From contig JACPKL010000005.1 in the NCBI GenBank assembly GCA_016187035.1, positions 135,150 to 199,149 on the forward strand: a stretch of DNA of 64,000 nucleotides. The letters are read 5' to 3'. Position 1 is the first letter of the stretch. The number at the start of each line of letters is the position of its first letter. Positions 1-64,000 of the stretch are shown one piece after another. This DNA comes from Candidatus Daviesbacteria bacterium (GTDB lineage: Bacteria > Patescibacteriota > Microgenomatia > Daviesbacterales > UBA10151). Made by a program: the position numbers and the translations under genes. The notes under the pieces were generated by a model. It saw only the letters and a list, made by a program, of their open reading frames with translations. It had not been told where the DNA came from and did no database searches.

Positions 1-642
1 ATCAGGGGTATCATAATCACTGCCATAGATACTAATTTCTTTTTTAATACCTAATACCACCTTAAGTATATTGGGTATTAAGTGATTTTCAGGATGATGA
101 TTATCGCCTGAAATTTCTGTTGCACCGGCAGCATTAAAATACCTGAAAATCCGGTAATTTAATCCATAGGCCTGTTGATACCAAAAAAGAATTTGTTCAA
201 ACATTAATTTAGAGGAACCATAGGAATTAACAGGATTTGTCGGATGATTTTCATCAATTGGGGTATACTTTGGATTTCCAAAAACAGCAGCTGTTGAAGA
301 AAATATAATTTTATTACATTCGTACTTTCGCATTATATCAAGTAGACAGATACCACCTGTAACATTAGTATTAAAATAAATAGAAGGGTTGGTGGCAGAT
401 TCTTCAATTGTTGTTATAGCTGCAAAATGCATGACAACATCAATTTTATTTTCACTAAAAATGCGATTGAGTAATTCTTTATCAAGAATGGTGCCTTCAT
501 AATAAGGGATTTTCGGATCGATGGTTTCCTTGTGTCCTGTATTTAGATTATCTAATACGATTATATCGTAGTTTCTTTGTATTAACCTTTGAACACAAAC
601 AGAGCCAATATATCCACACCCTCCGGTTACTAGAATTGCCAT
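1..642 (-). CDS. galE: UDP-glucose 4-epimerase (GalE family); N-terminal 214 aa, C-terminus lies beyond the window edge
   Basis: Own translation of the minus strand from ATG at 642-640 gives MAILVTGGCGYIGSVCVQRLIQRNYDIIVLDNL (Rossmann GxxGxxG). Further in come ...YQQAYGLNYRIFRYFNAAGA and ...ISIYGSDYDTPD at the edge, all typical of GalE. It is absent from the ORF track because it is open-ended. Confidence 0.85.
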   Translation of the reverse strand, partial: MAILVTGGCGYIGSVCVQRLIQRNYDIIVLDNLNTGHKETIDPKIPYYEGTILDKELLNRIFSENKIDVVMHFAAITTIEESATNPSIYFNTNVTGGICLLDIMRKYECNKIIFSSTAAVFGNPKYTPIDENHPTNPVNSYGSSKLMFEQILFWYQQAYGLNYRIFRYFNAAGATEISGDNHHPENHLIPNILKVVLGIKKEISIYGSDYDTPD

Positions 643-666
643 AATTTAAGATTAAACTAACTTATT

Positions 667-2067
667 TTAAGTGATTTTTGAATGACTAGAATCTCCTTTA
701 TTAAGAGTTGTCTTTTGCCATTCCAAGTAATCAGCTCTTTTACTTGGTGATATTCTTAATAATAGAGCATAGATTTCACCTCTGGTTTTATTCATCATTT
801 CAATAGAGAGCTTAATATGGAAAAATTTTAGTATTTTTAGCAAAAGATAAGTTGAGAACTTTAGATAAGCGTAAAAATTATTAAAAATCATCTTTTGTTC
901 AAAAGAATAAGGATCATATTTTACATAAGTAGGACTAAGTTCTTTAAAGGTTCGTGTGTGAAGTATTGCATATGGATTCAATCTTTCTATGAATCCATGC
1001 CTGTTTAAATTAGTAGAAAAGTAAAAATCTTCTCGGTCGCCATAAAAACACGATTCATCCCACCAAAGCTCATTTTTAGCTATAATGCTTTTTTTTACAA
1101 TATTATTTGGAGCACCAATAGTAACCGAAGGACTCCAATCTTTATAATCCAAATATGAATCTGCAGCGAAATAATGCAGTAAATTTTTCGCCGTTTCTTC
1201 TTCCTTAGGAATCATTAGGGGTTGATCTACCCAGTCCATAACTCTTTCTTCACCGTATAGTTGAGGACAAGTTAGATGTTCAAAATAATTACCCCATTTT
1301 TTCATACCTTTGAACCAATTTTTATCAAGAAATAACCTGTCATTTAAGAAACAGATATTTTCATGTTGAGCTTTTTTAACAATTAAATTTTTCTTTTTAC
1401 TTATCCAACCTATATCATTTCTCTCCTTAAAATATATAAATTTAATATCTTTATCGATATTACCTTTATATATTCCGCAAATAATTATTTCGTAATTTGG
1501 AATTTTTTGTGCTCTAATTAATTCAATTGATTCTTTAACCCACTTCTCTCTTTTTCCATTACTAACAATTCCAAAACTCCACTGATTTATATTTCCGTGA
1601 GTTTCTTTATGTGAGATTTTTTTACATATAAATCTAATTAATTCGCCATAATTAGATTTATTAAGAACCTCTAAGTTAGCATTTTGTAATGCTAACTTAT
1701 TAGTTATTTTTATAAAATTAAGTAAATTATTTTTATTTAAGCCCCTGGTATTTTTTTCTGGTATAAAATTATGCCAGATTATTTGGTACTGATTTTTCCA
1801 TAACCACCAAATATGTTCTTCTAATTTCCTAGGGGTTAAAAATTTATTTGGATAATAATCAATAATTAGATAGCCACCCTCTTTTATAATAGAAAACCAT
1901 TCTTTTATGAGGATTGGAGAAAATTTTGTTGAATTAATGTTTTTGTATGAGTAAACTATATCTTGAGTATATGGGTCAAGAGTCCCAGTTGGATGATAAA
2001 GTTGATTTATTTCACTATTGAAATATTTGGCACCCTTTACTTTTTTGGAACTTGAAACATCTATCAT
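667..2067 (-). CDS. Hypothetical protein; possible GT-A-fold (family-2-like) glycosyltransferase with an N-terminal extension
   Basis: 466-aa ORF with no TM segments. WSFGIVSNGKREKWVKESIELIRAQKIPNYEIIICG resembles the first strand-helix of GT2 enzymes, and GDREDFYFSTNLNRHGF resembles the ED..R..G region. The N-terminal ~80 aa carry a methyltransferase-like IKEGGYLIIDYYP but no GxGxG SAM loop. Confidence 0.4.
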   Translation of the reverse strand: MIDVSSSKKVKGAKYFNSEINQLYHPTGTLDPYTQDIVYSYKNINSTKFSPILIKEWFSIIKEGGYLIIDYYPNKFLTPRKLEEHIWWLWKNQYQIIWHNFIPEKNTRGLNKNNLLNFIKITNKLALQNANLEVLNKSNYGELIRFICKKISHKETHGNINQWSFGIVSNGKREKWVKESIELIRAQKIPNYEIIICGIYKGNIDKDIKFIYFKERNDIGWISKKKNLIVKKAQHENICFLNDRLFLDKNWFKGMKKWGNYFEHLTCPQLYGEERVMDWVDQPLMIPKEEETAKNLLHYFAADSYLDYKDWSPSVTIGAPNNIVKKSIIAKNELWWDESCFYGDREDFYFSTNLNRHGFIERLNPYAILHTRTFKELSPTYVKYDPYSFEQKMIFNNFYAYLKFSTYLLLKILKFFHIKLSIEMMNKTRGEIYALLLRISPSKRADYLEWQKTTLNKGDSSHSKIT

Positions 2068-2124
2068 AATTTAGGCGAGTTTAACATAGGCTTGCATCTT
2101 TTTCCAGAGCTTGCTTTACGAAAA

Positions 2125-2153
2125 TTGATAACCCAATGTAACCCAGATATAAT
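2125..2153 (+). promoter_or_regulatory. Sigma70-type promoter candidate for the kinase gene; predicts a leaderless mRNA
   Basis: TTGATA (2125-2130), a 17-nt spacer, then TATAAT (2148-2153), ending 6 nt before the ATG at 2160. The AT-rich background raises the chance of a random match. Confidence 0.4.
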
Positions 2154-2159
2154 CAACAA

Positions 2160-3038
2160 ATGAGAATCAAATTAAAAGGAAGTTCCGGAGTTAGTATCTT
2201 ATTCAAAAACAATAAAGGCATAAAAATTGTAAGAAAGCAAAGTGAAAAAAAGGAACAGATAGACAGATTAAAGGTTCAATACAGCAAACACATTTTTTTA
2301 TCAAAGCTTAATAATGATTTATTGCGAAGTAACAAGCCTGTCTTATTTAATATTCCCCAAATAATCAGCAGTGGTAATGAGGGAGGTAATTTTTTCTATG
2401 AATATAAATTTGTTGAAGGTGTATCTTTGAGTGAAGCTTTATCTTTAAAATCAACAAACCAATTAATAAAATTGATAGATAAATTAGTATTGATTATTAA
2501 ATATTTTAGTACAAATAGTGAGTATTTTGAACTCTCTTATGAAAATAGAAAATTTGAAGATGTTTTAACGGACAAAATAGTAAATGTTTGTAATATTCTA
2601 AATTTAGACAGCAGTATTAAAAATAAATTATTGTCTAAACTTTCATCGGTGAATATCCCAACTAATAAGACTTTATGCCATGGTGATTTGAGCTTTGAAA
2701 ATATTATTGTGGATAAGAAAGATAATATCTGGTTGATTGATTGTATAGGAACTTTTTATCCTCATTATTGGACTGATTTATCAAAGCTTTTCCAGGATAT
2801 AGAAGGTGAATGGTATAGTTTAAAGCACAAAGTTAAACCAGATAGGTTCAAAAACAAACAGCTTACTAATTATCTGAAAAAAAGAATTAATGAATTTGAT
2901 AAAGATTATATTAAGAGCCATAATTTTTTTATGGCAATGATTTTCTTAAGAATATTACCGTACTTAAAAGATCAATCTAAACAGAAAAAGATCTTGAGGA
3001 AAATCAACAGTTACTTGGATAAAAAATCTATGAATTGA
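2160..3038 (+). CDS. APH-fold small-molecule kinase (choline / sugar kinase-like phosphotransferase)
   Basis: CHGDLSFENIIVDKKDNIWLIDCIG matches the HxDxxxxN catalytic loop plus the downstream metal-binding D of the aminoglycoside/choline kinase fold. The 292-aa length is typical. Confidence 0.6.
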   Translation: MRIKLKGSSGVSILFKNNKGIKIVRKQSEKKEQIDRLKVQYSKHIFLSKLNNDLLRSNKPVLFNIPQIISSGNEGGNFFYEYKFVEGVSLSEALSLKSTNQLIKLIDKLVLIIKYFSTNSEYFELSYENRKFEDVLTDKIVNVCNILNLDSSIKNKLLSKLSSVNIPTNKTLCHGDLSFENIIVDKKDNIWLIDCIGTFYPHYWTDLSKLFQDIEGEWYSLKHKVKPDRFKNKQLTNYLKKRINEFDKDYIKSHNFFMAMIFLRILPYLKDQSKQKKILRKINSYLDKKSMN

Positions 3039-3075
3039 CAATTAACTCATCATTGATAAAATAGGGCCTAGCATA

Positions 3076-4134
3076 ATGAATAGAGTTACAGTTATTGTAC
3101 CTTGTGCCGGTAATTCCACAAGGTATCCAAATGTCAGACCAAAATTTTTATTGGTAAATCCAAGTGGAAATTTAATGCTTTTTGACTCTATATCTAAACT
3201 AGATTTGAAAAACTGTGACCTTGTGGTAACTATTTTAGGGGAGCATAATGAAAAGTATGAGATTCCACAGATGCTTAACAAATTTTTTAGCAGCTACAAA
3301 GTTAGACTATGCATACTAAATAAGCCAACAAAAAGCCAGTCAGAAACTGTCTATAAAACCATCAAAAATTTAAAAATCTCAGGTCCTATTCTAATAAAGG
3401 ATTCAGATAATATATTTAAGTTAGATAAGATTTACGAGCCTTACAATTATGTTGCAGTAGAACATCTAAAAAATGTTGGGATAACAAATGCGGTTAATAA
3501 AAGTTATACTTTATTGGATGATGAGGGGATAATTAGACGAATTGCTGAAAAACAAGTAATATCCGAGACGTTTTGCGTAGGAGGTTATTATTTTACAAAT
3601 GTTTCAGACTTTACCCACTCCTTTGAGATTCTTGGTAAAAAGGATTCTGAAAAAGAATTATATGTTTCAATGATAATTAAGTATTTAATTGAAGAGAAAA
3701 AGGTTTTATTTAAATCTAAATCAATACAGGAGTATCTGGATTTGGGGACCATTAAAGAATGGCTCCATTACAAAAGCAATCAAAAGACTTACTTTATAGA
3801 TGTTGATGGAGTGGTAGTTAAAAATGGCGGTCAGTACTGCAAACCATTCTGGGGTACAACAGAAGGGTTACCCGAAAATATTAAAGTTATTAATAGATTA
3901 TTTGATCTAGGTAACTATATCATTTTGATAACTTCCAGAAAGGAAAAATATAGGCAAATTACAGTCAAACAACTCAAGAGAGAAGGAGTAAAATATCATC
4001 AGTTAATAATGGATTTAAATCACTCTTCAAGAGTAGTTATCAATGATTTCTCCAAGTCAAATCCATTTCCTGCAGCAATTTCTGTAAACATTCCAAGGGA
4101 TTTTGACAGACTAGGTGATTATATAAACGATTAA
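3076..4134 (+). CDS. Fusion protein: sugar-phosphate nucleotidyltransferase-like N-domain plus HAD-like phosphatase C-domain
   Basis: The N-terminus VTVIVPCAGNSTRYPNVRPKFLL resembles the nucleotidyltransferase P-loop (AGxxxR...PK). The C-terminal half starts YFIDVDGVVVKNGG (HAD motif I, DxDx) and continues ILITSRKE. Confidence 0.55.
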   Translation: MNRVTVIVPCAGNSTRYPNVRPKFLLVNPSGNLMLFDSISKLDLKNCDLVVTILGEHNEKYEIPQMLNKFFSSYKVRLCILNKPTKSQSETVYKTIKNLKISGPILIKDSDNIFKLDKIYEPYNYVAVEHLKNVGITNAVNKSYTLLDDEGIIRRIAEKQVISETFCVGGYYFTNVSDFTHSFEILGKKDSEKELYVSMIIKYLIEEKKVLFKSKSIQEYLDLGTIKEWLHYKSNQKTYFIDVDGVVVKNGGQYCKPFWGTTEGLPENIKVINRLFDLGNYIILITSRKEKYRQITVKQLKREGVKYHQLIMDLNHSSRVVINDFSKSNPFPAAISVNIPRDFDRLGDYIND

Positions 4135-4165
4135 AATCCAATCACAAGATGATATACTACGACAC

Positions 4166-5941
4166 ATGTATATTTTAGGTTTATATTATGGTCATAATGC
4201 CACAGCCTGTTTAACAAAAGATGGAAGGGTTATAGCAGCTGTTAGTGAAGAAAGATTTAATGGGATAAAAAATTACAAAGGTTTTCCTAAGAATGCTATA
4301 GATTATTGTTTATCAGAAGTCGGAATTAAGTCTTCTGAATTAGATTTGGTAGTGCGTTCAAATAGGATTGGTATCCCAATTCATGTTCCACCTGATTTTA
4401 GGAAAGATTTCAGCATAAATTTTTTGTATTTACTTCATAAATTCATCAATCCATTTAGAAAGTTGTATGGTGAGCTTGCTTTTAGATATCCTAATATGGA
4501 AGTAATAGGGGAATTCTTTTATACTCTTGCTGTAAGGACAATAGGAAGATTAGCAATGGAGAGGGAAAAAGAAGCTATTGCAAAGGAATTAGATTTACCT
4601 AAAAAAAAGATACTTTTTTTGGATCATCATCTTTGCCATGCATTTATTGCCTCTGTAGTTTCACCTTTTAATCAAGAGAAAAATCTGGTAATGGTTTTAG
4701 ATGGAGAAGGGGATGACTGTTCTGCCAGTATTTACATTTTTGATAGGAGCAAATATAGATTGATTTCAAGATCATCAAGGAATAGTTCTTTAGGTGCAGT
4801 TTATGCTTATGTAACCGAGTTTTTAGGAATGAAATCAAACGAACATGAATATAAAGTTATGGGTCTTGCACCATATGCTAAGTTGGAGGATGTAGATAAA
4901 ATTTATAAGAAAATAAAGGACATTATTTTTTTTGATGAAAAGAACCCATTAATTTTTAAGTCAAAATTTAATACTAAAGATATTCTGAAATATCTAGACA
5001 GAGAATTTAAAAGAATAAGATTTGATTTGATTGCAGGAGTGGTCCAGAAGTTGACTGAAGAAAGAATTATTGAGTGGATTGAAGCAGCAATAAAAGTTAC
5101 CGGAATCAAAACAGTAATATTATGTGGTGGAGTATTTATGAATGTTAAAGTAAATCAAAAGATTTCTCAACAGAAGAGCGTTAAAAAACTATTTATCATG
5201 CCAAGTTGCGGTGACGAGTCGACTCCTTTGGGAGCGTGTCTTTATGCCTTAATAAATCAATTTAAATTTGGCACCCAAAATATCAAGCCTATTAAAGATA
5301 TATATTGGGGGCCGCAATTTTCCGATGAGGAGGTAGAGAGAGTTATCAAGGGGAGAAAAATTGGGGATAAATTTTCTGTTAAAAAGGTTAAAGATATAGA
5401 AAAAGTAACTGCTAAGTTGCTTTCAGAAGGTAAGATAGTAGCAAGGCTGAAAGGCAGAATGGAATTTGGAGCTAGGGCTTTAGGAAACCGATCTATACTT
5501 GCAAACCCTTCAGACCCGGAAGTAGTAAGAGTAATTAATGAGCAAGTAAAAAATAGGGATTTTTGGATGCCTTTTGCTCCGACTATTCTCCAAGAAAGGG
5601 CAAAGGATTATTTAATAAATCCAAAGCGTATAGATTCTCCATTTATGATGTTGGGTTATGATTCAACTTCTATTGCCAGAAAAGAATTAAAAGCTGCTAT
5701 GCACCCATATGATTTTACCTTAAGACCTCAAATTTTAAACGAGGATTATAACCCTGATTATTATAGATTAATTAAAGAATTTGAAAGATTAACAGGTATA
5801 GGAGCTGTACTAAATACCTCATTTAATCTACATGGATTTCCAATAGTATTAGGTCCTAGAGAAGCCTTAGATGCTTTTGAAAATTCCAGTTTAGAGCATA
5901 TGACATTAGAGGATTATATTATTTCAAAGAAATCAATTTAG
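4166..5941 (+). CDS. O-carbamoyltransferase, NodU/CmcH/TobZ family
   Basis: MYILGLYYGHNATACLTKDGRVIAAVSEERFNGIKNYKGFPKNAIDYCL is the characteristic N-terminus of this family. The 591-aa length fits. Confidence 0.85.
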   Translation: MYILGLYYGHNATACLTKDGRVIAAVSEERFNGIKNYKGFPKNAIDYCLSEVGIKSSELDLVVRSNRIGIPIHVPPDFRKDFSINFLYLLHKFINPFRKLYGELAFRYPNMEVIGEFFYTLAVRTIGRLAMEREKEAIAKELDLPKKKILFLDHHLCHAFIASVVSPFNQEKNLVMVLDGEGDDCSASIYIFDRSKYRLISRSSRNSSLGAVYAYVTEFLGMKSNEHEYKVMGLAPYAKLEDVDKIYKKIKDIIFFDEKNPLIFKSKFNTKDILKYLDREFKRIRFDLIAGVVQKLTEERIIEWIEAAIKVTGIKTVILCGGVFMNVKVNQKISQQKSVKKLFIMPSCGDESTPLGACLYALINQFKFGTQNIKPIKDIYWGPQFSDEEVERVIKGRKIGDKFSVKKVKDIEKVTAKLLSEGKIVARLKGRMEFGARALGNRSILANPSDPEVVRVINEQVKNRDFWMPFAPTILQERAKDYLINPKRIDSPFMMLGYDSTSIARKELKAAMHPYDFTLRPQILNEDYNPDYYRLIKEFERLTGIGAVLNTSFNLHGFPIVLGPREALDAFENSSLEHMTLEDYIISKKSI

Positions 5942-5942
5942 A

Positions 5943-7184
5943 ATGAATGCAAAAAAGTACCGTTTTTGTATTGTTACCTATGAAACTTTCCCAAATCCGA
6001 TTACCCAAAACTTAAAAACATTTCTTTTAGAAAATTATAGTTGTGATCTTATATATATACTTCACCCTCAATTGGACTTAAAAGAAGGGTATCAAATGTC
6101 TTCAGGTTTCAGTTGGTTTAAGAATAATAAATTAATTCAAAGCAAAACCGCTTATCACTGGAAAACTTCTTGGCCGCTTCTATATATTAAGGATATTCTA
6201 TATACACTTTTTTGGTGCTTAAGATTTGGAAAAATTGATGTATACTTTGCTGCGGGGAACCTGAATCCTCTAGCAGCTATTCTCTTAAGAGAGGTGGGTT
6301 TTGTTAAAGAGGTGATCTACCAATCTGTTGATTATTATCCTACTAGATTTCAGAACAGTTTTTTAAATTGGTTTTATTTTAGAATGGATAAATTGTGTGT
6401 TGAATGGTCCGATGAGACTTGGAATGTGTCTTCAATGATAGCGCAAGCAAGACAAAAGAAAATGGATATGGATCCAAAGATATTTAATAGGCAGTATACG
6501 GTTCCTGGGTGTGTGTGGTTTCATCAAGTAAAACGTTTGCCGTTTGCAAAAGTTAATAGAAAAAAAATTGTCTACAGGGGAGTGCTCTTACCTTTTATGG
6601 GAGTTGATTTAGTTATAAGAGCTATGCCGCATATTTTAAAAGAAATCCCCTCCTTAATATTTGAGATAGTTGGAACAGGAGTAGAAGAAGAGAAACTAAA
6701 AAATCTTGCAAAAAGCCTGAAAGTTTCCAAAAGTGTAATATTTCATGGGTTTGTAAAGGGTAGGGAGAATATGGAAAAAGTTTTGTCAGATGCTGCTTTA
6801 GGTATTGCTACCTTTAACACAGATATATTAGATGATAAGGTTAAAAATTCGGATCCAGGCAAAATAAAAGACTATATGCTTTTAGGTATGCCAATTATTA
6901 CTACAAAAGCATTTCCCGGCAGCAAGTATATAGTTAAAAATAGATGCGGATTGATTGTTTCTTATAGAGCTGAAGATTTGGCAAAAACTATCTTGGGATT
7001 ACTTCAAAATAAGAATTTACTGAAAGAATATAGAGAGAATGTAGTAAAATATATTGAAAAATTTGATTGTGTAACCATACTAGAAAGAAATATAGAAAGA
7101 GTATTAAACGGTAAAGTAAACACTACGAATGATAGATCAGCCACTTCGATTAAGAATTTTCAAAATAGATTCGATGATTTATAA
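5943..7184 (+). CDS. GT-B fold glycosyltransferase (family 4-like)
   Basis: The C-terminal half RGVLLPFMGVDLVIRAMPHILKEIPSLIFEIVGTGVEEEKLKNLAKSL...VIFHGFV has the layout of a Glycos_transf_1 domain. Confidence 0.65.
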   Translation: MNAKKYRFCIVTYETFPNPITQNLKTFLLENYSCDLIYILHPQLDLKEGYQMSSGFSWFKNNKLIQSKTAYHWKTSWPLLYIKDILYTLFWCLRFGKIDVYFAAGNLNPLAAILLREVGFVKEVIYQSVDYYPTRFQNSFLNWFYFRMDKLCVEWSDETWNVSSMIAQARQKKMDMDPKIFNRQYTVPGCVWFHQVKRLPFAKVNRKKIVYRGVLLPFMGVDLVIRAMPHILKEIPSLIFEIVGTGVEEEKLKNLAKSLKVSKSVIFHGFVKGRENMEKVLSDAALGIATFNTDILDDKVKNSDPGKIKDYMLLGMPIITTKAFPGSKYIVKNRCGLIVSYRAEDLAKTILGLLQNKNLLKEYRENVVKYIEKFDCVTILERNIERVLNGKVNTTNDRSATSIKNFQNRFDDL

Positions 7185-7254
7185 TAATAATTCACATTTG
7201 CAGTAAATTATGTTAAATTACAATCGTTAAAATAACAAAATAATTAAAAATCTC

Positions 7255-8220
7255 ATGAATCTTGTTGGTAAAAAAATAGCAATTCCAGGAGGTACAGGTT
7301 TTTTTGGTTCACATATTATTGATAAATTAAAGGATATTAAATGTGAAGTTTTTGTCCCAGAACGTTCGAAGGGAATTGATTTTAGAAACAGAGAGGATTG
7401 TCGTAAATTTTTTGAACAGACAAAACCGGAGATAGTAATTAATTGTGCAGCTTTTCAAGGAGGAATTGGATTCCACTTAGGTAAACAAGCGGACCTTTTT
7501 ATGGATAATATTTTAATGGGATGTTTTCTTATGGAGGCAGCACAAAAGGTGGGAGTAAAAAAATTTGTAAATATTGTAGCTGGCTGTGCGTATCCTGGTT
7601 ATTTAGAAAAAGATATTTTAGATGAAACAGATTTTTGGGACGGTGATCTTCATGATTCGATTTTCAGTTATGGTTTTTCCAGAAAAGCGACCATTGTTTA
7701 TGGTAAGGCTCTCTATAGGCAATATGGTTTTAATTCTATCCACTTAGTCTTCGCAAATATGTATGGTCCCCGCGATCATTTTAACCCTTCTCGGAGCAAA
7801 GCTTTAGACGGTCTCATAAGAAAGATTTATGAAGCTAAGAGGGATAAGCTACTTACAGTTGAAATTTGGGGGAGTGGAAAACCTTTACGTGATTGGCTGT
7901 ATGCAAAAGATGGGGCAGATGGTGTTTTAAGAGCAGTTGAAATCTATGATAGGATTGATCCCTTAAATATAGCAACAGGAAAAGGAATTTCTGTAAGGGA
8001 GTTAGCAGAAACTGTCAAAAGAGTGGTAGGTTATTCAGGTAAGTTTGTATATAATACCCAAAAGCCAGACGGTGCCCTAAAAAAAGTTTTTGGAGTTAGA
8101 AAAATGAAAACTATCTTAAAATGGGAGCCTAAGACAAATATAGAGCAAGGGATAAGAGAAACTGTTAAGTGGTATGTCAAAAATTCTGGAAAGGGAAAAC
8201 AGGAGAACTATGGACTTTAG
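7255..8220 (+). CDS. GDP-L-fucose synthase-like (Fcl/GER1 family) NDP-4-keto-6-deoxyhexose epimerase/reductase
   Basis: GGTGFFGSHI Rossmann motif. NMYGPRDHFNPSRSKALDGLIRKIYEA, IWGSGKPLRDWLYAKD and KPDGALKK align by eye with E. coli Fcl ([51 protein letters not shown]). Confidence 0.7.
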   Translation: MNLVGKKIAIPGGTGFFGSHIIDKLKDIKCEVFVPERSKGIDFRNREDCRKFFEQTKPEIVINCAAFQGGIGFHLGKQADLFMDNILMGCFLMEAAQKVGVKKFVNIVAGCAYPGYLEKDILDETDFWDGDLHDSIFSYGFSRKATIVYGKALYRQYGFNSIHLVFANMYGPRDHFNPSRSKALDGLIRKIYEAKRDKLLTVEIWGSGKPLRDWLYAKDGADGVLRAVEIYDRIDPLNIATGKGISVRELAETVKRVVGYSGKFVYNTQKPDGALKKVFGVRKMKTILKWEPKTNIEQGIRETVKWYVKNSGKGKQENYGL

Positions 8221-8238
8221 TATACTGATTTTATTGAA

Positions 8239-9381
8239 ATGAAAAAAAGAGATTACGAGATTGACGATAAAATTATACGCACCTGGTCTACGTTTGTCCC
8301 TGACGAAGCCATTACAGAAGTTGCAAATACATTACGGTCAAAGTGGATTAACACAGGTAAGAAAGAAAAGGAATTAAGGGGAAAAGCATCTCGTAAATGG
8401 GGTTTTCCTTATTGTGTCGCTGTAAATAGTTGTACCTCCGCATTGCGCGCTAGTTTAGCTATACTTAATGTTAAACCGGGAGATGAAGTGATATCTACTC
8501 CTTTTACATTTATTGCTACCAATACCGTAATCCTTGAGCAAGGAGCGAAACCTGTTTTTGCCGATATTAAATATGACGACCTTAATATAAACCCCAAAAG
8601 CATTGAAAAAAAAATTACGCGTAGGACAAAAGCTATAATCGTTGTACATTATAGTGGTAACCCCTGTGACTTAGATGAAATACGGGAAATTGGAAGAAAA
8701 CACAATCTTCCAGTTATAGAAGATGCTGCTCATTCCATGGGTAGTATGTATAAAGGAAAATATATCGGTGCAACAGGAGATATTGTATGTTTTTCTCTCC
8801 AGGTTGTAAAACTTATTACCTCTGGAGATGGTGGATTAATTGCAACGAACAACAAAGACTATTATCAAAAACTAAAAAAAATAATTTGGTATGGAATAGA
8901 TAGAGATACTAAAATAACAAATTTACTTAATCCTTTACCAGAAAATTTTCGAGGAGATGTCCTTGGATTTAAGTATAATATGAATGATATTATTGCTACT
9001 CTTGCCTCTGTGGGGATTGATCATTTTGAGGAAGTGGCAACAAGAAGGCAAATCGTCGGACAGCGATATAGAGAAGAACTCGCAGACTGTCCGAAAATAA
9101 AGCTCATGAAATATTACAATGACAGAAAACCAAATTATCAAATGTTTCCTATTCATGTCGAAAACCGCGTTCGTTTTGCAAAGTATTTGCTTAAACACAA
9201 TATTATGTTAAGAATCAATAATCGCCGTAATGATATTTATCCTATGTTTGGGGGACTCCGAAATGATTTACCTATGACTACTCGAGTAGATCAAGATGTG
9301 GTTTTGCTCCCAATGCATGCAGATCTTACAGATAAACAGATAAGCTATATAATTCAAAAGGTTAAAGATGCTGTGAAATAA
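8239..9381 (+). CDS. DegT/DnrJ/EryC1/StrS-family PLP-dependent sugar aminotransferase
   Basis: Family-typical layout, with FSLQVVKLITSGDGGLI carrying the Schiff-base lysine context (compare FS.h..K.it.GeGG) and EDAAHSMG upstream. Confidence 0.85.
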   Translation: MKKRDYEIDDKIIRTWSTFVPDEAITEVANTLRSKWINTGKKEKELRGKASRKWGFPYCVAVNSCTSALRASLAILNVKPGDEVISTPFTFIATNTVILEQGAKPVFADIKYDDLNINPKSIEKKITRRTKAIIVVHYSGNPCDLDEIREIGRKHNLPVIEDAAHSMGSMYKGKYIGATGDIVCFSLQVVKLITSGDGGLIATNNKDYYQKLKKIIWYGIDRDTKITNLLNPLPENFRGDVLGFKYNMNDIIATLASVGIDHFEEVATRRQIVGQRYREELADCPKIKLMKYYNDRKPNYQMFPIHVENRVRFAKYLLKHNIMLRINNRRNDIYPMFGGLRNDLPMTTRVDQDVVLLPMHADLTDKQISYIIQKVKDAVK

Positions 9382-9431
9382 ATTATTCTGCTTTAGCATG
9401 AAATCAAATACCATAAAGAAAAGTATAAGGA

Positions 9432-10217
9432 ATGAATAAAATAAGAAGATCGTTAGCTATTTTAGGTGCGAATGGTTTATTAGGTAAAGATCTTACAAGG
9501 TATTTAGCAGATAAATTTGATATTACTCCGATTACCCGGGAGAACTATGAACATCAAAAAGAGAAAGAATTCGATGTATTTATTAATGCAAACGGTAACA
9601 GCAGGCGTTTCTGGGCACTACAAAATATATATAAAGATTTTGAGGCTTCTACAGTGTCGGTTTATAAAACTCTCTTTGATTTTAAATTTAAGAAGTATAT
9701 ATATTTCTCATCGGTTGATGTCTATGCAAATCCTGGAAGGCCGAAAAACACCTCAGAAGACGATATGATTGATGTTAGCAATCTTAATAATTATGGCTTC
9801 CATAAGTATTTAAGCGAACAGATTATTAAAAATGCTTTAGACGATTACATAATTTTACGCCCGTCGATGATTATCGGTAAAAATCTTAAAAAAGGACCAT
9901 TCTTCGACATTATAAAGGGTAAACCATTGTTTATGACTCCAGATAGCAGATTACAGATTATTACCACTTTTGCAATATCCGAGATAATTAGTATGTTAAC
10001 AAGTAGAATGATTAAGAATGAAATATTTAATATAGGTGGTGAAGGGGCAGTTTATTTTGTTAATATTAGTGAGTATTTTGAAGTTTCTATTAAGTGGTCT
10101 AATAATGCAGTAGAGCAGTATTATGAAATGAATGTGTCTAAGTTGAAGGCACAATATAACCTTAAGACTTCAGAAGATTATCTAAAGGACTGGTTAAGTG
10201 AACAAAAAGAAGTTTAA
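9432..10217 (+). CDS. Short extended-SDR, NAD(P)-dependent sugar epimerase/reductase-like
   Basis: LAILGANGLLGKDL Rossmann loop and a YGFHKYLSE (YxxxK) catalytic motif; 261 aa. Confidence 0.6.
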   Translation: MNKIRRSLAILGANGLLGKDLTRYLADKFDITPITRENYEHQKEKEFDVFINANGNSRRFWALQNIYKDFEASTVSVYKTLFDFKFKKYIYFSSVDVYANPGRPKNTSEDDMIDVSNLNNYGFHKYLSEQIIKNALDDYIILRPSMIIGKNLKKGPFFDIIKGKPLFMTPDSRLQIITTFAISEIISMLTSRMIKNEIFNIGGEGAVYFVNISEYFEVSIKWSNNAVEQYYEMNVSKLKAQYNLKTSEDYLKDWLSEQKEV

Positions 10218-11145
10218 ACACATATTAATAACAGGAGGAGCAGGATATGTCGGCGTGCCGACTGTTTCTTTATTGCTTGAAAAAGGATACAAGGTGACAG
10301 TTATTGATAACCTGATGTGGACAGGAAATGTCCTTTTGCCATTTTTATCAAACACAGGCTTCAATTTTATTAAAGGAGATATACGTAGCAAAAAAGAACT
10401 GACAGATTCATTTGAGGATATAGATATAGTTATTCATTTGGCAGCAATAGTGGGTTTTCCTGCTTGTAGGAAATATCCTAAAGAATCACGGGAGATTAAT
10501 GTTGACGGCACTCAGCATGTTGTAGATTTTGCAAAAGGGAAAATCCCGATAATCTTTGCTTCAACAGGGAGCACGTACGGGAAAATTATTGAGAAATATT
10601 GTACAGAAACAACTCCACTTAACCCACTTTCACACTATGGTAAGCAAAAAGCAGAAGCGGAAGATATTATAAAAACAAACGATAGTTTTATAATATATCG
10701 TTTTGCAACCGCGTTTGGTGTTTCTCCCCGCATGCGTTTAGATTTATTGATTAATGATTTTGCTTTTAGGGCCGTCAGTGAAAAAACATTAATTGTATAC
10801 GAAAAAGAATTTATGAGAACGTTTATTCATGTAAAGGATATGGCCCGTTCTTTTTTATTCGCTTTAGAAAATTTTGATAAGATGAATAAAGAGATTTATA
10901 ACGTGGGTGACGAGAGATTGAATGTTAGTAAGGAAGAAGTTTGTAGATTGCTCCAAAAATATGTGGAATTTTATTTGCATTTCGTGGAGGTAGGACATGA
11001 TATTGATCAAAGAGATTACATGGTTGATTACTCGAAAATACAAAAAGTAGGGTATGATACAACAATTAGTATAGAAGAAGGCATAAAGGAACTTATTAAA
11101 CTTTCCGATATTATCAAGATTGAAAATCCCTACAGTAATGTATAA
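10198..11145 (+). CDS. NAD-dependent epimerase/dehydratase family protein
   Basis: GTG start, then HILITGGAGYVGVP Rossmann loop and HYGKQKAEAE (YxxxK). Overlaps the upstream gene by 20 nt. Confidence 0.75.
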   Translation: MNKKKFKHILITGGAGYVGVPTVSLLLEKGYKVTVIDNLMWTGNVLLPFLSNTGFNFIKGDIRSKKELTDSFEDIDIVIHLAAIVGFPACRKYPKESREINVDGTQHVVDFAKGKIPIIFASTGSTYGKIIEKYCTETTPLNPLSHYGKQKAEAEDIIKTNDSFIIYRFATAFGVSPRMRLDLLINDFAFRAVSEKTLIVYEKEFMRTFIHVKDMARSFLFALENFDKMNKEIYNVGDERLNVSKEEVCRLLQKYVEFYLHFVEVGHDIDQRDYMVDYSKIQKVGYDTTISIEEGIKELIKLSDIIKIENPYSNV

Positions 11146-11147
11146 TT

Positions 11148-13229
11148 ATGCAAGCTTTCTTCCAAAAGAATTTTAAGCTTCTTTTAATTCCAATAATTTG
11201 TTCAATGATTATCCTTTCCTGGTTTTATCAGGGTAAAATAATTTCCAACACTAGCGAAGAGCAATTGAGTATATATCATCCTCAGAATGATGCTAAAAAC
11301 TACTCTAACTTTTGGTTTCCACCGGGAATAGGCCAGAAGGGTCCATTTCAATTTGTAAAGTTCCCTGTTTTTTATGGATTGGGTTTGCTTGAGCACAGAG
11401 GTATGCCTGCTTTTTTAAGACAGGCTTTATTGCTTTGGCTCTTGATGGTAGCAGGAGTATTTTTTATGTTTCTCTTGCTTAGGAGAGGTTTTGAAGTCCC
11501 AACTATTTTTTCCCTGGTAGGCGGTTTTTTTTACTTACTAAATATATATTCAATGACTCAAGTTTGGAAAAGATTCCTCTACCACGGGATGTTTGCCTGG
11601 GTATATTTGCCTTTATTTCTACTGCTATGGATTGAATGGGTAAATAGCAAAAAATTTATTTGGCTATTTTTTTTCCTCTTTTCTTCATTTTTCTTTACAT
11701 ATAGTTTTACTCAGCCTGCTAATCTAATTACTATATGGGTTCCCGCAGGGATTTTTACACTAGTTCAAATTTGGCAATACGGTATAAAAACTAAAGAAGC
11801 AAAAAACATCCTTATAAAATCAATAATTGGACTTGTCCTTTGGTGTCTGGTTAATATTTGGTGGTTATACCCTGAGCTCTATTTGGGAAGCACTTGGACA
11901 CAGACAACTGGTGAAACTTTGAGCTATAATCTTAACTCACTACAGACAGTTAGTAGGGATTTTCCAATTTGGGAAATTCTTTTACTCAGGCAAGGTTGGT
12001 ACCTGAGTCCTAAAAATGACTTCGGAGGTTTTTATCAAAATATACCTATTATTTTTATAAGCATATTAATATTATATTTTGTGATTTTAGCTGTTGTTAA
12101 ATTAAGAGAGTTTCGTTATAGATCTTTTGTATTGGTTTTGGGATTTGTTGGCTTTTTTGTAAGTAAAGGTGCTAATTTCCCTTTCGGTAATGCATTTTTC
12201 TATTTACTCTTTTCTAATCTTAATTTTACTACAGCATTTAGAAATCCTTATGAGAAATTTGGAATAGTCTGGTTACTTGTGTATACAATATTATTTACAC
12301 TTGGATTTTCAAGATTCTTATCCTCATTAAAAGCTAATAAGCCTGTTTTTTTAGGTGGAGTCATTTTATTTCTAATTTTGGTATTGGTTTTCCCTTTTTG
12401 GAGTGGAGGAGTATTTCCTCAAAAACATAGGCTAAATGTGCCCAAATATTACGATGAGGCAAATGACTATTTGAATCAGCAATCCAGTGATAGACTTTTT
12501 CATATCCCGTTTTTATTAGAATTGGAGAATTTAACCTATTCTTGGGGATTTGTGGGGGGAGACCCGACACCCGCTCTGTTTAATCTGGAGACAATAACAG
12601 CACCCAAGAAGCCACTTTATTATCAGATTTCCCTCTTATTGCCAAAATATTTGAGTAATAAACAATTTCCTAAAATATTAGGTTTACTGGGTGTAGGAAA
12701 TGTTATCGTACATAAAGAAAGTGTTTACCCAACAATAAACTTAAAAGAAATGACAAAAAATATTGAAAATTGGGCAGACATTCAAAATAAAAAAGAAATA
12801 GGAGAATTAGTAATTTACTCTTTAGATAAGGAAATAATTAAGCCAAGAGTTTATGCTGCTATTTCCTCAATTTCAGTGAATTCAATAGAGGAGATGTTGG
12901 GAGAAGTTATGTCTGGTAATGTTGATACAAAAAAAGAAGTTTTTATGATAGGTGATAATACAACACCTTTAACTGCTTCAACTAAAGCATCTCCTCAAAT
13001 TATTTTTAATAAACTGTCCAATGACCATTTCTTAGTAGTTGTTAATAAAGCAACATTACCATTTATATTGGTTTTTAATAATACTTTTGATAAATCTTGG
13101 CAATTACGAATAGATAATCAAATTATAGATAAACACTTTATTGTTAATGGCTTTGCAAATGGATGGTTAATTGATAAGAAAGGTGACTACAAACTGGATA
13201 TTAAACTAAAGGTGTGGCCTTGGGATTAA
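11148..13229 (+). CDS. GT-C-type polytopic membrane glycosyltransferase candidate, AftD(DUF3367)/YfhO-like, paralog 1 (no C-terminal anchor)
   Basis: Many TM segments. Shares VWKRFLYHG, SKGANFPFG...FRNPYEKFG and the C-terminal PFILVFNNTFDKSWQL...NGFANGWLIDKKGDYKLDI with the ORFs at 14173, 53900 and 57743. Confidence 0.6.
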   Translation: MQAFFQKNFKLLLIPIICSMIILSWFYQGKIISNTSEEQLSIYHPQNDAKNYSNFWFPPGIGQKGPFQFVKFPVFYGLGLLEHRGMPAFLRQALLLWLLMVAGVFFMFLLLRRGFEVPTIFSLVGGFFYLLNIYSMTQVWKRFLYHGMFAWVYLPLFLLLWIEWVNSKKFIWLFFFLFSSFFFTYSFTQPANLITIWVPAGIFTLVQIWQYGIKTKEAKNILIKSIIGLVLWCLVNIWWLYPELYLGSTWTQTTGETLSYNLNSLQTVSRDFPIWEILLLRQGWYLSPKNDFGGFYQNIPIIFISILILYFVILAVVKLREFRYRSFVLVLGFVGFFVSKGANFPFGNAFFYLLFSNLNFTTAFRNPYEKFGIVWLLVYTILFTLGFSRFLSSLKANKPVFLGGVILFLILVLVFPFWSGGVFPQKHRLNVPKYYDEANDYLNQQSSDRLFHIPFLLELENLTYSWGFVGGDPTPALFNLETITAPKKPLYYQISLLLPKYLSNKQFPKILGLLGVGNVIVHKESVYPTINLKEMTKNIENWADIQNKKEIGELVIYSLDKEIIKPRVYAAISSISVNSIEEMLGEVMSGNVDTKKEVFMIGDNTTPLTASTKASPQIIFNKLSNDHFLVVVNKATLPFILVFNNTFDKSWQLRIDNQIIDKHFIVNGFANGWLIDKKGDYKLDIKLKVWPWD

Positions 13230-13235
13230 TTTTTA

Positions 13236-14105
13236 TTATTTCTTTTTCAGAACAATTAGGCCTAAGGGAGATTCTTCAATAAAATAAAAGATAATCTCTA
13301 AGATAAATACTAAGGGCGCTCCGATTAATAAAAAAAGAAGCTTAGGAATATTTTTTATAAAACCCAGTCTTAGATTAAGAGTAGAAATGCCAAGCATTTG
13401 TCCGATAGAGGCTAGTAAGCAATAAGGGGAATACTGAAAAGACATAATTTCTGTCTGAGTTACTATTTTGAGGTTTACACGATTTGCGATATTTTTTAAC
13501 CCTTCTTCTGTAAAATGGAATAGATGTCTTGGAATATCACGTTGAAGCCAATGTTTTCCTAGGATTTTTGATTCCAATGAGCCGAACCTAGGATATTCTA
13601 CAAAGATAAACCCACCTTTCTTTAATAGTGAAGCTGCTTTTTTAAGATATTGAGCGGGATTGGTAACATGCTCTAAACTTTCTAAAAAGACAATTGCATC
13701 AAATTTTTCATTAGTTTTCCAATTTAAAAAATTTACCTTAATAACATCTTTATTTTCAACTTTAGCCCCTGGATATTCTAAATTTGTCACATTAAACGCT
13801 TGTCCTAGTATTTGTCCAAAAACACCTTCTCCAGATCCTACATCCAATATGTCTCCCCTTGACATATATCTTCTAAACCAGCCGGCTCTTAACTTCTGGA
13901 AAGAATTATGTATACACTGTCTTAAAAAGGAAAATCTACCTAAATTTTGCCAATAAATCTTTGGATAATACTCAGATATATCTTTTGGAAAAGGATGAAC
14001 AAATCCATTTTTACAATTATTACAGAAGTAAAGATTGAACTGTCCGGAATCCATAAGATCAATATGCCTGCTTTCTTTGCAAATTGGACAAATTATCTTT
14101 GCCAT
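13236..14105 (-). CDS. Class I SAM-dependent methyltransferase with N-terminal Cys4 zinc ribbon and hydrophobic C-terminal tail
   Basis: CPICKE...CNNCKNG zinc ribbon. ILDVGSGEGVFG is SAM motif I, followed by GGFIFVEYP. The C-terminus LLFLLIGAPLVFILEIIFYFI is hydrophobic. Confidence 0.75.
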   Translation of the reverse strand: MAKIICPICKESRHIDLMDSGQFNLYFCNNCKNGFVHPFPKDISEYYPKIYWQNLGRFSFLRQCIHNSFQKLRAGWFRRYMSRGDILDVGSGEGVFGQILGQAFNVTNLEYPGAKVENKDVIKVNFLNWKTNEKFDAIVFLESLEHVTNPAQYLKKAASLLKKGGFIFVEYPRFGSLESKILGKHWLQRDIPRHLFHFTEEGLKNIANRVNLKIVTQTEIMSFQYSPYCLLASIGQMLGISTLNLRLGFIKNIPKLLFLLIGAPLVFILEIIFYFIEESPLGLIVLKKK

Positions 14106-14172
14106 AAGGTGTAATTATACTTTCTTTTACTTTCAAAAAATAGTATATTGGTATCAAAAATAGCCACTATTA

Positions 14173-16389
14173 ATGATAAAAATAATAGTCCTCATTTTGA
14201 TAATACCCTCTATTATAATAGGTTTGTGGTTTAAAGATGGCTATATTCTTGGAACAGCAGAGGATGGTTTACCTTTCTACAATTTATCACATTTTAAACC
14301 AGAGGCAGATTTTGCCTGGATGGAGCATCCGGGTTTAGGAAGAAGTACACTATATTTAACCGCCTCAAAGCCTACCTACATGATAATGACCTGGTTACAA
14401 AATAAAGGATTACCTGGTTTCATTATTCAGGCAGGAGTATTGTGGTTGATGTTTGTAATTTCGGGAATAGGAATATATTTTTTAACCCAGGAATTTTTCC
14501 CTAAACTTCCTAAGACTTACTTAATTTTATCAATCCTTTTTTACTGGTTTAATCCCATCTCATTAGTTAACGTATGGAACAGATTTCTGCTTGATTATAT
14601 TTCCTTTTACAGCATGTTACCCATGGTTTCTTTTCTATTTATTAATGGGCTAAAAACAAAAAAATATATATGGAGCATTGTATTCACAATAGTTATTCTC
14701 TTTTATTCATATTCATTTAACTACCTAGCTTTTTTTATTCTAATTTGGCTGATTCTTTTTATTTGGACAGTTTTTTTCTTTCTGTTGACAAAAAATGGAT
14801 CAATCCGCTTTTTTTATATAAAGTATTTTTTATTAGCATTTGCTTTTTTTGTTTTAACAAATGCCTGGTGGGTAAGTCAATTGGTAGGATTTCAAACTCT
14901 CAAGGATTTTGATTCTTCGATCCATGATATTACAACTGATATAAATTCTGGAATTTTTAATGCATTAAGTAAGAGCATGGGTAATTTAAATGATGTGTAT
15001 AGATTAAACAATGCCTCTTTTTTTAAAAATGACTCGCTTTCCTGGGTAAAGCCGTTCTACTCCGTACCAATTGTTTTTGCAGAATTTATTGTGACGGCTA
15101 TAATGTTTTGGTCTATTTTAAAAAATAAAAAAGATATTTCTGTACTGATTCTTGCCGGAGTTTTTTTTACAGGCATTTTTTTAGCAAAAGGCAATAACCC
15201 TCCTTTAGGAGGAATCTTTGAATTCCTTTTTAAGAATTTTTTATTCCTCCAAATTTTCCGAAATCCTTTTGAGAAATCAGGATTTATTTTGCTTTTGGCA
15301 GCAACTCCGCTATTAAGTTTTGCAATTTTTAAAGTTAGTGAAACTTTGAAACCCCTTTATCGAAAATTAATTTATACTGTTTGTTTAATTTATATAGTTT
15401 TGGTTTGGGGATACCCATTTTACACAGGGTTTGTATTAACTTCCAAATTTCCACCAACAAATAATTATGAAATAGGTTACAAGGTGAAGGTTCCTGAGTA
15501 TTACCATCTGGCTGATGATTGGTTGGTTAAGCGGGGCACAAATTTTAGAACAATAGGATTCCCAATAGAAGATGAGGCCGTAACTTATAAGTGGGAAAAG
15601 GGTTATTCAGGAGTTGAATTATCAACTGCCTTATTTTCTAATCCGGTAATTTTACATAAAACCGGGGTACCATTCTTTTATGATCTTGTACCCCAGATTC
15701 AAAAGACTCTTTTAGGGGAAGAAGAGATTTACAAATTGGCTAATATTCTTAACGCCAGATATTTGTTTGTTCGCGAAGATATTGATTTCAAAGAGAGAAA
15801 AATGGTTGACCCTTTAATCATAAAACAAAAATTATCTTCAAGGGAGAGAATGGGTCAGATAAGGAAAGTGGGCGAATTTGGAAAATTAACTTTTTGGGAA
15901 AATTTAAAATGGAAAGATTTAACATTTTACCCTGCGAATTTAATCAAGTTATCAACCAGTCAAGATCCATCTAACCTATCATCTATTGATGCACTTTCTG
16001 GAGAAGTGTTGGCTGATAAAAAGTATGAATTTGGAGATGTAAACGATTCATTAGATAATTTAAAAATTACATATGAAAGAATTAATCCAACAAAGTATAT
16101 TGTTCATATTCAGGAAGCAGCCTCACCGTTTGTATTAGTTTTTTCGGAATTATTTAATGGAGGCTGGAAAATTACTTCCGAGGAGGGAGGAAAATCTTAT
16201 GACCATTTTAGGGTTAATTATTATGCTAATGGATGGTTAATTGATAAAAAAGGAAACTATGATCTGACAGTTGAATTTAGTCTTCAAAAGTGGTTGGACA
16301 TAGGAGAAAAAATTTCAATAATAAGCTTTCTTGTAGTGCTTTGCCTATTAATTTATTTACTTTGGAAAAATAAACAAAGGAAAACCTAA
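14173..16389 (+). CDS. GT-C-type polytopic membrane glycosyltransferase candidate, AftD/YfhO-like, paralog 2
   Basis: LFYWFNPISLVNVWNRFL (18 aa identical to the ORF at 53900), AKGNNPPLG...FRNPFEKSGF, and C-terminal PFVLVFSELFNGGWKI...YANGWLIDKKGNYDL followed by a C-terminal TM helix. Confidence 0.65.
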   Translation: MIKIIVLILIIPSIIIGLWFKDGYILGTAEDGLPFYNLSHFKPEADFAWMEHPGLGRSTLYLTASKPTYMIMTWLQNKGLPGFIIQAGVLWLMFVISGIGIYFLTQEFFPKLPKTYLILSILFYWFNPISLVNVWNRFLLDYISFYSMLPMVSFLFINGLKTKKYIWSIVFTIVILFYSYSFNYLAFFILIWLILFIWTVFFFLLTKNGSIRFFYIKYFLLAFAFFVLTNAWWVSQLVGFQTLKDFDSSIHDITTDINSGIFNALSKSMGNLNDVYRLNNASFFKNDSLSWVKPFYSVPIVFAEFIVTAIMFWSILKNKKDISVLILAGVFFTGIFLAKGNNPPLGGIFEFLFKNFLFLQIFRNPFEKSGFILLLAATPLLSFAIFKVSETLKPLYRKLIYTVCLIYIVLVWGYPFYTGFVLTSKFPPTNNYEIGYKVKVPEYYHLADDWLVKRGTNFRTIGFPIEDEAVTYKWEKGYSGVELSTALFSNPVILHKTGVPFFYDLVPQIQKTLLGEEEIYKLANILNARYLFVREDIDFKERKMVDPLIIKQKLSSRERMGQIRKVGEFGKLTFWENLKWKDLTFYPANLIKLSTSQDPSNLSSIDALSGEVLADKKYEFGDVNDSLDNLKITYERINPTKYIVHIQEAASPFVLVFSELFNGGWKITSEEGGKSYDHFRVNYYANGWLIDKKGNYDLTVEFSLQKWLDIGEKISIISFLVVLCLLIYLLWKNKQRKT

Positions 16390-16601
16390 TGTTTTATTGG
16401 ATAGTTCTAATTCTTATTATTGGAATAATGTTTTTCCTAAAAAAGGATTCAAAATTTTACTTATTTACTGCCTTTTACATTTTCTGCGTGGGCGCAATAC
16501 TTAGGATAATTTGGTTAAATGAAGTATCAGAAATTTTAATGAGGATGAGTTTTATTTTTTGGTTAGTTGGACTTTTTAAAGCTTTCAAAGAAGTTAACTA
16601 G
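16389..16601 (+). CDS. Small membrane protein (70 aa, 2 predicted TM), member A of a four-copy family linked to large GT-C genes
   Basis: Its start overlaps the upstream stop (TAATG). An ungapped hand alignment to residues 36-104 of the ORF at 57369 gives 29/69 identities, including FYW, FYL, AIL, MR.S.I.WL.GL. Confidence 0.6.
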   Translation: MFYWIVLILIIGIMFFLKKDSKFYLFTAFYIFCVGAILRIIWLNEVSEILMRMSFIFWLVGLFKAFKEVN

Positions 16602-16664
16602 TTTTTTGCAACCTTTTAACTAGGGAATTTTACCTTGAATATTAACTATTTATAATTACAAGAA

Positions 16665-16689
16665 AACCCCGCTTTATCAAAGCGGGGTT
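16665..16689 (-). terminator. Intrinsic-terminator-like hairpin (11-bp stem, 3-nt loop)
   Basis: AACCCCGCTTT-ATC-AAAGCGGGGTT. On the minus strand it is followed by TTTCTTGT. On the plus strand there is no U-tract. Confidence 0.5.
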
Positions 16690-16709
16690 CAACTGACAAG
16701 TAATTACAC

Positions 16710-16832
16710 ACTTCCGCGGGGTCGGTGGTGTACTTGGCTTAGGTTTTCTTGTAAGCAAAGCTTTCCTTTGCATAGCAAACGTAAGTTTGTAAACTTTAAA
16801 AGGAAAACCGCGGACTCTTAGTCCGCGGAAGT
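16710..16832. ncRNA. Candidate structured RNA of unknown class in a convergent intergenic region
   Basis: Locally GC-enriched non-coding segment. ACTTCCGCGG (16710-16719) is the perfect complement of CCGCGGAAGT (16823-16832). Internal hairpins are GCAAAG-CTTTC-CTTTGC (16755-16771) and GCAAAC-GTAA-GTTTGT (16775-16790, a GNRA loop on the plus strand). The strand and the RNA family are undetermined. Confidence 0.25.
16808..16828 (-). terminator. Intrinsic terminator of the 16841-18433 minus-strand gene
   Basis: CCGCGGACT-CTT-AGTCCGCGG forms a 9-bp GC-rich stem, 13 nt after the stop codon. On the minus strand it is followed by TTTTCCTTTT. Confidence 0.7.
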
Positions 16833-16840
16833 TTATAAAA

Positions 16841-18433
16841 CTAAGTACCTTCAGGGGATAAGGATTTTAAAATATTTTTCCTGGTAATTTCACTTGTATT
16901 TATTAATTTATCTGTTCCTTCAAGATTAAAACTATAAATATTTTCAATAGGTAAAGGTTTTGGTAATACGCTAAATCTTGCAAGAGATTTGCCATCCTTG
17001 ACTGCAGAGATTAAATCCTTAAAATTATCAATAGTTACAACTGTTTTAAAATCTGATATATTGTGGATTAATTGTAGCTTAGAGGGTAGTCCGAACTCTA
17101 ACACATTATGTATAATGTCTCTCCGCTCACCTGTAAAGTAGAATACTAAAGGCCTTTCTGTTTTACCGATATTTTTAAATTCAGGAAGTTGTGACCAAAT
17201 TTTATCGTAAAGTTGCTGACTTCTTATTTGTTCCAAATTACTAAAGTAAGACCTTGTTGAATATATATTCATTATTAGTACTAATGATAATAAGGCAATA
17301 ATTACGTTTCTTGATTTTTTGCTTTGCCCTAAGCTAATAAGACTTGCAAATAATATACTAATGCCAATCGCAGGAAGTATTAAATATCTCTGGTCAGTTG
17401 AAAATATACTCGTTAAATACTCTGGTCTCATCCACGGTATCAAAAAAGCAAAGAAGGTCCAAATTAAAGAAATAATTAATGCATCTAAAATTTTAGATTT
17501 CCTGTTTAAGATTATAAGTAAAAACCATATAACAATAGATAAGCCTCCGATGAATGTTGATAACGCTTTATTCTCATTACCTACTGAAATATTTGGGATA
17601 ATCATTCCTCCTAATGCAGCAATCGGGTTAAGGAGAAAATCTACTTGTCCTTTTTGAATTAAATTGTACCCTGCTTTGAAACTAGTTAGAGTTACGTTTG
17701 TTAATGCTTGAGTGGAATTAGTTATGGTTTGATTATCCCAATCGTGTGGGGAAGAAAATAAGTTAGTCTGAGTTAATAAAATTAGGTAGATTAATGAAAT
17801 TATTGTTAATCTAGTAACTACTTTTTTTAACATTTCAAAAGTTCGATGGTTTAAAAACCAAATAATCTCTATCATAACAATGAAAGGAACAATGCTCATT
17901 GACCGTATAGGATAAATAACTATAGTGGCAAAAAAAAATAGAGTAAAATAAACGACCCATTTAATTTGGTAATTATCTCTTGATTTTAGGAAGAAATACA
18001 GAAATAAATTAAAAAAGAGAACTAGCAAATACGTGGGCATATGAAAGACCCAGTCGGTTGTTTCGAGGCCAATAGTAGTTATGGAAAAAAAAAGGACAGC
18101 AAAAAAAGAAGCTAATGTATTTCTAGTTAAATAGAAAGCTAAGGGATAAAGAGAAAAAGAGGCTAGAAGTCTAAATAAGTATGAGGTGATGTAATAAGGT
18201 GAAGGATTATAGTGGTAAATTTTAAACAAAAATCCATTAAGAATATCTTGAGATCCAAAAAGGGTGAAAAAATAAGTTGGGTAATTCCAAGCTCCTATGG
18301 AAAATTGGCCTACCATTCTTTCATACCTCCAAATAACGAGCCAAAAATCTCCAAATAGAGAAAGATTGAAGGAGGGATAGAAGGCATAGAGACTAATTGA
18401 AATTGTAGTAAAGATTAAAAAAATTAAATACAT
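16841..18433 (-). CDS. Polytopic membrane protein, PMT_2/ArnT-like GT-C candidate (divergent member)
   Basis: 530 aa with many TM segments. SLFGDFWLVIWRY follows TM1. YHYNPSPYYITSYLFRLLASFSLYPLAFYL parallels the FGLN..YH.. helix of the six-paralog family. The tail is degenerate: IENIYSFNLEGTDKLINTSEI. Confidence 0.55.
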   Translation of the reverse strand: MYLIFLIFTTISISLYAFYPSFNLSLFGDFWLVIWRYERMVGQFSIGAWNYPTYFFTLFGSQDILNGFLFKIYHYNPSPYYITSYLFRLLASFSLYPLAFYLTRNTLASFFAVLFFSITTIGLETTDWVFHMPTYLLVLFFNLFLYFFLKSRDNYQIKWVVYFTLFFFATIVIYPIRSMSIVPFIVMIEIIWFLNHRTFEMLKKVVTRLTIISLIYLILLTQTNLFSSPHDWDNQTITNSTQALTNVTLTSFKAGYNLIQKGQVDFLLNPIAALGGMIIPNISVGNENKALSTFIGGLSIVIWFLLIILNRKSKILDALIISLIWTFFAFLIPWMRPEYLTSIFSTDQRYLILPAIGISILFASLISLGQSKKSRNVIIALLSLVLIMNIYSTRSYFSNLEQIRSQQLYDKIWSQLPEFKNIGKTERPLVFYFTGERRDIIHNVLEFGLPSKLQLIHNISDFKTVVTIDNFKDLISAVKDGKSLARFSVLPKPLPIENIYSFNLEGTDKLINTSEITRKNILKSLSPEGT

Positions 18434-18567
18434 AATGTAATTTTCTTGAGTTTATCTAATATGTTAATACAGTGAAATACGTCATTCAATAAGACTAAAA
18501 AGCTTGTTCATAGTTTATTTGTTTGTTAGATTATATAATATTAAGGAATTTACACAAAACGACAAGA

Positions 18568-19764
18568 ATGAATTTTTATATCTTTGCAAATGCTGCCTTA
18601 GGTAAAGGCTTGTCCGGAGGAGATAGGATTTTTATAGAGTTTGCCAGAAGATTGAGTAGAGATAAACATGTAGTGATTCAGGTATGGGAAGAAGGATATA
18701 TAATGTGCAAGAGGCAAGGACTAGAAGAAGGTAAAAATTTAGAGTTTGATTTAATAAATGTAAATCCTTGGTGTAAATTAGGTTTTTTAATTTGCTATTT
18801 AACAAGAATCCTGAGTGCACTTTATAAGGCTCTATTTATAAAGCTTGAGAATAATAGTTCAACAGTCATTTATGCTGCTTCAGAATTTTGGATGGATTCT
18901 TTACCCTGCTTTATTCTCAAACTCCGCTACCCAAAGATTAAATGGGTAGCAGGTTGGTTTCAGACAGCCCCAAATCCTCTAAAAGGTTTTTCTGAAGGAG
19001 AAAGGGAAAGGGAAAACGTCTATAGATTATCCGCTTTTTATCATTGGTTTATGCAGCTTCCCATAAAGCCTTTAATCTCAAACATTGCTGATTTAATTTT
19101 AGTTAATAACGATCTCGAAAGAAGGCAGTTTGGCACTACAGATAAAACTCTAGTTATTTTGGGTGCTGTTGATGTAGAAAGGATCAATGAATACCGAGAA
19201 CATCATAAGAAAAATACTTTAATCTATGATGCAGTTTTCCAAGGAAGATTTCATCCCCAAAAAGGGGTGGTGGAGCTAATAAATATTTGGAAGAAGGTGA
19301 GTGAAAAAATACCTGGTGCTAAACTGGCAATGATTGGAAATGGACCATTGATGAATGATGTTATAGATAAAATAAAAGAGATAGGCCTTGAGGACAATGT
19401 TAAACTTTTTGGCTACTTATTTGATGGAGAGGAGAAATATAGAATTTTTTCTCAAAGTAAATTAGTAGTTCATCCAGCATTTTTTGACTCTGGCGGTATG
19501 GCCTCAGCTGAAGCAATGGCTTTTGGTATACCTTGTGTTGGTTTTAACTTGGATTCATATAAATCCTACTATCCTAAGGGTATGGTTAAGGTTACAGCTG
19601 GGGATTTAAATTTGTTTGCCAAAACTATAGTGGAGCTTATAAATAGTAAACGTAAAAGAGAAGAAATTGGTAAAGAAGCGCAAAAGATGATACAAGAAAA
19701 TTGGAGTTGGGATCAAAGGGTCGAGCAATTATTAAAGAGTATTCCCCTCCACACAACCTCTTGA
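18568..19764 (+). CDS. GT-B fold glycosyltransferase (family 4)
   Basis: GRFHPQKGVVELINIWKKV...LAMIGNGPL...FDSGGMASAEAMAFGIPCVGFN is a Glycos_transf_1 layout with an EX7E-type region. I prefer ATG 18568 (MNFYIFANAALGKGLSGGDRIF) to the TTG at 18523 used in the track. Confidence 0.8.
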   Translation: MNFYIFANAALGKGLSGGDRIFIEFARRLSRDKHVVIQVWEEGYIMCKRQGLEEGKNLEFDLINVNPWCKLGFLICYLTRILSALYKALFIKLENNSSTVIYAASEFWMDSLPCFILKLRYPKIKWVAGWFQTAPNPLKGFSEGERERENVYRLSAFYHWFMQLPIKPLISNIADLILVNNDLERRQFGTTDKTLVILGAVDVERINEYREHHKKNTLIYDAVFQGRFHPQKGVVELINIWKKVSEKIPGAKLAMIGNGPLMNDVIDKIKEIGLEDNVKLFGYLFDGEEKYRIFSQSKLVVHPAFFDSGGMASAEAMAFGIPCVGFNLDSYKSYYPKGMVKVTAGDLNLFAKTIVELINSKRKREEIGKEAQKMIQENWSWDQRVEQLLKSIPLHTTS

Positions 19765-19804
19765 CTATAGTTATTTTCCCGTTTAGTATCTACTAATTAA
19801 TACC

Positions 19805-20578
19805 ATGAAAGTTGTTATTCTTTGTGGTGGCATTGGATACAGACTTAAAGAAGAAACAGAATTCAAACCCAAACCTATGGTGTTTATTGGTAATCAACCT
19901 ATTATTTGGCATATCATGAAAATTTACTCCCACTTTGGGTTTAATAAATTTATCATAGCATTAGGATATAAAGGAGATTATATAAAAGAGTATTTCTTAA
20001 ACCAAAAATACTTCACTAATAATTTTACTATTAATACTAAAAGCGGATATACCAAAACACACAGGAATGGAGATAATAAAGATGATTTTGAGATTACCTT
20101 GGTAGAGACAGGTCAAGATACCCTGCCAGGAGAGCGTATTTTAAGAGTAAAAGATTTTATACCTGAAGATGATGAGGATTTTATGGTTACATACGGTGAT
20201 GGCGTCTCAGATGTGGATATTAAAGAGTTAGTTAAATTTCATAAAAAACAAGGTCTTTTGGGAACGGTTACTGGTGTTCATCCAAGAAGTAAATATGGTT
20301 TACTAACAATTAATGAAAACAACATTGTTCAAAGTTTTTCCGAAAAACCAGTCCTTAATGAATGGGTAAATGGAGGATTCATGGTTTTTAATAAGCAATT
20401 TTTTTCATATCTTAAGGCTGGGGAATTTGAACACGAAGCAATTAAAAGATTGATTGAAATCAAACAACTCTCTGTTTTTACTCACAATGGCTTTTGGCAT
20501 TCAATGGATACTTACCCAGACGTGGATAATCTAAATAAGTTATGGCAAGAGGATCCAAAGTGGAAGGTATGGAAATAA
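19805..20578 (+). CDS. rfbF: Glucose-1-phosphate cytidylyltransferase
   Basis: MKVVILCGGIGYRLKEETEFKPKPMVFIGNQPIIWHIMKIYSHFGFNKFIIALGYKGDYIKEYF aligns almost residue for residue with Salmonella RfbF. FWHSMDT lies near the C-terminus. Confidence 0.9.
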   Translation: MKVVILCGGIGYRLKEETEFKPKPMVFIGNQPIIWHIMKIYSHFGFNKFIIALGYKGDYIKEYFLNQKYFTNNFTINTKSGYTKTHRNGDNKDDFEITLVETGQDTLPGERILRVKDFIPEDDEDFMVTYGDGVSDVDIKELVKFHKKQGLLGTVTGVHPRSKYGLLTINENNIVQSFSEKPVLNEWVNGGFMVFNKQFFSYLKAGEFEHEAIKRLIEIKQLSVFTHNGFWHSMDTYPDVDNLNKLWQEDPKWKVWK

Positions 20579-21669
20579 TGGATGGGAATAAAGATGCAAT
20601 CGAAAAAGGAGATTTAGGATATATTCATAACAAAGCTTCCGAAGAATTCAAAATTCTGAGCGGGAGTACAATTCTTTTTACAGGAGTTAATGGTTTTTTA
20701 GGATATTATTTTGTCAAATCTATTCTTGCTTGGAATAATATTTACCCGGCTAAAAAAATTATCGTATATGCACTGGATACTTTTAAAGCAAGAATACCAA
20801 AGTGGCTACAAAAAAGGGATGATGTAAAGATTCTTAAAAAAGATATAATAAAATACAAGCCATCCTCGGGTATAAGTTTTGACTATATTATCCACGCAGC
20901 CTCTATTGCCTCTCCAATTTTTTATCGTAAATATCCAGTAGAAACAATAAATGCCAATGTCATAGGTCTTTATAACATCTTATCCTATATGGTTAAGAAA
21001 CAAAAAACTATCAGAAAAGTTAAAGGATTATTATTTTTTTCATCTAGTGAAATATATGGAGATCCTACAGAAGGTAATATTCCGACTCCTGAAACTTATC
21101 GGGGAAACGTTTCCTGTGTCGGACCCAGAGCTTGCTATGATGAGTCAAAAAGATTTTGTGAAACGTTATGTGTTAATTATTCCAAAGTTTATAATCTTCC
21201 CATAAAAACAGCCAGGCCTTTTAATAATTTCGGACCGGGTTTAAAGATTACTGACGGTAGAGTTATTCCAGACTTTGCCAATGATATACTGCAAAATAAA
21301 GATATTACTCTGTTTTCTCAAGGATCACCTACCCGTACCTTCTGTTATATTACCGATGCTGTAGTAGGCTATATAAAGATCCTTATTAAAGGTAGGTGGG
21401 GTGAAGCATATAATATCGGCGTTGAAAGGGAGGAAATATCAATGATTGATTTAGCAGAAAAAATGAAAAATATAGCTATAAGGCACTTTGGATACTCAGG
21501 AAAGATAATAAGAAAAAAAAGTAAGGATCAGGAATATTTAACAGATAGTCCAAATCGTCGGTGTCCGCAAATAACCAAAGCAAAAAAAGAATTAGGGTAT
21601 GATCCACAAATAACATTGGATGAAGGATTAACTAATACACTGATTTGGTATGGGGAAAATATACGATGA
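20578..21669 (+). CDS. UDP-glucuronate decarboxylase (UXS/ArnA-decarboxylase)-like extended SDR
   Basis: SSSEIYGDP...GPRACYDESKRFCETLCVNY...ARPFNNFGPG...DGRVIPDF matches the UXS signature (STSEVYGDP...GPRACYDEGKRVAETMCYAY...ARIFNTFGP...DGRVVSNF). The preferred start is the ATG at 20578, which overlaps the rfbF stop (TAATG). Confidence 0.7.
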   Translation: MDGNKDAIEKGDLGYIHNKASEEFKILSGSTILFTGVNGFLGYYFVKSILAWNNIYPAKKIIVYALDTFKARIPKWLQKRDDVKILKKDIIKYKPSSGISFDYIIHAASIASPIFYRKYPVETINANVIGLYNILSYMVKKQKTIRKVKGLLFFSSSEIYGDPTEGNIPTPETYRGNVSCVGPRACYDESKRFCETLCVNYSKVYNLPIKTARPFNNFGPGLKITDGRVIPDFANDILQNKDITLFSQGSPTRTFCYITDAVVGYIKILIKGRWGEAYNIGVEREEISMIDLAEKMKNIAIRHFGYSGKIIRKKSKDQEYLTDSPNRRCPQITKAKKELGYDPQITLDEGLTNTLIWYGENIR

Positions 21670-23021
21670 AAATATCAATTGTAGGTACAGGTTATGTAGG
21701 TTTAATTACAGGATTATCTCTGGCGCTTTTAGGCCATCAGGTTATTTGTGTTGATAGTGACCAAAACAAAATTTCCAAAATAAATAATGGTTACTCCCCT
21801 TTCTATGAACCGGGGATGGATAAACTTCTTAAAAAAGAAGTAGCTAAAAAATTCCTTCAAGCAACAAATAATCTAGAAAGATCTATTTTGGAGTCCTCTG
21901 TAACTATTATTGCTGTGGGTACTCCCACAATTAAAAATAAAATTGATTTATCTTATATAAAAGTTGCTGCCAGACAAATAGGCGAGGCATTAGCTAAAAG
22001 TAAGAAATATCATGTAGTTGCGGTTAAGTCTACAGTTTTACCCGGAGTTACAGAAAGATTAGTTAAACCAATATTAGAAAAATATTCCAAAAAGAAGGTT
22101 GGCAACAATTTTGGAATATGCATGAACCCAGAATTTTTGAGAGAGGGATGTGCAATAGAAGATGCATTACATCCAGATAGAATTGTAATTGGTCAAATTG
22201 ACGAAAAAAGCGGGAAAGAATTTGCCAAGATCTATAAGAAAGTTTCCGCTCCAAAAATATTTACTAATCTTTGGACGGCTGAAATGACAAAGTACTCTGC
22301 TAATGCATTACTGGCTACACTAATCAGTTTTTCAAATGAAATTGCCAGAATAGCAGAACAGACCGGTAAAGTTGATATTGTTGATGTTTGGCAGGGAGTA
22401 CACTTAGACAGAAGACTCAGTCCATATTATGGTAATAAGAGAATCAAACCCGGAATACTGAATTATATTTTTTCCGGATGCGGCTATGGAGGCAGTTGTT
22501 TCCCTAAAGATATCCAGGCGCTAGCCACTTTTGCAAAGGAATTGGGAAATCCCGCTCCTTTGCTTAATTCAGTTATCAATATCAATAAAACCCAGCCGCA
22601 CAGACTAGTTTTACTGCTAAAAAAAGCGCTGGGGGAGAACTTGAAGCAGAAAAAAATTGCTGTTTTAGGCCTTGCCTTTAAGCCTAATACTGACGATGTC
22701 CGTCAGTCACCGGCATTTCCGATTATTAGTCAACTGATTTCTCAGGGAGCTAAAGCCATTGTTCATGATCCAATGGCTTATCAGAAAACAATACCGGAGC
22801 AACTAAATAATCCATCCGTAATACTAGCCAAGAGCACTGAGGAAGCAATCAAAAATGCCGATGCGGTTATTCTGGTCACCGCCTGGAAGGAATACCTCAA
22901 ATTGTCCCCCCATTTCTTTAAGAAAAGTATGAAACTTCCTATTGTGATTGATGGAAGGAGAGTCTACGATAAAGCCTCTTTCTTGCAAGCCGGAATCTTA
23001 TATAAAGGAGTAGGATTATGA
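21666..23021 (+). CDS. UDP-glucose/GDP-mannose dehydrogenase family, canonical (UDP-glucose 6-dehydrogenase-like)
   Basis: MKISIVGTGYVGL Rossmann loop, GYGGSCFPKD catalytic-Cys motif and LGLAFKPNTDDVRQS. The ATG at 21666 overlaps the upstream stop (ATGA). Confidence 0.8.
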   Translation: MKISIVGTGYVGLITGLSLALLGHQVICVDSDQNKISKINNGYSPFYEPGMDKLLKKEVAKKFLQATNNLERSILESSVTIIAVGTPTIKNKIDLSYIKVAARQIGEALAKSKKYHVVAVKSTVLPGVTERLVKPILEKYSKKKVGNNFGICMNPEFLREGCAIEDALHPDRIVIGQIDEKSGKEFAKIYKKVSAPKIFTNLWTAEMTKYSANALLATLISFSNEIARIAEQTGKVDIVDVWQGVHLDRRLSPYYGNKRIKPGILNYIFSGCGYGGSCFPKDIQALATFAKELGNPAPLLNSVININKTQPHRLVLLLKKALGENLKQKKIAVLGLAFKPNTDDVRQSPAFPIISQLISQGAKAIVHDPMAYQKTIPEQLNNPSVILAKSTEEAIKNADAVILVTAWKEYLKLSPHFFKKSMKLPIVIDGRRVYDKASFLQAGILYKGVGL

Positions 23022-24292
23022 ATTATCCTAAACATCATCTAGTAAAAACAGGGTATATCGTCTGTTGTCAAGTATGTGATTCTCGTAAACTTCATATTAT
23101 TCTTGACTTAGGATACCAGCCGTTATGCGACAGTTTGCTAACCAAGGAGAAGCTCAATGAGCCGGAGAAAACCTATCCTCTAAGGATGATGTGGTGTGAG
23201 AATTGCACTCTGGTTCAAATTGATTACTGTGTTTCAGGAGAAGAAGTTTATCACCCGGATTATCCTTACAGAAGCGGGATCACTAAAGAGCTGGCACAGT
23301 ATCAAGAAAGCATGGCCTCATCTTTGGTTAAGGAGTTTAATCTGCAACAAAATGATTTGGTAATAGATGTTGGCTCAAATGACGGCACCCTTCTAAAGGG
23401 ATTCAAAAAGCTGGGAATTAACGTGTTAGGGATAGAACCAACTAATATTGCTAAGATTGCGAATAAAAGTGGAATAAGAACAGTTCAAGCCTTCTTTGAT
23501 ATCAAAACTGCAAAAGAAATTAAGAAAAAATATGGAAACGCTTCTTTAATTATTACAACCAATACATTTGCCCATATGCAAACATTAGGAGAATTTATCA
23601 TGGGAGCATATTACTTATTAAAAGATGAAGGGGTGTTTGTTAACGAGACTCATTACTTATTAGATGTTATAAAAGGGGGGCAATTTGACACCATTTATCA
23701 TGAACACTTAAGAACTTATTCATTAAAATCCCTTATAGCTTTATTTGGCCAATATGATTTTACTGTCACAGATGTTGCAAGAGGGGATAGATATGGAGGG
23801 AATATCCGTGTATATGCAACAAAAGGAAAGGGTAAAAAAGTGAGTCCGCAGGTGAGTAAGTTATTAAGATTAGAGAAAGGATTTGGATTAGACAAACTTG
23901 AAACCTTTAAAAAATTTGCCACTCGTGTTAAAAAAGCCCGGCTGGAGTTTATGGACTTTCTAATTAAAACTAAAATGACTGGTAAAAGTATTGTGGGAAA
24001 CTCCTGTCCTGGCAGGTGTTCAACGCTTTTAAATTATTACGGCGTAGATTCTGAGTTGTTGCCCTATTTGGCTGAACAACCCACCTCCTTAAAATTAAAT
24101 ATGTATTTACCTGGTAAACATATACCTGTTGTAAATAATCAAAGGCTAATTGACGAGCAACCAGATTATGTAGTTATTTTAGCCTGGCATTATGCCAAAC
24201 CTATTATGGAACAATTAAAGATAAGAGGTTTAAAATCAGATTTTGTCATTCCCCTACCGGACTTTAAAATAGTCAAAAACTTAAAGGTGTGA
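23018..24292 (+). CDS. NDP-hexose C-methyltransferase (TylC3-type; zinc-ribbon N-domain, SAM domain, C-methyltransferase C-domain)
   Basis: CQVCDSRKL...LGYQPLCDSLL...MWCENCTLVQI is a Cys4 site. VIDVGSNDGTLL is SAM motif I, followed by FDTIYHEHLRTYSL and a C-terminal ...VVILAWHYAKPIMEQL. The start overlaps the upstream stop (ATGA). Confidence 0.75.
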   Translation: MNYPKHHLVKTGYIVCCQVCDSRKLHIILDLGYQPLCDSLLTKEKLNEPEKTYPLRMMWCENCTLVQIDYCVSGEEVYHPDYPYRSGITKELAQYQESMASSLVKEFNLQQNDLVIDVGSNDGTLLKGFKKLGINVLGIEPTNIAKIANKSGIRTVQAFFDIKTAKEIKKKYGNASLIITTNTFAHMQTLGEFIMGAYYLLKDEGVFVNETHYLLDVIKGGQFDTIYHEHLRTYSLKSLIALFGQYDFTVTDVARGDRYGGNIRVYATKGKGKKVSPQVSKLLRLEKGFGLDKLETFKKFATRVKKARLEFMDFLIKTKMTGKSIVGNSCPGRCSTLLNYYGVDSELLPYLAEQPTSLKLNMYLPGKHIPVVNNQRLIDEQPDYVVILAWHYAKPIMEQLKIRGLKSDFVIPLPDFKIVKNLKV

Positions 24293-24296
24293 GACT

Positions 24297-25238
24297 TTGG
24301 TAAATAAACTGAAAGACATTAAGCCACTAATAATTGGTATTGGGATTGCTGGGAAAAGGCATCTGGAGGCGCAACTTAATTTGGGAATTAAAACAGGGGT
24401 TTACACTACTAATCCTCAAACCTCTCAGTCTTTGAAAAAACAAAAGAATGTAATTGTTTTTAATAATTTACAGGATGGGTTGGATTGGTCTAATTTGGTC
24501 CATGTATGTACACCTGATGATAAGCACACAGAGTTTGTTGCTACAGCACTTAAAAAAGGAAGGGCAGTTCTTTGTGAAAAGTCTTTTACTACTAATTTTC
24601 AAGATGCTCTCAAATTACAAAAGTTGGCTTACAAATATAACTGCCTGCTGGTTGTTGGTCAAAATTATCGTCTTACCCCCACTTTTGCAGAAACCAGAAA
24701 AAGGATTTTAGAAGGACAAATTGGTGCTGTTACCAATATTGAAACAACATACTATCATGATAAAAATGAATATCAACAAAGATACCAGGATAAATATTTC
24801 CTTTATATCGGTGGTTCACACGCTGTTGATCTAGCGTGTTGGGTGATAGGTGAGCAAATAATAAGCATACAAGCAGTTTCAGAAAATGAGCTAAATTATC
24901 AAATATCAGTAAAATTTTCTTCTGGTGTTTTGGCAAATATTAGATTAGATGCTAGTTCTCCTCAGTCCAGAAACGGATCAGATTTAAAAGTTTTTGGTAC
25001 GGAGGGGAAACTAGTAAGTCATAATAAACTAGATAAACTCGTATTTTACGAGAGAGGAAATAGAAAACCTCAATTGAGTAAGTTTCCAAATATCAAAACT
25101 TATACAATAGCATTAGAAGTAAAAATAATTGATGACTATTTGTTGGGTAGAAGAAATTCTTATTGGCCACTACCCAACGTAGACGAAGCTATTAATACTA
25201 TGAAGATATTAGATACTGTTGGAAAAGCCATCTCGTAG
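24297..25238 (+). CDS. Gfo/Idh/MocA-family NAD(P)-dependent oxidoreductase
   Basis: TTG start; PLIIGIGIAGKRHLEA Rossmann loop; VLCEKSFTT (EKP-like motif). Confidence 0.7.
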   Translation: MVNKLKDIKPLIIGIGIAGKRHLEAQLNLGIKTGVYTTNPQTSQSLKKQKNVIVFNNLQDGLDWSNLVHVCTPDDKHTEFVATALKKGRAVLCEKSFTTNFQDALKLQKLAYKYNCLLVVGQNYRLTPTFAETRKRILEGQIGAVTNIETTYYHDKNEYQQRYQDKYFLYIGGSHAVDLACWVIGEQIISIQAVSENELNYQISVKFSSGVLANIRLDASSPQSRNGSDLKVFGTEGKLVSHNKLDKLVFYERGNRKPQLSKFPNIKTYTIALEVKIIDDYLLGRRNSYWPLPNVDEAINTMKILDTVGKAIS

Positions 25239-25257
25239 ATTAACAGCTATAGATAAT

Positions 25258-26196
25258 TTATTTTGGATTAGTTGTAAGATACAAAACTGTTTCTGTAATT
25301 GCCTCCTTGATTGATTTTTTTGGTTTCCATCCTAATCTTTTCAATTTATTTATTGATAATAATACAAATTCATTATCTCCTTTCCAATTACTTTCCTTTC
25401 CAAGCCAAATTTTTTTTACACGATTTAAATTTACAGTTTGTAAAATAGTATTAACAATTTCTGAAACAGTTAATATTTCGGTGTGACCTATATTGTAAAT
25501 ATTAATTTGATCTTTTGATTTCTCAATTATCTTAAACATTGCTTCAATCCCATCGAAAACAGACAAGGAAGATTTTTTGGGTGAGCCGTCAGAGAGAAGT
25601 TTTATTGATTTAGAGTTTTGTTGCAGTTTTTTTAAAACATCGAAAATAATTCCATGAGTGTATCTAGGACCCAAAAATGAAACAAATCTGAAGATATAGG
25701 ATTGGAAATCATAATAAGATGAATAAGCATGAATGTAACTTTCACAAGCAGCTTTTGTTGCTCCATATAAAGATGTTGGATGAAAAGGATAATCTTCTGG
25801 GGTAGGATGTATTGTTGCATCACCATAAACAGAGGAAGTAGAGGAAAAAGCTATCTGTTTAATTTTATTTTTACACATAGCTTCTAAAATATTGTGAGTT
25901 ATTTCCAGATTTTCTTCATGGTCTATAAAACGATTATTAATTCCAGATCTAACATCAGCATGTGCTGCTAAATGGAAAACAAAATCAATATCTTCCATTG
26001 ATGCCATTAAGATTTTTTTATTGGAAAGGTCTGCATCTATTAGTTCAAAGTTCTTTTTTTTAAAATGATCTTGGATAAAAATTTTTCTGCCAGTTGAAAA
26101 GTTGTCATATACACGAACCATATGACTATCTTTTAGTAATTTGTCTACTACATGAGAACCAATAAATCCCGCCCCTCCTGTAACTAAATATCTCAT
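25258..26196 (-). CDS. NAD-dependent nucleotide-sugar epimerase/dehydratase
   Basis: MRYLVTGGAGFIGSHVVDKLL, SSTSSVYGD and SLYGATKAACE (YxxxK). The start overlaps the upstream stop (ATGA on the minus strand). Confidence 0.8.
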   Translation of the reverse strand: MRYLVTGGAGFIGSHVVDKLLKDSHMVRVYDNFSTGRKIFIQDHFKKKNFELIDADLSNKKILMASMEDIDFVFHLAAHADVRSGINNRFIDHEENLEITHNILEAMCKNKIKQIAFSSTSSVYGDATIHPTPEDYPFHPTSLYGATKAACESYIHAYSSYYDFQSYIFRFVSFLGPRYTHGIIFDVLKKLQQNSKSIKLLSDGSPKKSSLSVFDGIEAMFKIIEKSKDQINIYNIGHTEILTVSEIVNTILQTVNLNRVKKIWLGKESNWKGDNEFVLLSINKLKRLGWKPKKSIKEAITETVLYLTTNPK

Positions 26197-27170
26197 ACTA
26201 TATTTTTTTGATATAATTTTTCAATTATACCCAGAACATACATAGCTTCCTTAATACTAGTATTGTTATAGTCTTTCTGTTTAATTTTGTTGAAAAAAAG
26301 ATTATTTTCATCTTTCCAGGAAGTATCTTCATCAGTAAATTCAAATTCTTCTTTATCTGGTGGTCCCATCTCAGGCCTCATCTTATATAAAATCAATTTT
26401 TCTTTACCGTAGCTTCCTCCCAAACCATCGATCTGGATTTTGGCATTTTGTAGCATAATTTCAAAAGAAAAAATATTTTTCCATTCAACACATGTTACAG
26501 ATAAATCAGCAACTTGGTTTTTCTTATTTCGAAGCTGAAAAAAAGCAGCATCTTCCAATTTTGTTTTCCAAAATAGATTGGTAATAAAACCTGTCGCTTG
26601 ATCCATTTCTCCACAAAAAAAGTTTACTAAATCAATTAGATGACAACCTTGATCAATTAATTCCCCTCCTCCAGAAACTTCTTTTTGAAATCGCCATTCC
26701 TTTTCATAGCCTAATCTACCTCCATGTCCATATCTTGCCCGGATAAACAAAATATTCCCAAACCTTTGAGAATCAATTAATTGTTTGGCTTTCTGTATAG
26801 CTGGATGATATCTATGGTTATATCCGTACATTACAACAATAGGATTCCTCTTATAAATTGTATATGTTTCTCTTAGTTGTTTAATATTTATTCCACCAGG
26901 TTTCTCAATTAAAACATGTTTCCCACTAGATATTGCTGAATTTGCAATCCTGGATAAGTTATTGTTTGTAACACTAATAAAGATTGCTTGGATTCTTTTA
27001 TCCTTGACAACTTTTTGCCAGCTCTTTTCAAATATACAATTAAATAGATAAGCAAACTCATTACCTTTTACAAGATCAATATCACAAACAGTTTTTAAAT
27101 TAACGTGCCCAGGAAGGGACTGTGCTCTTTTTTTGCCTATCAAACCTGTTCCAATTATGGCGACATTCAT
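26193..27170 (-). CDS. Gfo/Idh/MocA-family oxidoreductase (WbpB-like context)
   Basis: MNVAIIGTGLIGKKRAQSL, HVLIEKPGG (EKP motif) and GYNHRYHPA. Confidence 0.8.
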   Translation of the reverse strand: MNVAIIGTGLIGKKRAQSLPGHVNLKTVCDIDLVKGNEFAYLFNCIFEKSWQKVVKDKRIQAIFISVTNNNLSRIANSAISSGKHVLIEKPGGINIKQLRETYTIYKRNPIVVMYGYNHRYHPAIQKAKQLIDSQRFGNILFIRARYGHGGRLGYEKEWRFQKEVSGGGELIDQGCHLIDLVNFFCGEMDQATGFITNLFWKTKLEDAAFFQLRNKKNQVADLSVTCVEWKNIFSFEIMLQNAKIQIDGLGGSYGKEKLILYKMRPEMGPPDKEEFEFTDEDTSWKDENNLFFNKIKQKDYNNTSIKEAMYVLGIIEKLYQKNIV

Positions 27171-28469
27171 TTATCCTACCCCCATTCCCAAATATATATA
27201 ACCACTCTCCTTATATAAATTAGCATCTATAAAGTTTTTGGTATCTATTATCACTTTATTTTTCATAAGATAAGATAATTTAGGTATACTTCTTTCTAGA
27301 AATAGGGGCCACTCAGTCATTAAAATTGCCAAATCCAGGTCTTTAAGAAAATCCTCCAAACTGGAGCAAATCGTAATATAAGGATGAGATTTGACATTAG
27401 TTTTAATAGACGGATCAAAAGCTTTTACATTCCCACCTCTTTTTTTGAGCTGAGCAGAAAGTTCTAAAGAAATAGATCGCCGTAAAGTATCGGTATTAGG
27501 CTTATAAGTTAATCCTAATAACCCAATATTTTTTTTCTTGAGTGATGGATAGATAGAATATATTTTATCTATCAGCACCGATAATCTATCCTGGTTAACA
27601 GAATAAACTGTCTCAAGTAATTTAGATTTATATTTTTTATCCTTAGCTATTTTTCTAAGTGATTGAATATCTCTGCCTAGAGTGCCGCCTGCAAAACCTA
27701 AGCCCGGATTAATTGGAGCGTATATACTTACTCTTTTATCAGTTTTCAGGGCCTTTATTACATCTAGCATATTAGCTCCAGTTTTTTCAGATAAATCAGA
27801 TATCTCGCTACTGAAAGAGATACATGTTGCTAAATAGCAATTTAGAGCATGTTTAGCCATCTCAGCGCTTTCCAGGCCCATTGTAATAATTGGGCATTTT
27901 AAAAATGAGAAATCCTTCATAAATTTATTTAAAGCACCTAAGTTATCAGATCCTAAGATAATTCTATCCGGATTCATAAATGACATAAAAGCATTTCCTA
28001 ATCTTAAATTCTCGGGAAAGTAAATAACTTTTGGATTTTCAATCCCCTTTCCCTTCAAAAGGTTTACCAGTTTTCTGGATGTGCCAATGGGAACTTGGCT
28101 GGAAATGACAATTATTGTTTCAGATGAAATATAATGGGTAAGTATTTTGAAGGTTTTACTAATGATCCCTGTCTGTACTATGTCGTGATTGTTTACTGGT
28201 ACGTCGTAAGTTATAAAAATATAAGCTTTATCCTTTATTAAATCTTTTACTTCAAAGCAAAAGGAGATATTAGTGTTGTATTTTTTTAGATATGTTTCAA
28301 GATTCGGTTCAAGAATTGGCAGGATACCTTTTTTAAGATTAGCTACTATTTTTTTATCCTCATCATATCCGAAGACATCAAATTCCGCGCTGGCTAAAGA
28401 TGTAAGATAGGTGCAGCCCAAATGCCAAAGACCTAAAATACCTATGGATAACTTATTCTTTTTTTTCAT
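27171..28469 (-). CDS. UGDH-family nucleotide-sugar dehydrogenase homolog lacking the catalytic Cys and with a degenerate NAD loop
   Basis: The family fold is retained (LGLTYKPNTDTLRRS; 432 aa). However, the active-site motif reads GFAGGTLGRD where the paralogs have GYGGSCFPKD and GFAAGPCLLKD. The Rossmann loop reads ILGLWHLG instead of GxGxxG. Confidence 0.65.
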   Translation of the reverse strand: MKKKNKLSIGILGLWHLGCTYLTSLASAEFDVFGYDEDKKIVANLKKGILPILEPNLETYLKKYNTNISFCFEVKDLIKDKAYIFITYDVPVNNHDIVQTGIISKTFKILTHYISSETIIVISSQVPIGTSRKLVNLLKGKGIENPKVIYFPENLRLGNAFMSFMNPDRIILGSDNLGALNKFMKDFSFLKCPIITMGLESAEMAKHALNCYLATCISFSSEISDLSEKTGANMLDVIKALKTDKRVSIYAPINPGLGFAGGTLGRDIQSLRKIAKDKKYKSKLLETVYSVNQDRLSVLIDKIYSIYPSLKKKNIGLLGLTYKPNTDTLRRSISLELSAQLKKRGGNVKAFDPSIKTNVKSHPYITICSSLEDFLKDLDLAILMTEWPLFLERSIPKLSYLMKNKVIIDTKNFIDANLYKESGYIYLGMGVG

Positions 28470-29334
28470 AGAATAACTCTTGGTCTATTCTCCTAAGTTT
28501 ATATAAATTTCCACTTATTTTTTTTACTTTTCTTAAACTTTCTGGCGGGTTCCACTTGGCGCTAAGTAGTCTTCCACTGATATTATCTGAGTTGTTTGAA
28601 GCTAAAAATGTTACTAATTTTGCAGCAGAGATTGGAGGAGTACCACCTTCTTCTTTCGCTCTGATAGCTTGTTCGTACATTTCCCTGCCACTTTTTTTAG
28701 GACCCTGTTTAATTAGATATTCATTTAAATATGTATTAACAGCGCCCGGAGAGATGGAATTTACCTGGATATTTTTTTCCCTAAGTTCATCAGATAAAAC
28801 TTCGCTAAATCCTGCTATGGCAAATTTTGAAGTAAAGTAAGATGTAAAATTGGACATTGTTTTATTACCGCCCACTCCGGCTCCGCATAAATTGATAATT
28901 TTTCCTCCACCATTTTTTTCCATTACCGGAATTACCAAGTGAGAGCAATAGACTACGCCTAACAAATTAATTTCCAAAGCTTTATGCCACTCATTTAAGT
29001 CAATTTTTTGCAAAGGTCCAATCGGTCCATAAACGCCGGCATTATTTACTAAAATATCTATCTTTTTTAATTTATCTTTAGCGAATTTTATTAACTTTTT
29101 ACAATCACTTAAGTTTGAAACATCGCAAACTTTTCCAAAAGCTACAATATTATCTTTGTTAAGAATTTGTAAAGCTTTTTGCAGTTCCTGTTTGCTGCGG
29201 GAGCAAATTACTACTTCTGAGCCTTCATTTATAAATTGCTGAGCAATTGTAAAACCAATTCCTCTGGAACCACCCGTAACAACAACACATTTATTACGAA
29301 GTGACAAGCTCTTCTTATTTAATAGGGGGAACAT
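28453..29334 (-). CDS. Classical short-chain dehydrogenase/reductase (SDR)
   Basis: KCVVVTGGSRGIGFTIA, NNAGV and YFTSKFAIAGF (YxxxK). I prefer the ATG at 29334 (MFPLLNKK...), immediately after the transaldolase stop, to the longer track ORF. Confidence 0.8.
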   Translation of the reverse strand: MFPLLNKKSLSLRNKCVVVTGGSRGIGFTIAQQFINEGSEVVICSRSKQELQKALQILNKDNIVAFGKVCDVSNLSDCKKLIKFAKDKLKKIDILVNNAGVYGPIGPLQKIDLNEWHKALEINLLGVVYCSHLVIPVMEKNGGGKIINLCGAGVGGNKTMSNFTSYFTSKFAIAGFSEVLSDELREKNIQVNSISPGAVNTYLNEYLIKQGPKKSGREMYEQAIRAKEEGGTPPISAAKLVTFLASNNSDNISGRLLSAKWNPPESLRKVKKISGNLYKLRRIDQELFYEKKE

Positions 29335-29335
29335 T

Positions 29336-30124
29336 CTATTTCTTTCCCTGAAGTTTTTTCCAGTCCAGGTCAAATTGTTCTATGGTTTCTATAGTTCTTT
29401 GGCTAAACAGCATAGCAAGCAGAATTTCCGGAGTAATTGTTACAATGTGGCCTCCTGCCGCAAAAGCCTCACCTACCATTGTAGCAGTTCTGATACTTCC
29501 GATAATGATTCTTGGATTTTCATAGCCGCCTTCTTTCAAAAATGAAACAGTACTTACCACTATATTTTTAGGATGGTTGTTAACAGAAGGTTCTAAGCCT
29601 ACTCTTTTATGATCAACCATGTAATCAAACCTTCCCCTGTATTTAACTTGATCTTCCAAAGATCTGCCCCAGAAAAGACTAATAAAGGATGGTTTTTTGC
29701 AGTTTTTGGTAGCAAGTGTTGAGACAATCATTTGTTCATAAGTCATGATAGCCGTAACATTTACAGCAATACTTAAAGAAACTAAAGCTTGTATAACCTC
29801 CAAGCTTTTAGTTGTTTCAGGAATTAAAGGGACCTTCACAACTATATTTGGAGATAGGGAATCTAATCTTTTAGCCTCAGCGATCATCTCTTTGACAGAA
29901 GCATTGCTATCAGTTAGCTCAACTGAGACTGGTTTTTTGTCCATTTCTTTACAAATTAATTTGACTATCTTATTAAAATCCTTCAAGCTGACTTCATCTT
30001 TCAACATTATGGATTGATTGGTAGTTACCCCGTCAATAATGCCTGTATAATTCCATTTTTTTATTTCTTCTATTTTTGAGGTATCTATGAAAATAGAACG
30101 TCTGAATGGATTTATATTTTGCAT
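29336..30124 (-). CDS. Transaldolase / fructose-6-phosphate aldolase family protein
   Basis: IFIDTSKIEEIKKWNYTGIIDGVTTNQSIM and NIVVKVPLIPE (Schiff-base Lys context) are family hallmarks. Confidence 0.8.
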   Translation of the reverse strand: MQNINPFRRSIFIDTSKIEEIKKWNYTGIIDGVTTNQSIMLKDEVSLKDFNKIVKLICKEMDKKPVSVELTDSNASVKEMIAEAKRLDSLSPNIVVKVPLIPETTKSLEVIQALVSLSIAVNVTAIMTYEQMIVSTLATKNCKKPSFISLFWGRSLEDQVKYRGRFDYMVDHKRVGLEPSVNNHPKNIVVSTVSFLKEGGYENPRIIIGSIRTATMVGEAFAAGGHIVTITPEILLAMLFSQRTIETIEQFDLDWKKLQGKK

Positions 30125-30211
30125 ATTTTATGACGATTTTAGGGTATATTATTAAAAAGGTCAAGAAAACATTGTAATCACTTGCAAATTGTTATATTCT
30201 TTTGTAGAAAG

Positions 30212-30832
30212 ATGATGAATAGTTTGCTTACCCGGTTAGCCCACCGTCTATTAGAAGTGCCAATGATTTTTGAATTGCAAGAAAGTTTATGCAATGACTA
30301 TGGTTCAATACGGAAGGAGTTTTCGGAGTATTTGTCTAAGGATGGACTCAAAATCTTGGATATTGGTTGCGGTACAGGGGTAAGTGCTTCAGTCATTGTA
30401 GACATGGAACATCAAAGCTACACCGGCATCGAACTAATGTCAGGATATGCTGCTATAGCAGCCAAGCGTAATCCTAAAGGTAAAGTTTTGGCCATGGATG
30501 CTACCAAAATGGATTTTCCCAGCCACAGTTTTGATTTGGCATTTTTTTCGGGTGTTTGGCATCATATGGATGATAAAACAGTCCGTAGAGTCTTGGTAGA
30601 GACTAAGCGTGTGTTAAAGACTAAAGGTGTGTTACTGGTAGCTGAACCTCTTTTTACACCAGGGCGCTGGTATAGCAACATGCTTCTTAAGCGCGACCGT
30701 GGTAGACATATCCGTACCCGTGATGGTTACTTGGCTTTGGTGAAAGATTGGTACACGGAGCGCGAAAGAACCTTTAACTTTTCCCTGCACCGCTCACTCT
30801 CGCTAGTCCTAAGACCAAAGGCTCCAAGATAA
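30212..30832 (+). CDS. Class I SAM-dependent methyltransferase (locally GC-rich gene)
   Basis: ILDIGCGTGVSA is SAM motif I, followed by FDLAFFSGVWHHM and KGVLLVAEP. I prefer the ATG at 30212 to the TTG at 30182. Confidence 0.75.
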   Translation: MMNSLLTRLAHRLLEVPMIFELQESLCNDYGSIRKEFSEYLSKDGLKILDIGCGTGVSASVIVDMEHQSYTGIELMSGYAAIAAKRNPKGKVLAMDATKMDFPSHSFDLAFFSGVWHHMDDKTVRRVLVETKRVLKTKGVLLVAEPLFTPGRWYSNMLLKRDRGRHIRTRDGYLALVKDWYTERERTFNFSLHRSLSLVLRPKAPR

Positions 30833-30843
30833 GGATTCCCATA

Positions 30844-31443
30844 ATGGACAATTTTGTTATGAAAAAAGCACTTTTTTTAGACAGGGATGGTGTGATTAAT
30901 CAGATGATATCTTATAAAGGAGAGTTTGATTCACCTAAAAAAGTATCTGATGTGAAGTTAGTAGAGGGAGTTGCTGAAGTAATTTCTTGGTTGAATAAAA
31001 AAAATATTCCCGTAATTGAGGTAACAAATCAACCGGGAGTTGCCTTAGGAAAAGTTAATTGGAAAACTTTAGAGGCTATTGAAAAAAGTATTCATAACCT
31101 TTTAGTCAAAGACGGAGTTAGGATTAATAAAGTTTACCGTTGTTTTCACCATCCAAAGGCAATACTTTTGGATTTTAAATTAGAATGTAATTGCCGTAAA
31201 CCCAAAACTGGTATGTTAATTCAAGCAGCAAAGGATTTAGAGATTAAACTTAGTGAAAGCGTATTGTTTGGGGATAATGCTACGGATATTGAAGCTGGTA
31301 AAAGAGTAGGTTGCAAAACAATTCTTTTTTTGCACACAAATGATACTCCGGAAAAGATAGCTGCTAAACAAAATGCAGAGCCAGATTTTAAGGTTTACTC
31401 CCATAAAGAAGCATTAACGATACTCAAGAAATTACTAAAATGA
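30844..31443 (+). CDS. gmhB: D-glycero-D-manno-heptose 1,7-bisphosphate phosphatase (HAD)
   Basis: ALFLDRDGVINQ is HAD motif I. CFHHP...CNCRKPKTGM is the GmhB zinc/cap motif, followed by LFGDNATDIEAG. Confidence 0.85.
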   Translation: MDNFVMKKALFLDRDGVINQMISYKGEFDSPKKVSDVKLVEGVAEVISWLNKKNIPVIEVTNQPGVALGKVNWKTLEAIEKSIHNLLVKDGVRINKVYRCFHHPKAILLDFKLECNCRKPKTGMLIQAAKDLEIKLSESVLFGDNATDIEAGKRVGCKTILFLHTNDTPEKIAAKQNAEPDFKVYSHKEALTILKKLLK

Positions 31444-32174
31444 AAGCAATTATAGTTGCAGGTGGAAAGGGAGAAAGATTAAAACCATTGACTAACAATC
31501 TACCTAAACCGATGGTAAAGATAAATGGTAGACCTATTTTGGAATATATTGTAACTTTATTTAAAAAAAACGGTATATCAGATTTTATTTTTGCCCTATG
31601 TTACCTACCCCAATCGATCATTGAGTATTTTGGGGATGGAGACAGATTTGGAATTAAAATAAAATACACATTTGAAAACCCTAATTTCCCCTTAGGTACA
31701 GCTGGAGCGATACTGCGTGCAAAAAAGTTAATAACTGATACCTTTGTAGTTACTTATGCAGATATTATTAGAGAATTATCAATCAAGGAAATAATTAGTT
31801 TTCATAAAATGTCTAAAAACTTAGCAACGATTAATACATATAAACACTTAGGAGATAATTATAAAAGCTCAATTGAATTTAACAAAGATAATTACATTAC
31901 TTCATTTCAGGAATTTCAAACTGAGCAAAAACTCGAGAAAGGATTTAATTGGTCTAATGGCTCTTTTTATATCTTTGAGCCAGAAATTTTTGATTATATT
32001 CCACATAACAAAAAATCCGATTTTTCAAAAGATATTTTTCCTAAACTGCTAAGATTAAAAAAGAAAATTTTAATTTATCCAACTTCAGGATATTTTCTAG
32101 ATGTAGGTACAAAGGAAAATCTAAAGAAGTTAAAAGATGATCTAAAATTTAGCCTTTTAACTTTGGGTGATTAA
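31440..32174 (+). CDS. hddC: D-glycero-alpha-D-manno-heptose 1-phosphate guanylyltransferase-like nucleotidyltransferase
   Basis: MKAIIVAGGKGERLKPLTNNLPKPMVKINGRPILEYIV is an NTP-transferase signature. The start overlaps the gmhB stop (ATGA), and it sits with gmhA and hddA. Confidence 0.7.
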   Translation: MKAIIVAGGKGERLKPLTNNLPKPMVKINGRPILEYIVTLFKKNGISDFIFALCYLPQSIIEYFGDGDRFGIKIKYTFENPNFPLGTAGAILRAKKLITDTFVVTYADIIRELSIKEIISFHKMSKNLATINTYKHLGDNYKSSIEFNKDNYITSFQEFQTEQKLEKGFNWSNGSFYIFEPEIFDYIPHNKKSDFSKDIFPKLLRLKKKILIYPTSGYFLDVGTKENLKKLKDDLKFSLLTLGD

Positions 32175-32733
32175 CAATTAGATGCCAAATTAATGCCTGA
32201 AAACTTTCTGAGATAGGAGTAATATATTCTGCTTCATCAATACGAATTAAGATGCTAGTATTGGTAACTTTTCTGGTATGTCCTCCATCTCTGCTGACAA
32301 TTCCTAATATCGAGCTGCCTATTTTTTTGGCGTATTCTAATGCAATCACAATATTTAAACTGGTATTTTTTTCTAAGTTTCCTCCACCTACTGATAAAAC
32401 CATGATTGCATCATTAGGCGACAAGTGGCTGATTTCCAGCCAACTTACAAAAGTAGTTGCCCAACCTTCATCATTTGTTCTGGCCGTTAATTCAGCTACA
32501 TTATCTGTTGGGGCATAGGATTCAAAGCGAGCTATCTTTCTAAAATCATTAACAGCATGTGAACAATTAGCTGCAGATCCTCCGACTCCAAGAAAAAACA
32601 ACCTACCACCTTTTTGTTTAACAGAAACAAGCAGATCTATTGCATTTTCGATCTCCTTACTATCGAGCTGGTCGAGTATTTTTGTGGCAGCGGACAGGTA
32701 ATTTTTAGTATAGTTTTTTCCCGCTGTTTTCAT
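32149..32733 (-). CDS. gmhA: SIS-domain phosphoheptose (sedoheptulose-7-phosphate) isomerase
   Basis: GGRLFFLGVGGSAANCSHAVNDFRK and VLSVGGGN SIS motifs. Genomic context with hddA, gmhB and hddC. Confidence 0.7.
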   Translation of the reverse strand: MKTAGKNYTKNYLSAATKILDQLDSKEIENAIDLLVSVKQKGGRLFFLGVGGSAANCSHAVNDFRKIARFESYAPTDNVAELTARTNDEGWATTFVSWLEISHLSPNDAIMVLSVGGGNLEKNTSLNIVIALEYAKKIGSSILGIVSRDGGHTRKVTNTSILIRIDEAEYITPISESFQALIWHLIVNHPKLKG

Positions 32734-33762
32734 TTAACTTATATTAACCAGTAGTTTGCTTCCTTCCCAGTCGAATTTAACTTTACGCTCCTCAAGACCT
32801 AACTGGCTCATTCTTTTCCGGAAAGCATCTTTTTTGTCTTTAACATAAAAAACAAACCAACCACCCCCACCTGCTCCCATAATCTTGCCTCCCAAAGATC
32901 CCATTTTCTTGGCCTCATTATACCATTTATCTATTTGTGGATTGGAAACTTTATCAGAAAGTGTTTTTTTAATATGCCAATGTTCATCAAATGTTGAGCC
33001 AAAGCTATCAATGTCACCCTTTAATAAGTATTTCTTAGCTTTTTGCCCTAAGGTTTGAATCTTGTCCAATGCTTTTATTTCTCTGGTACTCGCTTTATTT
33101 TTTTGCTCCTTTAATGCGATATGAGCATCTCTGTAAATTCCAGTTCTAAAGAATAATAGATTAGATTCTAATTCTGATATTGTATGTAGTGAAACAGGTA
33201 AGTCTTCAAATATTACCTTACCAGATGTATCTCTCTCAAAGTATTTAATTCCTCCTAATGAGACAATATATTGATCTTGAGGGCCAATATAGTCACGTTT
33301 GAGTTTCACACTCTCGATTCTAAAAGCTTCTTTGGCCAATCTGAGTTGTGATACAGATTGTCTTTTATAGCAATATAGAGCATGTAATAAACCAACTTCC
33401 AAAGCTGCTGATCCTCCTAATCCAGATCTACCAGAAACTTCTGAGCTGATATTAATACTGATTCCTTTAGTGACGCTACTATATTTTAAACATTCTTTAA
33501 CATATAGGTTAGGTATCATTTTATATGAGTTTCCTTGAACAGCCTCCTCACCGTAAGAGTATCCGATAAACTCTGGATCCTCGGTCATGGATAAAGTAAC
33601 GATTAGATAACGATTAAAAGAAGCGCTAATCCAAGCCCCACCTTTGAGATTACTATACCAATTAACATCCGTACCACCCCCAGCCAGAGTGATTCTCATT
33701 GGTGTTTGGGTGATGATTATAGCTCGTTCTCGCGAAACTTTATTATTTACAAATCCTTTCAT
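32734..33762 (-). CDS. hddA: GHMP-family D-glycero-alpha-D-manno-heptose 7-phosphate kinase
   Basis: QTPMRITLAGGGTDVNWY at the N-terminus, GRSGLGGSAALEVGLLHAL (GHMP motif II) and GKIMGAGGGGWFVFYV (motif III). Confidence 0.8.
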   Translation of the reverse strand: MKGFVNNKVSRERAIIITQTPMRITLAGGGTDVNWYSNLKGGAWISASFNRYLIVTLSMTEDPEFIGYSYGEEAVQGNSYKMIPNLYVKECLKYSSVTKGISINISSEVSGRSGLGGSAALEVGLLHALYCYKRQSVSQLRLAKEAFRIESVKLKRDYIGPQDQYIVSLGGIKYFERDTSGKVIFEDLPVSLHTISELESNLLFFRTGIYRDAHIALKEQKNKASTREIKALDKIQTLGQKAKKYLLKGDIDSFGSTFDEHWHIKKTLSDKVSNPQIDKWYNEAKKMGSLGGKIMGAGGGGWFVFYVKDKKDAFRKRMSQLGLEERKVKFDWEGSKLLVNIS

Positions 33763-33830
33763 CTAACGTTATTATATGTAAAAGTTTGTTGAGTGCAAGG
33801 ATAAGACTATAACGATGCATTCATTCTAAT

Positions 33831-34553
33831 ATGAAAAAGTATTATCTGTCTTTAATTATTCCAGCATATAATGAAGAGAAGAAAATAGAAAGAGATGTTA
33901 AAGAAGCCTTTACACACTTTAAGCAAAAGAAAATAACTGCAGAAGTTATAGTATCGACTGATGGTATAACTGATAATACGAATAAAATAGTGCAGGAACT
34001 TCAAAAAGAATACCCTCATTTAGTTTTAATTGCAAAGGAGCAAAAAATAGGTAAAGGGGCTGCAATCAAAAAAGGAGTGGAAAAAGCCAAGGGCAAATAT
34101 ATAATGTTTGCGGATGCTGGATATTGTGTACCTTTTAAATTTATTAGTTCAGGAATTAAAAAATTAGAAGAGGGTTATGATTTAGCATTTGCCGATAGAG
34201 GAGATAAAAAAACAATTATGAGAAATAATCAACCACTTTATAGAAAAATTGGTTCAAGAGCCTTTGGTATACTTGTAAAATATATTTTAGGAGTACCCCG
34301 TCATATTAGAGATACTCAATGCGGATTTAAAATTTATAAACGAGATGTTGCAAAAAGTTTATTTGGTGATCTTGAAACTGATGGTATGATGTTTGATTTA
34401 GAGCATATTTTGAGAGCAAAAAAAAGTAATTTTAATATAGGAGTTTTTCCAATTGAGTGGAAAAATGATTCAGACACTAAATTCGATCCGATCAGCGGAG
34501 GTTTGGACAGCATCAGAGAAATTTATAATATTAAGGCTGTTCTCAGACTTTAA
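33831..34553 (+). CDS. GT2 polyprenyl-phosphate hexosyltransferase (DPM1/ALG5-like, soluble type)
   Basis: LSLIIPAYNEEKKI, FADAGYCVP, and RDTQCGFKIYKRDVA...GMMFDLEHILRAKK...FPIEWKNDSDTKF are typical of dolichyl/undecaprenyl-phosphate sugar synthases. Confidence 0.75.
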   Translation: MKKYYLSLIIPAYNEEKKIERDVKEAFTHFKQKKITAEVIVSTDGITDNTNKIVQELQKEYPHLVLIAKEQKIGKGAAIKKGVEKAKGKYIMFADAGYCVPFKFISSGIKKLEEGYDLAFADRGDKKTIMRNNQPLYRKIGSRAFGILVKYILGVPRHIRDTQCGFKIYKRDVAKSLFGDLETDGMMFDLEHILRAKKSNFNIGVFPIEWKNDSDTKFDPISGGLDSIREIYNIKAVLRL

Positions 34554-34603
34554 ATTCTGTTACTGTCTTGACAATGCGATCCACCTTAGTTTAATACTAG
34601 AAT

Positions 34604-36475
34604 ATGTTCTTAAAGAAAAATCTTACCCTTTTTATTATCTTTACAATAATTGTTTTTACTCTTCAATTTATAATAGCAAGAACACATTTTTACTATGGTT
34701 TCAATAATGATGATTGGTATGTTCTGGCCTGGTATAAACAAGTAGTGAAAGATCCTCTATTGGATATGACGAAAGCTTGGAAAGAAATTGGTTCCCATAA
34801 CTTTGCGCGTGTCTATTATGTGGGTATCTTGTATAATTTTTTTGGATTAAATTATCCGCTTTATCATATTTTTAATACTTTTTTGAAAGTTTTTGCCGGT
34901 TTAAGCGTTTTTCCTGTTATTTATCTTCTATTTAGAAAAAAGTTTTTGGCATATTTAGCAACTTTTTTATTCTCTCTTCATTTTAGCTCTTTTGCCACTT
35001 TACATGATGTTTTTATGGGAAATGAATCACTAGTCATAATAAGTATGAATATTTTTTTGGCATATTATCTTTGGCTTGCCCGGAAGCATAATTTTAATCT
35101 AAAAACAATGCTTCTGCTATTAATGCTTCTTTTAGCAGCATCCTTTTTTGATATACCCAGATTTTATCCGATTCTGTTATTGTTGCCTTTTTTTGAACTT
35201 CTTAACTTTTGGTTTAATAGATCGTCAACTACTATTAAAGGTTCAATATTAAGACTTATATTTCTATACTCCCCTTTTATTGCTGTAGTGCTTTACAATC
35301 CTCAAGCAGCTACAGGTGAATTAAATATTAATAAATTAATTAGAATTTTTTCAGAAGGTAACTATCAGCTTTTTATTTCTCTTTTTGCCTCATTTGGCTC
35401 AACTTTTACTCCACAAGATTTATTGGATCAGTTAAGTCTTTTTGCACGAGTGGGAGGAAATCCTCTTTATCAGGATTTTAGGACCTTTTTAACTTTTCTG
35501 ATTTTCAGATTTCTAATTCTTTCCGGTCCAATATTGATTGTTATTGGTTTAGTGGTATCTAATAAACCGATAAAGTTTGTTTTAAGAAGCTTATTTTTAA
35601 GTATATGTCTATTACTTCTTGCTTTCTTAGCTGCTAATAATTATATTTATCTTGACCCAAAACTTAGAGCTGCAGTCGATCCCGGAACATACTTTACTGC
35701 CGGAATAGTTGGTTTATTTGTATTGTCTACGGCGATATCTTTTTTTATAGAATGGTTAAATAAAAGGGATAATTATCTTTTACTAACAGTAAGCCTGGCA
35801 CCTATTTTTTCTCTTTTATATACATTTTTTACTTGGATACTCACTGGTGATAATGTTATTTTTACCGGAGTTCATGGTTATTTAACCATTGCAGCTTTGG
35901 CATCAAGCTTATATTTGGCAATCATTTTTTATCTTGCATTCCAAAATCTCATATTAAAGGTAGGGGTATTAAGAAAGATAGCTGCTATTTTAATGATTTC
36001 CTATTTTTTCATCTTTCTAATTTTGAGCGCCATACAGGTTGATAAATACTACGCCTATTGGTTAAAACTTGGATACGGTGCTTCCGATCAAAACCGCATA
36101 CAAGAAAGTTTTTGGAAAGAAGTTGGTAAGGGTAAGTTAAATGATAAAAGTCCGATTCTTGTTTATCTTGATACTTCATCTGACGATGGTTATTTCTATG
36201 GTGCAAATTTTACTTGGGATATTCCTCCTATGCTGACTGTTGAAAAGGGTTTACCTTTTGATCCTGGCGGACATTGCAAATCAGTGATATCTGCTAAAGA
36301 ATTTAATAAACTTAGAATTGATGTAGTTAATGGTAAAAAGATGGTTGTACAAGGTCAAGGCGTCTGTGGTGATGACCGTTTTTATAAACTGGAAAATTTC
36401 TATGCTTTTAAAATGATCAACCATGATATAGTTCCAATTAAATCCGAAATTCTCAGTCAGTTAGGAGTTGAATGA
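34604..36475 (+). CDS. PMT_2/ArnT-like GT-C polytopic membrane protein, NFYAF-tail family member 1
   Basis: 623 aa. NNDDWYVLAWY follows TM1. Also FFGLNYPLYHIF, IEWLNKRDN, and a soluble C-terminal domain ending RFYKLENFYAFKMINHDIVPIKSEILSQLG. Confidence 0.65.
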   Translation: MFLKKNLTLFIIFTIIVFTLQFIIARTHFYYGFNNDDWYVLAWYKQVVKDPLLDMTKAWKEIGSHNFARVYYVGILYNFFGLNYPLYHIFNTFLKVFAGLSVFPVIYLLFRKKFLAYLATFLFSLHFSSFATLHDVFMGNESLVIISMNIFLAYYLWLARKHNFNLKTMLLLLMLLLAASFFDIPRFYPILLLLPFFELLNFWFNRSSTTIKGSILRLIFLYSPFIAVVLYNPQAATGELNINKLIRIFSEGNYQLFISLFASFGSTFTPQDLLDQLSLFARVGGNPLYQDFRTFLTFLIFRFLILSGPILIVIGLVVSNKPIKFVLRSLFLSICLLLLAFLAANNYIYLDPKLRAAVDPGTYFTAGIVGLFVLSTAISFFIEWLNKRDNYLLLTVSLAPIFSLLYTFFTWILTGDNVIFTGVHGYLTIAALASSLYLAIIFYLAFQNLILKVGVLRKIAAILMISYFFIFLILSAIQVDKYYAYWLKLGYGASDQNRIQESFWKEVGKGKLNDKSPILVYLDTSSDDGYFYGANFTWDIPPMLTVEKGLPFDPGGHCKSVISAKEFNKLRIDVVNGKKMVVQGQGVCGDDRFYKLENFYAFKMINHDIVPIKSEILSQLGVE

Positions 36476-38370
36476 TTATTTTAAAAATCTCTGCCGCAGT
36501 TTTTTTGATCCTTTTAGTCTGGTTTGTCCAGATATTATTTCTTCCCCAGGCAGTCAAATGGGGAATGAATGGACACGATTGGGAGTATTTACTTTACTTT
36601 GACAGCCATAGGGGAGATAACCTAAATAATTTCTTTAGAATTAAGGATGACTTAGGTAATCCGTATTTTGTCCAAATAGTTTACTATTTGGGGACTTTAA
36701 GACAGATATTTGGTTTGCACCCAACAATTTTTAAACTGGTAGATATATTTTGGAAATCTTTAGCAGCTGTTTCTATAGGTTATTTAGTGTATAAAATATT
36801 GAAAGATAAATTATTTGCATTCTTTGCAATTTTTTTCTCCATTATTTTTCCTTCTGCTGCGGGCCCGCTTAATTTTACGATGAGTGGTATAAATTTCTTA
36901 ATAATTCCATTTACGTGTCTCTTTGTTTTTTATTATATCCAATCTACAAAAGAACCCAAAAAAATTTTGCTGGCCTCATTTTTTTTCTTTTTAGCAGTTT
37001 GCGCAGGTCCTGCCAGGGCTTACCTGATTTTATCAGTGCCTATTTTTATTGAGCTAATCCGTTTAGTTAGATCATTCCGTCCATTCGTATTTTTAAGAAG
37101 GTTGCTAGTTTTCTATATTCTACCTTATATAGCTTTAAATTGGGGGCCCTTCCAACCCACACACGAAATATACGTTCATATAATACAGGTTATGCGGGGT
37201 AATTTATACACACTTACATTGCCATTTCAGAGTACTAGTGCTTTATTTATCGATCAAAGCATTTTAAAAAGTGTTTTAGAATGGAGAAAATTACTTTTAC
37301 CTTCTATAAATCCAGAATTAGGTGGATTTTTAATGCTGAATGTTTTTTTTCTTATCCTATCAATCTTTTTAGGATTTGCTATTAAGGGGAGAAGGGGGGT
37401 TTATTCCTTTGCTCTTAAGGTGATAATTCCTACTTTACTAATTGAGGCAGCTTTCTATTTTTTTGGTCTTCTAAGTTCTAATTTCACCCACAATGTCACT
37501 TTTTTAGATGCTGAGGGTTCCCTGCGTTTTACTGAGTCGTTAAATCCAACAGTTTTTCAGGCATCTATTGGAGGATATTATTTTATTCTTGGTTTAATTC
37601 TGAGTTTGGAATGGTGGAGGAACCAAAGAAGTAATAAATCGTTGATGCTGCTTGCGGCTGCCTGGTTTTGGTCCATTGCTTCAGTAGTAGAATTATTTCT
37701 TACCACCTCTAGATATGAAATGATATATCATTCTAATGATAGATATTTCTTAGTTAGTACATTGGGCGCCGTATTGTTCACAGCTGGAATTTTTACCTTA
37801 AGTTTTAAAACTTTAGTAAAACTAAAAGACCTAAAGTATAGACTATTATCAATCTCAATATTTTTTATGGTCGTTTTGCTGATTACCTGGAAGAATTATC
37901 AATTCTTATATCAATTTTTTTATGATTGGAATGAAAGGGAAGGCGGAAGTGTTTATTGGCAGAATACCATGTATCAGCGTTTTCTGACTAAACTAGGAAA
38001 AGAAAATTTAAAAAAACCAATTTTTCTATATATCGATCCTAAAAGTAAATCTGAAACTGCAAGATTTCTAGGCGGATCATTCTTTAACCCTTTAGGATTT
38101 CGAATATTCTATGATGAAAATGATAGCTTAATCAGAGATAATTGTAAGGTTGTGACCAATGACATTAAATTGTTAGAAAAGGCCTATGTAGTTCAAAATA
38201 GAGAGAAAGGTTTCAAATATGATACTAGTTGTATAGATGCTTATCAATCTACAGGAGGTAAGATAGTTTTTTATCCTTTAACTAATTTTTATGCTTTCAG
38301 AATGGAAAATAGGGATTTTGTGAATATTAAAGATGAAATCCTGGCTAAGCTTGATCAATCTGGACAATAA
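36472..38370 (+). CDS. PMT_2/ArnT-like GT-C polytopic membrane protein, NFYAF-tail family member 2
   Basis: 632 aa. The start overlaps the upstream stop (ATGA). GHDWEYLLYF, IFGLHPTIFKL, GPARAYLIL, LEWWRNQRSNK, and the tail VFYPLTNFYAFRMENRDFVNIKDEILAKLD. Confidence 0.65.
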   Translation: MIILKISAAVFLILLVWFVQILFLPQAVKWGMNGHDWEYLLYFDSHRGDNLNNFFRIKDDLGNPYFVQIVYYLGTLRQIFGLHPTIFKLVDIFWKSLAAVSIGYLVYKILKDKLFAFFAIFFSIIFPSAAGPLNFTMSGINFLIIPFTCLFVFYYIQSTKEPKKILLASFFFFLAVCAGPARAYLILSVPIFIELIRLVRSFRPFVFLRRLLVFYILPYIALNWGPFQPTHEIYVHIIQVMRGNLYTLTLPFQSTSALFIDQSILKSVLEWRKLLLPSINPELGGFLMLNVFFLILSIFLGFAIKGRRGVYSFALKVIIPTLLIEAAFYFFGLLSSNFTHNVTFLDAEGSLRFTESLNPTVFQASIGGYYFILGLILSLEWWRNQRSNKSLMLLAAAWFWSIASVVELFLTTSRYEMIYHSNDRYFLVSTLGAVLFTAGIFTLSFKTLVKLKDLKYRLLSISIFFMVVLLITWKNYQFLYQFFYDWNEREGGSVYWQNTMYQRFLTKLGKENLKKPIFLYIDPKSKSETARFLGGSFFNPLGFRIFYDENDSLIRDNCKVVTNDIKLLEKAYVVQNREKGFKYDTSCIDAYQSTGGKIVFYPLTNFYAFRMENRDFVNIKDEILAKLDQSGQ

Positions 38371-38375
38371 TCCTA

Positions 38376-40280
38376 ATGGATTTTCTTAAAAACTATTCAA
38401 TGCCAAATAATAAATTTTCCAAAGTCTTTTTAGCTATAATTTTGATACTATTGGTTTGGATTATCCATATCTTAGTTCTTCCTCATATACTACAATTTGG
38501 GATGCAAGGGGATGATTGGGGATGGCTTTTTTACTACGACACTCATAAAGCTAGCCAACTTAGCACCTTCCTCCCTTTTTATAAAAATGACCTTGGAAGC
38601 CTACATCCGTTACAACAACTGTACTATATAGGTACTTTAAGAAATATTTTTGGTCTAAACCAAACAGCCTTTCAACTTACTACTTTATTCTTTAAATCTC
38701 TAGCTGCTTTATCAGCAGGATATCTTGTATATAAATTAACTAAAGGTAAACTATTTGCATTTCTTGTAATATTATTCTTTATAATATTTCCTTCTACTGC
38801 GGGACTTTTTGTTATTGTTACTGGCTTAAATTACTTGCTTGTTGTATTTATGTGTTTTTCCATATATTTTTATATTCAATCAGTCAAGGATAATAGATAT
38901 ATTTTACTGGCTTCCCTATTTTTCTTTCTGGCTCTTTCTACAGGTGCAGCTAGAGCTTACCTTCTTGTGCCGATACCTTTTATTGTGGAATTGGTTCGTT
39001 TGGGAAGAAAATTTCGTCCGTTTGTGTTTATACAAAGACTTCTAATTTTCTATTTTCTACCATTTATTTTTTTGAAAGGTAATGGAACACAATATCAACT
39101 TAATCCGATGGTGGGAGTATTTACCCGGATAAGACAAATCACTGATGGAAATTTATATACCTTTTCCTTGCCATTCCAGATGGTCAGCACTTTATTTGTG
39201 GACCAGAGTATTTTAAAAGGTATGCCCAACTTGCTTGGATTTATAATAGTAAATTTAATTTTATTTTTTCTTTCAATCTTTTTAGGATTTGTAATTTTTA
39301 GCAGAGAAAAAATGAAGTTTTTTGTTACAAAGATAATGTTTTCAACGATCGTACTCGAGATAATTTTTTATATTCTGGCTCTAATACATAGCAATTCCGA
39401 AAGGATTCCTTTTGTGGATGTTGAAGGGAATGTCTATTTTGAGTTGGATCTGAATCCAACAATCTTTCTTGCCTCTATCGGAGGATATATTTTCACACTT
39501 GGTATACTGTTAATTTTAGAATGGTGGAAAAATCAAAGAGATAACAAAATTCTGATGATTGCTGTATTTGCTTGGATATGGTCTGTAATTTCAATATTAA
39601 TCTTATATTTGACTAGTCCATGGATGTTAATGATTAAGCTGTCTAATGACAGATACATTTTTAGCTCCTCTCCTGGAGCAGTCATTTTTACCGCGGCAAT
39701 TTTTACTTTAAGTCTTAAGGCTTTAGAAAAAATAAAAAACTTAAAGTTTAGATTACTGTGTTTTTCAATAGTGGGGGCTATTATTTTATTAATTGTTTGG
39801 AAAGACTACAGAATGTTAGATCAACTTCACTATGCTTTTATTAGACAATCTGGAGGAGTTTCCTCATATTGGGAAAATACTATGCATCGACGGTTCTTAG
39901 ACAAATTTGGTAGGGAGAATTTAAGGAAACCGGCATTGGTATTCATTAATGATTCTCCAGATGTAAATTTTAATGAGGCATCTTTTGTTAGACAAATTAC
40001 TCACAGAATATATTATGATGAAAACAATAACTTAATCAGAGATAATTGTAAAGCGGTAACCACGAATATTAAGGATTTAGAAAAAGCCTACACAGTTTAT
40101 AATGGGGAAAAAGGATTTTCATATGATTATACAGTATGCGTAAATCGCGATATATCTGTAGGAGGTGAATATAATATTTTTTACCCTTTAACTAATTTTT
40201 ATGCTTATAGAATGGAGAACAAAGAATTTATTGATATTAAGGATGAGATTATAGGTCAACTTGATGAAAAGAAAAAATAG
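38376..40280 (+). CDS. PMT_2/ArnT-like GT-C polytopic membrane protein, NFYAF-tail family member 3 (tandem duplicate of member 2)
   Basis: 634 aa. GDDWGWLFYY, IFGLNQTAFQL, GAARAYLLV, LEWWKNQRDNK, and the tail IFYPLTNFYAYRMENKEFIDIKDEIIGQLD. Confidence 0.65.
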   Translation: MDFLKNYSMPNNKFSKVFLAIILILLVWIIHILVLPHILQFGMQGDDWGWLFYYDTHKASQLSTFLPFYKNDLGSLHPLQQLYYIGTLRNIFGLNQTAFQLTTLFFKSLAALSAGYLVYKLTKGKLFAFLVILFFIIFPSTAGLFVIVTGLNYLLVVFMCFSIYFYIQSVKDNRYILLASLFFFLALSTGAARAYLLVPIPFIVELVRLGRKFRPFVFIQRLLIFYFLPFIFLKGNGTQYQLNPMVGVFTRIRQITDGNLYTFSLPFQMVSTLFVDQSILKGMPNLLGFIIVNLILFFLSIFLGFVIFSREKMKFFVTKIMFSTIVLEIIFYILALIHSNSERIPFVDVEGNVYFELDLNPTIFLASIGGYIFTLGILLILEWWKNQRDNKILMIAVFAWIWSVISILILYLTSPWMLMIKLSNDRYIFSSSPGAVIFTAAIFTLSLKALEKIKNLKFRLLCFSIVGAIILLIVWKDYRMLDQLHYAFIRQSGGVSSYWENTMHRRFLDKFGRENLRKPALVFINDSPDVNFNEASFVRQITHRIYYDENNNLIRDNCKAVTTNIKDLEKAYTVYNGEKGFSYDYTVCVNRDISVGGEYNIFYPLTNFYAYRMENKEFIDIKDEIIGQLDEKKK

Positions 40281-40288
40281 CTTGTTAA

Positions 40289-42130
40289 TTATTTTATATG
40301 CTTGTCAATTTTTTCTAAAATTTCTTCTTTTATATCAAAGATATCACGTTTTTGTAATTTAAATGCATAAAAGTTCTCCAAGGAGAAAAAATTATCTCCG
40401 CCATTGAAATATTTATACAAAAAGCCTTCTTTTTCCTCTAAAGTAGTATAGCTTGAAAGAAGTTTTGCTTCATCGTTAATCAGCAGTGCAACTGGACACG
40501 GTTTTTTTGAATTATAAGGGCTGTACAGGCTATACCATCTGTCAAATCTGTCAATCATAATAAAACTATAGTTTAATCCATTTTGTTCATTGGGTATTGT
40601 TTCAAGGAAGAAAAAATTATTACATGGAGTAGTATCATCCTTCAGGAAACTCCAGAACTTATCTTTAATAGAGACTTGATCTGAGGCTTTATTTCCATAA
40701 TCCATATTTGCTTTCAGATAAGTCTGTATTTGGTTATTGCTGTAAAAAAAATATAATACAAGAATCAAAAAAACAAAAGGAGCAAGGATTTTTGAAAACG
40801 GTTCCTGGTTTTTAATCCGTTTATAAGTCAAAACTACAATCATGGATATTGCTACAGAGACACCCATAGAAGGTATAGTTGAATACCCGTATATTCCCAT
40901 TGGTATGTGGACCAAAGAATATACAATCCAAGTTAGCAAAACAGAAGTGATTGAAAAGGTGATACCAAGAAGATAGAGAATCAATAACTTGTTTTGTTTG
41001 TTATTTAGCCATTCAATAAAAATAAATATAGTTAAGGTTGTAATATAAACTCCCAAAACTGCTGTAGGCGTAAAAGTGTAAGGGTCATAAGTCATTTTTA
41101 GATGGTCGGGTAAATTTTTGCCTATATCTATAAAAAGAAAAATTAATAACTCGGCAATGAAATTAGCCACGAAAACACCCAGAAAAAATTTTAACGGCTT
41201 TTTGGATAAAATTTTTGAAAGAATCATAGTAGCGACCCCAAAAAATATTAATGGTCCTCCTAAGAAATAGTTAATGAAGTCAGATAAAGCCCAAGTTGGT
41301 GAACTAAGGAATTTTAAGCTATCATTTTGTAAAAAAAGACTGCCAAATGAGCTAAAAGGTGCTAGGAGCATTTGCAGATTTCCCGCAGAAATTTTTTGCA
41401 TAATAGCTATAGGATTGCCAGGAGAGGCTCTACCGCTGCCTGTTAGAATAAAAAATAAAATGAGTAAAGAAAAGAATACGAATAAATGCTTGGTGACTCT
41501 ATAAAAGTTTGACCAAGTCCTTTTTGTTAAAAAAATAGCAACTCCTAGAAAAAAAATAAATGGTAATAAGGAATAAGCCCGGGCCGGATTAATAAGGAAG
41601 GTAAGAAATAACACCATGGAACAAGAGATAGACCATAAGATATCTCTGAGTTTATCAGTGAAAATCAAGTAAAAAAGTATGAAAAAAATATTCAATCCAG
41701 TGATAAGTAAATAATCTTGGGTTCTTGTCACCATTTCCATGGAGCCAAATGAACCGTAATGAAAAGAGTAAATGATTCCTGATATATAAGATAATAAACG
41801 ATTTTTAAATATAACCTGGATTAGGATATATAAGCTAATGATTGATAGGATTTTAAAAAATAAACTGGCTATATGATAAGTTTGGTAGTTAAAGCCAAAT
41901 AAGCTAAACATGATACCACCGTAATAAAGATGTGGAGTTTGATAGATTCCAGTATTTTGCCAAGCCTGACTTAATTTGGAAAATGGTGATCCAAGAATTA
42001 GAAAATCAGAAAAAAACCGTACATCATCTGGAGAAAAACCAAATTCAAGATGTGGTTTTAAAATTAATATTTGAGAGAAGCTTATTATTAAAATGAATAT
42101 TGATAAAAGAAATAATTCTTTTTTAATCAT
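40289..42130 (-). CDS. PMT_2/ArnT-like GT-C polytopic membrane protein, NFYAF-tail family member 4
   Basis: 613 aa. SPDDVRFFSDF, LFGFNYQTYHIA, NPARAYSLL, IEWLNNKQNK, and the tail NFFSLENFYAFKLQKRDIFDIKEEILEKID. Confidence 0.65.
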   Translation of the reverse strand: MIKKELFLLSIFILIISFSQILILKPHLEFGFSPDDVRFFSDFLILGSPFSKLSQAWQNTGIYQTPHLYYGGIMFSLFGFNYQTYHIASLFFKILSIISLYILIQVIFKNRLLSYISGIIYSFHYGSFGSMEMVTRTQDYLLITGLNIFFILFYLIFTDKLRDILWSISCSMVLFLTFLINPARAYSLLPFIFFLGVAIFLTKRTWSNFYRVTKHLFVFFSLLILFFILTGSGRASPGNPIAIMQKISAGNLQMLLAPFSSFGSLFLQNDSLKFLSSPTWALSDFINYFLGGPLIFFGVATMILSKILSKKPLKFFLGVFVANFIAELLIFLFIDIGKNLPDHLKMTYDPYTFTPTAVLGVYITTLTIFIFIEWLNNKQNKLLILYLLGITFSITSVLLTWIVYSLVHIPMGIYGYSTIPSMGVSVAISMIVVLTYKRIKNQEPFSKILAPFVFLILVLYFFYSNNQIQTYLKANMDYGNKASDQVSIKDKFWSFLKDDTTPCNNFFFLETIPNEQNGLNYSFIMIDRFDRWYSLYSPYNSKKPCPVALLINDEAKLLSSYTTLEEKEGFLYKYFNGGDNFFSLENFYAFKLQKRDIFDIKEEILEKIDKHIK

Positions 42131-42189
42131 GGATTATTATTCTAGCCGACTCTATAATAGTATTAAATTTTAAAAGAAGCAATGTAGAT

Positions 42190-43071
42190 ATGAAGACAGT
42201 TTTATTATTTGGCGGCAGTGGTTTAGTTGGGTCTGGGATAAAGCAACTTTTATCTGATAGATATCGAATAATAGCTCCTGCTCATGACGAAGTGGATGTA
42301 ATCAGAAGCGATCATGTAACTGCGATTATTGAACAAATTCAACCGAATAATATTATCTATGCCGTTGGTTTGGCTAGTATTGATAGGGCAGAACAAGAGC
42401 CTGAGCTGGCAAACTTATTAAATGTTAAGGCACCTGCTCTTGTTGCAAAAGTAGCAGCATCTTTTGGTATACCCCTTTTATATTTTTCTACAAATGCAGT
42501 TTTTGACGGAACAAAGAAAAATAGACCTTATAAGGAAACTGATAAGACCAATCCTAAATCAGGATATGGTAAATCCAAATTAATGGGTGAACAAATAGTT
42601 ATGAATATTTCAGACAAAAATTATGTAGTCAGGTTTATAATGCCATACCCGACAACTCCTCACAAAAGAAAGAATTTCACCTGGACTATTTTAGATGCTT
42701 TTAAAGAAGGAAAAGAGATCTATGGTATTACAGATCAAGTAATAAATCCAATATGCGTTAGTGATATTGCTGAGGCAGTGCATGCTCTAATAGCAACTGG
42801 CGCTGGTGGAATTTATCACCTAGGGGCAACTGATTATGTTACGAATATAGAGTTTATCAAAAAATTAGCCAGAATTTTTAATTTTAATTTTAATCTAATA
42901 AAAGAAATATCCTTTGAAGAATTTTTTAGAGGTAAAAAAGCTCCTAGAACTAAATTTTGCTGGTTAGATACCCTCAAGATAAGAAAAAAAATTGGAAATA
43001 ATATACTTCATACTATAGATGAAGGGATTTTGCTTTTCAAAAAGAATTTGGAAAAAGATACTAACTCCTGA
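42190..43071 (+). CDS. dTDP-4-dehydrorhamnose reductase (RmlD)-like SDR
   Basis: MKTVLLFGGSGLVGSGI and YFSTNAVFDGTKKNRPYKETDKTNPKSGYGKSKLMGE match the RmlD pattern STDYVFDG...PY.E.D..nP...YG.SKl.GE. Confidence 0.75.
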   Translation: MKTVLLFGGSGLVGSGIKQLLSDRYRIIAPAHDEVDVIRSDHVTAIIEQIQPNNIIYAVGLASIDRAEQEPELANLLNVKAPALVAKVAASFGIPLLYFSTNAVFDGTKKNRPYKETDKTNPKSGYGKSKLMGEQIVMNISDKNYVVRFIMPYPTTPHKRKNFTWTILDAFKEGKEIYGITDQVINPICVSDIAEAVHALIATGAGGIYHLGATDYVTNIEFIKKLARIFNFNFNLIKEISFEEFFRGKKAPRTKFCWLDTLKIRKKIGNNILHTIDEGILLFKKNLEKDTNS

Positions 43072-43777
43072 TTAGTCTTTGAGTAATACCCCAACCATAC
43101 CAATATATATATCTTGGTAGCCATTTATAGAGCTTAAATTTTGATTTTCCGGATGATCTTTCTTTCCATGTAGAGGGGGTTTCTGTAATTTTAAAACCCA
43201 TGAAATGAGCTTTGATTAATATTTCCATAGCGAATTCCCAACCCCCTTGAGATTCAATACCGATTTTATCTAGAAGTGAGTTTCTATACAGTTTAAACCC
43301 GTTAGTTAAATCAGAAGTAGGTATACCTAAAAGTACGGGGGTTGTCAGTCCTGCAATTCTTGAGAGAACAGTTTTCATAAATCCTCCTCCTAACTGTTTT
43401 CCTCCTTTAGAATAACGTGTTCCACAAACAATATCATAGCCTTGTTTTGCTAATTTATACATATTATTAATTGCTTTAGGATCATCTGCTAAGTCGCCCG
43501 GCATTACAACAATAAAGTTGCCTTTTGCTTTTTTAAATCCGGTTTTACAAGCGTTAATTAAACCTCTTCCTAAATTATTTTTTATTAGCCTAATATTTGA
43601 AAATTTATGCTGTAGTTTTTTTGCAACTGGTACAGTATCATCCTGGTCAAAGTCATATACAATAATTATTTCATGCTTGATTTTTATTGCTCTTTCAAGC
43701 GTTTGAAGAAAAAGTGTTATATTTGAGCCTTCATTTAAAACTGGGACAATGATACTGATAGGAAGTTTTGAATACAT
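43061..43777 (-). CDS. GT2 polyprenyl-phosphate mannosyl/hexosyltransferase (DPM1/Ppm1 catalytic-domain type)
   Basis: ISIIVPVLNEGSNI, VMPGDLADDP, and DLTNGFKLYRNSLL...GWEFAMEILIKAHFMGFKITETPSTWKERSSGKSKF are the DPM1-type signature. Confidence 0.8.
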   Translation of the reverse strand: MYSKLPISIIVPVLNEGSNITLFLQTLERAIKIKHEIIIVYDFDQDDTVPVAKKLQHKFSNIRLIKNNLGRGLINACKTGFKKAKGNFIVVMPGDLADDPKAINNMYKLAKQGYDIVCGTRYSKGGKQLGGGFMKTVLSRIAGLTTPVLLGIPTSDLTNGFKLYRNSLLDKIGIESQGGWEFAMEILIKAHFMGFKITETPSTWKERSSGKSKFKLYKWLPRYIYWYGWGITQRLIRS

Positions 43778-43854
43778 GAAAGATTTTTATAAACTTAAGT
43801 TATAATTATAATTACACATCACACATCTATAATGAATTGGCAAAGGATTTAAAG

Positions 43855-43882
43855 ATGACAGTATTTTCATACCCTATATAAT
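43855..43882 (+). promoter_or_regulatory. Sigma70-type promoter candidate for the 43892 GT-C gene; leaderless or 1-3 nt leader
   Basis: ATGACA (43855-43860), a 16-nt spacer, then TATAAT (43877-43882), ending 9 nt before the ATG at 43892. Confidence 0.4.
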
Positions 43883-43891
43883 AAGACAAAA

Positions 43892-45781
43892 ATGAAGAGT
43901 TTACTAGATAAAAAGAATTTACTCGTAATATCATTTTTACTTTCATTAACGATCCTTTTAAACGGATTAGTTTTTTTAAATCAACTAAATTACGGTTTTA
44001 GAGATGTCGATTGGCAGGTACTTTATTATTTTAAACTTTTTGGCAAATTATCTTTAAATCATTTATTAAAAGAAATTCAAGTTTTGGGAGTATATATTAC
44101 AGAATCATATTACGTAGGGTTTCTTGAGCAGTTAATAGGTTTGGATTTTTCGCGTTTGCATCTTGTAACTCAGCTTCTCAAGGTAATATCTGCAATTTCT
44201 GTCTATTTAGCAGTTTTAACAATCTTCAAAAAGAAATTGCTGGCATTTATAACCAGTCTGATTTATACAATTTCATATACACATGCGGGAGTGCTTTTTC
44301 AGCTTTCTTCTGGAGGATATTTCTTAGCCACAATTTTTATGAATTTATTTTTAATCTCATATTATAAAAGTTTTCATTATAGGAAAATCAACGAATTTCT
44401 GATTTCCATTATTTTACTCATTGTAACATTTATACTGAAACCAGAGAGAATGTATCCTCTAATTATTCTTATTTCCATTATTGAATTATTTGTTATTATT
44501 TTAGGCAAATTTAAAAAGGAGAGACTGGTTATTTTTTTGCCACTCATTATTCTTTATCCTTTTTATTTTTTATTGTTTTCAAAGGGAATACCTAGTGGTT
44601 TTGCTCCAGGTCAATTCCTTTTGGGTGCAACTGTCAAAATTAAAGGTATTTTAAATGGGAATCTACAGCTATTATTAGAACCTTTTGCTTCCTTAGGGAG
44701 TATCTTTTTATATGGTGAATACTGGAAAATGCTGGGCCAGTTAAATTTCCAGGATTTTCCACAATTTATATCTTCTTTAATATTCGGTCCTATTCTTAGA
44801 TTAGGGTTTATATCGTTAGTGCCCTTTTTTGTTATTGGTAAAAAATCTCTTAAGTTAATATTTAATATTTTAGTATCAGTGTTGCTGTTTGGAATAATAG
44901 TTTATTTATTTAATTTTAATTGGCAACATTTGGTAACACCAACACGTATTCACTTTGACCCAAACTTGATTGCAATACCATCTATCTTAGGTTTCTATGT
45001 TTTAGTCCTAAATTGCATGCTTCTTATTGATTGGTTAAAAAACAAAGATCGAATATTAATCCCGCCAATACTTGGTATTGCTTTCTCCTTCTTATTTATT
45101 TTATTAACTTGGATTTCCTCAGATATATTATTAATATTCATGGGTCCGCAAAGGTATTTAAGTATCCCATCAATCGGAACCAGCATTTTTATTTCAGGGT
45201 TTTTGGTTATAGCTTTTGATAGATTAAAAAAAATAAAATTTACTAAACAATTTAGCTGGATTATATTTTTATTTTTGGTGCCGCTATTTATTATCAACTA
45301 CCAAGTAGCGAATAAGTTTTTTGAAGATGAGTTAAATTTTGCTGGAGCAAAAGGGATAGATCAAACTAGAATGAAAAATAAATTACGTTTGCTGATGAGA
45401 GGGATAGATACACAAGATAAATCTTTATTTTATTTTGATGAAACTCAAGACCGAAATAATGCGTACTTTAATGAGGGAACAGTATTAGCGGGGTTTGAAT
45501 ATTGGACGAAATTGAACGAAGATGGGACTCTGAATGATTTACCTACACCGGGAATGATAAGAAGCACTCGTCAATGTCCAGAGCATACCCACCTAAGTTG
45601 TATAAAAGTTTTAAAGGATGGATTAAGGATCGAGAATGGAGATAAAGGGGTTTGGTATGCAGATTCAATTCGAGGTAATATACCAAATTTTTATAAACTA
45701 AATAATTTTCATGCATATAGGTTTATTAACAAGGATATTATTGATATTAGGGATGAGGTTTTAAGAGAAGTGGGTTTATGA
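43892..45781 (+). CDS. PMT_2/ArnT-like GT-C polytopic membrane protein, NFYAF-tail family member 5
   Basis: 629 aa. RDVDWQVLYYF, LIGLDFSRLHL, KPERMYPLI, IDWLKNKDR, and the tail NFYKLNNFHAYRFINKDIIDIRDEVLREVG. Confidence 0.65.
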   Translation: MKSLLDKKNLLVISFLLSLTILLNGLVFLNQLNYGFRDVDWQVLYYFKLFGKLSLNHLLKEIQVLGVYITESYYVGFLEQLIGLDFSRLHLVTQLLKVISAISVYLAVLTIFKKKLLAFITSLIYTISYTHAGVLFQLSSGGYFLATIFMNLFLISYYKSFHYRKINEFLISIILLIVTFILKPERMYPLIILISIIELFVIILGKFKKERLVIFLPLIILYPFYFLLFSKGIPSGFAPGQFLLGATVKIKGILNGNLQLLLEPFASLGSIFLYGEYWKMLGQLNFQDFPQFISSLIFGPILRLGFISLVPFFVIGKKSLKLIFNILVSVLLFGIIVYLFNFNWQHLVTPTRIHFDPNLIAIPSILGFYVLVLNCMLLIDWLKNKDRILIPPILGIAFSFLFILLTWISSDILLIFMGPQRYLSIPSIGTSIFISGFLVIAFDRLKKIKFTKQFSWIIFLFLVPLFIINYQVANKFFEDELNFAGAKGIDQTRMKNKLRLLMRGIDTQDKSLFYFDETQDRNNAYFNEGTVLAGFEYWTKLNEDGTLNDLPTPGMIRSTRQCPEHTHLSCIKVLKDGLRIENGDKGVWYADSIRGNIPNFYKLNNFHAYRFINKDIIDIRDEVLREVGL

Positions 45782-45804
45782 TATGATCTTGGGCGTTTAA
45801 TAAT

Positions 45805-47121
45805 ATGCTAACAAAAAATAATACAATTTATGATGTGGTTATTATAGGTGGACTTGGGCATGTTGGTCTTCCGTTAGGGATTGCTTTTGCCGAAAAGGGT
45901 CTTAAGGTATGTTTGTATGATATTGATAAAAATAATGGTGAAATGGTTAAAAAAGGTCAGATGCCTTTTATAGAGTATGGAGCGCAGGAAATATTGGAGA
46001 AGGTTTTAAAGGCTGAAAAATTATTTATATCCTTTGATACTAAAGATATTTCTAAATCTAAATACGTAATAGTGACCATTGGTACTCCGGTGGATGAGCA
46101 TTTAACTCCTAGAACTAGAGCTTTTTTGGAGTTTTTTGAAAGCATAAGAGAGTATTTAACTTCAAGCCAAATAATAATTGTCAGGAGTACAGTTTACCCC
46201 AATACTTGTGAGCAATTATTAAGAATGCTTAGTAATGGCAAAAGCTGGCATATAGCATATTGTCCTGAGCGTATTACACAAGGTTATGCAATTAAGGAGT
46301 TGAGAGAACTTCCACAGGTTATTGCCGGATTAAGTGATCACGCAATAAACAGTGCAGCTGCTTTGTTTAGCCTAATTGCTCCCAAAATTATTAAAACATC
46401 AATGGGAGAGGCAGAACTGGTTAAGTTGTTTTCAAATGCTTGGAGGTATATTCAATTCTCCATGGCGAACCAATTCTATATGATTTCACATAAATTTGGA
46501 GTTGATTATGAAAGAGTGAGATGGGCTATGAAAGAGGGTTATGAAAGAGCTGCTAATCTCCCATCAGCAGGGTTTGCAGCAGGACCATGTCTTTTAAAAG
46601 ATACTATGCAGCTGGCAGCATTTGATGTGAATAATTTTTTGTTGGGACATGCTGCTATGATGGTTAACGAAGGCCTACCAAATTTCATTGTCGAAAATTT
46701 AAAAAAGAGATATGATTTATCCGAAAAAAAGGTAGGAATTCTAGGCATGGCTTTTAAAGCAGATATTGATGATACTAGAGATTCTTTATCATATAAGCTT
46801 GGCAAGATATTAAGATTTAATGGTGCTCAGGTTTATTATTCGGATGAATTTGCCAAAAACCCAACATTTATTTCTAAAGAGAAATTAATCGAAAATAGCG
46901 ATGTAATAATTGTTGCTATTCCTCATTCTAATTATAAAGGTATTGTTATTCCGGAAAGCAAAGAGGTAGTTGATTTATGGGGTATTGTTAAGGGTGGCAA
47001 AAGAGAGCTTCCTCAAGGATACATTGCCTCAGAATATACTTCAGTAAATTTTTTTAATTCCGCATTTTCGCAAACTGTTCGAATAAATAAACCCCTTAAA
47101 AATAAAAAATTTCTTAGATGA
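45805..47121 (+). CDS. UGDH-family nucleotide-sugar dehydrogenase (WecC/Cap5O-like)
   Basis: VVIIGGLGHVGLPLG Rossmann loop, GFAAGPCLLKD catalytic-Cys motif and LGMAFKADIDDTRDS. Confidence 0.8.
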   Translation: MLTKNNTIYDVVIIGGLGHVGLPLGIAFAEKGLKVCLYDIDKNNGEMVKKGQMPFIEYGAQEILEKVLKAEKLFISFDTKDISKSKYVIVTIGTPVDEHLTPRTRAFLEFFESIREYLTSSQIIIVRSTVYPNTCEQLLRMLSNGKSWHIAYCPERITQGYAIKELRELPQVIAGLSDHAINSAAALFSLIAPKIIKTSMGEAELVKLFSNAWRYIQFSMANQFYMISHKFGVDYERVRWAMKEGYERAANLPSAGFAAGPCLLKDTMQLAAFDVNNFLLGHAAMMVNEGLPNFIVENLKKRYDLSEKKVGILGMAFKADIDDTRDSLSYKLGKILRFNGAQVYYSDEFAKNPTFISKEKLIENSDVIIVAIPHSNYKGIVIPESKEVVDLWGIVKGGKRELPQGYIASEYTSVNFFNSAFSQTVRINKPLKNKKFLR

Positions 47122-48095
47122 ATAAAAAATTTTTAGTTACAGGTGGCACAGGTTTTATTGGTAGCGCTATTGTTAAATCCTTGATCAAAACAGGTTACTT
47201 TGTCAAAGTTTTAGATAATCAATCCAGAGGATCAAATAGGAGATTAAAAGAAGTTGAAGGAAGGTTTGAAATGATCAAGGGAGATATTAGAAATATGAAT
47301 ACAGTACAAAGAGCTTGTAAGGGAATAGATAGTGTGATTCATCTTGCCTATATTAATGGGACAGAGTTTTTCTACACAAAACCAGAATTGGTTTTAGAGG
47401 TGGGGGTTAAAGGAATGATGAATGTTCTGGATGCTTGTATTAGCAACAATATTGAAGAAATCCTTCTTGCATCCAGTTCGGAAGTTTACCAAACACCAGC
47501 AGTAATACCGACTTCTGAAACAGTTCCGCTAACAGTTCCTGACCCACTGAATTCCAGATACTCTTATGGAGGAGGAAAAATCATTTCTGAGCTTTTAACA
47601 ATAAATTATGGTAGAAAGTATTTTAGAAAGGCAATTATTTTTAGACCACATAATGTATATGGTTCTGATATGGGGTGGGAGCATGTAATACCACAGTTAA
47701 CTCTTAGAGTTAGAAAATTAGTTAAAGATAGTAAAGTTATTAATTTACCTATTCAGGGAACCGGAAAAGAGACCAGAGCATTTATTTATATTGATGATTT
47801 TGTGACAGGATTTAATAAAATTTTACAAAAAGGAAAGCATCTTGAGATATATAATATTGGAGTAATGGAAGAAACCTCCATTCAAGAATTAATTTTGGAA
47901 ATTGGGAAAATTTATGGTATAAAAATCAAAATTGTTCCTGGCAAATTAACTCCCGGAAGTACTCAAAGAAGATGTCCTGATATTTCTAAATTAAAGAAAT
48001 TGGGTTTTAAACCAAAATTTGATTTAGTGATGGGTTTACAAGAAACAATCCAATGGTATAATGACTTCGCCCATTTACAATTTAAAAATGACTAA
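47118..48095 (+). CDS. NAD-dependent nucleotide-sugar epimerase/dehydratase
   Basis: FLVTGGTGFIGSAIV, ASSSEVYQ and YSYGGGKIISE (YxxxK). The start overlaps the upstream stop (ATGA). Confidence 0.75.
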   Translation: MNKKFLVTGGTGFIGSAIVKSLIKTGYFVKVLDNQSRGSNRRLKEVEGRFEMIKGDIRNMNTVQRACKGIDSVIHLAYINGTEFFYTKPELVLEVGVKGMMNVLDACISNNIEEILLASSSEVYQTPAVIPTSETVPLTVPDPLNSRYSYGGGKIISELLTINYGRKYFRKAIIFRPHNVYGSDMGWEHVIPQLTLRVRKLVKDSKVINLPIQGTGKETRAFIYIDDFVTGFNKILQKGKHLEIYNIGVMEETSIQELILEIGKIYGIKIKIVPGKLTPGSTQRRCPDISKLKKLGFKPKFDLVMGLQETIQWYNDFAHLQFKND

Positions 48096-49353
48096 AGGAT
48101 TGAAATCTGTTTTTGGTACAGGAAACAGTTTAGTAATAGCAGAGTGTCAGATCTGTGGCAGCAGTAATTTAAAATCTATTTTATTCCTCGGGTATCTTCC
48201 CCCGGTTAATCAGTTGCATCCGATCGGCGCAAAACCTAAAGAGCAACCCAGTTATCCGGCCCAGCTTTTATATTGTTCTAAGTGTCATTTAGTACAACTG
48301 GGATTAGCAGTAGACCCTCAAATAATTTTTCCCAAGGAATATCCGTACACCAGCGGTACCACAAAAGTATTAAGAGATAATTTTGCCGATCTTGGGAAAG
48401 AAGTAAGAAAATTGATTGGTCTGAAGCCAGATGATCTAGTTGTTGATATCGGTAGCAATGACGGTACGCTACTTAGTAACTTTGTCCAACATGCTAAGGT
48501 TTTAGGAATTACCCCCGAGAATATTGGTAAATTGGCAATTGCTAAAGGTATTCCAACGGTACTTGATTATTTCAGAATCGAAGTAGTTGAACAAGTTAAA
48601 AAGGAGTATGGCAAAGCAAAAATTGTTACTGCGGCAAATGTTTTTGCCCATATAGAAAACGTTAACGAAGTGTTAGATAATATAATTTCACTTTTAAGAT
48701 CTGACGGTGTATTTATTTCAGAATCTCATTATCTTTACCCGCTGATTAAAACGGTTCAGTATGACACTATTTATCATGAGCATTTAAGATACTATTCTCT
48801 AATCAGTCTAAAGTATTTATTAAAAAGGCATGGTTTGGAAATTTTCCACATCAAGCAAATTCCTTCCCACGGGGGGTCAATCAGAGTATATGCAGCTAGG
48901 CTAGGTATCTATAAGAAAGACAAAAGTGTTTCCGAAATGCTACAAAAGGAAAAAGAGGCAGTAACCAATATAAGCAATTTACTAAAATTTAAAGATAAAG
49001 TTGTATTATCTAAATTAGGATTACAAAAGATTCTCCTTGATATAAAGAAAAAGAAAAAGAGAATCTTTGGAGTAAGTGCTCCTTCCAGAGCGAGTACTTT
49101 AATTAATTACTTAAGGTTGGATCAGGATATTTTAGATTGCGTGGTAGAAATAAAAGGCTCTTATAAGATTGGTAAATATATCCCAGGAACTTTAATTCCC
49201 ATTCTTGATGAGCAGGAATTATTTAATAAGCAGCCTGATTATGCCTTGCTTTTATCCTGGCATATTGCTGAAGAATTAATACCAAAATTAAAAAGTAAGG
49301 GATTTAAAGGAAAATTTATTATCCCATTGCCAAAGCCTAGAATTGTCAGATAA
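48088..49353 (+). CDS. NDP-hexose C-methyltransferase (TylC3-type), second paralog
   Basis: CQICGSSNL...LGYLPPVNQL...LLYCSKCHLVQL is a Cys4 site, followed by VVDIGSNDGTLL, YDTIYHEHLRYYSL and ALLLSWHIAEELIPKL. Roughly 45% identical by eye to the ORF at 23018. I prefer the ATG at 48088. Confidence 0.75.
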   Translation: MTKGLKSVFGTGNSLVIAECQICGSSNLKSILFLGYLPPVNQLHPIGAKPKEQPSYPAQLLYCSKCHLVQLGLAVDPQIIFPKEYPYTSGTTKVLRDNFADLGKEVRKLIGLKPDDLVVDIGSNDGTLLSNFVQHAKVLGITPENIGKLAIAKGIPTVLDYFRIEVVEQVKKEYGKAKIVTAANVFAHIENVNEVLDNIISLLRSDGVFISESHYLYPLIKTVQYDTIYHEHLRYYSLISLKYLLKRHGLEIFHIKQIPSHGGSIRVYAARLGIYKKDKSVSEMLQKEKEAVTNISNLLKFKDKVVLSKLGLQKILLDIKKKKKRIFGVSAPSRASTLINYLRLDQDILDCVVEIKGSYKIGKYIPGTLIPILDEQELFNKQPDYALLLSWHIAEELIPKLKSKGFKGKFIIPLPKPRIVR

Positions 49354-49354
49354 A

Positions 49355-51253
49355 TTACTTCAGGCCCAAGGTTGATTTCAGCTCATCAGTAATATTATAA
49401 AGATCTCTGTTAATAAATCTAAATGCATAAAAATTCTCCGTTTTGTAAAATATATTATCAAACTGTAGTCCTTTGACGCCATTTTCTTTAACCACAGCCT
49501 CTTTCAGTTTCTCCGGGCAGAATTTCCCACTACCTCCACATAAGAAATAACTTCGTATTAGCTTAGGAGTTTTTGTTGGCAGAATATGATTTTCTCTAAA
49601 CATAATCCAAAAGTTAAATCCGGCAAGTACGGTTGTTTCATTAAAGTAGCTGTTGTTGGGATCCTGAGATTCATCAAAGAAAAATACAGATGGTTCTGAC
49701 TCGGATAAATTCTCAATATACGATAAAAGTTTTCCCTTCATCCGTATATGTTCAGATGCCCTTGTTCCCGCAGAATCTAACTCATTTGCAAAATAATTAG
49801 AAATGGATTGATTATAAATTGTAAATAAAGGGAGAAGTAATAATAGAGGGATGAATGATATGGGTTTGAGGATTTTGATTGATCGTATTTTATCGTAAGC
49901 TAAAACAAAAGTTATTGCAAGAACAAGACTGATTCCTATAGCAGGAATAGTAAGATAGCGATGTATACCCATAAATACTAAGACTAAATCAGCAGGTAAC
50001 CAAGTTAAAAATATGAAAATGAATGCAAAGAGGGGACCCATAAATAAAGCCAAAGTAAGATTATTCCTTGTTTTACTATTAATCCATTCAAGCAGGAATG
50101 CGCATGCTAAAGATAAAACAAACATCCCGATCAAAGTAGGAGGTATTACAAAACCGGGATCAAAATACATTCTTAATCTGCCCCAAGCATCAACTAAATC
50201 AGGATTAATAGTTTCTCTACGGGTAGCTAGATAAAAAGAAGAAATTAGCAGTGGAATCAAAAATATAAAGGTTGTTATTATAAACCGACGGGGTTTCTTT
50301 GATAACAAGAGTCCAGCGAGTAAGGTAATGCTGCCAAATATAAATAAAGGTCCTTCAAGCAAAAAGCCCAAATAATCGATCAGACTATTTAGCTTAATCT
50401 CTCCAAAAGATATGGTATATTCTCTTGGCAAAAACATACTACCTAAGGCCGCAAAAGGTGTAAAGAGCAGATGCCAGTTACCTTCGGCAATTTTTTGGAA
50501 AAGCAAACGGCTCGTACCTAAAAAAAAATTCATCGAAATATTAAGGATAACGGGTTTTATTATTGTCAAAACAATTGCTGGAGAAAAAAGTAATAGCAGC
50601 CTTTTTAGTCCTAAAATTACAGAGCTTTTGGAAAATTTCTGAGTGAATATGTAAAAAAATTCTCCTACGATAACGAATATTGCCAATGGGTACATTCTTT
50701 CTGTTGCAAAAAGTAAAGCGAGGTAAAAGGAAACTATTGCAGATAGGATTAATCCCCAAGCTAATCTGTTTTTTTGAGCGAGATACCAATACAACCAGAT
50801 AAATATATTCATAAATGCGACTCCAAGATAATTTATGGTAGTCATAACTGTATAAAGAGCTGCTATAGAAGTAAAAGAAAAAGCATAGATTAGTGTTCCT
50901 ACTATGGCAATTAACTTTCTTTTGGTGATTATAAAAAAAATAGGAAAAACAGTTATTGTGGAGAGAAATTTTAAGACATAAGCAACTTGATTATATTTAT
51001 AATAATCTAAGCCAAAGAGAGAATGCTGAATACCTATAAAATAATATTGGGTAGTATATACTCCAGCTTTAGTAAAAAATTCTAAAAAACTTTCCAGCGA
51101 AAAAGGATTGTTTATATATTTATATTGAAGCAGACCTGCCCAATCAATATCTGCAAATCCATAGAGAAGATGCGGTTTTAAAATAAGGTATTGTAAAATT
51201 GCAACTGGGAGAAAAATGCTTAGGAAAAATAGTAAAACGGGTGAACGTCTCAT
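49355..51253 (-). CDS. PMT_2/ArnT-like GT-C polytopic membrane protein, NFYAF-tail family member 6
   Basis: 632 aa. ADIDWAGLLQY, LFGLDYYKYNQ, ATERMYPLA, LEWINSKTRNN, and the tail IFYKTENFYAFRFINRDLYNITDELKSTLG. The start overlaps the stop of the upstream GT2 (ATGA). Confidence 0.65.
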   Translation of the reverse strand: MRRSPVLLFFLSIFLPVAILQYLILKPHLLYGFADIDWAGLLQYKYINNPFSLESFLEFFTKAGVYTTQYYFIGIQHSLFGLDYYKYNQVAYVLKFLSTITVFPIFFIITKRKLIAIVGTLIYAFSFTSIAALYTVMTTINYLGVAFMNIFIWLYWYLAQKNRLAWGLILSAIVSFYLALLFATERMYPLAIFVIVGEFFYIFTQKFSKSSVILGLKRLLLLFSPAIVLTIIKPVILNISMNFFLGTSRLLFQKIAEGNWHLLFTPFAALGSMFLPREYTISFGEIKLNSLIDYLGFLLEGPLFIFGSITLLAGLLLSKKPRRFIITTFIFLIPLLISSFYLATRRETINPDLVDAWGRLRMYFDPGFVIPPTLIGMFVLSLACAFLLEWINSKTRNNLTLALFMGPLFAFIFIFLTWLPADLVLVFMGIHRYLTIPAIGISLVLAITFVLAYDKIRSIKILKPISFIPLLLLLPLFTIYNQSISNYFANELDSAGTRASEHIRMKGKLLSYIENLSESEPSVFFFDESQDPNNSYFNETTVLAGFNFWIMFRENHILPTKTPKLIRSYFLCGGSGKFCPEKLKEAVVKENGVKGLQFDNIFYKTENFYAFRFINRDLYNITDELKSTLGLK

Positions 51254-52200
51254 TTTTTATCTAGAAAACTATTCTTCACAATTTCTTCCACTATATAAAC
51301 CGGGCGGGCTTTAGTTTCTTCTACAATAACTTGAATGTATTTTCCAATAATACTAAGAGCCAAAAGTTGGATTCCTCCAAATAGAACAATTGAGAATATT
51401 ATCAACTTGGATACTTCAATTTTTTGCCCAAATAAAATGAATGAAAATAAATAAATAATTACGAATAAGAAAGAGAGGGTTACGATAAGCAGACCCGTAT
51501 ATACAATAATATCCAGCGGTAAATAAGAGAATCCGTAAAAGCTTTTCTCTGCATGATGGATATAACCTAATAAATTATAAGAGCTTTTTCCTCTTTGTCT
51601 AGGGCGGCGGTGATAATTCACATAAGTTGTTTTAAATCCTACCCAGGCTCTTAGACCTCTATTAAATCTATGTTTTTCCGGAAGCTTTTTAATAGCATTC
51701 ATGACCTTTTTATCTAATAAGGCAAAACTGCCTGCATCAACAGGAACTTCAATATTGGAAATACTTCTAAAGATTCTATAATACAATTTCCGGATTTTAG
51801 TCATTAAGAAAGTATCTGCTATTTTCGTCCTTATACCAACTACTACATCAAATCCCCTTTCCCATTCTTTAATAAAACTTAGGATTATATTTGCAGGATC
51901 TTGTAAATCTCCCTCAAAACATACATATGCATCTCCTTGCGCATAATCTAAAGAAGCTTGAATTGATGCCTCGTTACCAAAATTCCTGGATAAGAAGATA
52001 CCAGCAACACCTTTATCTTTTTTAGTGATCTTCCTTATCTCTTCCCTGGTATTATCAGTTGAGCCATTATCTACAAAAATGAAATCATAATTGTAGTTTT
52101 TATTTTTATTTGTAACCTCAACTAGCTCTTTGTAGGCAGGCGCCACATTTAGTTCTTCATTGAAGCAGATAACTCCAATTGAGATGAGTTTCTTTTTCAT
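51250..52200 (-). CDS. GT2 polyprenyl-phosphate glycosyltransferase, GtrB/ArnC/CsbB type (two C-terminal TM helices)
   Basis: ISIGVICFNEELNV, CFEGDLQDP, and a C-terminal LIIFSIVLFGGIQLLALSIIGKYIQVIVEETKARPVYIVEE, which is the family-typical ...GGiql..lGiiGeYi..i..e.k.RP.yiv.e. Confidence 0.85.
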   Translation of the reverse strand: MKKKLISIGVICFNEELNVAPAYKELVEVTNKNKNYNYDFIFVDNGSTDNTREEIRKITKKDKGVAGIFLSRNFGNEASIQASLDYAQGDAYVCFEGDLQDPANIILSFIKEWERGFDVVVGIRTKIADTFLMTKIRKLYYRIFRSISNIEVPVDAGSFALLDKKVMNAIKKLPEKHRFNRGLRAWVGFKTTYVNYHRRPRQRGKSSYNLLGYIHHAEKSFYGFSYLPLDIIVYTGLLIVTLSFLFVIIYLFSFILFGQKIEVSKLIIFSIVLFGGIQLLALSIIGKYIQVIVEETKARPVYIVEEIVKNSFLDKK

Positions 52201-52203
52201 AAA

Positions 52204-52944
52204 CTATTTTTTTCCTACTACAAGAAGGGATACCCCAATGGGCGGAGATAACCATTTTACAGACCAAACATCCAGATAAAAAATTAAAGTTTGAATTTTA
52301 TTGATAAATCGGTTGTATACTATTAACTCGGATCCCCAATCCTTTTCTTTAAACATAGGAAGTTTTTGTAATAGTCTAATAAGTAAGATAGGAGGAAACA
52401 TTAGATAATTAAAGTATTTAATGTCTCTAATAACAAATTGAGTATCCTTGACTTTTGTGGCAAGCATCTTTTTATCATATCGGCGGATATGGTGAGATTT
52501 AGTGTCAAGGTGACTCCATAATAGTTTGATTGCAGGAGTGAATAATATTAAATGTCCTCCCGGAGCAAGTACTCTGTATAACTCTTTCAAATACTCCTTA
52601 TCTTTTGTAACATGTTCTATAACGTCTAAAGACGTAATAATATCAAAGTAATTATCTTTAAAGGGGATTTTTAAGCCATTTTTTAAAAGACGTATTTTGC
52701 TGAAACCTCTTTTTTTGCAATATGCAACAGCTTTTCTTTCAGTGTCAACTCCGTATACTTTTCCAAACTTGCTTAAAAGGTACAAGTTATATCCTGTGCA
52801 GCATCCGGAATCTAATATTCTTAAAGGGGTTTTTTGAGGTAAGTCTTTTAGAATAGCTTCAAGCAATTTTCTCCTGCCTTTAAACCACCAATGATTGGCT
52901 TCATGTTTGTATAAAATGTCATATCTTCTGGATTCCATAAGCAA
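52204..52944 (-). CDS. Class I SAM-dependent methyltransferase
   Basis: ILDSGCCTGYNL is SAM motif I, followed by FDIITSLDVIEHV and GGHLILFTP. It is the first gene of a methyltransferase, GT2, GT-C minus-strand unit. Confidence 0.75.
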   Translation of the reverse strand: MLMESRRYDILYKHEANHWWFKGRRKLLEAILKDLPQKTPLRILDSGCCTGYNLYLLSKFGKVYGVDTERKAVAYCKKRGFSKIRLLKNGLKIPFKDNYFDIITSLDVIEHVTKDKEYLKELYRVLAPGGHLILFTPAIKLLWSHLDTKSHHIRRYDKKMLATKVKDTQFVIRDIKYFNYLMFPPILLIRLLQKLPMFKEKDWGSELIVYNRFINKIQTLIFYLDVWSVKWLSPPIGVSLLVVGKK

Positions 52945-53025
52945 ATTTTAGATGTCCATTATACTAGCATATTTATTGTACTATCGCTATGTTTGTTGTA
53001 TATTTTCTTCTATAAATAAATCATT

Positions 53026-53892
53026 ATGAAAAAGGTCTCGGTGATTATACCAACATATAATAGTTGGAATACTCTCAAAAGTTGTATTGCCTCAGTTCAA
53101 AATCAAATTTATAAAGCAAAAGAAATAATAGTAGTTAACAACGGATCTAGTGATGGAACTGCAGTAAAGGTCAAAAAAGAGTTTCCTAAAGTTAAACTAA
53201 TTAATTTAAATAAAAATACAGGTGTAACAGGAGGAAGAAATACAGGTATAAAGCATGCTAATTCCTATTCTGATTATTTATTCTTTTTTGATCATGATAT
53301 GGTAGCAGAAAGGAATATGCTTGCCGAGCTTGTGAAAGTTGCAGAATTAAGTAAAGAAATAGGAATTGTTACCCCAAAAATTTATTACTTCGGAAATAAA
53401 AAAAGAATTTGGTCAGCAGGAACAGGAATAAATCTATGGACGGGTCAGATTCTATTTAGAGGCGGAGAAGACGTTGGTCAATATGAGAAGGTGGAAGAGG
53501 TGCAGGTAGCACCTGCAGCACTTTTAGTAAAAAGAGAGTTGATAAAGAAATTAAAATGTTTTGACAATCATTATTTTGTCACGTATGAGGATACTGATTT
53601 TTGTTTCAGAGCGAGAGAGATAGGTTTTAAAACATTTTATGCGCCAAAGGCTTTAGCCTACCATAAAATATCATGGTATTCCAAAGATGATGTAGATAGA
53701 GTATTATCAAGAGCTTACTTTGTAGGGAGAAACAGATTGATCTTCATGAAAAAGTTTGGTAAAAATATTTTCATTTTTTCTGCGTTTTTACCGGTTTTCT
53801 GTGTTTATTATTTATACAAAGCTGCTAAAAATAAAAATCTGAATGGATGGTTTGAGTTTATGAAGGGAACATTTGACGGGTTTTTGGATTAA
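53026..53892 (+). CDS. GT2 glycosyltransferase (WbbL/rhamnosyltransferase-like), C-terminal TM helix
   Basis: VSVIIPTYNSWNTLKSCIASVQNQ, FFFDHDMV (DxD) and FVTYEDTDFCFRAREIGF. The C-terminus IFIFSAFLPVFCVYYLY is hydrophobic. Confidence 0.75.
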   Translation: MKKVSVIIPTYNSWNTLKSCIASVQNQIYKAKEIIVVNNGSSDGTAVKVKKEFPKVKLINLNKNTGVTGGRNTGIKHANSYSDYLFFFDHDMVAERNMLAELVKVAELSKEIGIVTPKIYYFGNKKRIWSAGTGINLWTGQILFRGGEDVGQYEKVEEVQVAPAALLVKRELIKKLKCFDNHYFVTYEDTDFCFRAREIGFKTFYAPKALAYHKISWYSKDDVDRVLSRAYFVGRNRLIFMKKFGKNIFIFSAFLPVFCVYYLYKAAKNKNLNGWFEFMKGTFDGFLD

Positions 53893-53899
53893 ATTTTTG

Positions 53900-56800
53900 A
53901 TGGGCCTTAGGTTAAAATACATACTACTACTTCTGTCTCTGCCTACATTATTAATCCTGATTTGGTTTCGGGATGGTAATCTGATGGCAACAGGAGAGTC
54001 GGGTATTCCCTTTTATGATCTTAGCATCCAACATAATATTAATAAGTCAGCTTGGGCTGCTTATACTTTAGGTCACCCAATCAATATCAGTGTTGCAGGT
54101 GCGCCTACTTATTATTTCTTATCTCTTATCCAGAGAGTTGGAATCCCTTCCCCTATTATTCAAGCTGCGTTTCTATGGTTTGTATTGGTTTGTTCTGGAT
54201 TTGGTATATACTTTTTAACAAAACAGGTCTTTCCGGAAATTCAGAAAAAGTACTTAATTTTCTCAGTACTTTTTTACTGGTTTAATCCTATCTCCTTGGT
54301 AAATGTATGGAACAGATTTCTAAATAATTTCTTATTTTTTTATGCTCTTCTACCAATCTCTCTTTTTCTATTTCTTAAGGGTATAAAAACAAAACAATAT
54401 AAATACGCCATTGTAATTAGTTTAGTTTCAACTGTATTCTCGTATGCATTTACCTCAATAGCATTTGACATGATTCTTTGGATAGTATTTATATACACAA
54501 CCTTTTTTTATTCAGTTGTAAGTAAAGAGAATAATAAATTCTTTGTATTTAAATTCTTCATACTCACTTTTGTTTACTGGTCTCTTGTAAACTTATGGTG
54601 GATCGGGCAAGTCTTAAGCTATATGGGACAAGGCAGTTTTACGTTAGTTTCTTCGAGCTCTTTTATTAGTACAGATAATTACTACACTTTTTATGTGCTT
54701 TCTCAAAGATTAGGTAAGCTTATAGACCTCCTAAGATTTAAGCATTCATCGTTTTTTGCAGATATTGAACTTATCAACTGGGTTAAAATATATCAATTTC
54801 CTTTAATAACTTTTTTTGAATTTCTATTTACTGGTATACTTTTATTTCCAATAGTTATCAAAAGAAAGCATCCAGAAGTGCTATTTTTAGGCCCCCTTTT
54901 TTTATTATCTATTTTTTTCACAAAAGGCAATAATCCTCCCTTTGGTGAAATTTTTAATCAGGCTTTTATAAGTTTTTCCTTTCTACAAGTTTTTAGAAAT
55001 CCTTTTGAAAAAATAGGGTTTATCTTACCTCTTTCTGCAGCTCCGCTTTTTTGTATGGGAGCTTTTTCGATAATTAGAAGATTAAATAAAAGATGGGGGA
55101 ACGTGATGTTTTTTTTAATTCTCTTTTGGCTGGTTATTATCTGGGGAGGACCTTTTTGGAGTGGACTTGTTTTTACAGGTGGGCCAATTCCAACAAACAA
55201 TTATAAAGTCGGTTACCATATAAAAGTACCTGATTATTATAAACAAGCCGCGGATTGGTTGGCTTCTCAAAGCAGAAATTTTAGATTAACGGTTCTTCCA
55301 ATTGGAGGTGAGGGTATTACGTATTCTTGGGTAAAAGGATACTCAGGGGTTGAACTATCAAATCAACTCTTACCAGTCACTTCAGTATCCTTTAGTACGA
55401 ATATTCCGTTTTATGAACAAGTCTCTATGAATCTAGAAAGGCTTTTTCTTACCAAGAATGAATTTCCAAAAGTTATGGATATATTAAATAGTAAGTATTT
55501 AGTGGTCAGATCTGATATAGATTGGAAAACTCGTAACATGAGGAATCCTCAAGTGATTGATAATAGAATTGAAGCTTTGAAACCTTCTCCTTATAAGTTT
55601 AATAATGTTAGGACGTTTGATAAGTTATCTTTTTGGGAATATTCAGACTGGGAGGATAGAACGATTTATCCTGCAAAGAGAATTGTTAAGGCAAGCGGCG
55701 CTTTAAAAATAGATGATATATTACAGTTAGATAAGGAGGATGTCCTTTATAGTAATGATAATAAGATTATAAGCCAGGATTTAGTTAAAGCAGAGATTAT
55801 TCATCCTTCGTATAAGTTTGAATTGGGCAGTAAGCGAACACATACTGATTTTAGCTTTACGGATGACCTGATCTTCCCAGCTGTAAAAGTTCTTCCCTCT
55901 CATAGGTTTTATTCACTTATACTACTTAAAGAGAGAATTGAAGATTTGTCGATTAGAAATAGAGAGGAACTTCTTGTAAGAAAAATATCTCTTTTAGGAA
56001 AAAGATTGATAGAAGCTGAAAAGGAGTTAGAAAGAGGCAATTTAAATGGAATGAAGATTTCTTTACTTGCTTATATTAAAAATCTACAAGAAGTTATTCC
56101 AAAGGTTCCAAACGTTGGTATAAAAATTAACAATCAATCAATAACCCAGGAGGAGCTATATATAGTCTTTAACAGACATGTTGAAAAGATTAGTAAATTT
56201 AAAAAGAATTTTCCGGAAAATGAAACAATAAAAGTAGCTGAAGAGACTTTAAAACATCTGCTAATCGAAAGAGGAATATCGCCTTATTTTGGATATCAAG
56301 ATAAACAAAGCTTTCCTATTAAAGGTAGAAAAGTTTATCAATTTTCCATAGATCATTCTGGAAATTACGAACTTCTTTTAGATGCAAAATCTTGGGATAA
56401 GTATTTTAGATTGTCTTGGAATGAGCCTTTATTGATTCAAATTGATGATAATATAGTTTATACAGATGCTGTTTTTAAAAATGACTATGTTTCTTTAGGA
56501 TCTTTTAATTTTAATAAAGGAAAACACGAGATTGCCTGGAACACCCCTAAAGAAATTAATCTAGTAGAAGTCCCGTCAGAGTTTACTCTTAATATCGGTC
56601 ACGGGGTAGCTGAGAAAACATTTGGAATAAATTCATTTGATCCCTATTCCTCTTATATTTTAAATTTTAATTATTTAATCAAAAAAGGTAGTGGTATAGA
56701 GGTAACCATAGAACAGAATAATGATAAATATAAAAAAGATAAAATAGATCCTAATTTTTTTAAGTATGCAGGACCAGATTTGTATAATTTTACAGATGTT

Positions 56801-57382
56801 AAACAACTTTCTGAGTATTTTCTTCCATTTTCTACTGCTGATTCGGCAAAACTGGTGTTTAAGGTAAGGCCTTGGAATAATTGTAAAGAAGCGCTTAAAT
56901 ATCTCGGGAATGAAAAATGTAATGAAGAACAAACAAAGAAGAGATTTGATATGCCAACTGAGGTTTTAATAAGTAATGTCTCCTTAAATAAAATTTTGAA
57001 AGAATCTCCATTTTTAGTTAAGAAGAATAATCAAGACTCTATACTTACTTTGCCAAATATCACTTATACAAAGATAAATAACTCAGAGTATAAAGTTAAA
57101 GTAAAGGATGCACAAAATCCATTTATTCTGGTTTTAAGTGAACTCTTTGATCCTGGATGGAAAGTATACTCAAGTTCTAATAAAGAGGTAGGTGAAGAGC
57201 ATTTTTTAGCAAACACCTACGCAAATGGTTGGTTAATTAATCAAAAGGGAAGTTATGATTTGATGATAAAATATGAACCTCAAGAAATATTAAAAAAAGG
57301 AGAGAATACGTCTATCTTGACTATTCTAGCAGGACTATTATTTTTGGGAGGGAGGTTTCTTTGTAGGAATGAAAAAAAATAA
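53900..57382 (+). CDS. Giant (about 1160 aa) AftD/YfhO-like GT-C membrane protein, paralog 3, with a ~420-430 aa extra soluble region
   Basis: The N-terminal half is collinear with the 738-aa ORF at 14173 (LFYWFNPISLVNVWNRFL, TKGNNPPFG...FRNPFEKIGF). The C-terminus PFILVLSELFDPGWKV...YANGWLINQKGSYDL is followed by a TM anchor. I prefer the ATG at 53900 to the TTG at 53873. Confidence 0.65.
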   Translation: MGLRLKYILLLLSLPTLLILIWFRDGNLMATGESGIPFYDLSIQHNINKSAWAAYTLGHPINISVAGAPTYYFLSLIQRVGIPSPIIQAAFLWFVLVCSGFGIYFLTKQVFPEIQKKYLIFSVLFYWFNPISLVNVWNRFLNNFLFFYALLPISLFLFLKGIKTKQYKYAIVISLVSTVFSYAFTSIAFDMILWIVFIYTTFFYSVVSKENNKFFVFKFFILTFVYWSLVNLWWIGQVLSYMGQGSFTLVSSSSFISTDNYYTFYVLSQRLGKLIDLLRFKHSSFFADIELINWVKIYQFPLITFFEFLFTGILLFPIVIKRKHPEVLFLGPLFLLSIFFTKGNNPPFGEIFNQAFISFSFLQVFRNPFEKIGFILPLSAAPLFCMGAFSIIRRLNKRWGNVMFFLILFWLVIIWGGPFWSGLVFTGGPIPTNNYKVGYHIKVPDYYKQAADWLASQSRNFRLTVLPIGGEGITYSWVKGYSGVELSNQLLPVTSVSFSTNIPFYEQVSMNLERLFLTKNEFPKVMDILNSKYLVVRSDIDWKTRNMRNPQVIDNRIEALKPSPYKFNNVRTFDKLSFWEYSDWEDRTIYPAKRIVKASGALKIDDILQLDKEDVLYSNDNKIISQDLVKAEIIHPSYKFELGSKRTHTDFSFTDDLIFPAVKVLPSHRFYSLILLKERIEDLSIRNREELLVRKISLLGKRLIEAEKELERGNLNGMKISLLAYIKNLQEVIPKVPNVGIKINNQSITQEELYIVFNRHVEKISKFKKNFPENETIKVAEETLKHLLIERGISPYFGYQDKQSFPIKGRKVYQFSIDHSGNYELLLDAKSWDKYFRLSWNEPLLIQIDDNIVYTDAVFKNDYVSLGSFNFNKGKHEIAWNTPKEINLVEVPSEFTLNIGHGVAEKTFGINSFDPYSSYILNFNYLIKKGSGIEVTIEQNNDKYKKDKIDPNFFKYAGPDLYNFTDVKQLSEYFLPFSTADSAKLVFKVRPWNNCKEALKYLGNEKCNEEQTKKRFDMPTEVLISNVSLNKILKESPFLVKKNNQDSILTLPNITYTKINNSEYKVKVKDAQNPFILVLSELFDPGWKVYSSSNKEVGEEHFLANTYANGWLINQKGSYDLMIKYEPQEILKKGENTSILTILAGLLFLGGRFLCRNEKK

Positions 57383-57692
57383 ATTATTACTACTTATATT
57401 TAAGTTAACATTGTTTATTATTCTGGTTAGTAGTCTAATTGTAAGAAATTATCAATCCACTATTTTTGATCAATTATTCTATTGGTGGATTTTGTTATTA
57501 ATGATTTTTATTGGATTAACATTACATTTCAAAAGCATTTTTTATTTATCGTCGGCCTTTATCTTGTTTTTTATATCAGCCATATTAACCGTAGTTGGGT
57601 CAAAGGAAATAGCAGAAGGAGTAATGCGCATAAGTCTTATTGGTTGGTTAATCGGATTAATTCAATCTGTGGTTGAATATAAGATTTCCTAG
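57369..57692 (+). CDS. Small membrane protein (107 aa, ~3 TM), member B of the four-copy family
   Basis: Overlaps the end of the giant GT-C gene by 14 nt. Shows 29/69 ungapped identities to the ORF at 16389. Shares F33-D34-Q35 and the IA(E/D)xxxR motif at identical positions with the ORF at 61204. Confidence 0.6.
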   Translation: MKKNKLLLLIFKLTLFIILVSSLIVRNYQSTIFDQLFYWWILLLMIFIGLTLHFKSIFYLSSAFILFFISAILTVVGSKEIAEGVMRISLIGWLIGLIQSVVEYKIS

Positions 57693-57742
57693 TCTTCACC
57701 TCGGAGTAAATATAAAGTACTATAATAATTGTAAATTAGTTC

Positions 57743-60700
57743 ATGTCTCAAAAGCTAGTATTTTTTCTATTAAGTATTTTAATCACCATAAGCTGGTTTA
57801 AAAGCGGATTATACTATGGTGGAGCAGAGGTAGGGATATCGCCATATTATAACCCTGCCCGATATTTAAATATCCAGCAATTTATCTGGTGGGCAGATGT
57901 TGCTCCGGGGACACTGGTGCCTCAATTTATAAGCGCAGTTCCTTTGTATTTTATTTTGTCTCTTTTACAAAATCTCCTTTCCCCTTTGATGTTACAAGCC
58001 CTAGTCTTCTTTTGCCTGCTATTTTTAATGGGGTATGGCATGTATCTTTTTACCCTTTCATATATAGGTAAGGATAAGGTTTTTTATGCGGTTATTGCTG
58101 GTTTATTTTATATGTTTAACTCCTATATGTTGGTGGAGGTTTGGCACCGCTTTTTATATGGAGGGTTTTTTTTGGCTGCTTTTTTACCTATCCTGGCATT
58201 ATTTTGGAAGCTTTGGATTCAAAAAGGTAACTTTGTTCATCTTGTAATTCTACTTTTGGTAAGCCTGATTTCCTCATATATGTTCGGAAATCTAACATCT
58301 TTTATTGCCTTATGGATAGCATTTTTTCTACTTACTTTGGCAGAAGCGGTTTTCCCCTGGCAGGGAAGAATAAACTTAGTCAGAGTAACTAAATGGTTCG
58401 TAATTGGGTTGACATTTTTTATTTTAACCAACCTTTGGTGGTTAATCCCGGTAGCTAAAGTATCAACGCAAGTTTTACCAAATCAGCATTCAAGTGAAGA
58501 TAATATCAGCACACTTGTTAATATTAGTAAACAGACAATCTTGCCTTATATCCTGCAGTATGCTAACCCATTTTATTTATTCTATACCCAGGAACTTGGA
58601 AGTATCTATAAAAATACTATTTTTCTTATCCTCCCATGGATTCCGGCAATTGTCATATTTCTTGGGTTATTGGTAGTACTGAAGAATAAAAAGCTGGCTG
58701 TTTTAGGATTATTTTACCTAATCACTATTATTATTGCTAAGGGTGCTGCTAATCCTTTTGGGTATCCTTATATCTGGGGGTTTATGAACACCTTTTTTAT
58801 AGGAGTGATCAGAAATCCTTTTGAGAAATTAGGTGTTTTATTACCTTTTTTCAGCAGCACACTTTTTGTAATAGGTCTAGAGTATATTTTTCTTTATACT
58901 ACCAGAAGATTTGGAAAGTTTATTTCTCGGTTAGCGATATGTATTATTCTAATAAGTATATTGATTTTTGCATTCCCTATGTTTACTGGAAGAGTTTTTA
59001 ATAAACCAGACTATCCACTGCTTGTTCAAGTTCCGGATACCTACAAGCAGGCAGATAACTGGTTTAAAAAACAAAAAGATATAGAAGGTAATATTCTTCA
59101 TTTACCTTTTACGAATAATGATGTAGTTACATATAATTGGGAACATGGTTATCATGGGGTGGAAGTAAATGAAATTCTTTTTACATCCTTGCCTTCTATC
59201 ACAAGAAATGTGGGAATAAAAAGGGTAGATGACACGCTTAGAAGTCTTGCATTTATTTTTAACAAACCGTTTTTAAATAATGAACAAATTCTTAATTTGC
59301 TTCAATCGTTTAATGTTTCATATATTGTATTTCATAAAGACATGAGATGGGATGATGTTTCAACATACGGGAAAAATATCAAACTAAATGATCTGTTTGA
59401 GATTGAGAATACTCTTAACAGTTTAGATTTTTTAGAAAATAAAGCATCATTTGGAAGCCTGATTATATATAAGATTAAGGATAGTTTTTATAAACCTAAA
59501 ATAATATTTAGCAATAATTATGATTTAGTAGATGCAGGAGAAAGCAATATTATGCAAACACTTACGTTTTCTAAAATTAACAGTCAGATAACTGCTATGG
59601 GTGAAGAAAAAGATAATGTACTATGGGAGAATTCTTCTCAGGTTTTAATATTTCCAAGAACAATTTTATATACATGGGAATACTCAAAAGAGGTTTTAGA
59701 CAGTATGTTAAATAAAAGTATTATTGATCCTAATGATGATGCACTCCCTTTTAATCAGCTTAAGTTAGCTAAACAACGATTATTCTTGCATTCTGGGGAA
59801 TTGTTAAGTGAGACATTAATCGATAAAATAATGTCAGCAAATAATTTAATATTAGAATTAAACAAATATAGAATAAATCAAAATATTCCTCCCCAATCTC
59901 TTTTAAAAAGTTATGATGATCAAATAAATGCAATTTTTACAAGCGGATTTGATGGTTCAAGCATCCAACGCATACTAAGATCTTTACTTGCAAAAGTGTT
60001 CACCCTGCATCTTTATGTGCTAGAACGTTTTTATAACTCAGGAGATACTGATAATCATGTGTTTGCAAAAGAACTTTATGATAGATTGAACACATACTTA
60101 ATTAACAATAAGGTTTTACCCAAGTATTTTTCTGTTGGGAAAGAGACCAACGGACAGTCTCAGAGAAGAGTGCATAGCTTTTATCTACCCAAGAGTGCGT
60201 CTTATGAACTTTTAATTACGGATAATAGTATGTTTCCTTTATACCCAGATATCATCTCAAAATTACATATCAATTTGGACGGAAATCCTCTTTCAGTAAC
60301 ACCCTCCAGTAGAGACGATTTCACTCATTTGACAGAAGTTGAATTAGATAAAGGAGTACATGAAATCAGTTATGTAATGTATCCTTCATCCAACTTGGTG
60401 TCGAATCTTAATGAATTTAAGTTGGAAGGAGTCAGTCAGTTAGTAAATAATCAAATTTTGAAGTTTACAGCAAATCCTCAAGTAGGATCAGCTGCAACTA
60501 TGGTGTTGGATAAGTTAAATGGAGGTGATATTTATGAAATATCCTTTGAGGCACTAACTGATAACGCAGATAAATTCTACATAGAGATGACGGAGGATAC
60601 TGAAGGAGATAATGTAGTAGATAATTGCACTAAGACTACATGCTATCCTTTGGAGTTAGTATCAACTAGTAAGGATTGGCAGAGAGTTTCTTTTGTTACA

Positions 60701-61207
60701 ACCCCTCTTAATATAGCTACACGTAAAGCAAATCTTAGATTATTGTTACCTCTTAATCAATTTTCGACTTTAACTTTTACTGTGCAGATTAGAAATCTTC
60801 AGATTAATAGGCTAATGGATAATAATTTAATCTTGAGAAAGAAGTTATCAAATGACTCGCTTGTGAGTTCTCCTTCTGGTTATTTAACAAGTTTTAAAAA
60901 GTTAAGTCCAGTAAAGTATGAGGGAAGAATCAAATTAGATAAACCTTCGTTCATGTTTTTTAAAGAGACTTTTAATCCTGGATGGAAACTTGAATTATTT
61001 AAAGATAATGATAAATTCAAAATTGATAAACACTTTTTAGGAAATTTGTATGGCAATACATATTACATTGATAAAACAGGCGAGTATAATTTCAAGCTGG
61101 AATTTGAGCCCCAAAAAAATGTTAATTTGGGAATTATGGTTGCTGGATTTGGCTGGGTAGGAATTCTAATCGGCTTTGTGTATTCCGTTCTTAAAACTAA
61201 GCAATGA
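57743..61207 (+). CDS. Giant (1154 aa) AftD/YfhO-like GT-C membrane protein, paralog 4
   Basis: LVEVWHRFLYGG and AKGAANPFG...IRNPFEKLGV. The insert module HSFYLPKSASYELLI...LDKGVHEISY is homologous to YQFSIDHSGNYELLL...FNKGKHEIAW in paralog 3. The C-terminus PSFMFFKETFNPGWKL is followed by a TM anchor. Confidence 0.65.
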   Translation: MSQKLVFFLLSILITISWFKSGLYYGGAEVGISPYYNPARYLNIQQFIWWADVAPGTLVPQFISAVPLYFILSLLQNLLSPLMLQALVFFCLLFLMGYGMYLFTLSYIGKDKVFYAVIAGLFYMFNSYMLVEVWHRFLYGGFFLAAFLPILALFWKLWIQKGNFVHLVILLLVSLISSYMFGNLTSFIALWIAFFLLTLAEAVFPWQGRINLVRVTKWFVIGLTFFILTNLWWLIPVAKVSTQVLPNQHSSEDNISTLVNISKQTILPYILQYANPFYLFYTQELGSIYKNTIFLILPWIPAIVIFLGLLVVLKNKKLAVLGLFYLITIIIAKGAANPFGYPYIWGFMNTFFIGVIRNPFEKLGVLLPFFSSTLFVIGLEYIFLYTTRRFGKFISRLAICIILISILIFAFPMFTGRVFNKPDYPLLVQVPDTYKQADNWFKKQKDIEGNILHLPFTNNDVVTYNWEHGYHGVEVNEILFTSLPSITRNVGIKRVDDTLRSLAFIFNKPFLNNEQILNLLQSFNVSYIVFHKDMRWDDVSTYGKNIKLNDLFEIENTLNSLDFLENKASFGSLIIYKIKDSFYKPKIIFSNNYDLVDAGESNIMQTLTFSKINSQITAMGEEKDNVLWENSSQVLIFPRTILYTWEYSKEVLDSMLNKSIIDPNDDALPFNQLKLAKQRLFLHSGELLSETLIDKIMSANNLILELNKYRINQNIPPQSLLKSYDDQINAIFTSGFDGSSIQRILRSLLAKVFTLHLYVLERFYNSGDTDNHVFAKELYDRLNTYLINNKVLPKYFSVGKETNGQSQRRVHSFYLPKSASYELLITDNSMFPLYPDIISKLHINLDGNPLSVTPSSRDDFTHLTEVELDKGVHEISYVMYPSSNLVSNLNEFKLEGVSQLVNNQILKFTANPQVGSAATMVLDKLNGGDIYEISFEALTDNADKFYIEMTEDTEGDNVVDNCTKTTCYPLELVSTSKDWQRVSFVTTPLNIATRKANLRLLLPLNQFSTLTFTVQIRNLQINRLMDNNLILRKKLSNDSLVSSPSGYLTSFKKLSPVKYEGRIKLDKPSFMFFKETFNPGWKLELFKDNDKFKIDKHFLGNLYGNTYYIDKTGEYNFKLEFEPQKNVNLGIMVAGFGWVGILIGFVYSVLKTKQ

Positions 61208-61545
61208 ATATAACTAAAAAAGTTATTTTAACGCCAGTAGTATTTTTATTGTCTGGATTTATATTTGCGTTTTTGGATAATGGGATAGAAATAGAAAGGT
61301 TTGATCAAATCATACAACCTATATTTTTTGCGGTTATTCTAACCTCTGATATTTTGTTACCTAGTTTTAGGAAGAATTTAATAATTTTCTCATGTTGTTT
61401 ACTAGTTCTAATGATTTTAATTTATTTATTGCAAAATCTTATGATTGCTGATTGGATTGGAAGATTAGGTTTTGGAATATTATTTATAACTATTTTTTCC
61501 TATACCCCTGAAATTATAAAGAGAGGGTATCTTGAAAAATTCTAA
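61204..61545 (+). CDS. Small membrane protein (113 aa, ~3 TM), member C of the four-copy family
   Basis: The start overlaps the stop of the giant GT-C gene (ATGA). RFDQ at residues 32-35 and IADWIGRLGFGILF align without gaps to member B. Confidence 0.55.
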   Translation: MNITKKVILTPVVFLLSGFIFAFLDNGIEIERFDQIIQPIFFAVILTSDILLPSFRKNLIIFSCCLLVLMILIYLLQNLMIADWIGRLGFGILFITIFSYTPEIIKRGYLEKF

Positions 61546-63044
61546 TCATAAATTTTGACTATAATTGAATATACCTTTTTTTCTGAAAGATCTTTAGGGA
61601 GTTCTCCCAAATCTTCGTAAAATACTTTTATAGTAGGATCATTATATAGGAGTTGAAGCGCGTCGCTGCCGTTTAAAATGTACGCTGCTTGTTTTGAAGC
61701 TTTACCCCATTCTTTAGTTAAGTAAGGATAGTTTGGATCATTTTTTAAATAAAGCGCAGTTCCCTTTGGTAGATTAGGATAAGTTTTTTTTACTTGATTT
61801 AAAAGTTTTTCTGCTAATTTTCCTCTGTTGGCTGCCCAATAGTTTGTACTGCCTAATATAGCAGACGTAGAAGATAAAACAGTTAGACTAATAATAACTA
61901 AAGACATAAATATCTTTGCAAGTATTATTCTTTTTTTTCTTAATTCTTTGTAAAAGCTGAAAATTATATATCCTATCAGTACCCAAAAAGCAGGTAAACT
62001 TATTGGTAAATAATGTGTGGATTTATGTAAGGGAAGTAAGATAACTGGTAACAGTCCTAAGGGAAACCAAATAAGATTAAATAAAAACCTTCTTTCTATA
62101 AATACACCTCTCATTTTTATAAAAAGGTAACTTGTGGCGATAAAAAGTAAAACTGTAGATATAAAAAAAGCTGGAAAAATCAATATATAATAATTACTCC
62201 AGTATCTAAGTAGAGTTGGATTTAATCTAAGACCTGGGGAAACAAAATCTATCAAGGTTTCAGGAATGCCTAAAGCCCAATTTGAATACCAAAACAAAGA
62301 ATTTATTGCAGTTTTGATACTGAAGATGGCTTGATATTGCTTTTCTTGTGAAGAAAAACCCATTTTAAAGACTTCAATCAGTACAAGCAAGCCTGCGAAA
62401 CAAAAAAAGGGTAATGTATCAACGGCAACCTTTCTTTTATTCAGTTTAAGGATTATTCCTAATCCAAATATTAAAAAGGGAGTTATTAGTGTTTGCTCGT
62501 GGGAAGATATACCTAAAAGAAAAAACAAAAGACTAATTATTTTAAATTTTACACTACTTGTTTCTATATAATGATAAAAAAATAATAGGGATAATAAAAC
62601 AAACGCTGTAGCAAGCAATGTCTGTATACCACCGGCTAAATAATAAAGCGTTGCAACATTAGCAGCTGTTATTCCAAAGAAAAAAGATGTAAAAAAAGAT
62701 AAAAATTTATTTTTAAATAATTTTTGCACTAGCAAAAAGACCAGATAGATATTTACAAAATGAATAATCATGGTAAAGATTCTAAACGGGAAGTGATTTA
62801 AACCAAAAATCGAGTAATAGAGATTAAATGGTATCTCTCTAGATAAGGGTCTATAAAAAGCTATGCCTCTTTTCTCAAAAGGATAGAATCCAAAAAGTTT
62901 AATAAATTCTGTTAAGCTTCCATCTGTTTGACTTACTTTAAAATGGAAGAAGTCATCTTGAGAAAAATAAGTAAATAGGACTGGGTGGTAAAGGAATAAG
63001 ACAGTTATTAAGATAATAAGAAACGGGGATATTTTTTTCCACAT
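61542..63044 (-). CDS. PMT_2/ArnT-like GT-C polytopic membrane protein (500 aa, short C-terminal domain)
   Basis: YFSQDDFFHFK follows TM1, and IFGLNHFPFRIFTMIIHFVNIYLVFLLVQKLF matches the PMT_2/ArnT-type loop-helix. About 11 or more hydrophobic segments. Confidence 0.6.
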   Translation of the reverse strand: MWKKISPFLIILITVLFLYHPVLFTYFSQDDFFHFKVSQTDGSLTEFIKLFGFYPFEKRGIAFYRPLSREIPFNLYYSIFGLNHFPFRIFTMIIHFVNIYLVFLLVQKLFKNKFLSFFTSFFFGITAANVATLYYLAGGIQTLLATAFVLLSLLFFYHYIETSSVKFKIISLLFFLLGISSHEQTLITPFLIFGLGIILKLNKRKVAVDTLPFFCFAGLLVLIEVFKMGFSSQEKQYQAIFSIKTAINSLFWYSNWALGIPETLIDFVSPGLRLNPTLLRYWSNYYILIFPAFFISTVLLFIATSYLFIKMRGVFIERRFLFNLIWFPLGLLPVILLPLHKSTHYLPISLPAFWVLIGYIIFSFYKELRKKRIILAKIFMSLVIISLTVLSSTSAILGSTNYWAANRGKLAEKLLNQVKKTYPNLPKGTALYLKNDPNYPYLTKEWGKASKQAAYILNGSDALQLLYNDPTIKVFYEDLGELPKDLSEKKVYSIIVKIYD

Positions 63045-63068
63045 ACATTAAAGTATATAATTTGTTGA

Positions 63069-63242
63069 ATGGGACTTAAAAGTAGGTATTTTTTTGGGTT
63101 GGTGTTGTTAATGTTTATTTTGAGTGCAGTCTTTATTATGTTTGGTCACTCTGGATTTGCTTCTAGATTCCTTGGTATATCTTTTTGGGTTTTGGTATTA
63201 GGAATAACTTTATATATTTGGGAAGTAACAAATGAAAAATAA
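63069..63242 (+). CDS. Small membrane protein (57 aa, 2 TM), divergent member D of the four-copy family
   Basis: Own translation: MGLKSRYFFGLVLLMFILSAVFIMFGHSGFASRFLGISFWVLVLGITLYIWEVTNEK. It falls below the ORF-track size cutoff. SRFLGISFWVLVLG resembles MRMSFIFWLVGL and MRISLIGWLIGL. It overlaps the downstream membrane-protein start by 11 nt. Confidence 0.4.
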   Translation: MGLKSRYFFGLVLLMFILSAVFIMFGHSGFASRFLGISFWVLVLGITLYIWEVTNEK

Positions 63243-64000
63243 GTTTTACATAATCATTTTGAGTATTATATTAGCCGGAATATATTGGCAGTGGTGGATT
63301 CCCGGACCGAGAGTAGCAAGTGATTTTTCCCTGCTTTCTCAAGACTTATTGAAGTCCCTAGCGGCTTTTCCTCAAACTTGGTCAGTAGGTGGTACGGAAG
63401 GATTAGGAGAGTATGCTAGTTTCACTTTATGGTCATGGCCTTTTAATCTGCTGCTGGGCTTACTTGCAAATTTAAATTTTTCTTTCGTTATCTTGGAACG
63501 ATTATCTATCATAATACCTTTCTTATTTTTAGGAAGTTATGGAATTTGGAAGCTGTTTGAATACTTCGAACTATCTGTTTATGCAAGACTAATATCTATC
63601 TTATTTTATCTAGCCAACTCATACATCATTTTGGTAATTGATGGGGGGCAATTATCAATTAGTTTAGCTTATGCGCTTTTCCCTTTAGGATTTCTGTCTT
63701 TGGAGTATGGAATTAGAGGTAATTTAAGGAAGAAAATTTTATCTGCATTAGTAATTTCATTAATTGGATTTTTCGATATAAGATTTATCTATGTTTTTTT
63801 ACTACTTTGTTTTATTAAGTTCTTATATGAATTTTTATTTCTTCGTCTTAATGCGTGGTTACCTTGGATTAGGAGTTGGTTAAAGAGCGGATTAATAATT
63901 ACTGCTATAGTGTTAGGATTAAATGCATATTGGATAATAATTATTTTAAAGTTTCCTCTTTCGGATAATTTTTATAGTTATCTTACAGAATCCTCATCTA
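63232..64000 (+). CDS. Polytopic membrane protein, GT-C/YfhO-like candidate; N-terminal 256 aa, continues past the window end
   Basis: Own translation from ATG 63232: MKNKFYIIILSIILAGIYWQWWIPGPRVASDFSLLSQDLL...GGTEGLGEYASFTLWSWPFNLLLG..., open to position 64000 with no stop. One TM helix, then an acidic loop, then multiple TM segments. Confidence 0.5.
   Translation, partial: MKNKFYIIILSIILAGIYWQWWIPGPRVASDFSLLSQDLLKSLAAFPQTWSVGGTEGLGEYASFTLWSWPFNLLLGLLANLNFSFVILERLSIIIPFLFLGSYGIWKLFEYFELSVYARLISILFYLANSYIILVIDGGQLSISLAYALFPLGFLSLEYGIRGNLRKKILSALVISLIGFFDIRFIYVFLLLCFIKFLYEFLFLRLNAWLPWIRSWLKSGLIITAIVLGLNAYWIIIILKFPLSDNFYSYLTESSS

Follow-up and report, generated by a model that had tools for sequence, protein, structure and literature searches.

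The window, meaning the whole 64-kb stretch of DNA that was analyzed, comes from Candidatus Daviesbacteria, an ultra-small CPR/Patescibacteria bacterium. Almost all of its 47 open reading frames (ORFs) of at least 150 aa are assigned to sugar-nucleotide, glycosyltransferase (GT), methyltransferase, or polytopic-membrane proteins, and the four genes studied here, P1 to P4, sit within a very large sugar-polymer gene island. The features are as follows.

7255–11145, + strand: four nucleotide-sugar modification genes (SDR epimerase/dehydratase, ArnB-like DegT aminotransferase, two more SDRs; from Pfam)
11148–13229, + strand: P1, 693 aa, tail-less AftD-like GT-C glycosyltransferase (from the ORF and paralogy)
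13236–14105, − strand: methyltransferase, 289 aa, with an N-terminal Cys4 ribbon, Methyltransf_23, and a hydrophobic C-terminal tail
14173–16389, + strand: P2, 738 aa, short anchored AftD-like GT-C
14536–14589, + strand: block LFYWFNPISLVNVWNRFL in the TM3/TM4 region of P2, a nearly invariant family motif
16389–16601, + strand: putative P2 partner, 70 aa, ~3 TM; its ATG overlaps the P2 stop
51250–52200, − strand: GtrB-type polyprenyl-phosphate glycosyltransferase, GT2 plus C-terminal TM helices (Pfam Glycos_transf_2)
53026–53892, + strand: GT2 glycosyltransferase, 288 aa, directly upstream of P3 (Pfam E 1.4e-30)
53873–57382, + strand: P3, long anchored AftD-like GT-C; 1169 aa from TTG 53873 or 1160 aa from ATG 53900
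57369–57692, + strand: putative P3 partner, 107 aa, ~4 TM; 14-nt overlap with the P3 end
57743–61207, + strand: P4, 1154 aa, the most divergent, long anchored paralog
61204–61545, + strand: putative P4 partner, 113 aa, ~4 TM; 4-nt overlap with the P4 stop

Gene neighborhood

The run of nucleotide-sugar genes stops 2 nt ahead of P1. The top PDB matches were ArnB for its DegT aminotransferase (E 1.8e-56) and 6VO6 for the SDR at 10198–11145 (E 2.9e-79), and L003 keeps the SDR-DegT-SDR-P1 run, minus the short 261-aa SDR. As the sequence-only reading had proposed, P1 and P2 flank a membrane-tailed methyltransferase, which is transcribed toward P1 and away from P2. It is a class-I SAM protein of the Methyltransf_23 type (Pfam E 3.5e-22), is named ‘class I SAM-dependent methyltransferase’ by NCBI, and has orthologs of 66–67% identity at the same position in L001–L004. 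The ORF at 51250–52200 matched Synechocystis GtrB (5EKP) over its full length with E 3.3e-63 and reached ArnC structures with E values of about 1e-23 to 1e-24. In L085, too, the P3 ortholog is directly preceded by a 288-aa GT2, and the synteny of both paralog pairs (P1/P2 and P3/P4) is kept in other Daviesbacteria.

It was also observed that a conserved small membrane ORF comes after each of P2, P3, and P4 and overlaps it; tail-less P1 never has one. The NCBI record has no annotation for the P2 partner, which was found only in the Logan gene calls; in L001 and L003, a 72-aa ortholog lies right behind that of P2. The P2 and P3 partners are homologous (E 4e-13), and the P3-partner position is occupied by a 112-aa ORF in L085 (a clear homolog) and a 117-aa ORF in L086 (more divergent). 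The P4 partner belongs to a different sequence family, with orthologs of 113 and 111 aa (39–45% identity) placed likewise in L085 and L086.

Four paralogs and the missing anchor of P1

The ORFs at 11148, 14173, 53900, and 57743 had been read as one family, and BLASTP (E 1e-33 to 1e-149) agrees. P2 and P3 share 42% identity (E 1e-144 to 1e-149), P1 shares 24–27% with P2, P3, and P4 (E 1e-33 to 1e-52), and P4 shares 25–28% with the other three (E 1e-34 to 1e-65). Among the paralogs, a separate segment made up of the last ~100 aa also matches (E 1e-6 to 1e-22). At the level of sequence, the paralogy of P1–P4 is confirmed at far above chance. Every common motif listed earlier was found in the four-way alignment: WF.xG...E after TM1; VW.RFL; KG..P.G...RNP(F/Y)EK.G; and, at the C-terminus, PF.L....F..W...HF.N..N...I...G.Y. 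Residues E30, R363, E367, and K368 (P2 numbering) are invariant in 46 sequences. The family has more than 11,000 cluster representatives, and P1–P4 are divergent yet fairly ordinary members of this large, already catalogued group.

An identical 18-aa block, LFYWFNPISLVNVWNRFL, is present in P2 and in P3 (nt 54269–54322 in the latter). The ~90% DNA identity noticed here is real, as 48 of 54 nt agree and the six differences are all synonymous. Given the identical amino acids and the codon usage of the window, 43.5 of 54 are already expected (P(≥48) ~0.05), so most of the match at the DNA level simply follows from a near-invariant motif, one that the family consensus also bears. Gene conversion at this block is not clear, as amino acid conservation and codon bias account for the DNA identity.

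A hydropathy scan gave P2, P3, and P4 one C-terminal TM helix each but P1 none, as predicted from the sequence alone, and ~60 P1 orthologs (682–704 aa) likewise have no such helix. P1 ends in ...LKVWPWD, and six bases (13230–13235) separate it from the stop codon of the methyltransferase gene that converges on it. Because the orthologs are of this length and their subfamily consensus has the identical KVWPWD end, the missing tail is not an artifact of truncation. All four proteins, P1 included, begin with a polytopic TM domain, which leads into an extracytoplasmic alpha/beta (‘soluble GT-C’) domain and then a beta-sandwich at the C-terminus; P2, P3, and P4 return to the membrane after it through one TM helix, and P1 does not. 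The suggestion that the soluble domain of P1 could be free or released is not supported: the domain is covalently joined to the 11-TM domain, only its far C-terminal end is without a second anchor, and there is no hint of cleavage.

Relationship to AftD and competing assignments

The resemblance to AftD/DUF3367, originally drawn from motifs, was borne out by both profiles and fold. The Pfam family PF11847 (GT-C_AftD/DUF3367; gathering score 26 bits) is the sole one matched by P1 (13.1 bits, residues 80–477), P2 (23.1), and P3 (23.9), in each case below the gathering score. P4 had no match in Pfam, PF11847 included, and a minority of its orthologs carry the domain. Among relatives, PF11847 was matched by 38 of 46 P2/P3 sequences (best E 1.7e-17) and by all 28 in the P1 orthogroup (best E 2.4e-15). 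When searched against PDB sequences, the P1-subfamily profile found AftD (6W98_A) at E 8.4e-5; profiles A1 and A2 did not find AftD in that search. With hhalign, the P1 subfamily aligned to 32 mycobacterial AftD orthologs over 459 co-linear columns (Prob 95.4%, E 1.7e-8). The P2/P3 profile reached Prob 60.7% (E 8e-5) against the same orthologs and the four-paralog alignment 77%.

The essential residues of AftD are K39, D41, E251, K361, and D474 (bioRxiv 10.1101/2019.12.22.885152). In the hhalign alignments, the family motif RNP(F/Y)EK lies opposite AftD R357-N358-V-H-K361, and the G.(E/D) segment lies opposite D474-E475. The conserved acid falls at the E475 position, with D474 opposite a non-conserved one, and there are no confident family counterparts of K39, D41, and E251.

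The AF2 model of P2 (pLDDT 89, pTM 0.88) has an 11-helix polytopic domain (aa 1–420), an alpha/beta domain (~440–600), a beta-sandwich (~610–702), and a C-terminal TM helix (704–737). Its top PDB match with Foldseek was mycobacterial AftD (6W98; E 2e-12, TMq 0.56), followed by STT3, PglB, DPY19, and AftA. The TM-score is moderate and the rmsd is large because domain content differs, and identity in the structural alignments is 9–12%. P1–P4 look like pared-down AftD-type GT-C enzymes; P1 and P2 combine 11 TMs with one alpha/beta domain and one beta-sandwich. P3 consists of a P2-like core with a ~430-aa insert, modelled as a helical bundle and a CBM-like jelly-roll, ahead of the C-terminal beta-sandwich and TM helix. 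Its soluble region (aa 436–1145, pLDDT 84) matched AftD first (E 4.4e-12), then GH101, CBM16, and CBM22 modules. By alignment, P4 is co-linear with P3 over its full length, with an insert of similar length. Some P2/P3 relatives match DUF5667.

We therefore consider it very probable that P1–P4 are ancient paralogs in one GT-C family (class GT-C_A), a divergent, pared-down branch of AftD/DUF3367, and that they are integral membrane glycosyltransferases. AftD (PF11847; PDB 6W98, 6WBX, 6WBY) is closest by profile and fold, sharing the 11-TM GT-C core, soluble alpha/beta domain, beta-sandwich, and single-helix membrane re-entry (TM12; AftD per bioRxiv 10.1101/2019.12.22.885152), as well as the RN..K motif, the acid at the E475 position, and, in P3, a CBM-like beta module.

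Other GT-C_A enzymes offer an alternative, namely that P1–P4 are STT3/PglB/AglB-type oligosaccharyltransferases (OSTs) acting on proteins such as S-layer or pilin subunits and not on polysaccharide. We regard this as unlikely. STT3 and PglB are second-tier fold matches (E 5e-7 to 5e-4) over the TM core and soluble domain, and the general GT-C_A catalytic layout is shared with STT3/PglB/DPY19. OSTs carry a WWDYG motif just past the last core TM, and a conserved W-x-x-G-Y-x-G occupies that place here. However, AftD scored better by five orders of magnitude with Foldseek, there is no STT3 Pfam match, and WWDYG itself is missing from the four-way alignment. The P3 soluble domain alone resembles AftD and not OST C-terminal domains, and its CBM-like jelly-roll is typical of glycan-binding enzymes. 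The acceptor is probably a glycan and not a peptide.

P1–P4 could also be read as orthologs of AftD in function, arabinofuranosyltransferases that build an arabinan from a decaprenyl/polyprenyl-phospho-arabinofuranose donor; this seems highly improbable. In the PDB, AftD ranks first in both the sequence-profile and the fold comparisons, and NCBI names two relatives ‘alpha-(1->3)-arabinofuranosyltransferase family protein’, although this is a family-level label carried over from Pfam/NCBIfam. Against this, identity to AftD is only ~10%, and the three CBMs and the TM13–16 module of AftD are missing from the architecture. Further differences from AftD are that P1 and P2 are half as long (~700 vs 1400 aa) and without CBMs, that P3 has one jelly-roll and a helical bundle in place of the three CBMs, that none of P1–P4 shows a sign of ACP binding, that P1 also lacks TM12, that D474 is not conserved, that the small separate membrane ORF behind each anchored paralog is not described for AftD, and that the host is a CPR bacterium and not an actinobacterium. 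Also against functional orthology, the arabinose-donor pathway is absent from the window. DprE2, an SDR, could be among the many SDRs, but no UbiA-type phosphoribosyltransferase or DprE1-type FAD oxidase was found among the 47 ORFs; heptose, UDP-sugar dehydrogenase, aminotransferase, and GtrB-type functions are encoded instead. Nothing here points to arabinofuranose as the sugar, and such a specificity has no support.

Equally improbable is the YfhO assignment, the other resemblance named in the sequence-only reading. Under it, P1–P4 would be GT-C enzymes of the teichoic acid glycosylation type, as in the CsbB/GtcA/YfhO three-component system of Firmicutes. One P1 ortholog is called ‘YfhO family protein’ by NCBI, the host is a monoderm-type CPR bacterium, the window has a GtrB/CsbB-like GT2, and the extracytoplasmic glycosylation would be of the same kind as in the mechanism proposed below. 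However, PF09586 was never matched by P1–P4 (E≤1), the 46 P2/P3 relatives (E≤0.01), or the 28 P1 relatives (E≤1), most of these same relatives matched PF11847, and no solved YfhO structure was among the Foldseek matches. The small adjoining ORFs showed no flippase domain of the GtrA/GtcA type.

There is no direct evidence for a polytopic transporter, flippase, or polymerase/ligase-type protein that merely shares hydrophobic motifs, and this reading is effectively refuted: the many MFS/SLC transporters low in the Foldseek list are noise (E>0.03, probability <0.2, TM-scores ~0.1), the charged motifs that are conserved map to loops and to the soluble domain, and the hhalign homology to AftD covers the TM and soluble GT-C domains alike.

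Proposed role in surface glycan assembly

For P1–P4 as AftD-like GT-C enzymes, we infer the donor, the acceptor, and the role of the methyltransferase from gene context. On the cytoplasmic face, a GT2 would make a polyprenyl-phosphate-sugar donor, which would then be flipped and, by analogy with solved GT-C enzymes, bind at the membrane/periplasm interface; the GtrB ortholog at 51250–52200 could be the source of this lipid-linked donor for the GT-C enzymes of the island. The conserved residues are assumed to cluster in one cavity. Among them, the invariant EL1 acid (P2 E30, P1 E37) would be the catalytic or metal-binding residue by GT-C analogy. The invariant lysine of RNP(F/Y)EK would be the counterpart of essential AftD K361, probably in phosphate binding, and the conserved W..GY.G.(E/D) segment right after the last core TM would represent the D474/E475 region. 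Sugar transfer, predicted to be inverting, would then take place outside the membrane, with a cell-surface glycan under construction as the acceptor. P3, and P4 by co-linearity, would use the CBM-like module to hold an acceptor that is polymeric. For the conserved membrane-tethered methyltransferase encoded between P1 and P2, the most likely role is O-methylation, at the cytoplasmic face, of a lipid-linked sugar or of the nascent glycan.

This arrangement resembles the GtrA/GtrB/GtrC, CsbB/GtcA/YfhO, and GT136 systems, in which a GT2 polyprenyl-phosphate sugar synthase is combined with a GT-C acting outside the membrane, and some GT-C members of three-component systems bear CBM domains (PMC11127046). 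It differs in that no GtrA-, SMR-, or MATE-type flippase was recognized beside P1–P4, the GT-C is AftD-like and not YfhO/GtrC/GT136-like, and there are four paralogs instead of one serotype-converting enzyme.

The Emb/Aft enzymes of mycobacteria are several GT-C proteins of one organism that presumably act sequentially on one complex envelope glycan. Like P1–P4, they are multiple paralogous GT-C enzymes, some with CBMs, of which AftD has three (bioRxiv 10.1101/2019.12.22.885152), although they comprise several distinct GT-C families, whereas P1–P4 are all of one. As in that set, P1–P4 most likely differ in the residues or linkages that each contributes to a single complex heteroglycan.

Paralogy of the four proteins

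The window lies on a 279.5-kb contig from a MAG of Candidatus Daviesbacteria (CPR/Microgenomates), with 32% GC. The four open reading frames (ORFs) picked out by the sequence-only reading were found as it had given them, and pairwise BLASTP showed that they are true paralogs. All four are named 'hypothetical protein' by NCBI:

11148-13229 (+): P1, 693 aa, HYW41_02015
14173-16389 (+): P2, 738 aa, HYW41_02025
53873 (TTG) or 53900 (ATG) to 57382: P3, 1169 or 1160 aa, HYW41_02190
57743-61207: P4, 1154 aa, HYW41_02200

P2 and P3 share 42% identity (E about 1e-144 to 1e-149) and the remaining pairs 24-28% (E 1e-33 to 1e-65), with the C-terminal ~100 residues aligning as a segment of their own. Aligned four ways, the proteins share 73 invariant columns and show all the motifs previously listed for the family. 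Orthologs of each paralog are up to 65-79% identical, far closer than the paralogs are among themselves, which argues that the duplications giving P1-P4 are older than the diversification of the group. A hydropathy scan found ~9-11 hydrophobic segments per paralog and, together with the AlphaFold2 model of P2, agrees with the earlier observation that P1 is without the C-terminal transmembrane (TM) helix present in P2, P3, and P4. The tail-less form is fixed in the P1 orthogroup (about 60 orthologs, 682-704 aa), whose consensus also ends in KVWPWD. The suggestion that the P1 soluble domain is free or released found no support.

The NCBI record gives P3 a length of 1132 aa, which would put its start at ATG 53984 and remove TM1 and the conserved WF.DG motif. 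ATG 53900, which lies 7 nt past the stop of the upstream GT2 gene, or TTG 53873 suits the family alignment better, and on this fit the deposited start is probably wrong.

P2 and P3 have an 18-aa block in common, in which 48 of the 54 nucleotides agree and every difference is synonymous. Recent gene conversion was considered for this block and rejected. The same residues and local codon usage lead to an expectation of 43.5 identical nucleotides (P about 0.05 for at least 48), so the observed value is only marginally higher, and P2/P3 identity drops quickly to 70%, 61%, and 51% within 30, 60, and 100 flanking codons. The block coincides with the motif that the family as a whole conserves best. 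Together, the codon-usage expectation, the decay of the flanks, and the match to the top family motif argue for purifying selection rather than recent conversion.

Relationship to AftD in sequence and fold

We assign the four proteins with good confidence to the AftD superfamily of GT-C glycosyltransferases, as the sequence-only reading had proposed from motif resemblance; Pfam, profile-profile, and fold comparisons all support this. The sole Pfam family matched was PF11847 (GT-C_AftD, formerly DUF3367), with 13.1, 23.1, and 23.9 bits for P1, P2, and P3, all below the gathering score of 26 bits, and with no match for P4. The same family was matched by 38 of the 46 P2/P3-type homologs (best E 1.7e-17) and by all 28 P1-type homologs (best E 2.4e-15). 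An NCBIfam search of the four proteins returned nothing meaningful. When searched against the PDB, a P1-subfamily HMM reached AftD chain 6W98_A at E 8.4e-5, aligned on the soluble GT-C domain; AftD was not found by PDB sequence searches with the four-paralog profile (A1) or the 46-sequence P2/P3 profile (A2). Using the 6W98_A-aligned fragment, we collected 80 mycobacterial AftD loci and aligned 32 full-length orthologs. Against these orthologs, hhalign gave the P1 subfamily a probability of 95.4% (E 1.7e-8) over 459 co-linear columns, spanning family positions 87-590 and AftD positions 85-632, that is, the TM and soluble GT-C domains. The corresponding probabilities were 77% for the four-paralog alignment and 60.7% for the P2/P3 alignment.

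The AlphaFold2 model of P2, built from a 46-sequence alignment, has a pLDDT of 89 and a pTM of 0.88. It comprises eleven N-terminal helices, an alpha/beta domain (~440-600), a beta-sandwich (~610-702), and a terminal helix (704-737). Eleven core helices with a soluble extracytoplasmic domain fit the GT-C_A class, whose N-terminal membrane domain has 7-13 TMs. AftD was its top PDB match in Foldseek (E 2e-12, TMq 0.56), followed by STT3/OST (5e-7), PglB (8e-5), DPY19 (9e-5), and AftA (1e-3), all with probability 1.00. A transporter family, the alternative under which the shared motifs would have another meaning, is not borne out, with transporter matches of this model appearing only at probability <0.2. 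A resemblance to YfhO had also been raised and is dropped: PF09586 was matched by none of the four proteins (E<=1), none of the 46 relatives (E<=0.01), and none of the 28 relatives (E<=1).

The soluble part of P3 (aa 436-1145) was modeled with a pLDDT of 84. Even with no TM segment included, its best Foldseek match is still AftD (E 4.4e-12), with CBM-bearing glycosidases and isolated CBM16/CBM22 modules next. The model has two additional parts, a bundle of five helices and a jelly-roll beta domain, which separate the alpha/beta domain from the terminal beta-sandwich; the insert of P4 is co-linear with that of P3 in the four-way alignment. AftD proper has three CBMs, a beta-sandwich, TM12, and a separate TM13-16 membrane module that binds ACP. 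In contrast, P1 and P2 have no CBM and look like a 'minimal AftD' of core GT-C, soluble domain, and beta-sandwich, whereas P3, modeled with one CBM-like jelly-roll and a helical bundle, is an AftD-like form with a single such module. No paralog has TM13-16; P2-P4 have a single C-terminal helix and P1 has none.

Residues K39, D41, E251, K361, and D474 are essential in AftD (bioRxiv 10.1101/2019.12.22.885152). The hhalign alignment places the family invariant RNP(F/Y)EK on AftD R357-N358-V-H-K361, and the equivalent of K361 is invariant (P1 K370, P2 K368). The conserved acid of W..GY.G.(E/D) aligns with AftD E475 (P1 D472, P2 E482), the position of D474 is not conserved, and K39/D41 and E251 fall outside the alignment or in its low-confidence parts. 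Close to the K39/D41 position, a few residues away, an invariant glutamate occurs in the first extracytoplasmic loop (EL1), P2 E30 in 46 sequences and P1 E37 in 28; E30 is 7 residues past the WF.xG motif that itself follows TM1. STT3 had no Pfam match in the four proteins, and WWDYG, the oligosaccharyltransferase motif, is absent from the paralogs, with Y.W(E/G).GY.G.(E/D) as the equivalent segment; in fold, these oligosaccharyltransferases (STT3/PglB/AglB) form only a second tier behind AftD.

Small partner ORFs and conserved gene order

Behind each C-terminally anchored paralog (P2, P3, and P4) comes a small membrane ORF of 70-117 aa that overlaps it. These putative partners, in the window and in related Daviesbacteria loci, are:

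16389-16601 (+): P2 partner, 70 aa, unannotated in the NCBI record
57369-57692 (+): P3 partner, 107 aa
61204-61545 (+): P4 partner, 113 aa
locus L001: 14606-14824
locus L003: 14747-14965
locus L085: 3843-4181 and 10413-10754
locus L086: 6661-7014 and 10473-10808

The pairing was observed in every related locus examined (L001, L003, L085, and L086), and in the window and these loci the tail-less P1 never has a small ORF behind it. Partner size follows paralog type: P2-type proteins have one of 70-72 aa, P3-type proteins one of 107-117 aa, and P4-type proteins one of 111-113 aa. The partner of P2 is a homolog of the partner of P3 (E 4e-13), and the P4 partners form a separate conserved family with 39-45% identity. 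Kinship between these two families found no support (hhalign probabilities about 0.1%, BLAST non-significant), nor did homology of the small ORFs to the C-terminal TM13-16 of AftD (again about 0.1%). Pfam did not point to GtrA-, SMR-, or EamA-type flippases either, giving no consistent match even at E<=10.

The strict co-occurrence of C-terminal TM helix and small partner suggests that the two may interact physically. A stronger reading, which we hold to be rather improbable, is that the small ORFs, being translationally coupled, are obligate subunits of a two-piece 'split AftD', docked on the C-terminal helix in place of the fused TM13-16 of AftD, with P1 working without a partner. The partner could then deliver the donor lipid, say, or have a regulatory part. 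If true, this would be an organisation not described for any GT-C enzyme.

The gene order around the paralogs is found again in other Daviesbacteria. An SDR stands immediately ahead of the P1 ortholog and is itself preceded by DegT in L003 and by a GT2 in L001. Behind the P1 ortholog come 1-3 convergent methyltransferases, always including a membrane-tailed enzyme of 287-297 aa. The P2 ortholog and an ORF of 72 aa are next; L003 and the further locus L004 then have a polytopic protein of 522 aa, encoded on the opposite strand. The membrane-tailed Cys4-ribbon methyltransferase, at 13236-14105 (-) in the window, is 66-67% identical across Daviesbacteria versus 45-52% for the flanking GT-Cs. At its site, relatives have one or two extra methyltransferases. 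P3 and P4 orthologs adjoin elsewhere too, with a 288-aa GT2 ahead of P3 in L085.

Glycan context and proposed role

Nearly all 47 ORFs of at least 150 aa in the window are glycan biosynthesis or polytopic membrane genes. Besides SDR epimerases/dehydratases, GT1/GT4 and GT2 enzymes, and several methyltransferases of other kinds, these include:

4166-5941 (+): carbamoyltransferase (Carbam_trans_N/C)
8239-9381 (+): DegT aminotransferase, best match ArnB (E 2e-56)
21645-23021, 27171-28469(-), 45805-47121: three UDP-glucose/GDP-mannose dehydrogenase paralogs
23018-24292, 48061-49353 (+): two sugar C-methyltransferases (Methyltransf_13/14)
29336-33762: nucleotide-heptose-type set of transaldolase, HAD phosphatase, nucleotidyltransferase, SIS isomerase, and GHMP kinase
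34604-36475, 36472-38370, 38376-40280, 40289-42130(-), 43892-45781, 49355-51253(-): polytopic family of six members, ~613-634 aa
16841-18433(-), 61542-63044(-): distant relatives of that family

The ORF at 51250-52200, which lies 1.7 kb upstream of P3, is orthologous over its full length to GtrB, a polyprenyl-phosphate glucosyltransferase (5EKP, E 3e-63), and gives the island a source of the lipid-linked donor that GT-C enzymes require. The ArnB-like DegT, the three dehydrogenases, and the GtrB/ArnC-like GT2 are a loose echo of the Ara4N (Arn) lipid-linked amino-sugar pathway. Some relatives are named 'arabinofuranosyltransferase' by NCBI. No UbiA-type or DprE1-type domain (decaprenyl-phospho-arabinose synthesis) was found among the window ORFs, where DprE2, an SDR, could be present; the label is thus best taken as no more than a family name. 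The carbamoyltransferase and the two C-methyltransferases point to heavily decorated sugars. The SDR at 10198-11145, adjoining P1, has its best PDB match in 6VO6 (E 3e-79), which we take to be the C. jejuni GDP-heptose C4-dehydrogenase Cj1427. With the heptose-type set, this SDR suggests modified heptoses in the glycan.

The six-member polytopic family, with 24-50% identity among its members, drew no Pfam match at a threshold as loose as E<=1, and no PDB sequence was matched either. The Asp of a YGF..DDW motif past TM1 is invariant in the family, and hhalign gives a weak resemblance to the AftD-like proteins in their N-terminal TM domain (Prob 73%, E 3e-5). These proteins are probably another, unclassified GT-C family, which may be more novel than the AftD-like paralogs.

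In the mechanism we propose, a polyprenyl-phosphate sugar made by the GtrB-type GT2 would be flipped outward and used at the membrane interface, where the EL1 glutamate and the lysine/arginine of RN..EK would serve in catalysis and phosphate binding. The sugar would be put onto a surface glycan, with the four paralogs making different linkages and the CBM-like module (seen in P3, presumed in P4) gripping a polymeric acceptor. The tethered methyltransferase would act on the lipid-linked or nascent sugar from the cytoplasmic side.

P1-P4 are new, divergent members of a known, large, and already partly catalogued family. In a search space of 1.84 billion, the family profile matched 11,246 cluster representatives at E<=1e-3; of these, 8,022 also pass E<=1e-10 and 2,937 pass E<=1e-30. 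The family is thus large, and public resources already tag relatives with PF11847. A literature search found no paper joining GT-C enzymes with the candidate phyla radiation, and DUF3367 was absent from the matches listed. For annotation, four 'hypothetical' proteins become assignable and the NCBI start of one correctable. P1 and P2 could be easier structural targets than their 1400-aa mycobacterial drug-target relative.

CPR genomes are typically about 1 Mb. This 64-kb stretch, with four AftD-like GT-Cs and six to eight more unclassified polytopic proteins, is given almost wholly to extracytoplasmic glycan assembly, an unusually large investment for a CPR bacterium. The implied product is a complex heteroglycan at the cell surface that may be methylated and aminated, may contain heptose, and could matter in host attachment. 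Current understanding is not overturned; the points of most interest are the minimal architecture, the conservation of the small partners, and how much glycan machinery a reduced genome carries.

Follow-up and report, generated by a model that had tools for sequence, protein, structure and literature searches.

Extracytoplasmic glycosylation by means of polyprenyl-phosphate sugars is universal, and its poorly understood aspects include the means by which lipid-linked sugars reach the outer face of the membrane and the number of GT-C families. One donor can serve several transferases, as with Dol-P-Man and decaprenyl-P-arabinose, and an Und-P-sugar can be modified between the synthase and the flippase, as in deformylation by ArnD and deacetylation by NaxD/LgmC. 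The Agl system of Haloferax volcanii includes the Dol-P-Man synthase AglD, the Wzx-like flippase AglR, the GT-C enzyme AglS and the methyltransferase AglP, which methylates a hexuronic acid of a Dol-P-tetrasaccharide, that is, a lipid-linked glycan. The csbB/yfhO operon of B. subtilis relies on the flippase GtcA, which is encoded elsewhere and serves several systems (PMC7389260). In systems of the Gac, Pgf and Citrobacter youngae type, which are among the three-component systems with proposed MOP/MATE flippases, this role is assigned to a Wzx/MOP/MATE protein and not to GtrA (PMC11127046).

Here, we analyze a 64-kb window (the whole stretch of DNA under study, 64,000 nucleotides) from a Candidatus Daviesbacteria contig (Microgenomates/CPR), in which three tightly packed minus-strand genes encode a SAM-dependent methyltransferase (MT), then a GT2, then a 632-aa membrane protein (Table 1). 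We interpret the locus, with a probability of roughly 65%, as a lipid-carrier-dependent, extracytoplasmic glycosylation module within a glycan island. Most likely, the operon puts a sugar, possibly methylated, on a lipid carrier in the membrane and then passes it to a molecule of the cell surface. Systems of this type are familiar; the family of membrane glycosyltransferases used here is uncatalogued.

Table 1. Features of the operon and of the surrounding glycan island
Feature	Coordinates	Strand	Basis or remark
Class I SAM-dependent methyltransferase (MT)	52204..52944	-	Pfam Methyltransf_11, 1.5e-21
GtrB/ArnC-type polyprenyl-phosphate glycosyltransferase	51250..52200	-	GT-A domain, juxtamembrane helices, two C-terminal TM helices
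ATGA overlap, GT2 stop/632-aa gene start	51250..51253	-	Translational coupling; read directly from the sequence
632-aa polytopic membrane protein, predicted GT-C fold	49355..51253	-	AF2 model and Foldseek; no Pfam model for the family
Divergent intergenic region, MT operon/GT2 gene 53026(+)	52945..53025	.	81 bp; ORF map
NDP-sugar dehydrogenase	45805-47121	+	Pfam, NCBIfam
SDR 4,6-dehydratase/epimerase-like gene	47118-48095	+	Pfam, NCBIfam
NDP-sugar C-methyltransferase	48061-49353	+	Pfam, NCBIfam
GT-C paralog	34604-36475	+	Five paralogs in all, 24-35% identity to the 632-aa protein
GT-C paralog	36472-38370	+	As above
GT-C paralog	38376-40280	+	As above
GT-C paralog	40289-42130	-	As above
GT-C paralog	43892-45781	+	As above
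RmlD-like gene	42190-43071		Among the GT-C paralogs
240-aa GT2 without TM tail	33831..34553	+	Best PDB match: Pyrococcus Dol-P-Man synthase catalytic domain
238-aa GT2 without TM tail, DPMS-like	43061..43777	-	Divergent from GT-C paralog 43892

Products of the three-gene operon

The three minus-strand open reading frames of the initial annotation are all seen in the sequence, as are the 3-nt gap (ttt) that separates the TAG stop of the MT gene from the GT2 ATG at 52200 and the overlap of the GT2 gene with the gene that follows. Each product has many full-length homologs, so these are real genes rather than chance open reading frames. The MT frame opens with TTG at 52944, and an ATG at 52938 would give a 244-aa protein; the latter is almost certainly the true start because the homologs all begin with 'ME..'. 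The divergent intergenic region is the likely site of a promoter; the single, weak sigma-70-like match at 53002-52975(-) is no better than those in shuffled sequence.

The GT2 matches Pfam Glycos_transf_2 (7e-23), and in a phmmer search its residues 6-307 align with chain residues 28-329 of GtrB (5EKP; E 3.3e-63), at about 35% identity over 301 columns that include the juxtamembrane and TM region. ArnC aligns over its full length (GT2 residues 5-312, E 1.7e-24), and among NCBIfam models PgfS is the best match (5.6e-67), with ArnC at 9e-31, both full length and both under the equivalog cut-offs (for PgfS, 226 versus 500 bits). Hydrophobic peaks at residues 224, 243 and 267 align with the juxtamembrane and TM region of GtrB. 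The QxxRW motif is absent, and the protein has only the C-terminal TM pair and no multi-TM channel, so it is not of the processive type. The full-length matches to 5EKP, ArnC and the NCBIfam models bear out its earlier assignment as a GtrB/ArnC-type polyprenyl-phosphate glycosyltransferase. Among the functional residues defined for GtrB (PMC12698845), D96, Q98, D99, R122 and R197 are kept (in the numbering of the GT2, D98, Q100 and D101 are present), whereas W207 is Tyr, as in most homologs, K180 is Arg, K132 is Met and D157 is Ser; R125 falls opposite a one-residue gap in the multiple alignment and opposite Lys in the pairwise alignment. The position of D94, a universally conserved residue and the likely catalytic base (PMC12698845), is Asp in 44/44 MT-linked homologs and Glu96 in the window GT2, where E96-G-D98 replaces DxD. 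We counted the Glu in place of the first Asp of DxD, the missing equivalents of D157 and K132, and the R125 gap against the reading of the locus as a whole.

For the 632-aa protein, no match was obtained in Pfam, NCBIfam or PDB sequences, nor in a profile search against the PDB, and neither Pfam nor NCBIfam matched its five paralogs and 10 distant relatives. By sequence it falls in none of the described GT-C families (PMT_2, ArnT, YfhO, STT3, AftD etc.), and the weak hhalign match of its profile to PMT_2 proteins (probability 18.5%) counts against a GT-C assignment. With the AF2 model (pLDDT 91.5, pTM 0.90) as a Foldseek query, however, the top 19 matches are all GT-C enzymes, the best being ArnT (E 2e-4), and the only credible matches are of this class (ArnT, DPY19, STT3/PglB/AglB): every match with a probability of 0.9 or more is GT-C, and MFS transporters, the class that follows, reach at most 0.18. 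The protein has about 11 TM helices, which together with the basic N-terminus put the C-terminal alpha/beta domain (about residues 500-632) outside the membrane. The conserved acidic residue that GT-C enzymes carry in their first outer loop has its counterpart in D37, which, with W38, follows TM1 in the equivalent loop, is invariant in 6 paralogs and at least 90% conserved among 39 sequences, and lies in the model where a short helix begins; two further residues, R186 and Y188, are also conserved. The proposal that the downstream gene encodes a GT-C enzyme is therefore still the best reading of this protein, on the strength of its predicted fold and not of sequence-family membership. At 50% identity, the family forms about 215 clusters at E ≤ 1e-30 and 1,733 at E ≤ 1e-3.

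The MT matches Pfam Methyltransf_11/25/23 and is soluble, with no TM-grade hydrophobic segment (maximum KD19 hydropathy 1.36); an N-terminal HWW..RR motif and a C-terminal P-x-G-x-S motif mark its subfamily in the family alignment. Its AF2 model (pLDDT 91.8) has the Rossmann fold of class I SAM-binding proteins, and its nearest folds are the sugar O-methyltransferases RebM and AtmM, along with PEAMT. Taken together, these neighbors are generic small-molecule methyltransferases, which we counted against the reading of the locus. The presence of RebM and AtmM among the top folds and the linkage to GtrB, GtrA and GT-C genes are suggestive of action on a sugar hydroxyl; the role of the MT in the pathway we infer from gene linkage. 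Methylation of the sugar before its transfer would be a reasonable expectation, given a soluble MT and a cytoplasmic pool of SAM.

Gene linkage, glycan island and candidate flippases

The initial annotation had treated the three genes as one unit, and its co-occurrence in other genomes holds in part: the triplet is not conserved, even in Daviesbacteria, while the MT-GtrB pair is kept. The evolutionarily conserved unit is thus the pair and not the triplet. The pair is found in at least 10 phyla, in many cases with GtrA in the middle, and in two other Daviesbacteria (L093 and L094) it is followed by a different gene. Conversely, the 64%-identical GT-C ortholog of another Daviesbacteria (L088) lacks MT-GtrB in the 8 kb to each side and adjoins a 248-aa GT2 and an RmlD-like gene; functional pairing of the three genes is accordingly not guaranteed. 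We sampled 56 MT-anchored loci, which come from different species and are flanked by 2 kb or more to the left and right. A full-length GtrB-type GT2 lies within 2 kb of the MT in half of them (28/56), 40 have a nearby GT2 or large membrane protein (7 or more TM helices), and both GtrB and a large membrane protein occur within 2 kb in 10. The phyla with such linkage include Acidobacteriota, Actinomycetota, Cyanobacteria, Gamma- and Deltaproteobacteria, Rokubacteria, Firmicutes and Patescibacteria, and one locus of the latter has the gene order GtrA-GT2-MT-PMT_2.

The nucleotide-sugar trio (45805..49353) is convergent with the GT-C gene, ending 1 nt from its stop, and the same trio stands beside GT-C orthologs or paralogs in L088, L090, L093, L094 and L007; it is a candidate source of the donor sugar. 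The island holds six copies of the 632-aa GT-C family and at least 7 other large GT-C-like proteins. The other GT2/GT-C juxtapositions of the initial annotation are confirmed by the ORF map, with 33831 before 34604/36472/38376 and 43061(-) divergent from 43892, and the best matches of both small GT2s are indeed Pol-P-sugar synthases, with Pyrococcus DPMS on top in the PDB. For the GT2 at 33831, 5MLZ (5.2e-13) is followed by GtrB and ArnC, and the NCBIfam match is dolichyl-phosphate hexose transferase (4.5e-17); for that at 43061(-), 5MLZ (6.1e-26, residues 3-225) is accompanied by NCBIfam PgfS, ArnC and Dol-P-hexose transferase.

The unit had also been described as lacking a recognizable flippase, which is correct for GtrA- and ArnE/F-type genes, none of which occurs in the operon, the 64-kb window or 15 kb of extra flank (about 79 kb). 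The GtrA HMM gave a best E of 0.41 in six frames of the window and of 0.43 in the 15 kb flank and five related Microgenomates loci, compared with about 1e-41 for the positive controls L007 and L008. No GtrA (PF04138) was found in a Pfam scan of window ORFs with at least 2 predicted TM helices; three short ORFs (16389-16601, 32252-32518 and 43518-43706; 62-88 aa, 2 TM) were covered by the GtrA HMM only. Among the small ORFs, only 57369-57692 and 61204-61545 encode four TM helices; neither matches Pfam or NCBIfam, and they resemble neither GtrA (hhalign probability 0.15) nor each other. However, the same, 100%-identical contig carries a Wzx/MOP gene (Pfam Polysacc_synt, E 4e-22) about 2 kb to the right of the window. 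The absence of a flippase is thus a weaker claim than it sounds, given this gene and the unlinked gtcA of B. subtilis.

Proposed pathway and alternatives

In the pathway that we propose, the GT2 would use an NDP-sugar at the cytoplasmic face to load polyprenyl phosphate with a single sugar, a step strongly supported by homology to GtrB and ArnC. Conserved gene linkage suggests that the MT methylates the sugar while it is cytoplasmic, either on the nucleotide or on the lipid-linked intermediate, the latter being the more attractive option, with a parallel in ArnD and NaxD/LgmC. The Pol-P-sugar would then be flipped by a protein encoded outside the operon; the Wzx/MOP protein, at a distance of about 14 kb, is one candidate, and a GtrA from another part of the genome or a protein of unrecognized type are others. 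Finally, the 632-aa GT-C, as its predicted fold and context indicate, would move the sugar to an acceptor outside the membrane via Asp37. Because the pair is the conserved unit and GT-C proteins are many in the island, the GtrB-type synthase probably feeds several transferases.

Alternatively, with the pairing of synthase and GT-C unchanged, the MT might modify a nucleotide sugar or another cytoplasmic intermediate of the same glycan instead of the lipid-linked sugar and come first in the operon by chance. An island full of sugar-nucleotide tailoring genes, among them other class I MTs and the C-methyltransferase, would suit this role, as would an MT that has no membrane segment and whose fold neighbors are soluble small-molecule enzymes. 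Across many phyla, however, the MT subfamily tracks GtrB, GtrA and GT-C and not sugar-nucleotide genes, in many cases direct translational coupling joins it to the synthase or to a large membrane protein, and the C-methyltransferase co-occurs only in Patescibacteria loci and in L072 (Actinomycetota), so that we consider this alternative unlikely.

It is more improbable still that the 632-aa protein is not the partner of the GtrB-type GT2, the ATGA overlap reflecting compact-genome packing, with the donor coming from another synthase, such as one of the DPMS-like 240-aa GT2s, and the GtrB-type synthase supplying other GT-Cs of the island. The stop/start overlap usually signifies co-expression and functional linkage, GT2-GT-C adjacency is the rule in CsbB/YfhO, ArnC/ArnT and GtrB/Gtr systems, and GtrB recurs with a large membrane protein in the MT-anchored loci; these points stand against the GT-C ortholog apart from MT-GtrB in L088, the other genes after the pair in L093 and L094, and the coexistence of three synthase-like GT2s with about 13 large membrane proteins in 64 kb. 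The Glu at the otherwise invariant D94 position and the Ser at D157 raise the very remote prospect that the GT2 is catalytically altered or inactive and the role of the unit non-canonical, for example as a Pol-P-binding scaffold. Glu keeps the carboxylate, however, and the E-G-D-L-Q-D-P motif is identical in two Daviesbacteria orthologs (78-81% identity), which speaks for purifying selection on a functional variant.

The locus adds a sizeable GT-C-like family that is absent from domain databases and present in six copies in one CPR glycan island, as well as an MT subfamily with a conserved GtrB/GtrA partnership across phyla, for which we found no description in the literature and which is testable in cultivable hosts (cyanobacteria, Sphingomonadaceae, Solirubrobacterales). 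It is also a further synthase plus GT-C operon without a linked GtrA. Current models are not overturned, and the main gain is better annotation. A bolder and rather doubtful suggestion is that the MT-GtrB pair, from CPR to Cyanobacteria, Actinomycetota and Proteobacteria, might define an undescribed class of donors, methylated polyprenyl-phosphate sugars, in which methylation on the carrier would commit the sugar to export; its user in Daviesbacteria would be a new, lineage-specific GT-C family, and no GtrA- or SMR-type protein would take part in its passage across the membrane.

Comparison with known systems

The GtrA/GtrB/Gtr systems of O-antigen glucosylation (Shigella/Salmonella phage cassettes; reference, Synechocystis GtrB 5EKP) share with this locus a synthase that is colinear over its full length, with juxtamembrane and two TM helices, a polytopic GT-C-like gene directly downstream, and the logic of making a Pol-P-sugar in the cytoplasm and transferring the sugar outside the membrane. 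The window unit differs in having no GtrA, an extra MT upstream, a GT-C family without a Pfam model, an ExD motif and a CPR host whose envelope is presumed to be Gram-positive-like. Teichoic-acid glycosylation by CsbB/YfhO (B. subtilis) and GtlA/GtlB (Listeria) likewise uses a synthase/GT-C gene pair whose operon carries no flippase gene; however, YfhO and GtlB belong to recognized families, unlike the 632-aa protein, and those operons contain no MT.

The likeness to ArnC/ArnD/ArnE-F/ArnT (lipid A aminoarabinose) extends from the full-length ArnC match and ArnT as the best fold to the chemical modification of the sugar while it is on its lipid carrier, after the synthase and before the flippase, the role proposed for the window MT. 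Here, methylation would take the place of deformylation, ArnE/F-like SMR proteins are absent from the window, and the acceptor cannot be lipid A. The streptococcal GacI/J/K/L and Pgf (PgfS/PgfM1/PgfE/PgfM2) systems and the Citrobacter youngae pentofuranose system (GT136) are close through PgfS, and their Wzx/MOP/MATE flippase resembles the Polysacc_synt gene just past the window; yet the GT2 is under the PgfS cut-off, the GT-C families differ, and those systems have no MT. The Agl system of Haloferax volcanii is archaeal, unlike the window unit, but it too has a SAM methyltransferase alongside a Pol-P-sugar synthase, a GT-C and a Wzx-like flippase, a likeness at the level of function.

Operon layout and the GT2 protein

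The ORF map agreed with the initial annotation in placing three coupled genes on the minus strand, encoding a class I SAM methyltransferase (MT), a GtrB/ArnC-type GT2 and a 632-aa membrane protein, in a window with a GC content of ~32%. The MT ORF opens at a TTG (52944), and its real start is likely the ATG at 52938, because every homologue in the family alignment starts with "ME..". Three nucleotides separate the MT stop from the GT2 ATG at 52200, and the ATGA at 51250-51253 holds both the stop of the GT2 and the start of the 632-aa gene. A promoter and terminator scan of positions 48900-53200 gave no signal above shuffled background; the arrangement is compatible with, but not proof of, a single transcription unit from the 81-bp divergent intergenic region. 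The convergent C-methyltransferase (+) and 632-aa GT-C (-) genes end one base apart (49353-49355), leaving no room for a terminator.

Coordinates of the operon, the large membrane proteins and other features (window positions; for some genes the lower coordinate only)
Feature	Position	Strand	Remark
Operon MT	52204-52944	-	
Operon GT2	51250-52200	-	E-G-D at 51907-51915
Large membrane protein	49355-51253	-	632 aa
Large membrane protein	11148		
Large membrane protein	14173		AftD-like; pair with small ORF 14173-16601
Large membrane protein	16841	-	
Large membrane protein	34604		
Large membrane protein	36472		
Large membrane protein	38376		
Large membrane protein	40289	-	
Large membrane protein	43892		
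Large membrane protein	53873		AftD-like; pair with small ORF 53873-57692
Large membrane protein	57743		AftD-like; pair with small ORF 57743-61545
Large membrane protein	61542	-	
Large membrane protein	63232		
AftD-like protein and small ORF, locus L088	1594-5305		another Daviesbacteria
Second MT	13236-14105	-	
GDP-heptose-type pathway	29336-33762		
Long GtrA-containing ORF, locus L068	1034-3187		
Wzx/MOP gene, contig L091	5356-6627		extrapolated window ~65,965-67,236

The identification of the 316-aa GT2 as a putative GtrB/ArnC-type polyprenyl-phosphate glycosyltransferase is well supported. Pfam recognized only a generic GT2 domain, and the full-length NCBIfam matches, to PgfS (5.6e-67) and ArnC (9e-31), were both under the equivalog cut-offs. 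In a PDB sequence search, the protein matched Synechocystis GtrB (5EKP; E 3.3e-63, query 6-307 against chain 28-329) with ~35% identity over 301 columns, followed by ArnC structures (~1e-24), and Pyrococcus DPMS aligned over the catalytic domain only. The possibility that the GT2 is a processive synthase was ruled out by its GtrB architecture, its length and the absence of the QxxRW motif from its sequence.

When the functional residues of GtrB (PMC12698845) were mapped onto the window GT2, D96, Q98, D99, R122 and R197 were found to be identical, K180 is replaced by Arg, K132 by Met, and W207 by Tyr, which is also present in 37 of the 44 homologues. D157, which varies among related enzymes (PMC12698845), is Ser. 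The first Asp of the DxD motif (D94), which each of the 44 MT-linked homologues of other phyla retains, is Glu in the window GT2, with E-G-D (residues 96-98) replacing the D-A-D of GtrB. The E-G-D-L-Q-D-P motif is unchanged in two further Daviesbacteria orthologues, and we interpret it as a variant conserved within the lineage rather than as decay.

The methyltransferase and its gene neighbours

The operon MT is a soluble class I SAM methyltransferase with family motifs at the N-terminus (HWW..RR) and the C-terminus (P-x-G-x-S). The folds closest to its structural model (pLDDT 91.8) are those of generic small-molecule MTs, including the sugar O-methyltransferases RebM and AtmM and phosphoethanolamine N-MTs. 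With an MT alignment (A4) as query, 541 relatives were detected among genomes sampled at one per GTDB species; the 80 best are spread over Acidobacteriota, Solirubrobacterales and other Actinomycetota, Gamma-, Delta- and Alphaproteobacteria, Cyanobacteria, Chloroflexota, Heliobacteria, Rokubacteria, Saccharibacteria and further groups.

Gene linkage was counted over 56 MT loci flanked on each side by 2 kb or more of sequence; these loci are phylogenetically non-independent, Solirubrobacterales being over-represented. A full-length GtrB-type GT2 lies within 2 kb of the MT in half of the loci (28 of 56), mostly in the same orientation as the MT and in many cases overlapping it or tens of bases away. 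Counting any GT2 or large membrane protein (at least seven TM helices) within this distance brings the number to 40 of the 56. A GtrA-family gene is also present in 18 of the 28 MT and GtrB loci, and sits between the two genes in Gammaproteobacteria and Solirubrobacterales; the remaining 10 are without a nearby GtrA. Despite the excess of Solirubrobacterales, chance adjacency of the MT is ruled out because the linkage extends across phyla. Metagenomic arrangements include GtrA-GT2-MT-PMT_2 (a Patescibacteria contig), GT2-MT-membrane protein, MT-membrane protein and GT2-MT. We found no paper characterising the operon-type MT or any MT linked to GtrB/GtrA, and infer a methylation step for this operon.

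At three related loci (L068, L064 and L074), a GtrA-like segment lies within ORFs of 649-774 aa adjoining GtrB and MT, which could be real fusions or high-GC long-ORF artefacts. The window also contains a second MT, of the Methyltransf_23 type, between two large membrane proteins. It has a Cys-rich N-terminal segment and a hydrophobic C-terminus, and it ends in SPLGLIVLKKK, which is similar to the operon MT's P-x-G-x-S tail; just the Rossmann core is common to this protein and the operon MT family.

The 632-aa protein and conservation of the unit

The 632-aa protein is 100% identical to HYW41_02170, annotated as a hypothetical protein of a Candidatus Daviesbacteria bacterium, which places the window in a Microgenomates/CPR genome. 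It had no match in Pfam, NCBIfam or the PDB, the latter searched with both the single sequence and a profile. There are five paralogues in the window (24-35% identity), among which D37, R186 and Y188 are invariant, and these residues are at least 90% conserved over 39 relatives. An exhaustive profile search against 1.84 billion representative proteins returned 215 relatives with E <= 1e-30 and 1,733 with E <= 1e-3; the few named sources are Daviesbacteria and Microgenomates, and ten distant relatives among the matches listed had no Pfam match except one sub-threshold DUF7657.

The basic N-terminus (MRRS), the acidic first loop bearing D37-W38, and a run of ~11 TM helices ahead of a C-terminal alpha/beta domain that contains a Cys572/Cys579 pair all fit a GT-C topology, and a GT-C-like activity is a reasonably supported prediction. 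Neither the profile search of the PDB nor Pfam connected the protein by sequence to a known GT-C family, and hhalign against five PMT_2 proteins gave a probability of 18.5%, which is only weakly suggestive. By sequence, the protein is placed outside every described GT-C family, and we found no literature on GT-C enzymes in Microgenomates.

The initial annotation had proposed co-occurrence of the three genes as a check, and the unit is not kept in the other Daviesbacteria loci L093, L094 and L088. L093 and L094 retain the MT-GtrB pair, surrounded by arrays of ~620-aa paralogues; the gene that follows is on the opposite strand in L093 and encodes a 248-aa GT2 in L094. In L088, MT-GtrB is missing from the 8 kb on either side of the orthologue of the 632-aa protein (64% identity); the neighbours of this orthologue are an RmlD-like gene and a 248-aa GT2, and the convergent dehydrogenase/SDR/C-methyltransferase trio is retained. 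At the related locus L090, an MT gene is directly coupled to that of a 598-aa membrane protein, and the two converge on a dehydrogenase-GT2-SDR-C-MT set; the C-methyltransferase link occurs in Patescibacteria loci and in only one other, L072 (Actinomycetota). Therefore, the conserved core is the MT and the Pol-P-sugar synthase, and the neighbouring transferase is variable, which fits one donor for several GT-C paralogues.

Flippase candidates and the surrounding island

The reported lack of a GtrA/ArnEF-type gene is true of the window but not unusual. No GtrA, EamA/SMR or MOP was found among the membrane ORFs of the window (60 aa or longer, two or more predicted TM helices), three of which, of 62-88 aa, were covered by the GtrA HMM alone. 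This HMM, built from 21 cassette GtrAs, gave no hit in a six-frame scan of the window (best E 0.41), in the additional 15 kb of flank supplied by two contigs 100% identical to the window (6.6 kb left, 8.6 kb right), or in five related Microgenomates loci. The four-TM ORFs at 57369 and 61204, considered as hidden GtrA- or SMR-like flippases, received no support from Pfam, NCBIfam or hhalign and resemble neither GtrA nor one another. The absence is not unusual because MOP/MATE proteins are the proposed flippases of other three-component systems, although direct activity has been demonstrated for none of them (PMC11127046). A 423-aa Polysacc_synt/Polysacc_synt_3 (Wzx/MOP) gene (E 4e-22) beyond the right end of the window, heading a run of GT2, MT, GT2, GT1, GT2 and PMT_2-type GT-C genes, is the sole recognisable candidate for a lipid-linked-sugar flippase in ~79 kb, and its product is a plausible alternative for the putative flipping step.

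The proposal that the GT2s at 33831 and 43061 (-) follow the same logic is plausible: their best PDB match is Pyrococcus Dol-P-Man synthase (5e-13 and 6e-26, respectively), then GtrB and ArnC, and they are short DPM1-like forms that lack the membrane tail. The GT2 at 53026 resembles an ordinary rhamnosyl- or EpsD-type transferase. Directly preceding the GT2 at 33831 and three tandem GT-C paralogues is a GDP-heptose-type pathway (transaldolase, GmhB-like phosphatase, HddC-like nucleotidyltransferase, GmhA-like isomerase and HddA-like kinase), and another kinase/isomerase/phosphatase/nucleotidyltransferase set is found immediately to the left of the window (contig L092).

The ~13 large polytopic membrane proteins (500-1169 aa) in 64 kb, none at the Pfam threshold and two with sub-threshold AftD matches, constitute an unusually dense array of probable GT-C enzymes. 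The stop of each AftD-like giant (738, ~1132-1169 and 1154 aa) overlaps the start of a small membrane ORF (70 aa/2 TM, 107 aa/4 TM and 113 aa/4 TM), without a Pfam match or GtrA similarity, that may encode an accessory subunit; an orthologue of the 107-aa ORF, 42% identical, occupies the equivalent position in another Daviesbacteria.

Taken together, this is a system of a known kind, a polyprenyl-phosphate sugar synthase with a GT-C transferase, in which the synthase step is well supported, the transferase step reasonably supported, and methylation and flipping are presumed. Compared with the described systems, it has no GtrA in the window and 15 kb of flank, its GT-C family is uncatalogued, and its synthase has a conserved, uncharacterised MT partner.
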